Shown: piece by piece, positions 1 through 64,000 of the stretch
How the letters are laid out: each line of letters opens with the position of its first letter
Position numbering within the stretch: position 1 is the stretch's first letter
Position numbers and translations under genes: made by a program
Source: Tricharina praecox
Taxonomy: Eukaryota
Assembly (NCBI RefSeq): GCF_024521635.1
Contig: NW_026250407.1
Coordinates: 434,001-498,000, forward strand
DNA: 64,000 nucleotides
Direction: 5' to 3'
The notes under the pieces: model-generated
Seen by the model: only the letters and a program-made list of their open reading frames with translations
The model's database searches: none
What the model was told of the DNA's origin: nothing

Positions 1-492
1 CCCGAAAGGCGTGCAGACGGTCGAGGACGCGCGGCTCGCCGTTGAAGCCGGCGTCAAGGCCATCTACGTTTCCAACCACGGCGGCCGCCAACTCGACACC
101 TCGCAGCAGCCGCTGGAAACGCTCCTCGAGATCTTGCGCTACGCCCCCGAGATCTTCGAGCAGGTCGACGTCTTCGCCGATGGAGGCGTGCGCTACGGCA
201 CCGACGTCCTGAAGCTCCTCGCCATGGGCGTCAAGATGGTCGGAATGGGAAGGCCGCCGATGTTCGCGAATGTGTTTGGCGAGGAAGGTGTCACCGCGCT
301 CGTCGAGGTCATGCGCAGGGAGGTCTGGGTTGACGCTGCGAATCTCGGCGTCCAGGATGTGAAGAAGATTGATCCTACTTATGTGAGTTCCCCTGTTCCC
401 CCAGAAGAAGAAGTGAGTGGAGGATAGATGTTGACGTGACGGGTGGCTAGTTGAACCTTAAGAGGCTCGAACAGTATATGGCGGATCTTTAA
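1..492 (+). CDS. FMN-dependent alpha-hydroxy acid dehydrogenase/oxidase (cytochrome b2/glycolate oxidase family), 3' part; 5' end lies outside the window
   Basis: Motifs KGVQTVEDA, VSNHGGRQLD and DGGVRYGTDVLK. Phase-0 intron 383-450 (GTGAGT...TAG), then last exon LNLKRLEQYMADL* ending at 492. Confidence 0.9.
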
Positions 493-1054
493 ATGGCGGG
501 TTAGAGGCTGAAGACCTCGATGAATTTCGCATGTAAAATAGAGGACGCATGATTATAAATGATATACCAATGCAAACTGCAACATACCCCTTCAATTCGA
601 GTGACCATATTCATTTTTCATACGATATCACTCGAGAATCACCACACGGCATTATTTTTTTTGGTTGGCCCAGGATACTGTGGACAGGAAAGGACAAATG
701 TACGGCCGTCATAGTCATGAATAGTTAGAATACGTGTATGATCGAATCAATAAGACTGGCTAAGAAGATCTCAATGTTGCTGGCCCGGAGCAGCGGGCTC
801 TCGTGGAAAAAGTATACGCACAATCTCACCAGCCTAGGTAGAAAGTCATAAGGACCTTGATCAAAGGGTGTACTTTCAGTCCACAGGGCCAAAAACGGCC
901 CTCATCTGCTACAGCAGGAGGTATCGATGACTCTATCCATTTTTGTAGAACCCTTTTAATTACCAAAGTAGAACGTCATCGAGAAAAAAAAAGCGAAAAA
1001 AGTTCCGATCCCAAGAGCACACACACAATCGATTCCCAAGAGTTGTTGTTGCAT

Positions 1055-2476
1055 CTATTCGACAGCGATCTGCCGGCCACCCCTCCGTCCAGCCTCCATT
1101 CCAGCACCACTGCCACTGGGACCGCCACCGCTGCCCTGCTCCTTCTGCTGCTCCTTGGCAGCCCTCACAACCTGCAGAATGCTGCTCAGCGAGTCCTTCC
1201 ACACGTCCAGACGGTCGGCGACCTGCTCCCACTCGGACATGCCGAACGTCCGGCTCTCGGCACGGTGTATCAGGAACGTCTGGTTGAGCTGCGAGAGCTT
1301 TCCCTCGACCAGGCCGGCGCGGATCACATCGATGACCCAGAGCTCGACTTCCTCCGAGGGCACGTGCAGGCGGCGCGAGATGTTGATGTAGGGGAGCTCG
1401 CGGTCGGGGCACGAGGCGGCGAGAGACGTCAGCGTGAGCAGACGGATCTTGCGGTAGGCGATGGCGTGGTCAATGCCGTTGTCGTCGACCCAGCCCTCGT
1501 GCTCGTCGTTGAACTCGATGTAGTCCTCCAACTGGCCGCCGGCAAATACATCGTACAGTTGGAACAGCTCTGGGTCGGAGTCTTGGAGAGCCTGGATGGT
1601 GGGGAAGGTGGAGAGTTCCTCGAGGTCGAGACGGCTGGGGAGGTTGATGGCCGCCTTGACGAGGCGGGTGGCGAGCTCGCGCGCTTGTGGTGCCGATGCC
1701 TCTGCGTCCGGGAATGTCTGCAGGGCCTTGACAAGGAACTTGTAGAACTGCTCTTCGTCGCTGGCCTCCTCGGCGATGTTGGCGATCTCCAGGTAGAGAT
1801 CCCGGGCCTCCTCTACGCTGACCGACCACTCGGAAATCCACTTGTCGACATTCTTGAGCTGCGGGGCGAGGGTGTCGTACAGGCTGTGTGCGGCGATCAC
1901 CTTCAAGGTAGTGCGGTAGACGGGGTAGCGCGCAGGGCTGTTGACGGGGAGGACATTGAAGATGGTCGACAGGACCGAGATGACCAGGGCGGGACCGTTG
2001 TGCGGTGATGTCGGCGGTGGTGTGCTCAAGACCTCGAGGAAGGTGGCAATGTAGGTAGGGAACTCGGGCGACGAGCGGGCAAGGTGGATGAGAAGGTTGA
2101 AGGCGGGGATGAACTCTGAAAGTCAAATTAGTTCGACATCGTCAATGGAAGTGGTTTCGATGTGTCGCCAAGATGGAGACAAGGCGACAAAAAAAGTCAT
2201 ACCTCTCTCAGGTGCCGACGACAGTGCCGCGCTCGCGGCAACAGTCCTCTTCAGCGCCTCCTCCTTCTGGTCGTTCTCCACAAAGTTCTCGATGTCCAAG
2301 CTGAGGCCTTTCGAAGGATTCGTCTTGCTTATGGTATCGATGTACTGGGCGAGCTCGACGATCTGGTCTATCCGGCGCCATCTTCATTAGCCTTTCGTCC
2401 CTCATTCACTGCCCCTCAGACATGGCATACCGGCAAAGGTCCCCTCGACCATCAACGTGTTGATTTCAGTCGCCAT
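1055..2476 (-). CDS. eIF3m: Eukaryotic translation initiation factor 3 subunit M (PCI domain)
   Basis: Exons 2476-2431, 2367-2203 and 2115-1055 with GTATG donors and CTAAT branch points. Protein runs MATEINTLMVEGTFADQIVELAQYID...KIRLLTLTSLA...EVELWVIDVIRAGLVEGKLSQ, typical of fungal eIF3m. Confidence 0.92.
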
Positions 2477-3200
2477 GATTTCGTCGGTACCGTTCGTGTC
2501 TGGCAGCAGCGGCGGCGGCGTCGTCGAAGTGTTGTGATGAGCTTCGTCGAAGCGGAGACTGATTGGGCTGGTACTAGGTCGGGTTTCGATCGATACGGCG
2601 GGGCAACACTTTTTTTTCTGCTTTAGGTTTTTGGGTGGTTTCTGTGCGAAGTTTGCCAAGCACGTGCAATAGTGGGGGAAGTCCAGCAACGAAGCGAAAA
2701 CCAGCAGCAGAGAGAGCGATAATGAAATTAATAATTTGAATAGATAAATGCCCAAGTAAGTTGGACTTTGATCCTCTCTGTGAATTGCGACGATTCTATG
2801 GCTATCATCCTCCTTAGTCTGCGTTATGTTGCGCCTTCCACACATAAAAAGCGGGAAAACTCCAAAACTAAAACACAACCCGTTTTGCGTAATCGATCTT
2901 GTGTGGGATGATCTTATCTTATCTGTGGCTGATAAGGGCTTAACCCTGCACTCCCACAAACGTCACAGAGTTGTGCTGCAAATCAATCGCGCACAGAGCA
3001 AGCAAGCGTGCGTATGGAGATTCAAGCCCGCCCGCCTCAACCCCAACGAACGCCCCGAACGACAAATTAACGCCCAACGACCCCCCTACCCGCCCTTCCC
3101 GCAGTCTCCCTAGACCGTCGTAAGTTCCGGCATTTCGACTTCTACAACAAAACTCAAGTTCTGACGCTTTCGTGTTGCAGCGAGAAACCAACCGCCCAAC

Positions 3201-3895
3201 ATGGTCAAGAAGAGAGCTGCCAAGTACGTTTGCACCCCCGAGATCCCCGCAGCCCATGGCCGATTTCCGACCTGCGAGAATGCGACAAGAGGAGGATGCG
3301 GCGGAAGGGGAAAAGAAGGAGCTGGAGCTGGTCGGGAATTGGAGCAATTGGAGCTATAAAAGAGCTATGGGCGGCCGGGGATAGGCAGCAGGAGAGGATG
3401 GAAATGCTGATGATGGTTCCAACTGCAGCGGTCGCAACAAGTCCGGACGTGGACACGTCAAGCCCATCCGTTGCTCCAACTGCTCGCGATGCACCCCCAA
3501 GGACAAGGCCATCAAGAGATTCACCATCCGCAACATGGTCGAGACCGCTGCCATCCGTACGCTGCCTTGCTGGTCTCAAATACGCGAAAACGGCTACTGA
3601 TTCTGTTGGTCAATGTTAGGTGATATCGAGGAGGCCACCGTCTACACCGAGTACCACCTCCCCAAGATGTACTTGAAGCTCCAGTACTGTGTCTCCTGCG
3701 CCATCCACGGCAAGATCGTTCGGTACGCGCCCACTCCTATCCTTAGATACCTTAAGCACGTCGGACACACATTAACAAGATGATTGCAGTGTCCGTTCGC
3801 GTACCGGCCGTCGCAACCGTGCTCCTCCCCCTCGTGTGAGGTACAACAAGGACGGCAAGAAGATTAACCCCAACGCTGCCGCTAAGACCGCTTAA
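3201..3895 (+). CDS. RPS26: 40S ribosomal protein S26 (eS26)
   Basis: Spliced product [46 protein letters not shown]...[20 protein letters not shown]. Three introns (first 3224-3428); stop TAA at 3893-3895. Confidence 0.97.
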
Positions 3896-4432
3896 TTGCG
3901 GATATCTTGTTTGTGGTGGAATGGGAAAAATCAACTGGGCGTTTTTCATTTGCTTGGGATCGCTTTTTTTTTTCCCGGTGATCTATAATTGAACAATCCC
4001 GCGAAATGATGGCTGTATTCATGTGATTTGAGTCAAACCGCCGCTCGTCGAAGGCTCTCATGCGAACCCACTCGGTTCACTCATGTATCAAGCTTCTAAA
4101 AACCGTGTAACTGTTGAAGATGAAAGCAATGCAGCCACAAGATACCACGCCGATGTGCTCTAGAATAGCAGGCGAGCGGGTGATCGGCAGGTAGCTGACC
4201 TTCCCATCACATGAATGCAGCAGGCCACAATTCTCCGTTCTCCGAACCCTAACCGCAGCCCTGCGGAATTATCGATCCCATCTGTTCATCACGCCAGAAC
4301 TCGCAACTACCGCACGGCGGCACCTACTACTCTACAGCTCCGGCCACAACGATTGTAACCACACACCGCGTCGCGAGCTTCACACAAATCAACCTACCTA
4401 CCACCTACCTTCATCACCAAGCACGCAATACA

Positions 4433-4890
4433 ATGTCAGGCTTCGGGCGCCCTCCTGGGGCAATAACCTGGTCCCCAACACCGTCTGTACTCCCCTCGCG
4501 TCCTCAATTGTTTCTCGCCCATCCCACCATATCACGTGTTGACATTCCCACAGCCCGCAGCGGGGGTCCTTCCCCCTCGACCATGACAACGAGTGCAAGC
4601 CGGTAATGGTCGAGTACCTCGCATGCCTCAAGCGCGTTCGCGGCACGAACGATCACCAATGCCGGCTCATCGCGAAAGAGTACCTCAAGTGTCGCATGGA
4701 TCGGCAGCTAATGGCGAAGGACGAGATGGCGAATTTAGGGTTTCAGGAGGATGTACCAGCGGCAGCGGCGAAGGGGACGGTACAGGCGATTGAGAAATTG
4801 GCGGGGGGGGATAGGCTCGAGGAATTGAGGAGGGAGAATGCACGGCTTGTGGAGGAGAGGAAGAAACGCGAGGTAGCGGAGGGACGGTGA
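4433..4890 (+). CDS. COX19: Cytochrome c oxidase assembly protein Cox19 (twin Cx9C)
   Basis: MSGFGRPPG...[29 protein letters not shown]...CRLIAKEYLKCRMDRQLMAKDEMANLGF. Intron 4483-4553. Confidence 0.93.
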
Positions 4891-5063
4891 TGATGATGGG
4901 GAAAGGCGGGGTGGGGTGTAAGATAGTTGTGTTGTACAATATTTTATTTTTGCTATCATACCATTTCCATCTTATGCACCGTGCTCATCCATGCACACTG
5001 AGCAACCGAGCATCGGAACTTGCCACCTCCCCCTCCGCACCCATCCACAGCCAGCCCAGTGCG

Positions 5064-7266
5064 ATGTCTTGCGCGCAACCCAACCGCCTCCACCACCACA
5101 GTCTGACGCCGAACAGCTGTCTGATCGGGATCTTGCTGATAACCCGCTCCTCGGTCGGCCCAACACTGACATTCCACTACCCGCTACGGCCGCGCCTCGA
5201 ATCCTCGGCGCTGACACGAAGCAACTCGCCCACTACCTCGTCGTCGTCGGAATCCTCGGGCGAAGACGATGATGCCGACGAAGGGTCGAGGACTACTACT
5301 ACTGCGCCGCCGGGAGGGGCGACGGGTGGAGGTGCGGGGTATGCGGCTAGTGATACTGAGTCGAGGAGTCGGTATCATTCCGGCAGATCACGGCATGGTG
5401 GAGATGATGAGGAAAAGTCTGGGAAGGTGAAGAAGAAACATGGCGAGTACAATCACGTACTGGGATTCGAAAGCGACTTTCTGGCCGGGCTGTTGGCACC
5501 ACGCATGGCCGCGGCTAAGGGGAGGTTTGAAATGAGTGTAGACGATGTGGTGTTCCTGGGTGCACCGGTGCATGTCAGGCCAGATGGATTGTGGAGGAAG
5601 CGCAAGAAGCGGAGGAGGAAGAGTGAGCCTGATAATGGCGAGGAAGAGGAGGAGGAAGAAGGGGAGGCGAAAGAAAATGTGGCGGATTGGAACGTCGCCG
5701 CAGAAGGGGATGAGCAGGGGGAGAATGGGGAGACTGGGTTAAATGTTGTCCCTGCTGCGGCCGCGGGGATGGTGGGTGCGGAGGGGGACCACGGTGGTAA
5801 TGGGAATGCGAATGCGAATGGCGGGGAGCACCATCACGATGGCGATGCGGACGACGAGCGCGACGACGACGGTGACACGCTGAAGGGCTCCGGCACGATG
5901 AACATGTTCCACGTTGTCTTCGTCCTCAACCCACCGGAGCTAGAATATCACTTTCGGGTCAAGGAGATGTTCGAATATGTGGTGAAGCGGTTCTCTCGCG
6001 CGCTCAAGTACGAGCAGGCCAAGGATGGGTATGTGTGGCGGGAGGCGGAGAAGATCTCGCGCATGAAAGATCAGGCGGCTCAGAAAGGTTTGGTTTTGCT
6101 CCACCGTTTGTATCTGTTGCGTGCTGATCTGTGGATGAAGATACGAGCTTTGGGGAGCTGTGGAGGCAGATACTGGAACAGAGTAACCTGGCCTACGCTA
6201 TTTCGCGCATCTATAGCGATATCTCGCAGAGCAAGATTGCCCATGTACTGCTCAACAACTCGCTGGGACTTTCGCTACAGATCCCGATTGTCTCCGAGAT
6301 CGCAGTGTTGCCAACACTCACGGATCCGCAAGTGCCTGGCCTGTTTGTCTCCCTCTATCCCCTGATGTATCGTCACTAACACCAGCCAGGCCATTGACAA
6401 CAGCCAATTCATTCGGCGACGACGAAACTGAGGGCGATGTGTTGCTCGCAAAGCACTTTACCCTCCTCTTCCTCGAAGACGTCGAGTCAATCCTCAAAGA
6501 AATCGCCGCCGAAGCATCCGAATCATCAGCGTCACTCGCACACTTCGTTAAATCCGTGAAGCCTACGCTCTCCTTCATCCAAATTTCGCAGCAATGCGGA
6601 ATTCAACTCCAAGATATCCAAACCCTAGCACGGCACCTTGTGCACTGGCGCAAAGCACGGGCAATCCCCCCGATTCACCAGCGGGATACTTACATTGTCT
6701 CACCGAACGCGGACATGAAGCGGCTGTCGAGCCTAATCCCGCTCTATGCCAAAACTTTCCCCACACTTCCCGCTCTGCCAGTCATGTTATCGCTCCTCTC
6801 GGGAAAGCCAAAGCCATACGTTACCTTCATCCCCACCCGCGACCACCGCGGCGCATACCTTGAGATCCTGACCTGGCTCATCCGCTACAGCCTCGTCACA
6901 CAACTACGTAACTTCGCCTGGGTGAAGATTCCAATACACGTCAAGATGGCAGTGCATAAAGAACGGCAGATGCAGATGTCCCCCCAGCCGCCGGAGCCGA
7001 TCGAGGATGACGTCGACGAGAAGCTGGAGGAAGAGAGCTTTGTGCTGGAACCTAGTAGGGCCAGTGGCATCGAGAGTGCGTGGTTGGAGATGTGTACGCG
7101 CCACCAGCCCAAGGATGTGAAGATTCTTTTTGAGAGGATGGCGAAATATCTGAATGGGCAGCATGCGCTGGAGAAGATTGCGATTAGGGAGGGGATTAGT
7201 CGGAGAGAAGTCAGGAGAGTCCTGGTGGCTATGGAGTCGGTGTTGGTTTATGCTAAACACTGGTAG
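5064..7266 (+). CDS. NPR3: Nitrogen permease regulator 3 (SEACIT/GATOR1 subunit)
   Basis: N-terminal LIGILLITRSSVGPTLTFHYP; FEMSVDDVVFLGAPVH; MFHVVFVLNPP; ALKYEQAK; LARHLVHWRKARAIPPIH; YLNGQHALEKIAIREG. Introns 6088-6140 and 6343-6389. Confidence 0.9.
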
Positions 7267-7350
7267 ATGGAGAGTACTCTAGAATAATGTTCTTGTAGAA
7301 GCTGTAATCAAAAGGATCATCATGGGTATCAATCATTACATAAATCTTGC

Positions 7351-8668
7351 TCACAACTCATCCTTCACATCCTCCTCAGGCTCCACCACAGTCCTCCCCT
7401 TCACTGGTTTCTCATCACAAACGACCACTCCGTGATCCAGCAGACTAACGCCCACATACTTCCCGCCCTCCAGCACTGCACCAGTACTAACCGGGCCATA
7501 AAACCCACCATCATCCACAAATACCGTCTCCCATCTCCACTCTTCCCTCCTTAGGGCTGAATTGGCAACATCATACTTCCTCTTCACGACCTCGACGGCG
7601 TCCTCCCGCATCTTCAGCAGTGGCAGCACCTTGGCCGTCAGTCCTCCGGGCTTCCTCGCCTCCGGGTTCTTACTGCTCTCTAACATTCCCCGCAGCGACG
7701 TGAAACCACTAACAAACAGCTCTCCAGCCGTAAACACGAGATTATCCGCCAGCACCGCGGCCCTGAGAAACATCGCGCCGCCGATCCTAGCCGGATCCGC
7801 CGGATCGTACTCGAATTCGTATATGCCCTTCAACGTGGCGACAGCCCAAACACGGTTCGTAGCAGTATCCACGGCCACACCATTCCCGAGCGCCAAGCGC
7901 GAGATCATATGTGCCTTCTCTATGCTGACCCCTCCCTCGCTATCGCTCGCAAGGGCAACGTGGACCAGACTCCCGCCGGGCGCAGCGGTCAGCAGCTCCG
8001 CCGCCAGCGCAATTACGTGCGCCGCGCCGCGCCGCGCGAACAGCAGGTCGTTGGTGAGATAGAACCCGTCCGGCCCCGTGGCGGCAACGGAGTTGGGCGA
8101 GGCGATGCGCGGGTGCTCCAGTGTTGCCACGTGTGTGGCCGCGCCGGTGGAGAGGGCTAGGTCGAAGACCTCGACCCGCGGCCCAGCACGCGCCTGGTTC
8201 ACGACAAAGAATCGTGTTCCCGAGGTGGTGTTCGTGGCCGAGATGCCGAGCGGGCGGAAGTCCGAGATGCCCAGGTGTGCCCTCGTCGGCGCCGACGCTG
8301 GTGAGGCGGGGTTGTAGATCCAGACCTCGCCCACGGGCAGCCCTGCCGGGATGTTCCCCGTTATGTGGTCCCATTGGAGCCGTGAGGGATCGCAGGCGAG
8401 CAGGAGCAGCGGCGAATTCGGGATCGTGCTGAAGTCTTCACAGTAGGCGAGGAGCGGGCGGTGGTGCACGGCGCAGGTGTGCGGTGTTGCGATTGCCGGG
8501 AGCGGCGGGACGAGGAAGAACGGTGAGCGCAGGGTGAGCGTCTTCCACAGGAGCGCGAGGAAGGAGATGAGCCCTATCCAGCGAAGCTGGGTGTTGGTTA
8601 CGGGGAGGGCACTGAGAATGTTAGTGAGTACCTATGATGGAGGAGAGACATAGTTACGGTGGTGCCAT
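7351..8668 (-). CDS. Paraoxonase/arylesterase-like six-bladed beta-propeller with N-terminal signal anchor and C-terminal KDEL
   Basis: Small first exon ATGGCACCACC, then intron to 8612, giving a hydrophobic N-terminus (WIGLISFLALLW). PON-like motifs CED, LLLLACD, FRPLGI, SPNSV, FYLTND, NGV, ADNL. Ends ...EEDVKDEL*. Confidence 0.8.
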
Positions 8669-9140
8669 GGAGGTGATCGGTTGGGGTTTCTAGATGACAG
8701 TGGGCATGATGTGAGGTTAAGGTTATGGCCTACATAGACGTTGAGGTCTATATAAATAAAGCTGAGATGCGTTGTTGGTGGGCTGATAACGGGAATGACG
8801 GTAGGCACGCATTGATTGGCAGGCGCGCTAATGGATTGCTTTAGACGTGATTCAATAGGCAGGTGATACCGCGATGGATGTCACCCGCACTCACTTCACT
8901 TTTTTTTCTAGAAGGCTGACAAAAGTAGCCATTGATTCCGTCTCATCCTCCACAGCTACAGTCCAAAATTTCACCCAATTCGTCCCTTCTGTAAAAGAAA
9001 CCCGCCAACCCATCTTATCGAAAAAGAAACCGCATGTGCAAACTAGTATAGTACAAAAGAATTCCCGTTGAACACCAAGGATCCGATCGTCACAGCAACT
9101 TCGTTACAAAGAAAGCCTCTGCGCCGCAGCATGGTGATTT

Positions 9141-11549
9141 CTAAAACTTCCCATTCTTCACTCCTTCCACCTTTCCGGTCACCTCGATACCCTCCGCCGA
9201 AAGATCAATCTGCTCGACTCCGATGTCGCCATTCCTCCACTTGCCCTCGAGCATATCGTTTGACTCCTTTGGCTTAACGCCAACAGAGGTTCCGACTGTG
9301 ACGTGGGGGATGTTGTTGGCACATTCCCACTTGTCGCCGACGAGGCTGGCAGTGATGGCCATGACACGTCCGTCCCAGACCACGGACTCGAGTTTGATTG
9401 TGCCGGTACCCATAGGTTCGCCCACCGCCTTCGCGTCGCTGTAGAGCTTAATGTAGCGCTCCCACATTTCCTTGTTCTGTGACTTGTTGGCATTGTGAAG
9501 GAGGGTTACGTGAAACTTTTGCTGTACACGGTGGGCGGACTTGAGCTCGTAGTAATAGGCACGCTTCTCCTCGGGGGCTGTGGCGATCGCCTTCTCGACG
9601 GCTGAGACTATGATGCTGGGAGGGAGGGAAACGCTGAAGTAGTCAACGTCCACCTTCTTCGACGTCTGTTGCTGGGGTTGCGTCTGCGCTCTCTTCGGGG
9701 CTGGCGTGGCGGAGCCCTTGATGGTGTGTTTGATCGCTGGCTTGTACTCATCGAAGGAAGCCTTGATCGCATCGTCCAGCGCTGCGGCGGATGGAATCTC
9801 AGGCACCAGCTTGGGATAGGCATGGTGGAGCGCCTTGACCACAGTCTCGAGGTTCTCCCTGGATTCCTTGAGCGGATCAAGATCGATGACATTGTCAAAG
9901 GAGCGGTCAGGGAATTCGTCGATATCCACCGACTGAAACCGATTCAAAAAGCCCTCCATAATTCCGATAATCTCGCTGTTGTTCTTGGTAGCGGCATGGA
10001 TGGTCTGATGGTTGTCGCCACGGCTGAGTACGCGCTTTCGGGTGATCTCTCGAATCTTGTCTTGGAGGTCCTTGTCGGTGCTGCTGTGGTGGACGTAATT
10101 AAGGGCAACAAAATGCGCCTGGTTGACCCCGGGGCTCATGTCGTCGATTAGCTGCTTGCGTTCGCGCTTTTGATGATTGTTTCGGTCTGCAATCACCGCA
10201 GGGCAAACCACGAGTGCCTTGGTGCAAGCGGCTGCAAAAGCCTGGGGCTTTCCCTTGCGAGCGGTGAGGTTGTCGTTCTGAATGTGAGACCAGCCAAAGA
10301 GTTTGGTCAACGCATGCGCAACAGTCGTCTTTCCGCAACCAATTGTAGCGACCGGAACGAGTACGAGCTTCAGGTTGCTGTCCTGACCTGTTCCCTTCTC
10401 TTCTAAGTCCATCCTGACGATATCGGCGCCCTTGAGACCGCTGTGGGCAAGGTATGCGTTTCGCAATTTGATGATGCCGTGGTTCATCTTGTATTGATCG
10501 GCCGCACCCTTGTTCTGAATGAAGTATGCAGAAGCAAACTTCAAGTACTCTCTGGTGATTTCCTTGTGGTTTCGGTACCTCGGTTCCTTTCCGGCAATCA
10601 GGGCCTTGGTGCATTCTCGCCACTGCCGGTACAGAAGGTAAGGCTCCTCGAACTTGTACTTAAAGAACCAGTCCTCCCAGTTGGGGTCGCTGGCATCAGT
10701 TCTCGCTTTGCATCGAATGACGAAACCCTCCACATCCTTCCCATCCCACGAACCCGTCTCCGCAGCTTCTTCCAGGAACTTCCGGAGCTGCTGAACATCA
10801 TCCTTAACGACATAGTCGATCTTGCGGAACGCCCACTCCTCGGCAAACTTGTGCACCTCCGGCATCGAGTATGTCGCAAAATCTCCGAGGTTGTAGTTGA
10901 TACCGTGAAGGTAGAGACCGGCCTGATCTCCCTCATACGCCAGGATATGCTCCTCAAAAGAATCATCACACAGCTCCGCCACGGCGGTAACATTGGCGTT
11001 GTAGAGCGTCTCCGCCAGATCCCGCCTCGTCTTCCCAATCTGCGCCAACTGCTTATCGACCCATCGCTCGCCAACAATCGCATGCGACGCTTCAGTCTCC
11101 TCCCTCGCACCAGTTGAATGCTTACTGCACACTAACAAGGTCCCATCCGGCAATCCCGAGATGAAAATGATGCACCCATTCTCCTTCACGGTGACTTCAT
11201 ATGGGGCCTTCGTATTGTCCGCAATCCACTCCCATTTGGTGCACTTCACCTCGTTAATGTTGAAGAATTTATCGTAACCGCGGATGGCGATGCGGTAGTT
11301 CCCGGAAACCTTGTCGCGCCATGTGAAGAGTCCGCGTGCGTATGTGGGGAGAGTGTGCTTCTTGAAGTCCTGCTCCTGGAATTTCCACGAGTCTACATTG
11401 TGCACAGTGTCTTCGATCGTGAAAGTGCTCTTTTTGCAGGAGAAGCCGTGCTCTTTGGGCTTTTTGCCGATGCCTGATTCGAGACGTGCGACAAGGGCGT
11501 TGACTGTGGCGGGGTCTTGGGGTTTACTGAGGGCGGGATCGGCCGACAT
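9141..11549 (-). CDS. TRL1: Fungal tRNA ligase (ligase, polynucleotide kinase and cyclic phosphodiesterase domains)
   Basis: 802-aa intronless ORF. Ligase motifs KENGCIIFISG and EGFVIRC; kinase P-loop ATIGCGKTT and DRNNH; CPDase HVT motifs (FHVTLLH, PHVTVGT). Confidence 0.96.
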   Translation of the reverse strand: MSADPALSKPQDPATVNALVARLESGIGKKPKEHGFSCKKSTFTIEDTVHNVDSWKFQEQDFKKHTLPTYARGLFTWRDKVSGNYRIAIRGYDKFFNINEVKCTKWEWIADNTKAPYEVTVKENGCIIFISGLPDGTLLVCSKHSTGAREETEASHAIVGERWVDKQLAQIGKTRRDLAETLYNANVTAVAELCDDSFEEHILAYEGDQAGLYLHGINYNLGDFATYSMPEVHKFAEEWAFRKIDYVVKDDVQQLRKFLEEAAETGSWDGKDVEGFVIRCKARTDASDPNWEDWFFKYKFEEPYLLYRQWRECTKALIAGKEPRYRNHKEITREYLKFASAYFIQNKGAADQYKMNHGIIKLRNAYLAHSGLKGADIVRMDLEEKGTGQDSNLKLVLVPVATIGCGKTTVAHALTKLFGWSHIQNDNLTARKGKPQAFAAACTKALVVCPAVIADRNNHQKRERKQLIDDMSPGVNQAHFVALNYVHHSSTDKDLQDKIREITRKRVLSRGDNHQTIHAATKNNSEIIGIMEGFLNRFQSVDIDEFPDRSFDNVIDLDPLKESRENLETVVKALHHAYPKLVPEIPSAAALDDAIKASFDEYKPAIKHTIKGSATPAPKRAQTQPQQQTSKKVDVDYFSVSLPPSIIVSAVEKAIATAPEEKRAYYYELKSAHRVQQKFHVTLLHNANKSQNKEMWERYIKLYSDAKAVGEPMGTGTIKLESVVWDGRVMAITASLVGDKWECANNIPHVTVGTSVGVKPKESNDMLEGKWRNGDIGVEQIDLSAEGIEVTGKVEGVKNGKF

Positions 11550-12473
11550 TGCGTGCGAGAAGGGTTGCTTGGTGGAAAGATAGCGGCGGTGATGCTGGTG
11601 TAGTGAGGGGTAGATGGTATGATATAAGGAGCGGGAGACAAAGCCGACAGGGGTTTTGGAAGAGGGTTCAAACTCGTAGGGTCTCTAAAGAAGTCCGTGA
11701 TGTTCTTTATTTGCGGGTGGAGGGGAAACAGATGCATACCTGCAAGCCGCTACCGCGCTAATGACGTTGACTCTTCGTAAGGCTGAACCCGAGGTGCATA
11801 CGGTGAGTGCTCCACGCAGGCGATGAGTCAGGGCAAACGATGTGACACATCTAGACATGATTGGGTACACTCAGTACTTCTGGCTGAGTATACTGATAAC
11901 TGCCAAACACTCTGTTCACCTCAAAGTTCTCCGGAAACTGAAACTGGACAGTATTCGGTGCCCCGGCGGGGAACTGGATTTGGCTCTAAAACTGGAACTG
12001 GAAACTGAGGCTATCCAAACGGGCCCTAAAACTTTCGGCGCCGAGAAGGAAGGTGGTGATCGAGGTGGAGCTCTTCTTGCGGTGAAGGATAATGAACAGA
12101 TGCGCGCAAGAAAGAAGGTCTCAAGGGTATTTCCAAGAATTATTCACCAGGAGGGATGTGCAGACGCCAATTGACTTCCGCCTAAGCAGTCACTTTTGTG
12201 TGCAGATCGCCCGGGAAAGTCACGGTCCATATTGCCAGACAAAATCCAGCAATGTTTCCTTCAGTCCATGATCCTCACTTCTCAGCTGAGTATTCAAAAC
12301 AGCTCTAAGATGCAAACTATGGTTACAAGTCACAATTAGGTAGAATGCCAGCAGAAAGACAAAAGCCCATGGTAAAAACAGTTCCTCCAAGTCAGACTAG
12401 GTTGAGCGTCCGGTGGCGTAGTCCTCTCGTATGACTTTCCCACACACCCCTCCCCCTCGATCTGCCCCCATGT

Positions 12474-13265
12474 TTAATGCCTCGGGGCCAACCCAGGTAC
12501 ACCGGCGTACCTCTCCTCTCTCTCGGTCTTAAAGAACAATTGCAGAAAGAACTCCTTCTGATCGGCGTCATAATGCGTCCAAAACTTCCCCGGGCTCCGA
12601 TCCACCTCCTTCGCCTGCAGCTTAAACGAGACAGTCTCGTACGGTTCCGCAGCGACCAGTAGGTACTGATAGTTTTTATCCGGGGGGACCTCGATGCGCT
12701 GTTCAAACGCACTCATGAACCGGTACCTGGGCTTAATCTCCGTACCGATCTCGGGGTACTGCAGCTGAAACAACAGCCCAAGCTGCCTCGTGACCGGATC
12801 TCGAATCTTGGTGATTTTGTACCCCGGCCGTCCGATTTTGATCAAGTTCTTCCGTGGCGCGATCAACTGCTGCCCGATCATCCCCTGCGGTAGACCGGTT
12901 ATCGGATCTAGGTTTTTCCCTTCTTTTGCCTCGCGCGCGGCGCGCCGCGCAAGGTTCGTTTGGTGCTTGCGGCCCTGTGTGTGCGCGAGGTAGGATCCAT
13001 CGTTCTGGTGCACGGTGAGACAGAGACGGCATTCGAAGGAGCCGACGTGGTTGCGGAAGCTGTGGGAAGCAAAGATCGGTCAGTATCAGCTTGTATAGAC
13101 GCGACGCTCGGCAAGAGTCAAGACTCACAAGTATGGATCCTTGTCAAGATCGATAGTCTCGAGCGCGAGCTTGCGCAGACGCTCGCGGCGGTCTTGGTTG
13201 CTGGCGGAGTGCGAGGCGACACCGCCACCACCCATCTTCGAGCCAACACGTCCTTCGTAGGCCAT
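12474..13265 (-). CDS. PRP11: Splicing factor 3a subunit 2 (SF3a66/Prp11/Sap62)
   Basis: MAYEGRVGSKMGGGGVAS...DRRERLRKLALETIDLDKDPYF, one intron, then FRNHVGSFECRLCLTVHQNDGSYLAHTQGRKHQTNL (U1-type Zn finger) and KIGRPGYKITKIRDP. Confidence 0.95.
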
Positions 13266-14100
13266 AGTTTATCGTTTTATTCGTCTTTGAGAGGATGCAA
13301 TGTGGGGTTTTCGGGGCGAGAATCGTGAATGTCCGTCGTGGTGCTGGTGGTGCTGGTGGTGTTGGTGGCCGAGGGTTGGTTCTAAATTCTGGGGGACGTG
13401 TCGCGCTCAAGGTTGAAGATTGGGCTTGGCATACACTAAAATGAGGACACTATGTATCACTAAGCTGCAGGGGATCCTTGACACTTGGCGACCCGGAATC
13501 GAGTGACAGCTCATGTAGTTATTCGTGCCGACAGCTTCTGCAGTCGCTCCGGACGCAACAAAATCCACCCGTTCTCCACCAATATTGGTCCAAACAACAG
13601 GATTAAAGATTTCTAGTAAGGCTGAGAAGTAGGAGAGTCCAGTAGAAAAGAAATATTACTCATGGCTGTGGAACGTAGCGTCGAGGGCGCCGTATGTAGT
13701 GTTGAAGGATTCGGATACAATGTTGCTATATAAGGAAATGGAGCACTTAACCGAAAACAAAATCATCGCCTCACAAGCCACACCAGGTATGATACCTATG
13801 CCAGCCACACCCGGTTCAGACAAGGCCCGAGCGGCTTGTCCTCATCTTTGTTGGATCGTCTACATAATTACTGTCGCACTCACGTGCCTAGAAGCTAACT
13901 GTTTGCCCACAATCACTATTTCTCACAACAAAAACGGAACACACATTACGAAGGCCATCGGGTATGTCCCATCTAATCGTCTACTCGCATACAGACAGCT
14001 TAAACTCTTTTTAAGCCGGGGATCGAAACTGAAAGATCGCAGTTGAGGGATTGAGTTCTCCACTCTCGTGGGTAGAGTATCCTTGGTGGCGGGGCCTCGA

Positions 14101-14757
14101 TTAGTTGACGTTGACGCAACCATGATCGGAAGTAGGGGCGTTACCATCCAGCAGGTTCGGCATCTTGTTCTCATTGTCTCTGTATTCACGAGTGACTGGC
14201 TTGTTTTCGTCTCCACCAGCCACTCCGCCTTCGCGACGCAGCTTTAGAAGGTTCAACTCCTTGTCCAGGCGGTCACGCAGACACTTGATGTCATTGAAGA
14301 CCTGGAAAAAAGCGCCAGCTACAGCTTCACGGGCGTGGTAGCCGGGTATAGCATCGGCAATACTGATCACTCTCACGAGAAGCTCAAAGCTAGTATCGTG
14401 AGGGTTCACAAGCCCGTAGGCCGCGAAGCCAACCAGTGGGTTCTCGTGGAGCTTGGAAACCAGCAGATCACCGAGACGCCAGTCCTCCTTGTTGAAATAA
14501 AAGAAGGCGCCTTTGGTAAAAGTACCTACTTCATGTTAGAAAGACTTAGGAGGTAATAGATAGTGCAAATGACCTTGGAGGAGGTCGAAGTGCACCTCCA
14601 TTCGGTCGGTGCGCCTGCTCGAGTCAGCCAGTGAAATTTCATCCAAATTAAAAGGGCGAAGTTCTTACAGCTGCTCTCCAATATAGAATTGAAGGATGCC
14701 AGTATTGTTGAATCCGACCGGCGGAATCTGCCTGTACTGCTGTCTTGATTCTTCCAT
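14101..14757 (-). CDS. Divergent RNA polymerase II subunit RPB11-like protein (RpoL/Rpb11 family paralogue), about 184 aa
   Basis: Hand-spliced exons 14757-14669, 14614-14574 and 14525-14101 (555 nt, in frame). Introns GTAAGA..GCTGAC..CAG (54 nt) and GTCATT..CTAAC..TAG (48 nt). Product includes AFFYFNKEDWRLGDLLVSKLHENPLVGFAAYGLVNPHDTSFELLVRV...AREAVAGAFFQVFNDIKCLRDRLDKEL, matching the remembered Rpb11 pattern FTFNKEDHTLGNLL...P.V.FAAY...HP....FELRVQT...P.EA. The start codon is uncertain because the frame is open upstream to 15042. Confidence 0.72.
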
Positions 14758-15526
14758 GGGTATAGGTGCAGGTGGTATTGTAGCGGTATTCTGTAGATAT
14801 TTGCAGGCGGCGGTAGAAGGGAGAGCTGTGGTGAAGTGGTAGTAGAAATGACAGGTGGGTTGCAGTGAGTTGTTTTTGGGCGAATAAGGGCGGCCTGACC
14901 CAGCGGTAAAAGCTATACGATTTAAAAATCTCAAACAACTCATCGCAAACACTGGTTGCATCTCTGGCACTCGCTCTACTTCTTTTCGAAGCATCACTAC
15001 CGGTACTGTAGCTTGTATGGTAGATACATATATTCGTTTCATTTTTTTGTGCGACTAAGAGGCCATTCGAAACGCTCTTGTCACCACATCCCACTTAAGC
15101 AACCCTGCAGTACATAATACGTCCATGGCGAGGAGCCCTACCCCGGTCCCGGATTGAAAAACGGTTAGGCGTTCACTCGGCAGGCACCACAACAATCCTC
15201 CCGCTGTTATGTACTTCTAACAGCAGCTGAGCTCTTCCTCCCTCCACTGCACGCACCGTCTTCAACTCTTCATCCACAGAACACAACAGCCTCGTAACTT
15301 CGGAAGTGAATCCCACAGCTTTTCTTAGGCCTCTTCGGTCTTCACCCGAATAAACAGAGACAGCATTAACATCCATATTTCAGCGCTCGACATTTACTAG
15401 AAAGTAAGTCACGTTGATGGACCGGGGGTCGACCGAACTACTTACCGAGCGCATAGAGAATTGACAACGAGTCCCAGATAACCAGATAGTCCGAGCATTT
15501 TCCCAAGACAACTTCAAGATATAACA

Positions 15527-16966
15527 ATGTCTGCCGACAAGATGGAGCTTGACCTCACCGAAATGGAGCTTGACCCAGTCATAGTGGAGTCGGAAGAGCT
15601 TGACGCAGGCAACAAGGGAAGAGCCCAAAAGGATGGGGATGTGCAGAACGATTCCGATACGGAGGACCTTTCAAGTGTCGAGGACAGCGGGGACATCAAG
15701 GACGTGGTCGATATGGAGGATGGCGGTGACTCTAATCGCGCAAATGAGTACGAGCTCTGGGTGTAAGTTGCTCCCCAATCCGTCTAACTTCCATCCTCAT
15801 ACCTCTCAAGCTCGTTTATGATCCCGAAGAAACTAAGTTTCAAATTTTCGATTTTCAGGAATCAGCAGCGCGAGCAGAGCAAGGCTATTCTTGAACAGCT
15901 TATGTCTAACAAAAGCTCCGTACTCCCGACTTCTTCCAAGAAGTCAGGTAGGAACAACCGCATTACGAAGGCTCGTGTGCTAGACCAAGAACCCAGACGC
16001 TCTAAGAGGGTGATGGTGCAGGCTGCATGCCGGGAGAGTTTGGAATCTCACACCGATCCCGCCCCGCTGAATCCCGCTAAGAACTACAGTCCGGAGCCGA
16101 AGACACCCAAGCTCCGTGTTGACGGCAAGCGTTTCGGTGCGATCCCGGGCGTCAGCATCGGCGACGTGTGGGAGTTTCGCATCAAACTAGGCGCGGCCGG
16201 AGTTCATCCTCCTCCTGTCGGCGGAATCTTCGGGGGCCCAGAGTCGGGTGCGTACTCGGTCGTCCTGTCCGCAGGATACCCGGAGGATGTCGATGAGGGC
16301 GACAAGTTCACCTACACCGGTGCGGGTGGCCGGGAACTGAAAAGGAAGAACTTGCGCACGGCCACACAGAGTAAGGACCAAGAACTCGTCCGTGGAAATG
16401 CTGGCCTGCACAAGAGCTTCCAGACGGGAAATCCTGTACGCGTAGTTCGCGGGTACAAGAACCCGTTAGGGCCCGAGACCGGGTATCGCTACGATGGCCT
16501 TTACAAGGTCGTCAATGCGTATACCGCCAAGAGCCAGGATGGAAAATTCCTGGTTTGGCAGTTCGATTTCGAGAAGATCCCCGGCCAAAAAACCGTGAAC
16601 TACCATGCAAAGGAAATCAAATCCAAGGTAAATAATCTAGAGAATGTCGACGAGAATAAGGCCGCGATGCTGACTGGACGGAAGAACGAGACAGCAGATA
16701 CCAATGCTGAAGCCGGGCCATCTCCGCCTGCCACCGATGGGGAGGACGACATTTCTGGAGCCCTGACCTCGTCGCCTGCCACCGATTCGGAGGACGATAA
16801 CACTGGAGCCCCGACCTCGCCGCCTATCACCGATATGGAGGACAACAATAATGGAGCCGCGCTGTCACCGGCTACCACCGACACGGAGAACGACAATGCT
16901 GGAGCCCTTACCTCGCCGCCTGCCACCTATGGGGAGGACAACAAGGCTGACAAGGACGACTGTTGA
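15527..16966 (+). CDS. Stand-alone SRA/YDG domain protein (UHRF1/VIM-type 5mC reader) with acidic N-terminus and repeat tail
   Basis: Exon 15527-15762, intron 15763-15858, exon 15859-16966. SRA motifs FGAIPGVSIG, GVHPPPVGGIFG, GAYSVVLSAGYPEDVDEGDKFTYTGAGG, PVRVVRG and GYRYDGLY. No RING, PHD or SET domain seen. Confidence 0.9.
16711..16950 (+). repeat. Coding tandem repeat, about 5 x 48 nt (16 aa) in the SRA protein tail
   Basis: AGPSPPATDGEDDISG / ALTSSPATDSEDDNTG / APTSPPITDMEDNNNG / AALSPATTDTENDNAG / ALTSPPATYGEDNKAD. Confidence 0.85.
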
Positions 16967-17782
16967 AGGACATACAAATTGACGAGGAAACCTTACCGGT
17001 GTTTGAGCAGAGGACCGCCATGGCCTAAAACCTTGGGTCAGTTTGGTCGATTAAGGTTTGGAGTTGGAATAGTGCGTCTTTCGGTCAGTTTCTGAGATGA
17101 ATGGAGTTCGGTTGCTTTTCACGTTTTCTTTTTCTTCTTCTTCTTTTCTTCTTCTTCTTTATCTTCGTGAATGGTCAATTATCTAAGAAAGTACATACTT
17201 CCTAAGTACATTAGGTAGGTACATCAGTATGTAAGTAATTGTAGATGTGTTGATGGGTTATGCTGCGCTGCGTTGTAAATTTGGAAAGGCTGGATAATAC
17301 CATTTGCTTCAAGAATTATTTTCTCTTTCTCTCTTTCTCTTTCCTCTTTTATGTACCTATATACAAATAGATAATAATCCGCTTTCCCTTCTAAAGCTTA
17401 TAGAGCACTCACAACTGAATTCATCGGCAGTTTCTTAATAGCAATACCCACTTTGGTCAATCCCGGGTCAGCGTCTGATAGGTATTGCTTGCGGAGTGGT
17501 GATGGATCATGGATCCATGGAGTCCACGGTCCACCCTCTGCCCCCTGAGCTCAACAACCACATCAGTGATCACTATCTTAGCCCTCGAGGACGAACGACA
17601 TGGGCAACTAAGCGGGACAGCATGCATGCAACATGGCCTTACCTACTTACTTGCCTATTGGTTTACCGATTCAATGCACTGCACAGGGTTGGTTGGTTGG
17701 TTGGTTGGACATTGCCTTTGAGGTTACGGTTTACATAGGTACTGAATGTTTGTCACCAACTGGCAACGTCCACTCTGGCATT

Positions 17783-17874
17783 GTGGTTCAGTGATTCGGT
17801 GATTCGGCGATTCAGTGATTCGGTGGTTTAGTGATTTAGTGGTTCGGTGGTTCAGTGATTCAGTGATTCAGTGG
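17783..17874. repeat. Degenerate 8-bp tandem repeat (GTGATTCR)n, about 11 copies
   Basis: gtggttca gtgattcg gtgattcg gcgattca gtgattcg gtggttta gtgattta gtggttcg gtggttca gtgattca gtgattca. Confidence 0.85.
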
Positions 17875-18528
17875 GGTACCGTACTACTGTACGTAGTGGC
17901 CGGTTTTTCCGAAGGGATCAAGAATCGGTGGAGATTCGAGAGTGCTGTCACTCGCGGCCGCGATTGGGGCACGGTACTATAGTTATGGCCGGAAAGACTC
18001 ATGGTTGGTTCGCCTGGTTCCTGCACTTCCGAGAGGTTTTTATTTCGAGAGGCAGGCGACTAAGAGCTTTGTAACAATAATGGTATTCCTCAATGTGAGT
18101 GCTGTACAATACATACAATCCTCCGTGTTTAAGAAAGTGCGATAAGTACAAACAACAAGGGTCCTTTCGGCTTCTGTGACGAGATGATATCGCATGAGCA
18201 TACTACATAATTCGGTAGAACCGCGCCAAAATAATCAAAAACAAACAAGCGCAATCCATGAATCCCATCATGGATTGAATTTAGAAAAGTTAGATCGTCT
18301 TGAGCCACTTTTGAATGGACGCTTGTGGTTGTGGTTGTGGCTGTGGTCGCGGCCGTGGTTTCGGTGAACGTATGTACTCTAGACACGCGACGCGATGAGG
18401 CGCTTGTAAGCGGCGCCAGCTTGCATTGTTCCCTCGGCCAGCACCACCGGCACCACCACCATCTACAACACCTCCACCTCCACCGAACCACACGCGACCG
18501 ACAACACCACGCGCGCGCGCCACCCACA

Positions 18529-19456
18529 ATGTCGACGCCCTCCTCCCCACTTTCGCCATACTCCTCGCCCTCCCCCCCGCCGCCCAAGCGCCGGGCCTCC
18601 ACCGCCTTCAGCTCTCCGCACTCGTCTGACCACGAGCACCCGGACCTGCTATCCTCCGACGTCTCATCGGACACCAGCGGCTCGGTTCCGGGCTCGCCGG
18701 GCCCTGCGGACACGCACGATGACGACGGCCCCGCGGAGCAGGTCTCGGTGTGCCGCTGGGACGGGTGCCTCGCGGACATGGGGAACATGGACGATCTCGT
18801 CAAGCACATACACGAGGAGCACATCGGCACGCGCAAGGCGACGTATGCGTGCATGTGGGACGATTGCATGCGCAAGGGGATTACACATGCGAGTGGCTAT
18901 GCGCTCCGCGCGCACATGAGGAGCCATACCAAGGAGAAGCCGTTTTATTGCTCGCTGCCGGGTAGGTTGCTCCGATACAACGCTGGATGGGGGGAGGAAC
19001 GACGGGCGCTAATGCGACGCCGCGCTGCTAGAGTGCGATAGGAGTTTTACCCGCTCAGATGCCCTGGCGAAACATATGCGCACTGTGCACGAGACGGAGG
19101 CCCTGCGCCCCTCCGATCCGGTACCGAAGAGTCATCCGCTACACCCGCACAATGCGCCGAGAAAGGCAAGAGCTGGAGGAGGCGCGAGGACTGATCGCTC
19201 AGCACCCGCATTTTACGGGGCTGAAGACGGCTACGACAGCGATGAGGAAAAGCTCCCGCCGAAGGAGCTGCTGAGGTTGCTGAAGCAGAAGCAGACATGG
19301 GCCGAGAGGGAACAGCAGGACCTCACGGATGCTCTGGCGAAGTTGGAGGGGAAGAGGAAGGAGGCGTGGGTTAAGAAGGAGATGCTGCTCAACAGAGTGC
19401 TGGATATGGAGTTGGGCGAGGAGGAGGCCCGGAAGGTTAGCTTGGATTGGGTGTAG
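18529..19456 (+). CDS. C2H2 zinc-finger protein similar to S. pombe INO80 subunit Iec1
   Basis: CRWDGC..MDDLVKHIHEEHIG, YACMWDDC..HASGYALRAHMRSHTKEKPFYCSLP, intron 18962-19031, then ECDRSFTRSDALAKHMRTVHETEALRPSDPVPK and a C-terminal coiled coil. Confidence 0.85.
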
Positions 19457-20766
19457 CAGATGCTGGGACATCGATCAAGGTCATGGGAGTACGGAGTTTG
19501 CTTTTGCGGTCTGTTATGTTGCTTTGATATACTGGTATGCGCGGTTGCGATTGTGGATGAATTTGAAAAGCAATATTCTGCCTGGCTAATTGGTGTTTTA
19601 CTGATGTACGCAAAATGTGATTTCGGACGAGCCATTGGGGGATGTCGTATACGCTCTGGGCTGCTTCCGTCTCGTAACTTCAAGCTCGGATATGATCCGA
19701 CACCACCAGCTCTAGATCCTGCTTGCCTTTAACTATAATCTCGCCGATGCTACTCCTCCTGCACTCTTCGGGCCTCGGTCGGAAAGAGCGTAGGTCCGAT
19801 GATTGCGGGCCCAGGGCCAGCCCCATATTTCGCTCAAGCGAGACACTTTCCAGCACTCATCCAGTGGCCAGTCACGTTGTAGGCATCATAGGTTCCTGTT
19901 CAGACATCACTGTCAATTCCAATTCCTATTATCTTGTGAAGCAGAATCTCTCGCGCGAGAACAGAACAAAATCATCACAGCATCCACGCAATACGGCACC
20001 GGTATATAGATACTTCCTCTCCACTTTGAATGGTGATCCCGTAGATACGCACTTCGGCACCGTTTGCCTTACGTCATCACGGAAGCAACCCGCAAAAAGG
20101 CGGCTCTCCCGTGTCCCCTCCGTCGATCCCGGCGGAACGTCCGTCCTGTACCACCACCCATGAGCACAACCACCAATTCCGCGATGCCTGGGCTCGGGGC
20201 GCATACAATCCACCCTTGCCAATTGGTGGAACTGCTCACGTTCCGATGAGCCGGCCTTCCTTTCCTTGCAGGTGTGGGGTAGGGTTGCGGTGCTTACCGT
20301 ACTCTACTCTAGCGTCGATGATGCCAAATGTTTGCCTCGACGTCGATCCTTCACGACCTTCACGACGACGAAGATGGCTTTCTTCCCCACAGATGCACTC
20401 CGGCATGTCTGGTGCCGAATGAACCGTATAGGCTCCGCCGAGGGTCCCCACATCCCGCTTGCGACCCGCTTTTTCCACAAGCTAGAATCGCGATGTCTGT
20501 AGCTGCATGGAAGGGTTTGATCTTGTCGAAAACAGCTGCAGAATCACGATTGGCACGCGGCACGCCCCGAGCAGACGCAGTGTACAACCATTATCTGAAC
20601 CCTGGGAACCGTTGCTGAGGCCCCTTCCCTCCCTATACCCCGCCTGACACGTCCGTCTGGTGCCGCTCCCGAGGTAGCTAGCGGTGCGCGGTGGTTCCAA
20701 TTCCATAAAGACCCTCTACATCTACATCTCGTAGTCCAGCAGCCAGACAGCACAATCATCACCACC

Positions 20767-22426
20767 ATGGCGTTCACAATCCTCCTCATTGCGCTGTTCC
20801 CAGTGCTGTACTACCTCCTTCCATACCTCGCCGACGACAAGAAACTTCGCCGCTTTCCCTCCCCGTTCCCCGCCGCTTTCTCGGAATTTTGGCTCTTCTA
20901 CCAGGCCCGCCGCGGACGTAGATACCTCGCTGTCCACGCCGCCCACGAGAAGTACGGAAGATTCGTTCGCGTTCAGCCAAAGCACGTTTCCGTTGCCGAC
21001 TCCGCCGCCATTCCGGCCATCTACGGTCATGGAACTGGGTTCACGAAATCGTGAGTATCCCCCTAATAACTGTCCCTATCGTGAGGGCGGGCGGGCTGAC
21101 GGACGGGTTGCTGGTGAAGTGAGTACTACGACAGCTTTGTCTCTATCGCCCGCGGGCTGTTCAACACCCGTGACCGCGCCGAGCACACACGCAAGCGTAA
21201 GACGGTGTCACATATTTTCTCGACCAAGAGCGTGCTGCAGTTTGAGCCGTTTATTCATCACAACCTCGAGCTCCTGGCGAAACAATGGAACAAGATGTCG
21301 GACCGCCCAGACCTGCCCGGCGGGTTCCACAAGCTTGATTGTTTGCATTATTTCAACTACCTGGCTTTTGATATCATCTCGGGTATGTATGAGGGCTGGG
21401 AGGTCTCACTTGCGAGTGTGTGGCTGATGATATATAGATTTGACCTTTGGCGCACCTTTCGGCATGCTCGAGTCGTGCAAAGACGAGGCGGCGGTGAAGG
21501 ATCCGCGCACCGGCAAAGTGACCACCGCTCCCGCCATCGAAGTCCTTAACCGTCGCGGTGAGGTATCTGGCACGCTCGGATGTGTCCCCTGGGTCAAGAA
21601 ATACGCCAAATACATCCCGGACAAGTTTTTCACTCAAGGCATCAAAGCCGTCGAAAACCTCGCGGGTATCGCCATTGCACGTGTCAGCGAGCGATTGGAC
21701 CATGGAAAAGGAGCAGGCCGCGAGGACCTCCTCAAGAAACTGATGGACGGCCGCGACGGCGACGGCAACCCCCTCGGCCGCAAGGAAACCGAAGCCGAAG
21801 CCCTGACCATGCTTATCGCCGGATCCGACACGACTAGCAACACGCTCTGCTCCCTCATGTTCTGGGTCCTGCGCACCCCCGGCGTCCTCCAAACCCTCCA
21901 GAAAGAACTCGACGCCGCCCTCTCGCCCCATGGCGAATGGGAAATTCCCCGCTATGGTGCCGTAAAGGACCTCCCCTACCTCCGCGCCGTCATCAACGAG
22001 ACTCTCCGTATCCACTCGACTTCCTCGCTCGGTCTTCCCCGCCTCGTCCCGCCGGAGGGCGCAACCGTCTGCGGCGAATTCTTCACCGGCGGAACGGTCC
22101 TCTCGGTTCCCGCGTACACGATCCACCACTCCACCGAGGTCTGGGGCGAGAACGCTGAGGAGTTCGTTCCCGAGCGGTGGTTCGACCTTACCGCGCTGCA
22201 GAAGAGGAGCTTCATCCCGTTCTCGACGGGTCCCAGGGCGTGTGTCGGACAGAATCTGGCGGAGATCGAGATGACGACTATTGTGGCGACGGTGTTTAGT
22301 GGCTGGGAGTGGAAGTTTGCCGAGGGAGAGCTCCAGGGCCTTCCCGGCGCGGAGTTGAACACGTGTGAGGGGTTCTTGAGGAAGCCGCTTGGTGTTGAGG
22401 TGGGAGTCAAGAGGAGAAGGGCGTAG
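20767..22426 (+). CDS. CYP53: Cytochrome P450, CYP53 family (benzoate 4-monooxygenase)
   Basis: YYDSFVSIARGLFNTRDRAEHTRKRK; I-helix AGSDTTSNT; ETLRIHSTSSLGLPR; PERW; heme motif FSTGPRACVG. Introns 21051-21119 and about 21383-21437. Confidence 0.92.
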
Positions 22427-22617
22427 AAGGAAGTTTCTTTGGGACGATGGATCATGGAATTGCTTGTTTTTATCTCTGCTAGAGACGCTGTTTATGGACT
22501 GGAAGTTCGTGCGAATGAAAGTGATTGGACCATTCTGCTGTGCGAAGTGCCGCGAGAGAAATGAAGGTGCATAGATTCTAATCGCCAGTGTTCCCGCCAT
22601 ATGTGAAATAGATAAAC

Positions 22618-23634
22618 CATCCCTAATGCTTGGAGCAGCCAGTCGGAGAAACAGCGCATTAGGTACCTCCGGTATCAGTCCCCGTCGTCTCCAGAGGCCC
22701 GAAACTCACTCCCAGGCTCCGGAGATATCGGGAATCGAGAATCGGGACGGGCCATAAGTATAGCCGAACGACGTCCCCGGAGTCCCGAGTCTCGACTGCA
22801 AAAGCCGCACACCAGTCGGCCATAGCAGATATCCGGCCGGTAGTACCAACAGACTGAGAGCATGTGCGACGTAGGTAGGTCGGGAATGGTTACACTGCTC
22901 CGGCCCCGGCCCAAGTCGCGGCGTAGTTGAAGCCCGATGGATGGATGGAATTCCGTGGTCGTATAATTATTTACTCTCGGGCCCGGCGGGATGTAGGCAG
23001 CTACATACGGCCGCAGACCCACCGTGGAAAGCCCGGTAGGCACAGTGCCGAAAGTTGTAAGTGTTACTCCGAGTCCGAGTCCGCGACACCGGCCGAGGGA
23101 ACCCGGTGGTGACTCGGGAGGATCCAAGGGCTCGGCCCGGCGCGGCCCAGGGGTTAATGGGCGTCGAGTCCGGACAACGTGTGGCCGGGGCCCGGGATGG
23201 AAAACGGCTCAACCAGGTTCCTGCGGAACAAACGGGCTCAGGATTCAGGTACTATCGATCGCACACGACCTGTCCAGGTCGCTCTGGGTATCCTGTCTGT
23301 ACTCATAACTTGACCACGGGGGCGTTGGGGGTACTCGCTTATCTCCGGGTGCGAAATCGGTCGAGTCATCGTCTATGAACTGCGCTGGTCGGTGCTCTGG
23401 AGTCTGGAGGACTTACCAGCCCCGATCCCGGCCCGGTCGCAAGTTCCGAACTTCGGTCTGCCGTCTCGGGGAAACGGCAATGGTAGGCTCGGAACTAAAG
23501 TCCACGATTTTCCTCAACGTCCCCCCGCATTCTAATCTCCGGCTGCCCCTCATCCCTCCTGGAGGGAACGGGTGTGCCGGAGTTTAGATCAAACTCCGGG
23601 GGTCCAGACTCGTTACTCCAGAGGATTAGGGTTG
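22618..23634. mobile_element. Possible non-autonomous DNA transposon relic (about 1 kb, imperfect terminal inverted repeats)
   Basis: Left catccctaatgct-tggagcagccagtc-gg versus reverse complement of right end caaccctaatcctctggagtaacgagtctgg. Interior is non-coding and rich in CCGG/CGAGTC. No clear TSD. Confidence 0.45.
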
Positions 23635-23887
23635 TGATGTTCCATGGATGACACTTCGGTTCCTGCAGGAAAGTGTAGGACCAAGTTTAGTCTTTCAGAT
23701 GTCCGATAACACCGTCACCAGAGCGTAGGCGATATGCATATATAAAAGTTTACGACGGTGACTTTGATGAAACTAGATAACTATATCAGACTTCGCCACA
23801 GTTCCCAAGCCACTACATCCGCAAATACCAGCTATCACACCAAATCCAGTTCCAAGCCCATCACAAACCTCCAAACAACCTTCCAAA

Positions 23888-24895
23888 ATGCCCACAATCA
23901 CCTCCAAGCCCACTGGCCCCATCGGCTTCGGCCTCATGGGTTTCACCTGGACTCCCACGCCTACTCCGGACGCGCAAGCCTTCGCCGCGATGTCCGCCGC
24001 GCTCGCGGGCGGCGCCAACTGCTGGAACGCGGGCGAGTTCTACGGGATGCCAGGCACCCGCACGGCGAACCTTGAGCTTCTGAACCGGTACTTCACCGCG
24101 CACCCATCCGACGCGGCAAAAGTGGTGTTGTCGGTCAAGGGCGGGGCGGACCTTACCAGCGACCACTTGACGTCGCAGGGCGACCGCACGGGCGTCCGCC
24201 GCTCCGTCGAGAACGTCCTGCGCGTGCTCGACGGAAAGGTCTTCCTTAGCATATTCGAGTGCGCAAGGGTCGATAAGAATACCCCCATCGAGGAGACCGT
24301 CGCCGCCATCGCGGAGTTTGTCAAGGATGGCAGGATCGGCGGAGTGGGCCTTAGTGAGGTCAGCCCCGAGACGATCCGCCGCGCGGCGAAGGTCCACCCC
24401 ATCGCTGCCGTAGAGATGGAGGTCAGCCTCTGGAGCCGCGAGGTGTTCGTCCCCGGCGGCGTGGCCGACACGTGTGCCGAGCTCGGGATCCCGATCATGG
24501 CGTATAGCCCGTTGGGCCGCGGGATCTTGGCCGGCAGGTTTACCAAGCCGGAGGATCTTGAGGATGGGGATATGCGCAAGATTTTCGACCGCTTCCAGCC
24601 GGGGAACTTCGAGAAGAACCGGGTGATCGTCGAGAACCTGGATAGGATTGCCGAGAGGAAGGGGTGCAGCAAGGCGCAGGTCTGTTTGGCCTGGGTGTTG
24701 GCCCAGGGAAATAAGCCCGGCAAGGCGACGATTGTTCCTCTGCCCGGAGCGACAGGCGTCGATAGGGTGGAGGAGAATTGTAAGCTTGTGGAGTTGAGTG
24801 AGGAGGAGCTGGAGGAGGTTAATGGTATGATGAACGAGGTGGATGTGCATGGCGGCAGGTACAATGAGTGGATGGCGCCCGGTTTGATGGTCTGA
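23888..24895 (+). CDS. Aldo-keto reductase (pyridoxal reductase/Yakc-like)
   Basis: Intronless 335 aa. GPIGFGLMGFTW, WNAGEFYG, VVLSVKGG, IFECARVD, GLSEV, AYSPLGRG, PLPGAT. Confidence 0.92.
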   Translation: MPTITSKPTGPIGFGLMGFTWTPTPTPDAQAFAAMSAALAGGANCWNAGEFYGMPGTRTANLELLNRYFTAHPSDAAKVVLSVKGGADLTSDHLTSQGDRTGVRRSVENVLRVLDGKVFLSIFECARVDKNTPIEETVAAIAEFVKDGRIGGVGLSEVSPETIRRAAKVHPIAAVEMEVSLWSREVFVPGGVADTCAELGIPIMAYSPLGRGILAGRFTKPEDLEDGDMRKIFDRFQPGNFEKNRVIVENLDRIAERKGCSKAQVCLAWVLAQGNKPGKATIVPLPGATGVDRVEENCKLVELSEEELEEVNGMMNEVDVHGGRYNEWMAPGLMV

Positions 24896-25425
24896 TGGAT
24901 GTATACGTTCTGTTTGTTCTTTGATATTTCTCTCTACTCACTCTACTGTACCGTATGACGATTCAATACTTTCTTCGTGCGATAACCGATCACTCACTCG
25001 ACGAATGAGTGACATAATGTGTTTGTCTGATACAACGTACGTACGCCTACCTATCAGATATCAGGATCTTGGGAGTATTTTGTTGGAGGATAGAGAACCT
25101 GATCTCGGGGAAAGTGTATCTACATAGATTTGATATCGTCCATGGCCTGTGTTATCGACTTTCGGCTGGATCTAGTGGTCTGTATGTACTGTAAAATGAA
25201 ATCGATCAAATATGGAACAGGTGGGCTTCCGCTGTAGTCACTCGTCGTTCGCCAAAATGCGACCTCCTTCGTGTCCACCAACATATGGAAAAAATGATGA
25301 ACAAAGTCTCACTCCTTCAACGGCCAAAACGAATGATATTGCCAACAGACGCCCCATGAACATTAACCCACTCCTGAAAAGAACCCCCACCAAAATAAGA
25401 GTATAAAACGCCGGCCAAGAATATC

Positions 25426-28124
25426 TCACACAAATTCTGCGTCAGGCATGTTGAACAGGCCCTGCACACTCATCCAATCTATCTCCTTCTTCTGAAGCGA
25501 AAAGAGATGGTGCTTGCCAGTACCCCGCTTCTGTGACGTTGTCGGATCGAGACAAACCAACTTCTCTTTTGCGTCCACTGAGCTCACCTGGTGACCGACG
25601 CACGAGTACTTGGTTCCACGTCTCACATCCAAACAGACGAGTGCGTAGCCTTGCGGAGTCATTACCTGTGCCATAATCAATCCGCTCAGCAACATGGTCC
25701 ACATGGTGAGCGGAACGTCGATCGAGAAGCCGTCGTCGGAACGTCTCGTAAAGGCGAAGTTGTAGGGCCCACGCGTGTGGAGGATCGTCGTGCGCTCCTC
25801 GTGCAAAAGTTTGGCGATTATGAGTTGCTCGGGAATGCCGGTGACGTCGTGGAGTTCGCTGATGCTTTTGCATTGCACCGTGAAGTTCAGAAAGTCTCGC
25901 CACGACCAGGTCTCAACTCTGACGCTTTTGCAGATCAGTACAAGAAAGGCGGCGAGAACCCAGGCGTACTGTTGGATATATTTCATCAGCTTCGAGTTAA
26001 ACAAGGATTACTTGGGGGGAAGGCATACAGTCGTAATATTGAAAGGATCGACTGCCACGATTCTGTTGCGAACTGTGAAGCCTATGGCCAGACCACCAAC
26101 CACAAGAATGGCAGCCGAAGTGATAACGGTCCATACGTAGAATCGACAATTCACTATTACGGCTTTTTGATCGAAAATCCATTCATTCATCCTTTCGTTC
26201 GCATCTCTGATGCTGAGGGCATTGACACGCGCAGATGCATTTCGAGAGGACACGGTAGTGTCCATGAATCGAGTGGAACCGGAAATAGCTGCGATCTTCG
26301 GCCCAGAAAGGAGCTTGTCCCTGGTCATCAAACCTTTGGACAATGTTGAAACATAACCGCCTTTTTCGCCCCCCGCATTCTCAAAGTCGCTGGTGTATAT
26401 ACGGAAAAATGCCTTGAATTTCGTCGTCTCATAAGGTCGAATCGTTTCGTCCGGATTCTCGACATTGGTGAGAGCAATCAGCCTGATTATGTCAATGGTT
26501 GCTGAAACAATCATTGGAGATGTTATGAGAAGTGCGACTGTGACAGTGATGATATTTCTCATGCTTTCCAGAGGCAAGTGTTGTTCCGGAGTGTGTCCCT
26601 GGTCCAAAGGGTTGTGAGGAGCTCCATCTTCATGGCCTACCATGTCGCTACTATAACTCCAGGTAACCTTAGTCTGTAGCGTGGAAGTGGTAGTACCTGC
26701 GATTGAAGGCGGGTTGCGAGTATATTCTCTCCGGAGGGATTGCACGGTTCTGTCCAGAATAGCAAAACCCGAGTGAGCGATATTCAGGCAGGGCGGGTCC
26801 GAAGTGGCTAGAAGCTCTCCCTCGCGGTCCCTGAAAAGCAGTGTTTGGAAGCCCTCGAGCCCAGTCTCGCTATGGAAATCAGTAAGGATTGTATGTACAA
26901 TGGCTGGATGAATGGCCAAGTATATGCTTACTAAACAATGGAGCAGATCTCGTATTTGGTGAGACAACCAATCCTCTGTTCCGTCAAACTGGCAAGCAGA
27001 TACTGCACCAGGTCTTCGAGTTGCCTATATTTCTTTTTCTTGGCAATATAAAACTCTTTGAGGCCTTGATCCATGGTTTCAATATCTCGTTTCTCCCCAG
27101 GACCGCCTCCGACCACTTCCGGAAGTTTCCGCTTCGAATTGTCGGACTCGGTCTTCTCTTCGGTTCTGTCCAAAGACACGGTAGAAAAAGCGGCCGGTTT
27201 TTCGGAGATGATCTTTATCGCTGTTGACCAGGTAGCCAGGATTGCAAGACAATTTTGTGCCCACTCATCACTGTAAGCGGCTTGAATGAAAAAGCGAGCG
27301 AAGACCGCCGTGGTGTAGTCCACCAGACAGAATATGGCAGTGCGGCTTTCCTCGTCCGTCATTTCGTCGTCCATGGAACCGGTCTCGAATCTACAGAGAA
27401 ACCTCCGGTCCCGCTCGTATGCCTGGCTGACGTGGAGATCTTTGCAATGCTTCAGAAGGAGGAACTCATTGTCGTGGCGTCTGATCCTATCACAATCCAA
27501 AATGCGGTCGGCCAGATTTGCAAGGCAACGGTATGCACGCGGCGAGCCCGAGTCATCCTTGAACAGAGTATCATCGGAGAACTGCAATTCTTCCTCTCTA
27601 TTGTTGGCGTACCTCACCAAGCGACGTACTTCCCTCTCCCACAGCTCGCGTGACTGGTCGTCGGTGACGCCATAGTGCTCCAGATGATCAAAGGCTGGCA
27701 AATCCTTCGGGGCGATATCCCTTCTGATATTAGAGGGCACCTTAAAATCTTTATGCTCTAAGACACACTTCATGACGTCTTCCTCTTTGATGTTAGGCTT
27801 CTGGGCCCGTGGGACTTGCTCGTTGTTCAGCATGCCAACAGCCGATGCATGGCTTGCGGGTTCGACGGGCTTCTTCTTCTGACTTCCGACAAAGTTTATG
27901 AACTTCGCTTTGACCGCATCCAGCCGTCCCAAAGACGTAAGAGGCGGTATTGTAGGGGGAATTGGAAGAGCGTTTACTCCCAATGGTGTGGGTAGCTGCC
28001 GCCGCCGTGGTACCTTCGACCGCGGCGAGTGATGCGAGCTCGCGAAAGTGACCGCGGGAATCGAGCTTAAAATCGGGACCGGGACCAGACCTCCAGGAGC
28101 CGCCAGAGTGGGTGTCGAAGCCAT
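25426..28124 (-). CDS. Uncharacterised fungal membrane protein (about 860 aa, C-terminal transmembrane helices)
   Basis: Three track ORFs join through introns 26931-26870 (GTAAGC..ACTGAT..TAG) and about 26028-25970 (GTATGC..CAG). TM-like segments YVWTVITSAAILVVGGLAIGF and YAWVLAAFLVLI; conserved-looking WSWRDFL, CKSISEL and TRGPYN. Start codon uncertain. Confidence 0.7.
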
Positions 28125-29389
28125 GGGGATTATCGCAAGGTTTCTGAGAGGTATTGTTTGCAGAGAGGTTGCTGGTTCCTCGATCGAGTTAACAGGGAAG
28201 TGTTTCAAACAAACGGGAAAATAGATCAGTGGGACAATATCCTAGAAGTCGGAGCTTGAGCTGGTATTTGGGTAGACCTAATACCGTAATGACAGACGTA
28301 TGACACCGTTCTATGGGTATATAACACATCTGGTTCGTAGCTTTGCGGAGTTACTCTTTCTTTTCTTTTTCCCCGTCATCAATTGCGTGCGACCATCCCC
28401 CGGCCTGCCGCTGCGGAATCATTAAGGCAGTGGGTTGCACCGCCCGGCCTTCCTCTTTCGCTTCCTCCTCCGTACCTGATTTCCACTGGAGTCTGGCTGC
28501 CTCCTCCTCCTCTTCCACCACCACTGCGGCGGGTCGGCTGCTAACACACGTTGTCACCAGGAAGTCTAGCACTGCCTAACTACACCGCTCATCCGCAAGC
28601 AGTTCCAAGACTTTTGTGCGGCCCTTCGCTGACGCATTCTATGTGCCGAGGACAGAGCCTCGGGGCGGGCTGGCCTTCTTTCTTCCTGGGCGGTTCTAAC
28701 TTCTCTTTACGTGGAGTCCAAAAATCCTTTGATCGTCTTCCACCTGGGGTAGTTCTTGAAAAGGTGCTCCATCCCCGCCCGACATCGAGGCGCACACCCC
28801 TTTTCTCCTTCGCTTCATCATGGATTGTATGCGACCTGGCCGTATCATGGTGGACACGTCGATTTACGTTGGTATTGCGGGCAACCAAGCATTGTGCGCA
28901 CTTTTGTGCGAATAATTTCTATAATTGAGGTGTGTCTGCGTCAGACCCAATGAGAAACACACTTCCTTCCCTCGCAAGGCTCTAGAAGCACATCGCATTG
29001 CCAACCAATACCACATTGACAACAGACCCCCACAATCCTCAGCTGCATCCGATAATGTGCCGTCTCAGACGGACAAGCGCCGCTGGGCGGTCTATCGCCG
29101 ATAAGGTCTATCCCGTTCACGAAGGTGCTCAGCTGAAAATCCTCACATCTGTGAGGACGATACGCTATTGACGTGACGAGGCGCAGGCTGCAGCATCTTC
29201 GAAGTCTCGAATATCCCCACCTCCAGTTCGTAGGTAAAGGCGTGCGTGCGTGATAAGGTTTAATATCTGGTTGATCCCCAGAGCACTCGTCTAGTTTAAA
29301 CTACCAGTGACCACGACTACCGTCCTGCTGCCATATCCAACACCCCGCACCAAACACGAAGCGAATTTCACAGCAACACAGGTGACAGA

Positions 29390-31727
29390 ATGACGACTAT
29401 GGCTGAATACCGCTCGGTATTGCAACGAGAACCTCCTACAAAACCTGCTGCGGCCCCTGGAGACGGCTCGGACGACTCCAGCAGCTCCGACGAGGAAGTG
29501 CCAACAACCAAGATTGCACACGAAGACCTGACCGAAATCATAAACTGGTGCGGATCGGAAGTATTGAGAACCAGTCAATTCGTGTCGTCCCAGAACAAAT
29601 CGAAGAAGAATGGGCCGCCGGCCAAGAAGTTCGGCGAATACGCCATTGTAACTCGGCGGACGCTGGATGATGATCGACGCACGGTGCTTTCGGTGGTCAT
29701 GGAGATACAGTCCAAGCGGCTGCAGAAAGAACTGCAGAAGATGGTCGAGTTCCCTGGAGCAGTGGACCTGAAGGCGAATCCGATCTTGATCCCAAAGCCG
29801 TACCAACTGCTGTTCTACGAGCGAGACAAGATCCGGAGGTTCAAGCACGAATCGACAGAACTCGGAAATGAGATGCAGCTACTTGCGGATTTCATCCGCA
29901 CGGACGACGGCATAAGATCCATACGAAAAGAACACAAGTACCTAATTTCCCGTCGTAAAATATCCTGGCGAATCGTGTGGACTATTTTCCAGCCGGGACA
30001 GCTGGTCGTCTTCAACATCGATGGAGTTGTCACGATCCGTCGTCTTGTGAAGTTCAAACTTGCTCAGTTAAATTTCATGGCTGTTGGTCTTGGGATAGGC
30101 TACAACGGCACACGTCTGGGAGAGACAAAGGATCGAAGAATTCTCCGCCCGTTCAACGGTATCCGGGATATCGAGTCACTTCCTGTTGTTCCCCTCAAGT
30201 ACTGGAAAGATGGAGAGAAGCTTAAAGAAAGACTGATCGAGAGAGGCAAGAAGTGGGTGCGGTTGGTGAAAAGTCCTCGGCACATGGCATTCAACGGACT
30301 GTGTGAAAATCCCTTCGGGAACGATTTTCTGGTTAGTGGGGCACTATGGAATGATTCCCTACGTACCTGCTAATCCGTTCCCATCTCCTTCAGCTGAACG
30401 AACGAATCATCTTGGACAATGATGCGTTTTTGGACGAATACGTATTGTACCGTCCGAAACTTCTTCCAGAACCCACCAACGAAGCCGATCAGGCCAATGG
30501 AGCGTCATGCATCCCAAAAGATGCCGATCTCTCAGATGACGAGGATGATGGTCAAATTTCTGTCGCCGGTTCCGAACCGGTTCATGTATCAGCTGCGGAT
30601 GCTGCTGGTGCGGACCCTTTGTCAGAGGAAATCGATTCCACCGCCAAAAACCTCGAGTCCGAGCCCGAAGAAGACAAAGAACTCACGGATGACGAGTACT
30701 GGCGGTGTCCTGCCCGGATCCCTGGGTTCCCTCTCCGGTCAAAGAAATGGGGCTTCTTTCTAATCGAGGAGCCCATGCTCACCGAGATACAATGGAAGGA
30801 TGGTGCGTTCGACATGCTTCAGATGGTGAAATTCAAGAAAGATCTCGTCAAGTCTCTTATCGATGGGCATAAGAATGAAGTACGGACCTTTGACGACATA
30901 GTGGAGGGCAAGGGCAGAGGACTTGTATTCCTGCTGCATGGCCCTCCTGGACTGGGCAAGACTCTGATGGCTGGTATAATATATTCTCCTCTTCATAACT
31001 CCAGTGGGTTCGCAGGCACTGAGCTGATCGGCAATCACAGAGAGTATATCAGAACACACAAGACGGCCTCTGTATTCAATCTCGAGCGGAGAGCTCTCGA
31101 CAGAGATACAGGGGATGGAGAAGCAGATCACTCGCATCTTCAAAATGGGCAATAAATGGAAAGCACTGGTATTACTGGATGAGGCCGATGTCCTGTGCGT
31201 GCACCCACCACATAAGTACCTATCAGTCAGGCGCATTGAAAACTGACTAGCTGTATAGGATGTCACGGCGAACCCCCGGCAATCTCGAGCAGAATGCGAT
31301 CGTCTCCGTGTTCCTACGGCTGATGGAATATTACGAAGGAATCCTCTTCCTGACCACCAACCGGCACGAAGATTTCGACGACGCCATCTACAACCGCATC
31401 CACATCACGCTGGCATTCGAAAAGATCTCCCACGACGTGCGGCAGGTCATATGGCGGAATATCCTCGAATCCAACGCCGCTATCATCGACATCGACAAGA
31501 AGTGCTGGACACCCGAAGTCTTCGCCGTACTGGGAAAGTTCGAGATCAACGGCCGCTCCATCAAGAACCTCCTTAGGACGGCCGCATGCTTCGCCCAGTC
31601 GGAGGGACGACCGTTGGCCGTCAGACATCTGTATGCGGTCATGAGGGTGAATCTGTTGGTAGAGGAGAAGTTTAGGGCGGCAATGGAGGGGCTGACCGAA
31701 TTGATACCGCCACAACCTGAGTCATAG
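29390..31727 (+). CDS. Fungal AAA+ ATPase (single AAA module with long N-terminal domain, DUF7025-like architecture)
   Basis: Walker A GPPGLGKT, Walker B VLLDEADV, FLRLMEYYEGILFLTTNR, lid NGRSIKN, GKGRGLVFLLHG. Introns about 30332-30393, 30974-31040 and 31196-31258. Confidence 0.9.
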
Positions 31728-32632
31728 GGGCGAACGTTTGGTGAGTGGTTTTATCTATCTGCCTACCTAATATACCTACCTGGGTGAAGATGGAGCGTTT
31801 GCATTGAGTATCATACGGAATCTATAGGCCTTTGCAGCCAAGTCTGCTCGCGGATGATGTTGTTCAAAAATCAAGTATGGTGACAATATACAGGGTAAGT
31901 CGTGACCGCCTCCATTCCACCGTAAATGCCAAGGCAGTTGCTTTCCACACAGAATCTCTACAGAATCTCACCATATCTCACTCATCTCGCTGTATCGGGC
32001 TAGTGTATAGCCTTATTGGGACTAACTATGGTCCCATACAACTGCTCTGGAGGCGGTTACAACTTAAGGCTTCCTCCTTGCACAAAGTACACACATACAT
32101 GCGGTAGTTAACCTGTCGCCGGCGCTGAGCGCGGAAGTGCGCGGGTATTTGGGCTTTTGAAGGGAGGAGTGAGGTACTATATCGAGTACAGTACACAACT
32201 CCACCTTTCGTTTAGATAGGCTGCATGTGAAATAAATTGAAGATCTCTCTCTCTCCCCACCTTTCGCTGGTATCCGTTCCAGACACAGATCGGCACGGTC
32301 GTGCGCTGCCGCTTCTCTTTCTCCCCACTCCACACGGTTTTTTCCATATCATCCAGGACCCAATGGCCAATAGGTACTCTACTATATATGTGGGGATGTT
32401 CTATCCTCTGTGCACGTCCCCACCAACAAACCCGCCTCCTACCCATCATGTATGCAGGGTAACAAAAGGAGTTTAGCAAGTATCTAGTGTACAAGAACAA
32501 AAAGGAGGTTCAGATTCCATGAACGTCAACGACCTTTTAGTAAACTTCGGCAGCTGGGTTTTTGCAAAATTTTCTTTATGTGCCACTGGTACAATCACAT
32601 TTCCAACTTCGACGCATCATAACTCCCGCCGT

Positions 32633-32684
32633 CGCCAGTTCAGTTCGCCAGTTCAGTTCGCCAGTTCAGTTCGCCAGTTCAGTT
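32633..32684. repeat. 13-bp tandem repeat (CGCCAGTTCAGTT) x about 4
   Basis: cgccagttcagttcgccagttcagttcgccagttcagttcgccagttcagtt. Confidence 0.85.
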
Positions 32685-32871
32685 AAGTTTAGGTATGCGA
32701 GTAGTAGTCACGAGCAGCATTGCTATTCGACATCGCCGCCGAGAGAGATCACGCCCACGCCCTTGCCCTTGCATCGTTCCCGCGTTTCGGTTCCCCTGAA
32801 CTGAACGAGAACGAACGATAACGAACGAACCCTCGAAAACTTGTCGCGACCGACCGACCGAAGCGAAAAAC

Positions 32872-32961
32872 AGAACCCGAACCCGAATAGAACCCGAACC
32901 CGAATAGAACCCGAACCCGAATAGAACCCGAACCCGAATAGAACCCGAACCTGAACCCGAA
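32872..32961. repeat. Tandem repeat (GAACCCGAACCCGAATA)n immediately upstream of the 32961 ATG
   Basis: About 5 copies of a 17-bp unit built from GAACCC. Confidence 0.9.
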
Positions 32962-34598
32962 TGGACCCGATCCGATCTCACGTTGTCTCGTTCCAGGCAG
33001 CTCAGCTCAACACAATGGACCCTGTTCCTCCAACACCAACACCCAACCCTGTGCGCTCCGCGCCACCATCCACCCCGCCGTCCGACTACCAGCTGCCCAC
33101 GCCCATTACCCTCCCGCCGCCGCAGCAGAAGCAGCAGAAGCAGCCGCAGCCGCAGCAACGAGAGCGCTACCGCAACCTGCTACCGAACCAGCCGCCGCCG
33201 AACCAGCCGCCGCCGAATCAGCCGCCGCCGAACCAGCAGCCGCCGAGTCAGCATCAGTCGAGCCATCAGCAGCCGATCATACTCAGCGACACAATTTCGG
33301 CGTCGCCGGAAGCGCGGAGTCCGCACGTGTCGTCGTGTGGTGGCAGGGAGGATGGCGACGTATCGGAGATATCGGCGAAGGAGCTGGGGGAGCGGAAGCA
33401 GCGCATCAGCATGCGCGACGAAGACGTCAAGACCCAGCTGGTGCAGCTGTGCATCGACCACTTTGCCGACTACGTGCAGGCGCGCCGCAAGGACAGCTTC
33501 ATGGATATGATCCAGGCCATGTTTGCGGCCCAGACGGGATTCGACGTATCTGTGAAGGGCCTCATGTACCGCTGGCCGAAGCAGAGGAGACTCTACTTGG
33601 AGGAGCGCGAGAAGACGAAGAGCGCTACCGCTACTCGTAACTATGGAGATTTTGACCGGGCTGTGGATCGCTGGATCGTGCTGGTGGATGAGGTGGCGGC
33701 TCAGGCTGCCGCGCAGAGATCCCAGGCAAAGCAGGAGCAGGAAGCGGAGCAAGCGGCGCGTTGGATGGAAGCTGGTAAAGTGGCGGACGAGATGAGGGCC
33801 CTCTACTCGGGGAAGGGGGGGGCAGAGCCAGCGGCGCTGCAAAAGGCCATACAAGAGGTGGGAGAGGAGCGTTTCAAGGAAGCAAGTAAAGTGTGGGACG
33901 GGGTGAAGGCCCTCTATTCGGAGAGGAGGGGAGAGCCAGTGAGGGTAGAGCCAGTGGCGCGGGAAAGAACCATGCAAGAGGTGGAAGAGGAGCGTTTGCA
34001 GCAAGCAAGGCCACTGCAGGAAGGGATGAGGATCATCTATCCGGAGAGGAGGGTAGAGCCAGTGGCGCGGGAAATGACCATGCAAGAGGGGGAAATGCAG
34101 CGTATCCGGGAAGGAAGTAAAGTGCGGGACGCGATGAGGACCCTCTATTCGGAGAGGAGGAGGGAAGAGCCAGAAGCCGCAGAAGGGAGTGTCGATAACA
34201 AGCGGAAAGGAGCCGATGGCCGGCATGACTATCCTGCAGAGCTCAAGAAGAGGGTTACGGATCAAATTATGGACGCCATGAGGCAAGATACGACACAGAT
34301 GATAGATGCGTTCCAGGCGATCGAGGGGAAGAAGATGGACAGGCTGGAAGAGATCTTGCTTCGTGTTTCAGGAGTGCAGGGTGCCAGACCTCAGGAGTCA
34401 CTGGGAACTCGCTTGTCGGATAGGGTAGAGGTAATTGAGAGGAGTGTCGCAGGCATTAGAGGAGTGCGGAGTGGACCACCTCAGGAGTCAGTGGAATCTC
34501 GCTTGGTGGATAGGGTGGAGGCAATTGAGAGGAGTCTCGCAGGTATGAAGACAGCCATCGAGCAACTTGTGAGAGTGTTAGAACATCGAGGCTTTTAA
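32961..34598 (+). CDS. Intronless 545-aa protein with a Myb/SANT-like domain of the PIF/Harbinger ORF1 type and internal repeats
   Basis: P/Q-rich N-terminus; helical domain LVQLCIDHF...FMDMIQAMF...GLMYRWPKQRR...DFDRAVDRWI; four ~36-41-aa repeats and two ~30-aa C-terminal repeats. Convergent with a Harbinger transposase remnant. Domain assignment is by pattern only. Confidence 0.6.
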   Translation: MDPIRSHVVSFQAAQLNTMDPVPPTPTPNPVRSAPPSTPPSDYQLPTPITLPPPQQKQQKQPQPQQRERYRNLLPNQPPPNQPPPNQPPPNQQPPSQHQSSHQQPIILSDTISASPEARSPHVSSCGGREDGDVSEISAKELGERKQRISMRDEDVKTQLVQLCIDHFADYVQARRKDSFMDMIQAMFAAQTGFDVSVKGLMYRWPKQRRLYLEEREKTKSATATRNYGDFDRAVDRWIVLVDEVAAQAAAQRSQAKQEQEAEQAARWMEAGKVADEMRALYSGKGGAEPAALQKAIQEVGEERFKEASKVWDGVKALYSERRGEPVRVEPVARERTMQEVEEERLQQARPLQEGMRIIYPERRVEPVAREMTMQEGEMQRIREGSKVRDAMRTLYSERRREEPEAAEGSVDNKRKGADGRHDYPAELKKRVTDQIMDAMRQDTTQMIDAFQAIEGKKMDRLEEILLRVSGVQGARPQESLGTRLSDRVEVIERSVAGIRGVRSGPPQESVESRLVDRVEAIERSLAGMKTAIEQLVRVLEHRGF

Positions 34599-34698
34599 TC
34601 AGTATTTATTCTAATTACATCATCACTCGTTTCACATGTGACATGTCTGTTCCCAACTCCTTCCGTCTCCGCCGTAGAAATCATCTTTGTCCACAAGT

Positions 34699-34870
34699 TC
34701 ACACTCGAAGACGGTATGATGCAATCTCTGAGCCGTGATAGCAGGTGGATATGTAATAAGAACTTGCAGCAAGAATCACTGATCCAACTAGCGAAAGTCC
34801 TATCTTTAACTTCTTTTGAAAATGGGACATATCTCAAGATCACTCGCTACCTACTCTCAACGCTCTCAAG
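34699..34870 (-). pseudogene. Remnant of the C-terminus of a PIF/Harbinger DDE transposase
   Basis: Minus strand 34830-34699 reads SHFQKKLKIGLSLVGSVILAASSYYISTCYHGSEIASY, resembling the fungal Harbinger transposase tail F...LKIGLSPVG..Y.VAVLLTN..TC..GSQIS.YF. An ESVE fragment lies upstream in another frame, followed by a stop. Confidence 0.55.
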
Positions 34871-37127
34871 AAGTAGAGCGTCTCTGTATGTACCTTATAG
34901 AGTACATAGGTGAGATCAACGCCTCTACACGCAGTAGGTACTCTACCAAGGGACCAGAAACGGCGCCTAAGACTCTACTCCGAATCCGGCCTCTACTAAG
35001 TACGCGGGCGTGTAAAGTACGTATCCGCTGCACAGCCGCGCGTAACCACCTACCTACTTGTACTTACCTGATTGGAGACTCGGACTTTGCGATTACATAT
35101 TACCTACCGTATCCAGCGTTACTGTGCTATGGCTTTGCTGGTTGGGAATGGGAATGGTAATGGGAGTGCAGACTGTGCAGTGCGTAAGCTGGGCAAGGAA
35201 GGGCCATCCACGCTGATGGGGCTGTGTGCGGAACGAGTATGTAGTGCCGGTAGTGACGGTGGATGCGCACTCTGGATTCGATGGCATCCTTCCTACAGGT
35301 TACCTTGTAATTTGCAGTACAGTCCACAGGAGTCCGAGTCGCTGCGATGGATCCCTTGCGTATCGCCCAACCATGGAGGCACAAATACTCCTCACCGCGG
35401 ACGCCAGGTGTGTTCGTGCAGTGCAGTGCAAGGGTGCTCGTGCTCGTGCTCGTGATCGGTGATTACTCTGCTAGCGCCTATACTAATCACAGTGCGCGGG
35501 TGCTCGTGATTCGTGATTCGTGATCTACTTATATGTGCCAATCACAGTGCGAGCGCCGGGACGTCCCGTCTCCAACGGCGCCAAACTAGCCGCCGCCGAA
35601 ACGAACCAAAGCTCGGCCACGCCCGACGCTGCCTGCCAGCGGCGGCTAACATAGGTACCTAGCCAGCCCCAGTGCCCCACACCACACCGATAGCAACCGA
35701 CATGATAAGTACTCGCACATACATTACATGTAAGCACGATTCTTCTCGAACAGGGCCAGAATGTTCGACGCGTGATGATGCTGATGCTTCATTTCCCTCA
35801 TCTCCGTCGCATCGAGTGTGTGCAGCTGCAAAGCTGCAAAGCATCACCCCGCGCCCCCGCACCCGGAGCATCCGCCCATCCCCTATCATATCCGCCCTGT
35901 GTAGAGTATGTACGTAGAATACCGTATGTAGGAAACATCATCTACCGAGCACATCATATCCACATCCACATCCACATCCACATACATCCACCATCGTCCC
36001 GAGATCCACTTCCCCGGCTCCCTGTCCCCCGGCTCCCCGCAATCACGACGGGCGAAAAGCGGGGAGATGGCCAGGCCTTGCAAGAGCTTAGATCACCCGT
36101 CACCTTTTTGCAGCGCTTGCTTCGCTGACGGGTATCAAAGATATCAAAGAAAAGTGCAAACGAAACGAATACATGAGTGGGTATGATGTTTCTATGTACG
36201 CGTTTTGGTTGTGATGCGAAAGCTGAAGCTGAAGCTGTGTGTGTGGGTGGGTGTGACCTGAGTGCGGCGGTGGAGATGAGCGCGAGCACTGAGCAGGAGC
36301 AATGAGGCACGAGCTGCTGGTTAATGGTGGAAAGGTGGAAAGGGGGTGCGGCTGCGGCGCGCCGTAGTGCATGAAGAACTATTATCAGCCAGAAGTGAAG
36401 AACGATTGTTCCAACTTCCAAAGCGATGGGAACGAACAACCCCAGGATCTGCCTAAAGTATCGATCGAGTACCTGCCCAATACTTGTTGCCCTGAGGAAC
36501 CCTCCTCCTCCTCCTTCTCGCTTCACCAGGCTCCATTCTTCAGCGGGCGGAATTGCAGCCCGTTGATCGCGCCGCAAGGCCTGAGATCTCTGTGACTGTC
36601 CATCTGTACGTAGTATCATGGACTGGCACAGTGCAGTGCCCGTCTCAGTCGTTTGCTGCCATCAGCTGCCGGCCGAGTCGCACCGCCGCTGACTTCCAGG
36701 AGTGATCATATGAGCGCCAGGAATGACAGACACGGATGCGCTGTCTGAGTACCAATCCGCAGCGGGCTAGATACTCCAGATGTACCCCACAGCCCCAGCC
36801 CACACCGCCGGGCGCCGCCTAGGGTAGCATGTGTGGAGAAGGAGATCAGACGCCAGGGGTAACTGCGTTGCAGGGTGCTTAGTAGCACTCCTGACTCCTG
36901 AGACCCGTCCTCCACTCTCCGCGCTGTGGCTGTGGCCTGGGATTGGCCAGAGCACCGTGTACTTGCCATTCATGCTTGCCGTTGGTTCCAAGATAGGTAC
37001 CAGTGCTCTCCTCAGCTTATAACTACCGCCGGCGTCCGTCGTCTGTGAAGTGACAGATATTCCGATTCATGCTGCTTTGCGTACCCTCGACCGGCCCGTT
37101 TCCTTCTGTCCGATATCCGCCATCTGA

Positions 37128-38187
<1,060 letters not shown>

Positions 38188-38765
38188 GATTTGGGTTTCG
38201 CTTGGGCTGCATGGAGTTGTGAATTTGGTCGGGTTGGATTCCCTTGGGTTTAATAGGTTGGGTCTGTTTCTTTTTTGGCTTTTAGCTCTGGTGACTACAT
38301 TTTGTTTCGACGTTTCCTTTGTTAGTATACCACGGTGGTAGGAGTAGAGCACTTAAATACCAAGAGCCCGGCGTAGAGAAGGGGAGGAGGAAGAGGGGGA
38401 GGAGAAGGAGAATATGAAGTAAAACTGAAGTCATCGTGATCCCAGTGCGAGCGAGCGAGCGGGTAAATCCAAAAAGTAGTGGCTTTACTCTACCGTGCAA
38501 GGGATCACGTTCTGAACGCGACTTCCCGCCAGCTTGAATCAATTGTCTCTCGGAACCACCGCAACGCATCGTTCCATACCTATCCACGTCCATCCCCCAG
38601 CAAGCCACACACCTGCACCACCACCACCATTGCGATCATGAGCAGCACGCGCTCTCAATAATTGAATCATCATATTAAACAGCAACACCCCACCCCACAC
38701 ACACACACGCCCGCCCGCCCCACCACACCACACCACCGCCGCCTCGGGCACCCACCACTACCACA

Positions 38766-41700
38766 ATGCCCGAAATCTACACCGAGCTCACCCCGGCGAC
38801 GTCGGTCACGCACTCCCTCACCCTCCCCTTTACCTCGCCGACGGCCTCGAACCTCCTAATCGCGAAAACCAACATCCTGCAAATCTTCACGACGACCAGC
38901 GTGCCCACGGAGCTGACATTGGCGCCGTCGACGCCCGACGCGGCGGCAGCGGCGGGGGCGGGGGGCGGGATCGACCGGCGCGACGAAGAGCAAGGCGACT
39001 TCTCGGCAGAGCTGACGCTGCAGCGGAGCCAAGTCGAGGATGTGGCGAAGCTGGTGCTGGTGGCGGAGTTCACGCTCGCGGGTGAGATCGCGGGCATGGT
39101 CCGCGTCACCCCCGCCGAGCGGTCTCGCGGCAACGCCGCGGGCGATATGCTCCTCGTAGCCGTCAGGGACGCGAAGTTGAGTCTGCTGCTGTGGAACAAG
39201 GAGAGGTTCGCCGTCGAGACGGTTAGTCTGCATTATTATGAGAGGGACGAGTTTGCGAGCCCCGTGGTGGGCGAGGGCTTGCCGAGTCAGCTCGTCGCGG
39301 ATCCGGGGATGAGGGCGGTTGCGTTGAGGTTCGCCGGGGATATGTTGGCTGTGCTGCCGGTGAGGCAGGATGGTGAGGATGAGGAGATGCTGGATGGGTC
39401 TGAGGGAGAGGAGGAGGAGGAGGAGGAGCCCCTCGAGGATGATGTGGTTATGGCGGAGAGCGGCGTGATGGATGATACCGAGGACTGGGATCCCACTGCG
39501 CCGGATGAGCCGGAGAATGGCGGGAGGAAGCCGGAGATGTCGAGGGGAAAGAAGAAGAAGGAGAAAGCCGATAAGATGGATCTGCCGTTTCTGCCGAGTT
39601 TTGTGGTCAACGCCTCACAGTTGGATGATGCGATCAGCCATGTGCTGTCATTGACTTTCCTACACGAGTATCGTGAACCGACACTTGGAATCCTCTACTC
39701 GCCGAGGTGGACGTGGACAGGGTGGCTGGAGCAGCGGAAAGATACCACCTGCTACATCGTCATCACCTTGGACCTGGATCAAAAGGCATCGACTCCCATT
39801 ATCAGCGTTCAGGGACTGCCATACGATCTGTTTAAAGTAGTACCGCTCACGCCACCGATCGGCGGAAGTTTGTTGCTCGGTGCGAACGAACTCATCCACG
39901 TCGACCAGGCCGGAAAATCCACCGGAGTAGCAGTGAACCAGTTCGCAAAGCGAACAACCAACTTCGCCGGGCTGGCAGATCAGAGCGATCTCTGCCTCGC
40001 GCTTGAAGGCTCAACGATAGTGGAGCTGGACGGCGAAGGAGGCGATCTCCTCCTCATCACGAAAGAGGGCACAGCTGTCATTGTTGGTTTCCGCATGGAC
40101 GGTAGAAACGTCTCGGGCGTGAAGGTTACAAAGATTGCAAACCATCCGGGACCGCTCGTTGGTGGGCTGGCTACTACTGCAACGTCACTAGGCGGGCGGA
40201 GGCTATTCGTGGGTTGCGATGAGGGCGACGCGAGAATACTGAAATGGCGGCGGAAAGGAGAAAAGAAGAAGGCGATCATGCCGGGCCTAGACGAGGGGCT
40301 GGAGGAGCACGAGGTCGAGGATATCTACAATATGCTGGACGATGTCGATGACGACCTCTATGGCGGCAGCTCGACGGACTTGAGTGGTGCGAGGAAGGAC
40401 AACACATTTACGGATGCAAAAGTCGGTGATCACAGGGCAACGGGTGAGTATGTGTTTCAGACGCACGATCGGATCGTCAATCTGGGTCCCTTCAGAAGCA
40501 TTTCCATGGGACGCCCAACATTCCCGCTTGATTCCTTGGAGAAGCAGAGGGGCGTGGTACCGGAATTGGAAATCATCGCCACATCGGGACCTACAAATAC
40601 TCCCGAAGACGCTGGATTATCACTGATACGTCGCTCCGTTGCTCCCACCATCATCGGACACTTTGCTTTTCCGGCGTGCAGGGGCTTATGGACCGTCAGA
40701 GCTAAGAGCCTGAAGGCACCAAGCCCCACGGAAGCAGCAACAGGACAGGAAGGTCTAACGCCAAACGTGGACGAAGAGTACGACCGGTACCTCTTCGTCT
40801 CCAAGGCAAGTGATAGTCAAGTATTCAAGGTCGGAGATGCGTTTGAGGAGCTTCACGGATCAGATTTTGATTCAGACGGGGCTACGCTGGAAGTGGGAGT
40901 GCTTGGAGAGGGGGCGCGGATCGTGCGCGTTGTCAGTCAGCAGGTTATTGTTTATGATTGCGGTGCGTGTGATTCCCTCCTGTGTGCTATAGGAATAAAG
41001 ATCTGTTATTCCCCTGGACGTGATGGGTGTTTTTTTTAGAGTGTGCTTTGCGTCTCTTCCACTTGTGACGGTTTTGCTGATGGTGAACGTGTGAAGATAT
41101 GCAGCTCTCCCAGATTGTGCCGATGGATGAAGAGGAGACTGGTGAAGAGGGCCCTGCAATTACCAGTGCCAAGATCCTGGACCCGTATGTGATATTGCTG
41201 AGAGTCGACGGTAGTGTGCTGGTGTACAAGCTGGATAAGAGCATGGAGCTCGCCGAGGAGGAGAGGGAAGGCATCAAGGTACGCCAGCTCGAGTCTTTAT
41301 TAGGATGTGGCTGATTGATCCATCAGGGCACCAAATACAAGTCTGGATGTCTCTACAAGGCTCGGGCGGGAGAGCTGCTCCCAGCAACGGAAGCGAGAGA
41401 TACAGATTATATTCTCACCCTTTTGACCGAAGATCAGACATTACAGGTGATTCTACCCCCAACGGACCGCGTCATGGCTACGGGGACTGATTTATAGTCT
41501 AGATCTTCAACCTCCTGGATTTAAACACGCCTATATTCACAGCAGGGCACTTCAGTACACTACCTCCACTGCTGAAGCAGCAAACACAATCAGCACCCAC
41601 CTCACCAAAGACAACCACCGCCTCTGCCGCCGCGTCGGCAACAGAAGACATCGCCGAGGCCCTGCTCGCCGATCTGGGTGACCATGCATCCCGGGAACCA

Positions 41701-43399
41701 TATCTCATCGTCCGCAGTTCGCAAGACGACATCACATTCTACAAAGCCTTCCTCACTCCGACCTCCCTTGCATTCACCAAAACCGCCAATCCCATCATTT
41801 CCACACCCAGGCTAAACCTGGCAGAAACACCGCTTTTCCGCCCGATGGTGGCTATGGAAAATGTCGGCGGCTACGCTTGTGTCTTCCTTCCCGGCGTGGA
41901 CCCAGCATTCATCATGAAGACGGCAAAAAGCATACCGCGTCTGCATCGTCTCGCGGGCACTGCAGTCCGTGCGATATCATCGTTCCACACGGCGAGTGCA
42001 GACCGCGGATTCGTCTACGTCGATGTGGCAGGCGGCGTCAGAGTCGCCTTACTCCCACAGGACTGGAACTTCGACAACCCCTTCCATGCAAAGAAGATCT
42101 ATCTTGGCGAGTCTCTGCGTGCCGTAGCCTGGTACGATCCGATGAGCGTGTGCATAGCAGCGACCACGAAGCGGGTCCCCTTCAGCATAGAAGAGGACGA
42201 CGGGGCAGCCACGCCCGACGACTCACAACTAAAACCCACTATCGACTCGGGCGCAGTCGTAATTATCTCGCCGCTGACATGGACAGTAGTGGATCGGTAT
42301 CCCTTCGCACACAATGAGGTGGCGCTGATAGTGCAGACCATCTCCCTCGAGGTATCGGAGCACACCAAGGAGCGCCGCCAGCTCGTCACTGTAGGAACAG
42401 GAATCTTTAGAGGAGAAGACCACTCTGCGCGCGGCGGGATCTATGTCTTTGAGGTGATCGAGGTCGTTCCGGAGCCTGGAAAACCAGAGACCAACAGAAA
42501 ACTCAAGCTTGTCACCAGAGAGGAGGTTAAGGGCACCGTCTCTGCGCTCTGCGGCGTGAACGGCTATCTCCTAGCCGCGCAAGGCCAGAAAATCATGGTC
42601 CGCGGACTCAAGGAAGATCAATCACTGCTGCCGGTGGCGTTCATGGACATGAACTGCTACGTCACAGTCGCGAAGAACTTTGGCGGACTCGTGCTCTTTG
42701 GAGACTTTGCCAAGAGTGTCTGGTTCACTGGGTTCTCCGAAGAGCCGTACAAGATGACGCTGTTTGGGAAGGACACGCAGGAGATCCGCGTCGTTGCCGC
42801 GGACTTCTTGCCGGATGGCCGCCAGCTGTTTTTTGTCGTCGCGGACGCGAACGGAGACGTCCACGTGCTGCAGTACGATCCTGAACGTGAATTCCACCAA
42901 CCACCCTCCTTCTCTGTGTGTGCGCGATGCTAACAATCCATAAACAGATCCGAAATCCCTCGCGGGCCAACGCCTAATCCACCGCTGCGCCTTCCACTCC
43001 CCGCACGAGATCCTCTCCCTCACCCTCCTCCCGCGGACGCCGACCACGCCCTCCGCCGCATCGGAGGAGCAGTACCTGCTGCTTGCAGCCACCCGCACCG
43101 GCGCGCTCGCGCTCATCACCACAGTCCCGGAGAACTCCTACCGGCGGCTGAACCAGCTACAGAACCAAGTCGTAGTGGGCGAGGAGCACGTTGCGGGGCT
43201 GAATCCGAAGGCGTTCCGTCACGTCCCTACGGGCACGGGAGAGTTTCTGCGCGGAGTCCTCGATAGGGGGCTGCTGGAGAGGTGGGTCGGTATGCAGACT
43301 GGGAAGAAGCGCGAGGTGGCGGAGCGCGCGGGACTGGAGGTCGATGCGGCGAGGGAGTGGGTTAGGAGTGTCGGAGAGGGCGCGTTGACGTACTTGTAG
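38766..43399 (+). CDS. CFT1: Cleavage and polyadenylation specificity factor subunit 1 (CPSF160/Cft1)
   Basis: YTELTPATSVTHS, ETVSLHYYE, FLHEYREPTLGIL, GANELIHVDQAGK, EEVKGTVSAL, AAQGQK, VLQYDPE, AGLNPKAFR. Introns 40963-41096, 41279-41326, 41447-41502 and 42887-42947. Confidence 0.95.
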
Positions 43400-44006
43400 G
43401 TTGTAGGGTTGGAAGTTGTTGATGGGGGGTGAGGGGGTGGGAGGATACCATTGGAGGGAGGGGCTGGGGTGGGTGATGGGTGATAAGGTTTTAGATCGGA
43501 ACGGATATGGATATGAGATGTGATGGGGTTTATGATTACCGCTGTGCTATGCTATGTACCTGCGCAAGACTGCTGTGCGCCATCCATCCATCCACCAGTC
43601 GTTCGGCGATAGAGCTGGATTTGTGTATGTACCTAGGTGACGATGATATCATGAGATGACAGCGAGAGAGGTTTAGACGGAAGGAGAGTATTGAATTTGG
43701 TATTGGGTATCAGCAAGTCAAGTTCACACCATCGCCAACCTCTTAGGTCAGAATGGGGTTTGATAACGGCTATTGGTGATACACCCCTCAGGTGTAAAAG
43801 GCTGGCCGCTGGGGGTGTGCCCCCGCAGATGAAATACACCCCAAATTCTTAGTCGAGTATTGAGTGAGAGCAAATAGGCACCACCAAATAGCAACAGCAT
43901 TAGGCGGAATCTCGTGTATGGTATGGTAGTGGGGCAGCCTTCAATGAAAAAAGTGCGTTTTCAGCACCATTACCACCACCACTGTCAATGTAAAATATAT
44001 GTGAAA

Positions 44007-44090
44007 GAGAAGATTGAGAAGATTGAGAAGTGGAAGGGGAAGATTGAGAAGATTGAAAAGATTGAAAAGCGGAAGAGGAAGATGAAGAGG
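44007..44090. repeat. Purine-rich 9-bp tandem repeat (GAGAAGATT)n, degenerate
   Basis: agagaagattgagaagattgagaagtggaaggggaagattgagaagattgaaaagattgaaaag. Confidence 0.75.
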
Positions 44091-45118
44091 AATGGAATTC
44101 CCGAAGTGAGCCTGCGTCACGAAGATAACGCAAGAAATGAATGAGGGATGTTGAGAGTCAATGACAGTAGCAGGTCTAAACACAAAGCAAGAGACACCAC
44201 TGTAGATAAACAATAACCAAAGACAATAGACGGTCCAGTCCAGACACTGGTGGAGTTTCTCGCCACTCGCGCTCCTTTCCTTCAGCTACGAGCTTTCGAT
44301 CAGTTGCGGGGACGGATGACGGATGACGGAGTAAGTAGTCACCAAAGTCGAGTCAAGGCGCAAGAAGTGGAATAGGAATAGTGATTACGCTTCCTCGGTA
44401 AATACCGTATTGACCTCTATGATCGCCCACCGATAACCTCAAGTCCAAGCCATTGATAGTTCGAACAACAATCCACGAATTCGACTGGCTGGGAGTGATG
44501 TGAAGCCGGCACCTGGTGATCCCGCAATGTATCACTCGCTTTTGGGCTTCTGCCACGGCATAGATCCTGATTCCTACCTCATAGTAGTTTCCCGGTCTTG
44601 CAGCTGTTATTGGCAGACAGTCCGGATCAGTGCCTGGTACTCTAATTTGCCTGGGTGATACCCGATGCTCTGGCCTTAAGTGTTTGGAATTCACTTGGTA
44701 TCTATCGCTTTCGCTCTCGTGCTTTCAACAGATGCACACGGCACAAATGACGGGTAAAACATCTAGATATCCACGCTTAAACCTCGCCTCGGCGTCCCAC
44801 TCACTCCGAAGTCTACACTACCTACACTACCTACTACAAAGTTACTGGAAGTCTGGAACCCCCGAGCTCACCAATAACGCACCAACAAGAGCCGGAAAAA
44901 AAACGAAAGAAAGAACGGTAGAAAGTATAAGACAAGCTATAACAAGAAAAACTGCTGCATGGAGGGGGCATATCTTCAACCACATCGTCAAAACCATGCT
45001 TGCAAATTTCGCCCTACAAGATAATGTGACGCTGGATGCAGAAAAAAAATGTGAAGTGTAACAATCGACCTCTTCCCTCATCCCCCATTCAGTCGGGTAT
45101 TCGCCGCGTTCCCTCACG

Positions 45119-47145
<2,027 letters not shown>

Positions 47146-47321
47146 CGTGAAAGTCGGATTCCTTTAAGGAATAGCTCCTTGATTATTGCCGTTGGAGGGC
47201 GGAGTGCGGACTACGACCGATCGAAGTTTTGGGCAGCAACTGCTTACAGCACCGAATGCGAAGTAGGTATCGAGATGCGTACTATCCTAACTGTGACGGT
47301 AGATGACACAGCTTCTGCCTT

Positions 47322-47530
47322 CTGTTGAAGGTCAGAACATTATTCCAAAATAAGGGGCGTTGAGCTTGAATGTGTGCGGGGATCGGTATTGAACCGCGAT
47401 GAAAGGCAACCGGGCATCAACAGACAACCCAGTGGAGTGCAGATCTGAAGTCCGCAGAGACCAAAGAGAGTATAGACGATACTTGGAGCAGAGTGGAACA
47501 AGCAGCAGAACAGTTGCTATAGTGACTTAC
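47322..47530 (-). other. Probable 5'-UTR intron of the NDR kinase gene
   Basis: Minus-strand GTAAGT donor at 47530, CTGAC branch near 47333 and CAG acceptor at 47322, upstream of the ATG at 47145. Confidence 0.55.
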
Positions 47531-49084
47531 TTAAGGGAACAGTTGCACAGCGCTAGGGAGTAAAAGGTGACTGTGGGAGAAGTTGAAGATGAAGATGGCG
47601 AGGAATATGGTAGGGGAAGATCGGGTTGTTGAAAGAAGAGGAGGAATGGAGTAGGTAGGTTGAATGGTGAGTGAGCAATTGGTTGTTGGCTGCTGCTTTG
47701 TCGCTGCCGCTACCGCTGGTGTATCGAGGAGTTCCGGGAGACGGGGGTTGGTTGGTATGAGATGTGTCGAAGTGGTGGATAGATTTCCTGAGTCCTGACA
47801 CTTGGAGCGAGGGGGGGCGTTGACCGGCCGGCAAGGTTCAGTCTAGTTCGGGTCAAGACAGCCGGGTTTATGGTCAGGAGCGAGAGAGAGGCAGCGAATG
47901 CCAGTGCGAGGCAAAGGCAGCGAAAGACGGAGCTTCGGATTGAGTGATATACACCAAAGGTCTCAATTAGAGTGCTGGGAAGATGTTGACAGCCTCCGTC
48001 ACGTCGCCAGGCCTGTCGAGACAACAGAGCACTGTGCAGAAACGGTGGCCGAAGAACTGTAGAGGTACTCTAGTATAGGTAATACGTAGCGGCATATCAA
48101 TCGCACCCTCTCTTAGCCCCGACAAAAACGGCGGCCACATCTCTCATCGACGATGCACTCCCCATACCTTCGCTCAGGGTTGCAACGGAGTCTGAAGAAG
48201 CAGGGCATCAGTCCAGGGTATGCTTGGAGATGGCATATCGTGTACAGGCACCTAATGTGTCTACTTGCTTACCTAAGTATGTACTTTGCTCTACGCACTT
48301 CCGGGCAAACGCGTTAGGCGCGGACGTGGAAGAACCGAAGAATCGAGAAAGACACTCGGGCCGTTGTAGATTTAACTTCGCACATGCGGTGGCTCACTTC
48401 CTGCAGGCTGTCATGCCAGCGTCGATAACTTGCTTCTTATTGCTGCCAGAGCTGCAATACCAAACGGTTCATGGTTCACTCTGGTGATACTCTACTCTCC
48501 CGCCGAGCAAGGTATGGCAGGTGATTCAGCTTCCCGAACTCCGAAACTGGCATGGCCGATTGCACGTTTATCCGGTGGCCATCAATGAGGAGCACAGGCC
48601 ATGTCTGCTCCTGTTCCCTACTCTCCCTTGAGAAATTACCGCTTGATCGTTCAGGCCATACCATAGTTGCTAATGCCATGGCGATGAGACCTTCGCGATC
48701 TCTACCCTAACTATTACCTATTCCAACCCCACAAGTTCGTTAGGTACATAGTAGTTCGCGGCCCAGTGAATCTGTTATTGCGATATCTTCTCCAACTATC
48801 CCGCAATCTTGAATGTATAGGATCACCGCATTCTCTCTCTGTTTTAATCGGATCCAAACATTAAACTTCAATTTGTTCTTTTGTCTGTGAATACAATGCG
48901 CTGCTGGGTTGTGCCCTAAGGTGAAGTCTTGGCATATAGTGAGTGTGGAAAAGTTTACTGGCTGCCGCCGCCCAGAAACCCAGACCATCGATAGCGGGAC
49001 ACCTCAATAACGAAAAACGAACCCCACATCTCCCCGCCGCCAACAACGAACCTCCCCAATAACGAGCAACGAATATATACCATC

Positions 49085-50345
49085 ATGGCCGCCGATAAGA
49101 CGTACGTCACTTGCTGTGTCTCGATCTCCGCGTTTGCTAATAACTCTGTTTTTCGTCTCCAGAAACCCCGCCAGTCCCCTAAAGTCCGTACGAGTCGATG
49201 CTCTTGTGGTCCTCAAGATCTGCAAGCATGCATCTTCAGCACACCCTCAGGTCGTGACCGGCCAGCTTCTTGGTATGCGCGAAATGTCTTTCCGCTCGGG
49301 ACGATGCTGTTTTTGTTTCGGCTCGCTCATGGTGCTGTGGTGTAGGAATGGACGTCGATGGCGAGCTCCAGATCACCAACTCTTTCCCGTTCCCCTCGGT
49401 TGAGGCTCCCGCATCCGACGAGAAGGGTTCATCCGGTGACGGTGCCGCCGCCGCCCCAAGGGCAAAGGCCAACACATACTACCAGACTGAGATGGTGCGG
49501 TGTCTGCGGGAAATGAACGTAGATGCCAACAGTGTTGGATGGTACCAGTCGGCTAGCCTGGGCAACTTCGTGCGTGTTCTCCGGCAGTAGGAGATATTGG
49601 ATGGTAAGCTGACAGCCAAAAACAGCTCAACACCAACTTCGTCGAGAACCAGTTCTTTTACCAGTCCTCATTGAACGAGCGAACCGTTGCGCTCGTGCAC
49701 GACACCGCGCGGTCCATCTCCGGCGCTCTCTCCCTGCGCGCCTTCCGCCTGACCCCCCAGTTCATGGCTGCCCAGAAGGAAGGAAAATTCACCGTCGAGT
49801 CCCTTCAGAAGCACAACCTGACGTACCGCGACATCCTCGTCGAGCTCCCTCTTACCATCCACAACAGCCACCTCCTCACCAGTCTCCTCCACCAGCTTGA
49901 CAACCCCGCGCCCGCGCCCCTTTCCGAGCTCTCTCTTTCCGCCCCTATGCCGCTGGCGCCCAACTTCGATGCCCTGGACCTCTCCATCGACCCCTTCCTG
50001 GAGAAGAACAGCGATCTCCTCCTCGAGTCCATCGAGACCCACTACTCGGAGGTGAACAACCAGCAGTACTACAACCGCCAGTTGGCGCGTGAGCAGACCA
50101 AGATCACGGCATGGCAGACGAAGCGGAAATCCGAGAACCAGCTGCGAGCCAGCGCCAAGCAGCCGCTTCTCCCAGAGGACGAATGGCAGCGGCTGTTCAA
50201 GCTCCCCCAGGAGCCGTCGAGACTCGAGACCCTTCTCAACAGCAAGCAGATCGAGCAGTACTCGAAGCAGATCGACGCATTCACTGCGAGTGTCTCGGCC
50301 AAGATGTTTGCCGTTAACCAGGGACTGCCGAGAACCGAGGAATAG
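49085..50345 (+). CDS. eIF3h: Eukaryotic translation initiation factor 3 subunit H (MPN domain)
   Basis: [82 protein letters not shown]. Introns 49102-49162, 49273-49346 and 49570-49625. Confidence 0.94.
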
Positions 50346-50893
50346 AAAGTCCGGTGCGTAATATGCGGGGGTTGTTTTTTTGTGCTGGAGTTGGGGAAGG
50401 GAAAATTCATGATGCCGTGCAATTGTAAAAGTTGTGTGTTTTATGTGACCTTCACCATTGAGCCACTGTCCCAATGATAATACTCATAAAATGCTTCGAA
50501 ATCCAACTCCCAAGAGAGGTACATATGACATTAAGAAGTGCTGGAGATGGGATACGCACGTACAGTCTGTTTCGCCTGTGTTCCCATGTGTAGGATTTTG
50601 TGACAGTATTTGCTCGAGTGCTTTGCTATGCATTGGCCTGTGCTTGGCATTGGCGAATGGACGGGTTAACGATAATCACAATCACCTGCTACCTATGATC
50701 CAGATCACCATACATATAGTCTTTGCAGCAGATGCTCGCCGTTCGGTATATAGGCTCTACCCGTGCTCGGCAACTCACCGCAGGTCACTCGAAAAAGCAT
50801 GAGGCTCTTGCTCCCCGGTAAAAAAAATCCTGGCCGGAACAACCATACCTCTAACAGCACCCCACCACGACCACATACCCACCCACAAACCCA

Positions 50894-52212
50894 ATGGCGA
50901 CACCACCCCCCAACGCAACGGCCATGCCGCCGCCGCCTCCACCGCCCAATGCAAAGCCTCCCCCCAAGCCCAACCCCGCCTTCGCGGCGATGGGTAACAC
51001 CCCTCACCCTCCCCATCCTTCTCCGTGCGCTGACCGTTTCCAACAGGTCTCCCCCGCCTGCGCGCCAAGCTCCCCTCGCGCAACTGGAGCATCTTCCTGG
51101 GCGTCTGCAGCGTAATCGGCAGCACCGTCGGCTACGATCGGTACCACACGAAACTGGTGAAGCAGAAGTGGATCGACACTGTGTCGCACCTATCGACGGA
51201 GCCCTTGGAGCCCATGGCGCTGCCGCGAAAAGTCACCGTCTACCTCGCGGCCCCGCCCGGCGACGGCATCCAGGCCGCTAGGGAACACTTCAGGGATTAC
51301 GTCAAGCCCCTGCTGAATGCTGCTGCAGTCGACTTTGATGTCGTCGAGGGACGTAAGATGGGCGAGTTGAGGTATAAAGTCGCAGAGGAGATCCGGGGGC
51401 GCAGGAGGGGCGATGAGGACGGTCCTGTCGAGGAGGCGAGGAAGCGCGCGGGCATCGAGAGGGTCGATGAGGGCGGAGTGATCGTCGTGGGGAGACATGC
51501 GTGGAAGGAGTATTTGAGAGGTGTGCACGAGGGGTGGTTGGGACCGCTTGAGGCGCCGCTTCCCACACCGCCGCCTCCGTCGTCGGAAATGGTGATGGAA
51601 GCCGCATCACCCGTGGTGGAATCACTCGAGGATGCTATAGCTGAGAAGACTGCGGCGGCGGTACCTGTGCTGGACCCTAAAGAGGAGGAGAAGAAAAAGA
51701 AGGAGGAGGAGAAGAAGAAGAAGGCGATTCCTGCTCCGTTCCTACTACCGAGTCAGTATGGCGCCGCTACGATGTCGGAGCAGATCCCGGGTCGCCTCGA
51801 GGCGGCTGCGGTAGTCCCATTTCCGCATATCCTGGGCTTCTTGAATACCCCAATCAGGATGTACCGGTACGTTACGAGGAGACATATGGCGGACGAGGTG
51901 TGTCGGGAGGCGGCCGCGGTGGCACTGGGTTTCCATAGGCCTTTCATCACGGCACCGGAACCGGCTGGAACATTGATGGAGCCAGAGGAGGTCGAGGATG
52001 GACTGAAGGCCACGAAGGAGACGGGGGAGATCAATGCTTTGGAACACGAAGAGGCCGATTGGCCGAGCAAGGTCTGGGACGAGGAGAGGTACAAGGGGGA
52101 GTGGACCGAGGGAGTGTCCGTCGATGGCAGGATCAGGGAGAGGCTGAGGAGGTTCTTCATCCCCACTGACAGAGAACCCAAGAGCCCTGGTGCTGCTACA
52201 AAAGAGATGTGA
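50894..52212 (+). CDS. TIM54: Mitochondrial TIM22 complex subunit Tim54
   Basis: NPAFAAMG, intron 50994-51046, then LPRLRAKLPSRNWSIFLG...YDR; PRKVTVYLAAPPGDG; VVGRHAWKEYLRGVHEGWLGP; PFPHILGFLNTPIR. Confidence 0.93.
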
Positions 52213-52373
52213 AATGGTGGGGATGTTTTTACCGGTTACGGTTGTATATTAGCTATGTCTATCTCTTCCTTCTACCATGTTCTCTAGGGGGGGCATGATC
52301 CATTTGGCTAGCAAAGCAAAGGCGTTTGTGTATGTATCATAAGAAACACAGTAATGACACTAGAAAGAAGGCA

Positions 52374-53486
52374 TCACACGATCCAACTGTCATCCACCAG
52401 CTCCCCAAGCACACTATCCTTCACCCACTTCCAATCCCTCCTCCACCCCTTCTCAATGAACTCCTTCCCCACAACCGCACACCTCACCGCCTCCGTTTGC
52501 GGTTCCCACCCACTCCTAGCCGGCCACACCGCAAGATGCACACCAAAGTGCACCACAACCCTACTTGCTATATCTTCGCTAACCCGTCCATAAGCTCCCA
52601 AAAACGCCCTCATGATCGCAATCCCCGTCTCGACCCCAAAGAACCGAAAAGGCAGATAAAGCTCAGCACACATCTGCGCCAAATCGCCCCAGACCTCTCC
52701 GACGCGTGCCATCTCCCAATCAATAATAGTCACCGTGCTCTTATCAAGTAGCACATTCCCGCACCAAAAGTCCCCATGAAGCACCGTATCCGGCAACTGC
52801 ACTGCGGGTGTGGCCGCAACAATTTCCGCAAACAACGCCGCGGCCCCCCCCAGCTCCGCTGCGGGCAGCAGCGCAACCGTCTCCAGCAGCCGCCCATACG
52901 TCGCCCACGTCCATATCCCGGCCGCCTGCGTATTCCCACCCAGGGCCTCGCGCAGCTCCTCCGCCGCCTCCGTGCGGCCCCAGGAGTGCAGACGGCGCAA
53001 CCACACGCCCAGCGCCTCGCCCAGCGCTTCCGCGTCCGCGTCTAGCCCGGCGGCGGAACATAGGATCGCCTTGAGGTCCCTACTACCCGAGCCCGCATCC
53101 GCGACCACGACGCTGTGCGATTCACTATCGTAGTGGTGCGCTATCGGCGTGCCCACCGTCCACCCCAAAGCTGTCGTCACCGCTGGCGGCGGACACGATA
53201 GTGATGCGAACTCGATGTAGACCCGCGATGTGTCGAGCGCGATGTTCTGCGCTAGCGCGACAAAGGGCTCGCCGTGCTTGATTATTACCGTTGTTGGCGT
53301 TGTTGGGATGCCGGGGGAGATGGGGGAGGTGGAGGAGGGAGAGGAGAGGGAGGAGAGGGTTGCCCGGTAGGTGTAGTTTGCGAAGCCGCCGTGGAGTGGG
53401 GTGAGTGCGGACAGTGGGCGGAAGACGCGGGAGAGGTGCGTGCGTAGCTGCGAGGGGGATGTGTAGTCGGGAGTCGAGGAGGCCAT
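52374..53486 (-). CDS. Aminoglycoside phosphotransferase/choline-kinase-like small-molecule kinase
   Basis: Intronless 370 aa. GGFANYTYR loop, VIIKH, Brenner-type HGDFWCGNVLL and IIDWEMA. Confidence 0.85.
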   Translation of the reverse strand: MASSTPDYTSPSQLRTHLSRVFRPLSALTPLHGGFANYTYRATLSSLSSPSSTSPISPGIPTTPTTVIIKHGEPFVALAQNIALDTSRVYIEFASLSCPPPAVTTALGWTVGTPIAHHYDSESHSVVVADAGSGSRDLKAILCSAAGLDADAEALGEALGVWLRRLHSWGRTEAAEELREALGGNTQAAGIWTWATYGRLLETVALLPAAELGGAAALFAEIVAATPAVQLPDTVLHGDFWCGNVLLDKSTVTIIDWEMARVGEVWGDLAQMCAELYLPFRFFGVETGIAIMRAFLGAYGRVSEDIASRVVVHFGVHLAVWPARSGWEPQTEAVRCAVVGKEFIEKGWRRDWKWVKDSVLGELVDDSWIV

Positions 53487-54471
53487 GCTTGGGGATTGGG
53501 AGTGAATGGGTGATTGGGTGATTGGGTGATTAGGTGAATGGCAAATGAAGAGCTGATTAAAGCTGGTAGTTTGGGTGAATGGGTCAGTGGAGATTTGATT
53601 GAAGCTGGCAGTCCGAGTCGTGGTGCTGGTGGTCGTGGTGGTGGGTTTGTGGGATTAAATGTGAGAATCAGATGCATGAGTGAAACATCTGCAACCTATC
53701 ACTCATGCAATATGATGCATCGTCGACTCATCGCGGCTCACACTCAGACATGCTGCAGGCTTTAAGTCACTACAGGCAGAGGCTGAATAGGAATCGTAAG
53801 GAATGTGTTAAACAGCTAGTAAAAACTCATTTGTATGGTGGAAACGGTGTTGGAGCTTGGAACTTGGAACTTGGAACGTCTAAGACCGTGAAACTGTTTA
53901 CATTCACAAGACATCACCCACCAATAGCTATACCGGTATGTAAACAGCTGCCATACAGCTAACAATCCATCTTCTTGAAATGCAGCAACACTAGAACGGA
54001 CCGTTAGGTGGCGGAGCTTCCACCGAAGAAAACCCAGACTCGTGCGCAGCGTTTGCACCGCACATACAGTAGCAAAACGTGGGGTGCGATTGATACGGGG
54101 CGAATACCGCGGTCATTTGAATACCAACGGACTACCAGATTTTCATTCAATACGTAAGCCCACTTTTGGAAACGTCCAAAGAACACTTTATTCCATAACG
54201 TCAGGAGCCATACCGTCTTTCTCGCATCACGTATCAAAACATAATACGTCATCTACAGACAACTGACAACGAGAGTTCTACAGTGTTGCAATGCACTGCG
54301 TAATTGTATCACGCATGTAGTTGCAGGTTCGTCCTATTGACAAGACTGTGTGTTTGGTCAACTTCAGTAGTAATACCTACGTAAGTTTCAAATTACTATG
54401 ACCGGATGACTACGGTATCACTACTGAAATACTTCCGTGCTTGCAGAAATAGGTGCTCATCAGTACCCCAG

Positions 54472-54646
54472 GGTCCGTACAATGCGATCTTGTGGAGTAT
54501 TACGGGGTTTGAAGGATGCAGTAGCATCACGGATTTACTTCTGAAAAAAATACTGTGACCTAGCATTTCACGAAATAATTAGGTCCGTACAATGCGATCT
54601 TTTGGAGTATCACGGGGCTGGGTAGTCGCAGTAGCACAACGGATTT
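54472..54646. repeat. Imperfect 65-bp direct repeat, period 110 bp
   Basis: ggtccgtacaatgcgatcttgtggagtattacgggg...gcagtagcatcacggattt (54472-54536) versus ggtccgtacaatgcgatcttttggagtatcacgggg...gcagtagcacaacggattt (54582-54646). Confidence 0.85.
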
Positions 54647-56699
54647 GCAGACGGCTCCATCAGCCCAATCCGTATAGTTTCCTCTACAGTATTTATTCCG
54701 TGGGCCTACGACACTTCCTGCACTACAGGAATTTCGGAAATATTGCTTGCGTACAGCACGTCTTACTCACAGCACGTATCCGTGCAACTAGAGGGTTTCT
54801 ACCGTATGCATACCGGATTCAGTGACCGGAACATTCTGCCCAGCACGGCATTTCGTCCGTAGGACTCTTGTTTTTATAGTTTTACTACAGTCTAGGAACT
54901 ATGTGATTAGCAGAACAACGTTTTCTCTGCACGACGTTGTTGTGTGAATACGGTAGTTCTCTGGTAGTTCTCTGGTATTCTGGACAGCGCGCAATATGTT
55001 GCATTCGGAAGAACTGTGGTAGTCCTTCCGGTGTTGTAGTAAAGCGTATCTTTACAACACTGCGTATAGTGTTTCGGCTTCGGCATTCGTGGGGTACCGT
55101 AGTGAAGTCGTTGAAAGCGGCGACTTACTACGGACCTACGGTTCGGCGGGTGGGTAGGTGATAGGTATGTCGTTAGGCGGCTACGGGAAACGGCGTCTGG
55201 TCGAGTGCGCGTATCGGCAGACGGAAGTGATCTGGCTGCGGAATTGAAGATATGGCACGGGTAAATCGCAAACTCCCGTAACGTACTCAATGGTAGTATT
55301 ATAAGAAGCTTCTAGGCAGCTATATGCTACTGGAGATAGGGAGGGCTGGACGGAGCAGGAGCATGCATGCTACGGGTGCAATGCCCTTTTCCGCAGCAGA
55401 ATCTCCACGGTTTGTGCGCTGGACAAATCCCGGGATATGAAGCTAACCCATCCATACCCCGGCCTCAAAGACGCCCACCATATTCGATTGTGAGCCCCAT
55501 CAGCATCTGGATCAGTTTACTACCTCTCGAATCTTACTTCCCTTCGTTCTATAAAACTTCCTCTGGGCCATAACTAAAATCCATTACGCACCGGGTCATA
55601 AGACTCCGGTATATCATAAAAAGGCCCCTCCGAAGGAGAAGGAGGTGGAAAACCTGGCTCACCTGCAGTTCTGCGCATGGACTCGTGAGGAGGCAGCCAT
55701 GCACCGCGGCTATGGGAAACAGCGACCGGTTAGCGTAGTGATGTACGCCGTGAGGTGCACTCGGAAACATGTGTGGGAAACAGATGATCGTCTCCGACGC
55801 CTCATTCAACCAGGAGTGAGTAACCCAATTCATCCCTTTCGCCAAGGCATGCTGATCTAATGGCGGATGCTCATCCCTTCCCTCGTCAAAAATATTTCAC
55901 GGCAACGGGGGAGCGAGTGGGGGACACAGGGGGGTAGTCATAATTGGGGTACTAGCAAGGATCCGCCCACCAGCCGGCTGAAGAAGGCTAGCTTGTGGTG
56001 CGGGCATAGGTGGTGCGGCGGCGGCGAGGGAGCTCTTAGTCGGCCGCACAGTCGCCTCACCATACCACTTGACATCAGCCCGACATCATAACCTACACAC
56101 TAGTTACCTCCACCCACTTATTCCCCCACCGCTGGTGCCGTAGCTCGAGGCCGTGATAACAACCAAAGGAATGCCTAGCCTTATTTGTACTCTGCTTACA
56201 TCTTGGCCTTCTCACGAATCCTCTTCCAAGCCGTTTTCCAAGCCTCTCTCACATGACCACACAACACGAAGGTGCGAACATCGGCACGCTTGAGTCCTCG
56301 GCCAAGACAACTGGGTGCGACGGACACCAACTTCAAACTTCCAAGTATCTAACCTGGCCGCCAAAATAGTCAAAACTAAACTCACCGGCGCCCGCACCCT
56401 AATGCGTGTGAAGCGGTCCCTCCCGCACGGCAGCTTCTGGGATGCGGCAGGTGAATGCACGACGGTAACCGTGGAGAAAAGCACGCCTCTTTCCGCAGCG
56501 GAATCACCAGGCGTGTCGATCAGCTTTAGGGTATAAAGCTAACCATGGCCTGGCTCAAACATGCCCTCCATAACTATCCAATTGCTAGTCTTCAGTAACT
56601 TGCCATCTTTCCAACAGTGCCGATTTTCTTCTCTGTTCTTGGCATAACCTTGGTATGTACTTCTGTCCACTCATCACCGGAAACAAATGGTCGGCTCCA

Positions 56700-57700
56700 C
56701 CAGTAGCAGCGTGGACAGCTCCGAACGGAGTATGCTAGCCGAAAGATCTTCTGCCCCACGGCGTTCCCACGGCCCGGATTATGCTGTTCGGATACAACTC
56801 CAACGTCGCATTCGCCAAGTCCATGTGTGGCATAAACAATCACGGACGAAGTAGATCTCCTGTAGTGGCTGAATCTTCGCCGGCCAACCGAGGCGAGCTA
56901 CAGCCTACAGGGCCGAATTTGACGACTCAACACACGATCTATGACTGTCACAGGACCATAGCAATAGACGATCACGCATATTTGTAGCCCATAGCTTGGG
57001 AGGCATCGTCACCAAACAGGTTGGGACATAATTCTACCTACCTAATGTACTCTACATACCATCATCCAAGCCGAAACTAACCGTGTCAAAGGGTTTGTTG
57101 ATAGTGAAACACGGCACTAGAGAATTCGGCGATATAGACCGGTCAACGCATGGCCTCATCTTCTTCGGCACCCCGCATTACTACGGTAATCACTTCAAGC
57201 ACGCCAACCGCGCCATCAGGATGGTGGAAGCCCTGATGTGGGGGCATGGTAAGCGTGGAGGAGGAGGAGGAGGAGGAGGAGGAGGAGTATTCGACCTGCC
57301 GAATGGCATCCCACAATTGCCGTACCTTATATGCCGCAATCTTATCGCAACGACCTGCTGGCGCGGCTGACTCACGGCTCACCGCTTTCGGCGAAGGAGC
57401 ACGGTGATTTCGACATTCTGTGGCGGAAATGGCGCGTCATCAAGTTGTCATCAAGTTGTACGAGGGGCAATGGACGCCGCCCAGAGGCTTGGGCGAAACG
57501 GTTGGCAGGTTACTTCCAAAAACGATTATGGTCGACAAGGAGGAGGCGGCAGTAATCGGCGGCTCCTGCATCGAGCGCTGAGGAGAAGGTTGTCGTGCTG
57601 AATACAGATCATACCAGCGTGAATAAGTTTGCTGCGGCTTTGGATCCGATGTACAATGCATACGTGCGCCCGCTGGATGAGATCAGGGATATGCTCATGT
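56700..57700 (+). pseudogene. Pseudogene of a SesB/PGAP1-like alpha/beta hydrolase (type found N-terminal to fungal NLRs)
   Basis: Ordered fragments WTAPNGVC*PKDLLP..ARIMLFGYNS; DLL*WL (frameshifted); IFVAHSLGGIVTKQ; STHGLIFFGTPH; VVLNTDHTSVNKF...DPMY. Contains stops, a frameshift and a (GGA)10 expansion. Confidence 0.8.
57258..57287. repeat. (GGA)n microsatellite inside the hydrolase pseudogene
   Basis: About 10 GGA units. Confidence 0.9.
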
Positions 57701-58277
57701 ATTGCCTTGAAGTCCTCAAGGGTTGAGGAGGGGAGGGAGGGGAAGGAGGGGAAGATAGATGCTCGCGTTATGTAGCATTAGCTACGGCGTTTTTTGTGGA
57801 ACGGTTTCGCACGTATGTATGTACTTTCTCCAGCCCAAGTCGGACGAGCGATTTTCCATGAACTCCACTGTTTCGGATTTAAACGCCAGTGTATAGAGTG
57901 GGAACCGTCCTTGTCAGTGTCACCAATACTCGTACATATGTCGGCAAGGAAATTTCTGAGAACACTCCGCCAAAAGCTTGGATTGGTGGGCTGGAAGGGG
58001 AATACCTACTTGAACTTGGATGTATAAGGCGAAGGCACTTCCTGGGAGGATCAGCCAGTTAGATTGACAAGTGACGCATTGGACTCTTGATATGATGTAC
58101 CCCACACTTAGATAGATTCACAGAAAATCACGCAAATGAAGAGAGCCGTTACAGTACCAGTTCATATGATATCCTAGATAAGTACCGCAGTCAACCATCG
58201 ATCCAACCAGCTGCCGCTATGGGGAAGCATCCTGAGCAGAAAATGACAGGATAGCCTGCGTATGTAGCCAACCATCC

Positions 58278-58776
58278 CAGTGTTTGACATAGTCTGGTCC
58301 GGACTGCAGTCTGGAGTCTGAACTGGACGGACTGCGTAAATGCAGTCCGTCCAGTCCATAGATTTGGTGGATTGGGTGCGGACTGCAGTCCGATGATGTG
58401 CACTTGGTTGCACTTATGTATGACCGAAGAAAAAAAACACCTTTGGGTGCTGAAACTTCCATCCTTGAGTAGTTCGTGTGGTTACATTCATATACTTTAC
58501 TTAAACAATGATCAGACTGAGTCTTACACTATGCACTGCCGTTCGTCAGCTTTGAATGTTTGCATCTTCACCTCTGCCGTCTTCAGGAAGCCCATCGGGA
58601 TGTAGGAGTCGAAAGTAAGATTTTCTTCATCTCTTGGTGCCCATTGGACTACAGTCCGTCCTACCCTCCAAGTTTCTTGGACTAGTCCGTCCGAACAACG
58701 CTCCCGGACGGACTGCCGACATACAGTCCAGTCCGATCTGAGGCTCAGGAGGACGGATGGACTATGTCGAACACTG
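58278..58776. mobile_element. MITE-like non-autonomous DNA transposon (499 bp, CAGTG termini, hAT-like)
   Basis: TIRs cagtgtttgacatagtc and gactatgtcgaacactg (16/17 match). Subterminal arrays of GGACTG/CAGTCC at both ends with an AT-rich core. No exact TSD seen. Confidence 0.75.
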
Positions 58777-61700
58777 TCGAACCACGCCGACAGCCGTGCG
58801 ATCTCGGAAGCAGTGCGAGCAGACTCAAGCCCTCGTTGTATGCAGCGCACGTAGAGCTGTGTAGGTGCATATCCGGAGTCATATCGGCCCGCCTGCGTGC
58901 GTGCAACACAGTAAGCTTGAGGGAACCGGTCCTGCCACAGCTGCCATCTCATACCTAGGAATGCCCTGGGATGACATGGAAAATAATTCCTTCTGGAAAC
59001 TCCTACAGTCATCACCCCCTTCCCCGCGAGAAACATTAGTGCCTACGGGACGATGACACCCAGGGCACGACGCTGGAGTACATACTTTCCGTTCACTACA
59101 AGAATGAATAATACCGTATGTCTCCACAACACACATCGTGAAAATGTTTTCTCGTTGTAGCAATGGTCTATCGGCGTCCCTCTAGAGCACCTACTGGCTG
59201 CATAGAGTAGATACCATCAATAACTATCAGATCCACCTCGTCAATCAGTATTAATAAACCCCAGCTCATATGATCCCGTAGGGGAAAGGCTAGCTAGCTC
59301 CCAGGCCCTGAACAGTGAAATTGCCACTAACCGTATGCACTACTGGTAAAATAGATCCGAGTCCCGGCGCCGGGCGGAAGAGAACTCTACTACCTATATC
59401 TACTACCTATCCAATTACATATCATCGTCAAAAGGGATGACAAAAAAGCTCAGGTAGGACCGTAGGAGCTCGAGGAAGCATGAAACCGGAATAACTGGAA
59501 GAAATGCTCTCCCCCGGCCGAATCAATCGAGTGCACACTGCACGACTTCGATAGTGCATTGGGTAGTAGGTAAACAAAGCTCACGTATGTATGGGGATGG
59601 ATATTCACTGGGGGGGCATGGCGATATTGGATATTGTGGGGCTTGTGGGGGTGTCCTCTAACTCGCTCATCAATAGAGTAGGTGAGTAGGTATTTTGCTA
59701 TGTATACCACCTACTCATGCTCGCTGTCAATGCTTATGCAGGACGATGGATTACCGTATTAGGTATTAGTTACAACCTGCAGGCCAAATGGGGTCTGTTC
59801 CATATGTACGATCGGGAGAGGGGAGGAATCAAGGGATTAGTTATCTAGCTGCTTTAATACTATACTCGAAGCGAGGAATTGGATTCGTCACGATAGGTAG
59901 GCCTCCGTTGTAGAAGGAAGTTTCCGTAGTGGGGGGAATTATCGACTCTCCGTAGTGGAGGAAGTTCTTCACGGTAAACCGGAGCTGTGAATGGGAGCGG
60001 ATAAAAGCTTTTGCGAATTGGCCAGCCTACTGTCTACATACATACGAGCTGCGTATGTATGTAGCGGAATAACTATGTACCTACCCCACAGGCAAGCAAT
60101 CAAGCAAGGAGTCCTCCTACATACATACCTAGGCTATTGTCACTGGCGCAGCGCTGGAGCTACTACTCTACTATGTAGATATTTGGCCAGGGCTCACTGT
60201 GGGATATGAAGGGATTGCGAGGCGGGGTTTCAGGGTGATGCCATGTCCGTCCTGTCCTGTCCTCGAGGACAAGCTTGCAACGGAAGTGAGCGGATTCGGA
60301 AAGTTATCGAGGTACATGGATCGTGGAGTATACTGCCGCGACCCACGCCGTATGTATCACCCATTATGTGTACCTCCGACTGAGGAAACAAAATCCCCAC
60401 CGTCAACACGGTGGTATGTATGCATGTAAATATTACTGATGGACTACCTACCTACCTACGCAACACCCTTGGATAGATTCCACCATCTCGGAGTATCCAG
60501 CGGGACAGAGTGATCTACACCCAGTTAGAGTAGTGAGACTTCTTCTCACGGCCGCCGGCTTCCTGGAGCCTGCAAGTTGATGTCGATCAATATCCACTCT
60601 GCATCCGGATCTCGATTTTGGTTTTGATTTTTTTCCTTGCCTCATGCGCGTCTCTACAGCCAAGTTTGAAGTTACGTGAAGCGAATCCGTCGGCCAGGGC
60701 AAGGCAGGGTTCGTTGGGGGATAGTATCTAAGGGGATGGATCGTGGTCGATTCATGCGTGCGGTCTGGATTTTGTCGTTTATGCGCGGCCTACCTGGGTC
60801 TGGAAAGTATCAGCACCTTGAAGGAAACATCGTGTATCTATCGTCACGGCCTGCTTGTATGCATACGGTGAACGATCGATACTCCTCGCCTCTCCAAGAT
60901 GGCGCTGGGGGAATATTAAGGGGCACTTTGGATTCAGCGCCAAAGCTGTCGTAAGCACAGAGGTACTCTGCCTTATTGTTCTACTACTCCAGTTAGTATG
61001 ACCCGGCTCCAGAAGGAACAAACTCGAATACCGATATGTATTGTACTTACTGCTTCAGCCTTCCGTCCTGACTCCAGCGTCCGTGTGGTACCTAGGTACA
61101 TAAATACCAGGCCTGTACAGTAAAAGCCATCCACTTGCTTCCGCGTCGATACTACCCGTATGCACATCTGCCTACAATTTCCAGTGAGTAGCCTGTACCC
61201 ACTCTATCTGCATCAGCATGCTGGTCGGTCTGCAGGATATCAAGCACGTACCTGAATAGCGCAAGGAAGCTGGAGAAGCAATTGGTTTTCTAGAGTGTCT
61301 CTGAGTACTCTACTCTAGAAAATACATAGCAGTTGAAGAGATGCTTTTTTCCCAGGACCGGGCTCCGCGACCATTCGGGGAACTAGCCGAGCCCACCCAA
61401 TCGAACTGCCTGTTTCAACTCCTTGGACCGGCCGTTAACTACGGTAGGTAGGGGGGGACCGTTCGACGTTGGGTCCGGTTAGGCCCCGTTATTTTTGGGC
61501 GAAATCGGAAACCGTGTTACTGCAGAGTTTCGAATCTGCTGGGGATCTGCTTCTCTTCACGGTTTTTGGTCGCGTTTGATCGTCCCCACGGGAAAAAAAG
61601 ACTGAGGTCACTATGGATTGTACATACTGACTATCCACGATCCACTACGGCCGCACCCACCTGCGTGCTCGAACTGTCGAATATCTCATCTATGTAGGCT

Positions 61701-62084
61701 CTGGGTGTTTGCGGGCATGACGTTGAAGCTATAGTAGAGCCTGGAGCCTGGAAGCCTGGAGCCTGGGGAAGGGAAACACATGTACCTGCGTGTGTGGTTC
61801 AGGGACTGGAGGGGCTTGAGCTTTGCCTACCAGGGTTGGCTTTGTCCCGTGCCACCAAAAACGTTGCTTCTTCCGTCACCTTCACCCCCATCTCTCTATA
61901 ATGTAGCCCACCCTCCTCGGCAGCAATCTACGATCCACTCGAGGGGAGACGTTTGCATGCATCGCTATAACCCCAAGCATAACGCTGCCGCCCTCGAACA
62001 CCTGTGCTCTGCTCTGCGTTCTGATCTTCGGCCCCCTCCCCCCTCCGCCGTCCGACAACACCTATCGCATTCAGTCAGGCCGCC

Positions 62085-64000
62085 ATGTTCAGCTTCTCGA
62101 AGAAATTCAGTCGGAGCAAGAGGGGCGGTTCAGGGGTCGATAAGGACCGTGAAGTCGGCCGCGGAGGAGAACGACTGGGTGTAGGAGTATACACGGGAGG
62201 AGGAGCAGGAGCAGGAGCAGGAGTAGGAGCAGGAGGAGGAGGTGCAGGCTCGACGGTATCGCTGCCAACACTGTACGGCCGTCGCAGCCACTCCGCGCAT
62301 TCGAACAAGACATACGGGGAGCCGGTATCTCCCACGACGACGCTGCCTACGCACCGATTTCCGCCGCTCAATTCGCGCTTCGATCCCGAGGCCCCACATG
62401 CGCACAACACCACGCCGGTGCGACGAAACAAACCGCTCGAGCGACCGAAAACTTTCTACCGACTGTTTGGTTTTGGTACCGACCCGAATAGTGGCAGTGA
62501 CGCCGACGCGGCTTCTGGACCGATTAGCTGGGCCGACGACCCAAATGCGCCATCGCCTGTTGCACTTCCGCATAAGGCACTCGCGTTGCTGGGCATCAGG
62601 GAGACGTCTGCTGGCTTCCGTATGCCCGCGTCGCCAAAACCATGCGACCATCTGAACGACTTCGAGGACAACGAACTCCAAAGTAGCAATCGACGACTGC
62701 CTTGCTTCAGCGAGCTGACCTACACGCCGATCGAAGTGCCCCCTGCTCCGGAGCGCCTCTATTTCCGTCCGCAATCTCTATGCTCCTCGTTTTCCGCGAC
62801 ATCGACAGGAACGATAGCGACGACGGTGACGTCGATGACGGCTACCTCGCCTTCGCTTGGGGACCCGGAGGAGTATGGGACGTTCAGCTCGGGTTCTACG
62901 GTAAAGGCGCAGGAGATTAGCATGTTGAATCTGGATGACTCGGACTCAGAAGAAGAAGAAGAAGAAGAAAAAGAAGAAGAAGAACAAGAACAAGGGGATC
63001 TGTTAGAGTCGACGGATATGTTTGTAGGCAAAAGAACAACTACACCTGCTCCCGAGCTTCCAGTAGAGATTGCCATGCGGATTTGCGATTTCTTCGTTAC
63101 CGAGACGCATCAAGAAGATCTGGGCCAAGACGAACGGCATGAGCGCTGTCCCAACTGTGACATCCACACGCTGTGGGCCCTTGCCCTGGTATCACGTTCG
63201 TGGAACAGAGCCGCGACTCAAACACTCTATCGAACGGTGTCATTGGACTTTGGATACTATTCCGAGCCTACGCGCGACGAGGATGGCAAGGGGGTAGCTC
63301 CGGAATTCGTACCGTATACCACTTGCCGTGGCCATGCCGGTGCAGCACTACACACAAAGATCGACATCCAAGCGAAACTACAGCTCCTCTACCGAACGAT
63401 CTGGGATTCGCAGGGCGATATCGGCGAGCGCATCAGAGGAATCAAGCTCCCGCGCAGGTTGTTCTCAATTACCAAATACCCACTCTCGGCGATCCTGCAG
63501 AAATGCCCGAATCTAGAATTTGTCGACCACGCGATAGCCTCGGGAAGTCCGGAGGACCTCGTATCGACACTGTCGAACTTAGTCCAGATGAGACGCTGGA
63601 CCTGGAAGCGCGAAACGGGGGTGAAATACGAGCAGTGCAAGGTACGACAAAAGCGAATGACCGCGATGGTCGACATGCAAAAGAACATGCCGGGGCCGCC
63701 CCTTGCGATCGCCATCACCGTCTTCCCCCTCTGGACGAAACTCCGGCATCTGGAGCTCAACAACCTACGACGTGAGGACATCCCGGACGAGTTCGACTTC
63801 TGCGCGCTCAGCAGCCTCGAATCAGTCACCTTATGCAACCTCTGCATCATGGACCGAAACCCGGAAGCAGGGTTTCTCGAGCGCCTGCCGGCATTGCGAC
63901 GGCTGAAGATCGAAATGTGCCTCTTCATCAGCGAGGAGCGGATATTCGCATACCTGCAGCAGAAGGGCCACAAGATGACGCACCTCGAGCTGCGCAATTC
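62085..64000 (+). CDS. F-box protein with leucine-rich repeats, 3' end outside the window
   Basis: Frame open from ATG 62085 (gccgccATG) to the window end. Low-complexity N-terminus, acidic tract, F-box-like PELPVEIAMRICDF...LALVSRSWNRAATQTLYR, then LRR-like LQKCPNLEFVD, WTKLRHLEL and LPALRRLKIEMC. Absent from the ORF track because it has no stop in the window. Confidence 0.8.
   Translation, partial: MFSFSKKFSRSKRGGSGVDKDREVGRGGERLGVGVYTGGGAGAGAGVGAGGGGAGSTVSLPTLYGRRSHSAHSNKTYGEPVSPTTTLPTHRFPPLNSRFDPEAPHAHNTTPVRRNKPLERPKTFYRLFGFGTDPNSGSDADAASGPISWADDPNAPSPVALPHKALALLGIRETSAGFRMPASPKPCDHLNDFEDNELQSSNRRLPCFSELTYTPIEVPPAPERLYFRPQSLCSSFSATSTGTIATTVTSMTATSPSLGDPEEYGTFSSGSTVKAQEISMLNLDDSDSEEEEEEEKEEEEQEQGDLLESTDMFVGKRTTTPAPELPVEIAMRICDFFVTETHQEDLGQDERHERCPNCDIHTLWALALVSRSWNRAATQTLYRTVSLDFGYYSEPTRDEDGKGVAPEFVPYTTCRGHAGAALHTKIDIQAKLQLLYRTIWDSQGDIGERIRGIKLPRRLFSITKYPLSAILQKCPNLEFVDHAIASGSPEDLVSTLSNLVQMRRWTWKRETGVKYEQCKVRQKRMTAMVDMQKNMPGPPLAIAITVFPLWTKLRHLELNNLRREDIPDEFDFCALSSLESVTLCNLCIMDRNPEAGFLERLPALRRLKIEMCLFISEERIFAYLQQKGHKMTHLELRN

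Follow-up and report, generated by a model that had tools for sequence, protein, structure and literature searches.

Rpb11 is viewed as a conserved fungal gene whose product, a small alpha-like subunit of RNA polymerase II (Pol II), belongs to the assembly platform of that enzyme. The gene is essential in yeast, and the family is recognized by the signature EDHT-L-G-N ... Y-x3-HP. Extra copies have been described in the human POLR2J family, where, according to the available excerpt of the study, they yield hRPB11 isoforms distinguished chiefly by short stretches at the C-terminus (PMC6981380), one of which is reported in the same excerpt to have a partner of its own, ATF4 (PMC6981380). Plant AC40 paralogues and roles of alpha-like subunits outside the holoenzyme are treated in the accessible part of a 2026 review (PMC13374769), in which part no word starting with 'fung' occurs. 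A literature search, with subscription journals and supplements outside its scope, turned up no account of an Rpb11 paralogue in fungi.

Here we describe an Rpb11-like gene on the minus strand of a 64-kb stretch of Tricharina praecox DNA (hereafter the window), where it is flanked by the SF3A2/Prp11 and SAD/SRA genes. The gene is real and expressed and, as far as the searches made show, previously unannotated. Among described systems it comes closest to the human POLR2J family (POLR2J2/J3 and the hRPB11b isoforms) as portrayed in the excerpt mentioned above. Both appear to represent lineage-specific extra RPB11 copies unlike the housekeeping subunit, but while the human isoforms vary at the C-terminus, the fungal copy has diverged in the core domain and carries an insertion.

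Set beside canonical Rpb11 (POLR2J / yeast RPB11, PF13656), the window copy is alike in fold, in the order of its elements, in its best sequence matches and in 19 of 29 near-invariant columns, and by our own reading exons 1 and 2 code for an N-terminal strand region of comparable length. It differs in that EDHTLGN has become EDWRLGD, HP has become NP, and the FELRV strand bears the substitution R49L. To this are added a six-residue loop insertion ahead of the C-terminal helix, an N-terminal extension and a tail of ~90 residues. Further differences from the canonical subunit are a domain score below the Pfam cut-off, fast evolution and a broken orthologue. With AC19 (RPAC2), the small alpha-like subunit of Pol I and Pol III, and with archaeal Rpo11 the window copy shares superfamily and fold, although the match to AC19 is clearly weaker than that to Rpb11.

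A transcribed and spliced four-exon gene

The Rpb11-like locus is a transcribed, spliced gene of four exons that starts at a minus-strand ATG at 14757 and, in its corrected form, encodes 193 aa (exons 14757-14669, 14614-14574, 14525-14145 and 14081-14011). The initial annotation, made from the sequence alone, had proposed three exons joined into a 184-aa ORF. Joining those exons does give 555 nt and 184 aa, but a third intron had been missed, and with it the end coordinate, the C-terminus and the length were wrong. The stop codon of the three-exon model (14103..14101) falls inside this third intron, and the true end of the CDS is therefore 14011.

The transcript evidence comes from two public runs belonging to two studies, X1 and X2, which contain 0.39 and 0.34, respectively, of the sampled words of 13950..14900. 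Their contigs were aligned on 13700..15200 and together span 13870 to 14804. The run type, 'RNA?', is a guess for both, and contigs from which three GT..AG introns have been removed are most simply understood as cDNA. The joints show CT..AC on the plus strand, that is, GT..AG on the minus strand. Because every joint has this minus-strand sense, the plus-strand ORF at 14248..14556 (102 aa) was rejected as the gene. Two soil metatranscriptome runs, X3 and X4, gave no match at the locus (0/2).

Read along the minus strand, the 5' untranslated leader covers at least 14758..14804, as contigs of both X1 and X2 extend to 14804, and inspection of the sequence from 14804 to 14758 found no ATG upstream of the start codon. 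Exon 1 (14669..14757, 89 nt, coding from the ATG at 14757) is covered by X1 and X2 contigs and encodes the N-terminal extension together with the beginning of the Rpb11-like N-terminal strand. It is followed by intron 1 (14615..14668, 54 nt, GTAAGA...CTGAC...CAG), which contains a single in-frame TAA, and by exon 2 (14574..14614, 41 nt), defined by sequence and contigs and equal in length to exon 2 of the positional orthologue L002 described below. Intron 2 (14526..14573, 48 nt, GTCATT...CTAAC...TAG) likewise contains a single in-frame TAA. Its GTCATT donor is unusual, and both the donor GTCATTTG and the branch sequence TCTAAC are kept in L002.

The two introns, each with a branch point and an in-frame stop, had been predicted in the initial annotation and are indeed present, and both predicted junctions, 14668/14615 and 14573/14526, are skipped in an X2 contig. 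This contig leaves out 14524..14571 (+2 cut) and 14614..14667 (+1 cut), corresponding to introns 2 and 1, with joints at 14523>14572 and 14613>14668. An X1 contig stops at 14668 with 15 loose letters, which we take to be the opening bases of exon 2 in reverse complement. It is because introns 1 and 2 each carry an in-frame stop that the plain ORF list gives only fragments of the gene, an observation that had been made from the ORF track at the outset.

Exon 3 (14145..14525, 381 nt) has partial contig coverage and yields the domain, fold and PDB matches reported below. It contains the entire Rpb11-like dimerisation domain, comprising the motifs EDWRLGD and NP (both found in the sequence as first reported), the six-residue loop insertion and the long C-terminal helix, as well as the start of the tail. 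Intron 3 (14082..14144, 63 nt, GTAACG...CTAAT...AAG) is removed at the joint 14080>14144 in one X1 contig and one X2 contig. Beyond it lies the coding part of exon 4 (14011..14081, 71 nt including the TAA stop at 14013..14011), which is covered by X1 and X2 contigs and falls within a listed minus-strand ORF at 14011..14100. Exon 4 puts 22 residues in place of the 13 C-terminal residues of the 184-aa model, with the split Gly codon at the joint retained. The 3' untranslated region extends over at least 13870..14010, an X1 contig beginning at 13870.

Predicted fold and family assignment

Protein searches used exon 3 as the query (P0001, 140 aa, in the frame of the three-exon model). Pfam returned RNA_pol_L_2 (PF13656) as the sole domain, over residues 8-61 (E 8.5e-5), at 22.6 bits, which falls short of the curated gathering score of 27 bits. 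Homology to Rpb11 is secure despite this score because the relatives of the window protein score far higher on the same domain, with 70.8 bits for the positional orthologue L002, 63.6 bits for P0003 and 55.2 bits for P0006. A phmmer search against PDB sequences gave 19 matches at E <= 10, the best being human RPB11-a (E 3.2e-6), with yeast Rpb11 at 1.3e-4, whereas RPAC2 (AC19) was matched weakly (E 0.48-0.72). A feature search of the ESM Atlas placed Rpb11, Rpo11 and RPAC2 clusters at 0.89-0.90.

An AlphaFold2 model was computed for residues 1-126 from a 12-row alignment, exons 1-2 being left out. Its mean pLDDT is 82.8, with values of 76-98 in 10-residue blocks across residues 1-100 and 91-98 over the two helices, and confidence is low in the tail alone. 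The predicted elements (E6-11, H12-27, E31-37, E45-53 and H64-102) reproduce the strand, helix, two strands and long C-terminal helix of the alpha-motif fold. Foldseek comparison of the model with the PDB gave 40 matches at E <= 0.001. The top 14 are without exception chain K (Rpb11) of Pol II at 25-28% identity, at a probability of 1.00 and with TM values, taken by query length, of 0.58-0.65. AC19 chains appear from rank 15 on, at 17-20% identity, and AC19 and archaeal Rpo11 chains taken together range over 16-28%.

The modelled product is thus of Rpb11-type fold and closer to Rpb11 than to AC19. An AC19-type identity is ruled out by the phmmer values for RPAC2 as against RPB11 and by the Foldseek rank of the AC19 chains. 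The Rpb11-type product foreseen in the initial annotation is borne out by Pfam, phmmer, the AlphaFold2 fold and Foldseek alike; the weighing of Rpb11 against AC19 that it had proposed comes out on the side of Rpb11, while the RNA_pol_L_2 score itself stays under the cut-off.

The window protein departs from the family signature, with W, R and N standing in place of the H, the T and the HP histidine, and D in place of the N of LGN. Invariance was assessed on eight canonical rows, in 7-8 of which the H, the T and the HP histidine are invariant. The loss of signature residues inferred at first sight therefore holds for H15W, T16R, H40N and R49L, all at columns invariant in 7-8 of the 8 canonical rows. 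Together with L79I, these are the losses found in the window copy alone.

Insertion-bearing relatives and gene neighbourhood

The insertion-bearing Rpb11-like family is very rare in databases. A first homologue search recovered one protein among 48 candidates, a 91-aa fragment (P0002) that is 99% identical to the query. A full HMMER scan of 1.84 billion representatives returned 12 proteins at E <= 1e-3, namely this fragment, P0003 (248 aa), P0004 (261 aa), P0006 (226 aa) and another eight of canonical or other RPB11 type. Profile A1, which includes long tails, found two proteins among 4578 candidates, both from the earlier searches. The domain profile A3, built from four sequences (the P0002 fragment, P0003, P0004 and P0006), found 25 proteins at E <= 1 among 6723 candidates when run against proteins of at least 173 aa.

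On A3 the three insertion-bearing proteins P0003, P0004 and P0006 score 130-160 bits, and every other protein scores at most 74 bits. Seven of the lower-scoring proteins were read and are canonical RPB11, save for the AC19-like P0034, which reaches 35 bits on this clade profile compared with 58-74 bits for fungal RPB11 proteins; the remainder bear RPB11-type names or Pfam domains. Some of the lower-scoring proteins are over-long gene models, and four are fused to PAN1 (Aspergillus or Chaetothyriales). In the HMMER and profile searches every named database protein was a canonical RPB11, none of those from NCBI or UniRef being of the insertion-bearing type, and all members of the clade came from unannotated contigs (ENA/Logan/JGI metagenome data).

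The insertion falls after the last strand and ahead of the C-terminal helix, and it measures six residues in the window copy, L002, L003 and P0003, and four in P0006. It is missing from seven of the eight canonical rows, the eighth (P0008) having a different insertion. An IQ-TREE analysis of 13 rows and 98 columns comprised the window, L002, L003 (with X at the breaks), P0003 and P0005-P0013; P0001 and P0002 (duplicates of the window), P0004 (the L002 protein) and P0014-P0034 were left out. The five insertion-bearing rows split from the eight canonical rows with support of 87/91, and did so in 83% of 200 bootstrap trees. This support is moderate, the branch was not starred, and the root was placed on the long-branched P0008 (2.07) in a tree with no AC19 or archaeal outgroup. 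Within the clade the window copy is the most diverged member, at 45-47% identity to L002 and L003, compared with 65% between those two.

When JGI metagenome contigs were screened with A3, eight loci emerged. Five of these (L004-L008) were dropped as orthologues, being long, bacterial-looking ORFs that have only NPLVGFAAY in common with the window and are chance matches. L001 and L002 are 99.65% identical, and their Rpb11-like gene is the source of P0004. Their gene order is that of the window: C2H2 zinc finger, SAD/SRA, Rpb11-like, SF3A2/Prp11 and tRNA ligase (Trl1). They share with the window both the position between SAD/SRA and SF3A2 and the sites of introns 1 and 2. On the L003 contig the Rpb11-like gene again accompanies SAD/SRA, and only that side is visible before the contig ends.

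The L002 gene is intact, with EDHTLGN and HP kept and introns of 54 and 46 nt at the same two places, and by analogy with the window model it would code for 346 aa, the tail being long, charged and rich in Pro and Ser. The L003 copy, in contrast, is broken by a 1-nt deletion following the LGNLLVS codons, an in-frame TGA at the Cys codon of L002 and a change of the intron 1 acceptor from CAG to CTG. Because three lesions sit in the one contig, it is a probable pseudogene, although that contig is a single metagenome assembly in which part of the lesions may be errors.

Overall, the insertion-bearing relatives P0003, P0004, P0006 and the L003 relic resemble the window copy in the loop insertion and in PHD/PHH after the HP position, and L001-L003 do so in gene neighbourhood and intron 1/2 sites. 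Unlike the window copy, these relatives retain EDHT-L-[GA]-N (the N-terminus of P0006 being not comparable), score 55-71 bits and so pass the Pfam cut-off, and have far longer tails, with called ORFs of 226-261 aa in addition to the length estimated for L002.

To judge from these sequences, the window gene is almost certainly not the sole RPB11 of the organism. We read it as a paralogue because it belongs to a separate, insertion-marked clade, has a broken positional orthologue, evolves at a high rate and occupies a locus different from that of canonical RPB11. With regard to the last point, canonical RPB11 is fused to PAN1 in gene models of Aspergillus and Chaetothyriales (Eurotiomycete), which implies that it occupies another kind of locus. 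The claim that this is a paralogue distinct from the housekeeping copy, already made in the initial annotation, thus gains indirect support from the tree and from the three L003 lesions.

Constraint and the fate of the duplicate

The window copy evolves several times faster than its neighbouring genes and than the L002 orthologue. By Nei-Gojobori comparison of the window with L002, exon 3 of the Rpb11-like gene (110 codons) gave dN 0.437, dS 1.06 and ω 0.41, which accords with the fast evolution predicted initially. The four neighbouring genes range from ω 0.014 for SF3A2, whose protein is 98% identical between the two loci, through 0.049 for the zinc finger gene and 0.20 for Trl1 to 0.22 for SAD/SRA. 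These figures are rough, because a dS near 1 approaches saturation.

Three-point branch estimates over 96 codons and three taxa (window, L002 and L003) assigned dN 0.276 and ω 0.66 to the window branch, dN 0.128 and ω 0.21 to the L002 branch, and dN 0.120 and ω 0.53 to the L003 branch. Window dN exceeded that of both L002 and L003 in all 497 usable bootstraps of the 500 run, while the 5-95% bootstrap range of window-branch ω, 0.32-1.65, spans neutrality and values above 1. Maximum-likelihood end branches follow the same order in that the window is longest (1.21, compared with 0.19 for L002 and 0.40 for L003). Seven or more of the eight canonical rows agree at 29 columns, of which 19 are kept in the window copy and 23 in L002. 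Constraint on the window copy is clearly weaker than on L002. Some coding constraint must nevertheless have acted over much of the window branch, since in a neutral simulation (substitution only, d = 0.42, 2000 trials) the 193-codon frame stayed open in 0.55% of trials and the 98-codon domain in 10%.

We consider it probable that the window gene is a lineage-restricted, dispensable and weakly constrained RPB11 duplicate whose product likely still pairs with Rpb3 as a competitor of, or alternative to, Rpb11, and which is perhaps drifting towards loss. This copy in a filamentous ascomycete has the six-residue loop insertion that marks its small clade, together with N- and C-terminal extensions. 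The window protein has most likely kept the ability to pair with an Rpb3-type partner, because both alpha-motif helices are retained and predicted with high confidence, and it could act on the Pol II assembly platform as a non-essential alternative to, or competitor of, canonical Rpb11. The variable tail may be the sole part free for new, lineage-specific contacts. The copy of the window species would then have given up both the EDHTLGN...HP signature and the greater part of its tail. As constraint is weak, we infer that the copy is dispensable and may drift towards loss, as in the relative represented by L003.

It is unlikely, though far from negligible, that the gene is already a dying duplicate, transcribed and spliced but with a functionless protein, its open frame left over from recent constraint and its course set for a pseudogene like that of L003. 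A window-branch ω whose bootstrap range takes in 1, the disappearance of four signature residues invariant in 7-8 of 8 canonical rows, a tail far shorter than that of L002 (193 aa in all versus 346 aa by analogy), the three lesions in the L003 orthologue and the rarity of the family in databases would all fit such decay. Against it stand a frame open across four exons with three introns spliced, the small share of neutral simulated frames that stay open at d = 0.42 even with indels uncounted, the confident AlphaFold2 prediction over the domain and particularly its helices, and the canonical near-invariant columns that are retained. Disrupted orthologues had been named in the initial annotation as evidence that would count against its own reading, and in part they are what was found, the L003 copy being broken.

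Rather doubtful is the reading of the gene as a second alpha-like subunit, derived from RPB11 in a few filamentous fungi and bearing a loop insertion and a fast-changing tail, whose pairing with Rpb3, or with itself, would take place away from the standard Pol II core. It would then either regulate polymerase assembly or serve a specialised Pol II, and selection, not decay, would have remodelled the start of the dimerisation helix in the window copy. With a window-branch ω of 0.66, relaxation fits the rewritten start of helix 1 and the shortened tail at least as well as selection-driven remodelling does.

More doubtful still is neofunctionalisation in the strict sense, in which positive selection would have turned the copy into a polymerase subunit with a specialised role, a decoy for Rpb3 or an alpha-like module active elsewhere than in Pol II. 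The acceleration of the window branch (dN 2.2 times that of L002), the clustering of changes where helix 1 begins, within the signature, and the preserved frame and predicted fold speak for it, and alpha-like subunits can work outside the holoenzyme according to the accessible part of the review (PMC13374769), but the estimate of ω is below 1 in every comparison and the L003 orthologue is broken. The neofunctionalised paralogue or decoy envisaged in the initial annotation consequently went unsupported, as the window-branch ω and the broken orthologue fit relaxed constraint at least equally well.

Finally, it is very improbable that this gene is the only, strongly diverged housekeeping RPB11 of the organism: no second Rpb11-like locus was found in the 64-kb window, where six of seven queries match only 14212-14571 and an AC19-like query matches nothing, but the housekeeping neighbours are ordinary (as SF3A2 illustrates), residues common to all 8 canonical fungal rows have been lost, the insertion-bearing copies group apart from canonical Pezizomycotina RPB11, and a break such as that in L003 would be intolerable in a sole RPB11, the gene being essential in yeast.

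That genes of the insertion clade were found on unannotated contigs alone points to an annotation gap. If the window gene is merely a decaying duplicate, it illustrates cleanly how a paralogue of core machinery arises and dies, and its interest is limited to that. If it is instead an expressed, lineage-restricted duplicate whose dimerisation signature has been remodelled, it would amount to a natural test of the degree of alteration that the Pol II assembly platform can bear, and it could represent a rare case of Pol II subunit diversification in fungi, comparable to the human POLR2J family and the plant AC40 paralogues.

Housekeeping surroundings of the Rpb11-like gene

Across the window (1-64000), Pfam matches place the Rpb11-like gene among ordinary fungal housekeeping genes. 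On the minus strand these matches comprise eIF3m (1058-2122), the tRNA ligase Trl1 (9144-11684), SF3A2/Prp11 (12477-13079) and an APH-type kinase (52377-53654), and on the plus strand NPR3/NPRL3 (4815-7263), SAD/SRA (15788-16963), a Zap1-type C2H2 finger (18304-19038), a P450 (21431-22423), an aldo/keto reductase (23777-24892), DUF7025 (29300-30370), RSE1/CPSF_A-type propellers (38679-42930) and Tim54 (51034-52209). No biosynthetic cluster was seen near the gene in the Pfam search of the 64-kb window. Four long open frames of 338-658 aa are also present, three of them without a Pfam match at E <= 1e-4 (26011-28241, minus strand; 32955-34595 and 62025-63998, plus strand) and the fourth without one at E <= 1e-3 (7354-8631, minus strand).

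Intron lengths, an early stop and an odd contig

The three introns of the Rpb11-like gene all have lengths that are multiples of three, at 54 nt (14615-14668), 48 nt (14526-14573) and 63 nt (14082-14144), and each of the three carries one in-frame stop. The C-terminus of the 184-aa product proposed in the initial annotation would be that expected if intron 3 alone were retained. In the intact metagenomic orthologue L002, intron 2 is 46 nt long, and thus the divisible-by-three pattern is not conserved.

In addition to its three lesions, the probable pseudogene at the metagenomic locus L003 (2740-3300) has a first ATG, aligned to the start codon of the window gene, that is followed by two codons and then TGA; a second ATG overlaps this early stop and opens the continuing frame. 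A 194-nt contig from the public sequencing run X1 (record 2) matches the window over only 42 bases (14015-14056), with one differing letter and one extra T at 14029, and is flanked on both sides by unmatched ends, 16 and 135 letters long, that are unlike the window. This contig could stem from an alternative form of the transcript, from a chimera or from a related sequence elsewhere.

Diverged and canonical Rpb11 proteins of other fungi

The 341-aa protein P0009, named a hypothetical protein of Penicillium taxi by NCBI, is another diverged member of the Rpb11 type, extended by about 95 residues at the N-terminus and about 150 at the C-terminus. Unlike the clade of the window gene, it lacks the loop insertion; this Penicillium could carry an independent duplicate of RPB11, or the gene model could be over-long.

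In four Aspergillus and Chaetothyriales gene models of 1441-1604 aa (P0022, P0029, P0030 and P0032), PAN1, the actin cytoskeleton-regulatory protein, is fused to an RPB11 domain. These fusions are most likely adjacent genes merged by annotation, and they place canonical RPB11 beside PAN1 in those fungi. Two further canonical RPB11 proteins, P0014 and P0019, contain odd inserts resembling translated introns. One lies just ahead of the VPNAAVF strand, no more than 1-2 residues from the position of intron 2 in the window gene, and the other falls between YKV and PHP, a site without an intron in the window gene. The pair offers a lead on which intron positions are shared and which are not.

Follow-up and report, generated by a model that had tools for sequence, protein, structure and literature searches.

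This locus raises the question of whether two genes that diverge from one intergenic interval, one encoding a relative of the RNA polymerase II subunit RPB11 (RPB11L) and the other a protein with an SRA/YDG domain, act together, as an earlier note on this DNA had suggested they might. We analysed the whole 64-kb stretch that contains them (the window), and we consider it fairly probable that they are two separate genes in an inherited divergent position, a UHRF1-type SRA reader and a duplicate of RPB11, with no demonstrated functional unit. The features on which the argument draws are collected in the table.

Table. Features in and around the divergent gene pair (positions in the window)
Feature	Position	Strand	Basis and details
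PRP11/SF3A2 gene	12273..13398	-	Pfam SF3A2, E 1.4e-40; RNA contigs; intron 13060-13128
RPB11L CDS	14011..14757	-	sequence, RNA joints, Pfam; 193 aa, four exons: 14757-14669, 14614-14574, 14525-14145, 14081-14011
RPB11L third intron	14082..14144	-	63 nt, GT..AG; skipped by one X1 contig (depth 4.8) and one X2 contig (depth 3.9)
Intergenic region between both ATGs	14758..15526		sequence; 769 bp
Conserved non-coding core with CAGCTG	15220..15240	+	blastn blocks, alignment, RNA contig start
SRA transcript	15273..17314	+	RNA contigs; CDS exons 15527-15762, 15859-16624, 16682-16966 (428 aa)
SRA 5'UTR intron	15404-15477	+	RNA contigs
SRA/YDG domain, UHRF1 type	16130..16588	+	Pfam PF02182
48-nt tandem repeat, 4.6 copies	16724..16944	+	encodes acidic 16-aa repeats of the SRA C-terminal tail
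C2H2 zinc-finger gene	18442..19535	+	Pfam Zap1_zf1 / zf-C2H2_15; RNA contigs; intron 18961-19030

Both members of the pair are real, spliced and transcribed genes. The start codon of RPB11L lies on the minus strand at 14757, where the earlier note had put it, but the gene end given there, 14101, proved to be that of the unspliced open reading frame: the spliced coding sequence ends at 14011 and has four exons, not three. The stop codon at 14101-14103 falls inside the third intron and is spliced out, so that the coding sequence extends beyond it, and translation stays open through all four exons. Sequence-based prediction had placed the other two introns at 14668-14615 (54 nt) and 14573-14526 (48 nt); a spliced X2 contig confirmed both, and the first is additionally backed by a 15-nt loose end in an X1 contig. 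The three introns rule out a retroposed copy. RNA contigs cover the gene from 13870 to somewhere in the bin 14670-14936 at a depth of 3.7-4.8, compared with 57-340 in three neighbouring genes, which is a weak hint at most, since contig depth measures expression poorly. The X1 and X2 contigs were taken as RNA solely because, in each of the four genes examined, they leave out GT..AG introns, and stretches without RNA cover (13602-13868, 14937-15203 within the divergent interval, and 17340-18140) were not counted as silent.

On the plus strand, RNA joints define an SRA coding sequence that starts with the ATG at 15527, ends with a stop codon at 16966 and is interrupted by introns at 15763-15858 and 16625-16681. 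Its spliced 428-aa product is identical throughout to ‘PUA-like domain-containing protein [Tricharina praecox]’ (P0002). These joints, the Pfam match and this identity uphold the stand-alone SRA/YDG gene that had been described, as the SF3A2 match does the PRP11 neighbour, while the downstream neighbour, noted as Iec1-like, showed only C2H2 zinc fingers; the interval between the start codons, which lie on opposite strands, had been put at about 770 bp and is within a base pair of that length.

Next, we considered what RPB11L is. Its homology to RPB11 is real, though weak in the T. praecox copy. Exon 3 matches Pfam RNA_pol_L_2 (PF13656) with an E-value of 8.7e-5 and 22.6 bits, under the gathering cut-off of 27, while canonical proteins reach 93.7 and 88.3 bits and relatives from the same subfamily 63.6, 55.2 and 38.5 bits, all above the cut-off. 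The best match among PDB sequences is human RPB11-a (E 3.1e-6, 30.5 bits), against which the canonical P0124 scores 76.6 bits and the Wilcoxina protein P0133 46.9; archaeal Rpo11 gives 23.7 bits, and two RPAC2 matches have E-values of 0.46 and 0.54 (13.8 and 13.5 bits). An AC19/RPAC2 identity was dismissed on this ground. An AlphaFold2 model, which drew on an alignment that included canonical RPB11s, has a pLDDT of 84.5, with 80 of 126 residues at 90 or above, and consists of a strand (residues 5-11), a helix (12-27), two strands (31-37 and 45-52) and a long C-terminal helix (64-99). When this model was compared with the PDB by Foldseek, each of the top 14 matches was to chain K, RPB11, of a Pol II entry (E 8e-6 to 7e-5, TM 0.58-0.66). 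The PDB sequence matches and the fold thus agree with the RPB11-family identity proposed before, for a copy that has strongly diverged. RPB11 (POLR2J) shares its fold and is its nearest sequence family, ahead of AC19 or archaeal Rpo11, but RPB11L differs from it in falling below the Pfam cut-off, in its alpha-motif, in a loop insertion and an extended tail, and in its fast evolution. The alpha-motif reads EDWRLGD in T. praecox where canonical fungal RPB11s have EDHTLGN, a change in three of seven residues; EDHTLGN is kept in L001, L002, L005 and P0133, and P0122 has EDHTLAN.

RPB11L belongs to a small, lineage-restricted subfamily of RPB11. Two traits mark it: 4-8 residues inserted in the loop that precedes the last helix, and C-terminal tails that are long and of low complexity. 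A search of 1.84 billion representatives with RPB11L returned 12 proteins at E<=1e-3; among the 11 matches besides RPB11L itself, P0122, P0123 and P0125 carry the loop insertion and the other eight are canonical. A protein profile search found seven proteins, canonical RPB11 not among them. Only one of the seven carries an organism name, Wilcoxina mikolae (Pyronemataceae); annotated ‘RBP11-like subunits of RNA polymerase’, it is also the single named member of the subfamily. In a word-indexed protein search with exon 3 the sole match was its own T. praecox fragment, and the ESM Atlas, searched with P0122, gave only generic RPB11 clusters (scores 0.88). In a tree, nine subfamily rows separate from eight canonical rows with support of 94/94. 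The T. praecox protein is the most evolved copy of the subfamily, with the longest end branch in it (1.07, compared with 0.16 for L002 and 0.31 for L001), and its core is 34-50% identical to those of related lineages, whereas canonical fungal RPB11s, whose taxonomic spread is probably wider, share 63-68%. Within the subfamily dN is 0.30-0.64 and dN/dS 0.17-0.57 (0.42-0.57 in pairs that include the T. praecox copy), although the dN/dS values are rough because dS is close to saturation in several pairs. PRP11 in the same loci has a dN of 0.009-0.035 and a dN/dS of 0.014-0.015. The RPB11L subfamily thus exceeds it in dN by a factor of about 10 to 50 at these loci, which argues that RPB11L is probably a non-essential paralogue. 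The L001 copy contains an in-frame TGA, and the SRA gene adjoining it is intact. Judged from its rate, the lost motif, the subfamily tree and the stop codon in L001, RPB11L is probably a paralogue and probably not the core Pol II subunit.

Two other accounts of RPB11L were weighed against this one. It could be the sole, orthologous RPB11 of these fungi, an essential subunit in a lineage-specific form with an insertion and a tail. Such a gene would fit with the outcome of a tblastn search with 12 RPB11-family proteins, which found no second RPB11 copy in the 64-kb window, with relatives that retain EDHTLGN and exceed the Pfam cut-off, and with the annotation of the Wilcoxina protein. It fits poorly with a dN so far above that of PRP11, with core identity so much lower across lineages than among canonical fungal RPB11s, with the altered alpha-motif in T. 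praecox and the in-frame stop in L001, and, weakly, with the very low depth of RNA contigs; we regard it as quite improbable. The T. praecox gene could instead be decaying, a transcribed relic without function, even where the subfamily is functional in relatives. The exceptionally long branch, the score below the Pfam cut-off, the three changed motif residues, the dN/dS in pairs with this copy, the stop codon in a sister lineage and (weakly) the low RNA depth all point in that direction. However, an unbroken frame of 193 codons in four exons with all three introns spliced, a dN/dS still below 1 and a confidently modelled core, albeit one that leaned on the canonical RPB11 alignment, argue for a gene that is more than a relic, and we find decay rather unlikely.

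Taken as a paralogue, RPB11L would most likely represent a duplicate of a Pol II subunit gene that was released from the constraint on a core subunit. If active, it would use its alpha-like dimerisation surface, and may pair with Rpb3 or compete for it. Human POLR2J2/POLR2J3 (hRPB11b/c) and the plant AC40 paralogues are likewise lineage-restricted extra copies of alpha-like subunits that differ chiefly outside the dimerisation core (PMC6981380, PMC13374769). The RPB11L subfamily differs from these in being fungal rather than primate or plant, and in its internal loop insertion and long low-complexity tails. In the literature that was searched, extra alpha-like subunits are described only for primates and plants, and the excerpted text of PMC13374769 contains no fungal RPB11 paralogue and uses the term ‘fungi’ zero times. 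If RPB11L is a true paralogue, the cup fungi of this small group have an additional alpha-like polymerase subunit, a natural experiment that would show how far the Pol II dimerisation scaffold can drift and whether alpha-like subunits take up roles outside the enzyme.

The partner gene adds a protein to an already known type, the SRA-only, Cryptococcus Uhf1-like proteins of fungi. SAD_SRA (PF02182) matches over its full length (profile positions 1-148 of 148) with an E-value of 2.9e-47 and 160.6 bits against a cut-off of 30.7. Pfam found no other domain in exon 1 or in 15818-16963, and specifically no UBL, tandem Tudor, PHD, RING, SET or pre-SET domain; the protein has an acidic N-terminus, a basic linker, the SRA/YDG domain and a tail of acidic repeats. 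Its best solved relatives are the SRA domains of UHRF1 and UHRF2 (E 1.4e-35 to 9.2e-34; UHRF1 1.4e-35, UHRF2 6.6e-34). In the HMMER alignment to 3dwh_A, RYDG is aligned and the sequence reads N-L-R where UHRF1 has N-K-R; we take the names and roles of the YDG motif and the NKR-finger residues to be those known from UHRF1. The domain is under constraint very different from that on RPB11L, with a dN/dS of 0.11-0.18 (NG86). Relatives with SRA alone are found in Pezizomycetes, Basidiomycota, chytrids and other fungi, among them the YDG protein P0044 of Cryptococcus floricola (E 2.5e-31, 46% identity).

We suggest that this protein is a stripped-down homologue of UHRF1. It would most likely flip out 5-methylcytosine, with a preference for hemimethylated CpG. 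The likeness to animal UHRF1/UHRF2 extends over the whole SRA domain and takes in the YDG motif as well as the Asn and Arg that belong to the NKR finger, but the T. praecox protein is without their UBL, tandem Tudor, PHD and RING domains. Animal UHRF1 ubiquitinates H3, which leads to recruitment of DNMT1; with those domains absent, the T. praecox protein cannot recruit DNMT1 in this manner. It may rather help a maintenance methyltransferase to keep repeats methylated, in the way that the SRA-only Uhrf1 supports Dnmt5 in Cryptococcus neoformans. A scan of 27 large ORFs of the window showed no methyltransferase. In C. neoformans the SRA-only protein (Uhrf1/Uhf1, CNAG_00677) is described as binding hemimethylated DNA and promoting 5mC in parallel with Clr4, and it too has a UHRF1-type SRA as its sole domain, without Tudor, PHD or RING (10.1101/149385). 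The homology between the two runs through the C. floricola relative; the T. praecox protein differs in coming from an ascomycete (a Pezizomycete) and in its acidic N-terminus and its tail of 16-aa acidic tandem repeats. Whether SRA-only adaptors operate in fungi beyond C. neoformans is called open in a 2026 review (PMC13297926). The gene described here thus adds a transcribed and well-conserved ascomycete case to the SRA-only UHRF1 homologues, and since Pezizomycetes methylate transposons heavily (PMC4165359), a testable candidate for a maintenance-methylation adaptor in this class is useful.

A plant comparison is looser. What the SUVH2/SUVH9-Pol V system has in common with this locus is a protein with an SRA domain and the notion that a polymerase acts at methylated DNA, but the SRA domains of SUVH5/6/9/4 are weaker relatives of the T. 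praecox protein (E 8.5e-27 to 2e-15), which also has no pre-SET/SET. Plant Pol IV and V are distinguished by their large subunits and have subunit 11 in common with Pol II (from the molecule name of 7eu0_K), and no paralogue of a polymerase large subunit was found among the same 27 ORFs.

Finally, we asked whether the arrangement itself speaks for joint action. Among five loci with an SRA gene 46-67% identical to that of T. praecox, four (L001, L002, L004 and L005) keep RPB11L head-to-head with it, and these represent three lineages besides T. praecox, all from metagenome contigs. All relative loci were found through their SRA gene, so that any RPB11L away from SRA lies outside this sampling. 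L002 is collinear with T. praecox from a tRNA ligase gene to an RSE1-like gene, over at least 10 genes, and linkage of RPB11L to SRA is therefore what shared ancestry gives. Of the earlier note, the gene identities, the head-to-head layout and the proposed microsynteny all stood; what did not follow from them is a module, because the whole neighbourhood is syntenic. The pairing alone has no demonstrated meaning.

The non-coding sequence between the genes points the same way. The core at 15220..15240 is invariant at 20 of 21 positions across T. praecox, L001 and L002; it lies 53 nt (start) to 33 nt (end) upstream of position 15273, where the SRA RNA contig begins, and is a probable core-promoter element of SRA. 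RPB11L and SRA are separated by about 2.8 kb in L002/L004, where the DNA between them includes a piece of a transposon RNase H, and the conserved block remains on the SRA side. An Rfam scan of 13000-18500 gave zero matches at E<=0.1.

A functional module, in which one bidirectional promoter would co-regulate both genes and the SRA reader would work jointly with the RPB11 variant, is on this evidence highly improbable. In such a module the reader might, for example, guide an Rpb11-like adaptor or a variant Pol II to repeats that are methylated, loosely as in plant SUVH2/9-Pol V. The retained head-to-head layout would suit this, as would an RNA-free gap between the transcripts of at most ~340 bp in T. 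praecox. Against it stand the synteny of the entire neighbourhood, an insertion that splits the promoter and leaves its conserved block with SRA, the unequal constraint on the two genes, a premature stop in the L001 RPB11L beside an intact SRA gene, and, for the plant parallel, the sharing of subunit 11 among Pol II, IV and V. The SRA family is also far more widespread than RPB11L, which was found in only a handful of sequences; with SRA-only proteins present as far away as Basidiomycota, chytrids and other fungi, the SRA gene does not need RPB11L. A complex prediction with part of the SRA protein (255 aa) and RPB11L exon 3 (126 aa) scored 0.00 against a mark of 0.34, which is no evidence either way. 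We give even less credence to a more specific version, in which RPB11L was kept beside a hemimethyl-CpG reader since the Tricharina-Wilcoxina ancestor because the SRA protein marks methylated repeats and the Rpb11-like protein forms a variant Pol II or an Rpb3-binding adaptor, with an arms race with transposons driving its fast evolution. Were joint action true, fungi would have their own form of reader-guided transcription at silent DNA.

The reading that we prefer, two separate genes that inherited their position, also accommodates a locus that could be held to favour a module. In L005 the pair is intact head-to-head despite breakpoints on both sides: an inversion ends just 3' of RPB11L, and the genes that follow SRA differ. 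By a rough estimate, a pair would survive two breakpoints among ~15 intergenic intervals by chance in ~87% of cases.

The stretch from 14.0 to 17.3 kb of the window carries two divergent genes, a diverged RPB11-like gene (RPB11L) and a gene for a stand-alone SRA/YDG protein (the SRA gene). Sequence, Pfam and RNA contigs all agree with the parts, strands and divergent arrangement described in the earlier note. The flanks are ordinary: the pair sits between PRP11/SF3A2 and a C2H2 zinc-finger gene; further out lie genes for eIF3m, NPR3, a tRNA ligase, a P450, an aldo-keto reductase and an adenylate kinase, as well as an RSE1/DDB1/CPSF1-type gene, eIF3h, Tim54 and a kinase-like gene. A scan of 27 large window ORFs found no DNA methyltransferase and no polymerase subunit.

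Features of the divergent gene pair (window positions)
Feature	Position	Strand	Evidence or remark
RPB11-like gene	ATG 14757	minus	largest exon resembles RPB11
RPB11L third intron	14144-14082	minus	RNA contigs; removes stop 14101-14103
SRA gene	ATG 15527	plus	full SRA/YDG domain
SRA 5'UTR intron	15404-15477	plus	RNA contigs
SRA intron, predicted from sequence	15763-15858	plus	RNA contigs
SRA intron, 57 nt, in frame	16625-16681	plus	RNA contigs

Approximately 0.6 of the sampled words of window 13900-17100 were present in X1 and X2, public sequencing runs from two studies. Their contigs, aligned to 12000-20000, skip GT..AG introns in all four genes and therefore derive from spliced RNA. The SRA transcript covers at least 15273-17314. 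Both short RPB11L introns predicted from sequence were confirmed (by an X2 contig and an X1 loose end). The start codon proposed for this gene holds, but its proposed end at 14101 does not: a third intron removes that stop, so the four-exon coding sequence extends to 14011, for a product of 193 residues. Contig depth was 3.7-4.8 for RPB11L, 57-100 for SRA, 162-243 for the zinc-finger gene and 227-340 for PRP11, a weak hint since such depth ranks genes poorly. One X1 contig has an extra T behind 14029 (depth 2.7 of 7.5), inside the last RPB11L coding exon. Either strain variation or an error in the contig may explain it; if real, it would shift the last few codons. TTC-rich microsatellites at 17124-17166 and 17320-17349, in the SRA 3'UTR or downstream region, were skipped as repeats in read alignment.

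Spliced according to the RNA contigs, the SRA product is identical to P0002, a 428-aa 'PUA-like domain-containing protein [Tricharina praecox]'. Its SRA/YDG domain is unambiguous (Pfam PF02182, E 2.9e-47), and Pfam finds no second domain in the gene. Among solved structures, the SRA domains of UHRF1 and UHRF2 match best (E 1.4e-35 to 9.2e-34), outscoring a bacterial SRA endonuclease and plant SUVH5/6/9/4. In the alignment to UHRF1 the YDG motif is present and N-L-R stands in place of the UHRF1 N-K-R finger; we take the roles of these residues to be those assigned from UHRF1. Outside the domain are an acidic N-terminus, a basic linker and a tail with 4.6 copies of a 48-nt repeat. NG86 dN/dS ratios of 0.11-0.18 point to clear purifying selection on the domain.

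The search returned 123 significant relatives, whose make-up we took from the best 120. SRA-only proteins among the matches listed come from the Pezizomycetes Sphaerosporella, Pyronema and Geopyxis, from many Basidiomycota including a Cryptococcus species, from chytrids and from Dothideomycetes. T. praecox also encodes, outside the window, a shorter SRA paralogue, P0005 (203 aa, 78% identity over 45% of the query), which lies on a 10.7-kb contig and has the N-terminal part of the domain truncated. The 57-nt intron is spliced out in both RNA runs and in the NCBI model, but the corresponding stretch is translated as protein in the gene calls of the relatives P0003, P0004 and P0005; either an intron was left in these calls or the segment can be coding as an alternative. 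Like the window protein, Uhrf1 of Cryptococcus is SRA-only, without Tudor and RING domains; it is reported to bind hemimethylated DNA selectively and to promote 5mC in parallel with H3K9 methylation (10.1101/149385). The SRA gene is thus an additional transcribed member of a known SRA-only group.

RPB11L is a strongly diverged protein. Exon 3 matches Pfam RNA_pol_L_2 at 22.6 bits, under the cut-off of 27. Among solved structures the best sequence match is human RPB11-a (E 3.1e-6), two RPAC2 matches having E 0.46 and 0.54. An AlphaFold2 model built from a 15-row alignment reached a pLDDT of 84.5, and its top 14 Foldseek matches are all chain K (RPB11) of Pol II entries. At E<=1e-3, an exhaustive search across 1.84 billion representatives yielded only 12 proteins. 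Besides the fragment from the window itself, there are three (P0122, P0123 and P0125) that share with RPB11L a 4-8-residue insertion before the last helix and have long tails of low complexity; all others are canonical RPB11s of fungal type carrying the EDHTLGN alpha-motif. A profile search added P0133-P0137, among which only 'RBP11-like subunits of RNA polymerase, partial [Wilcoxina mikolae CBS 423.85]' is named.

In a maximum-likelihood tree of a 90-column core (17 rows, all kept), nine rows of the RPB11L subfamily split from eight canonical rows with support of 94/94. The end branch of the window copy measures 1.07 changes per site, compared with 0.16 and 0.31 for the copies in two related metagenome loci, L002 and L001. 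Canonical proteins score highest, subfamily relatives lower and the window copy lowest, both against Pfam PF13656 (93.7 and 88.3; 63.6, 55.2 and 38.5; 22.6 bits) and against human RPB11 (P0124, 76.6; P0133, 46.9; window, 30.5 bits). This fast-evolving, lineage-restricted RPB11 subfamily is the most notable result, and it seems to be undescribed. Extra RPB11 genes have been described in humans (POLR2J2/3; PMC6981380) and extra AC40 genes in plants (PMC13374769); in the open-access articles searched we found no relevant fungal RPB11 paralogue, and 'fungi' occurs 0 times in the 2026 review of alpha-like subunits (PMC13374769).

RPB11L is probably a paralogue of RPB11, on the indirect evidence of its divergence. 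That it is instead the sole RPB11 of T. praecox seems unlikely, since the rate, identity, motif change and stop described next are not what one expects of an essential core subunit. Between the same loci, PRP11 has dN of 0.009-0.035 and dN/dS of ~0.015, whereas RPB11L has dN of 0.30-0.64 and dN/dS of 0.17-0.57, although dS approaches saturation for several pairs. In the core, the window copy is only 34-50% identical to those of related lineages, and the family's most conserved motif has changed in the window copy, the only one to read EDWRLGD. The L001 copy has an in-frame TGA (L001:1002-1004, minus) where L002 has a cysteine codon; the gene could be a pseudogene there, or the TGA could stem from variation within the population or from misassembly. 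In T. praecox itself the gene is not an obvious pseudogene, because its four exons form an open frame, its introns are spliced out and dN/dS stays under 1. A retrocopy is ruled out by the three introns. Intron positions vary by lineage: L001 has one after the start of the alpha-motif helix and L005 carries an in-frame, intron-like 15-codon insert inside the motif, where the window and L002 are continuous. This pattern points to introns having been gained or lost in this small gene.

To follow the pairing across lineages, we used an alignment of 14 SRA proteins to scan metagenome contigs, retained 80 loci and searched them all by tblastn with RPB11L itself, three proteins of its subfamily and three canonical RPB11s. 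Because SRA defined the set of loci, the question was only whether SRA orthologues have an adjoining RPB11L. RPB11 matches occurred only in L001, L002, L004 and L005, four of the five loci whose SRA gene is 46-67% identical to that of the window; the fifth, L003, has only 2.8 kb upstream of the SRA match. The other 75 loci, mostly short and probably from other organisms, gave no RPB11-family match by tblastn. L002, L003 and L004 appear to be one species, because their SRA matches are alike and P0123 matches L002 at 99.6% and L004 at 99.2%; three lineages besides the window are therefore covered. In 4/4 loci the two genes are divergent, with RPB11L upstream of SRA, so the head-to-head microsynteny suggested as a check in the earlier note is present.

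That note had gone further and proposed a methylation-linked transcription module in which the two genes act jointly. No result speaks for joint function, and several argue for independence. Across the span from the tRNA ligase through the RSE1-like gene, L002 and the window are collinear, so the linkage is as expected from common descent. L005 has rearranged flanks: an inversion of w7354-13079 stops just 3' of RPB11L, and beyond SRA the locus lacks the zinc-finger, P450 and reductase genes. The pair is intact there, likely a chance outcome, since two breakpoints among ~15 intervals would spare it in ~87% of cases by our estimate. Against a module, the SRA family is widespread while RPB11L is narrow in range, constraint on the two genes is unequal, and in L001 the RPB11L stop codon lies beside an SRA gene that looks intact. 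A transposon also splits the promoter in one lineage: the interval is ~0.77 kb in the window and ~0.76 kb in L001 but ~2.8 kb in L002/L004, where an RNase H-like ORF fragment typical of a retroelement (L002:7195-7428, also in L004) lies between the genes and a conserved non-coding block (window 15176-15260; core 15220-15240 with CAGCTG) remains on the SRA side. The pairing was correctly observed, and its functional reading is speculative.

Two further features of the window were noted. Between the aldo-keto reductase and adenylate kinase genes, ~12 kb (24900-37100) has no counterpart in collinear L002 and may be a lineage-specific insertion; it contains one DUF7025 ORF (29300-30370) and several long ORFs that match no Pfam family. 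The large RSE1/DDB1/CPSF1-type double beta-propeller gene at 38679-42930 may encode the splicing factor Rse1, Cft1 or a DDB1; DDB1 is a DNA-methylation cofactor in Neurospora.
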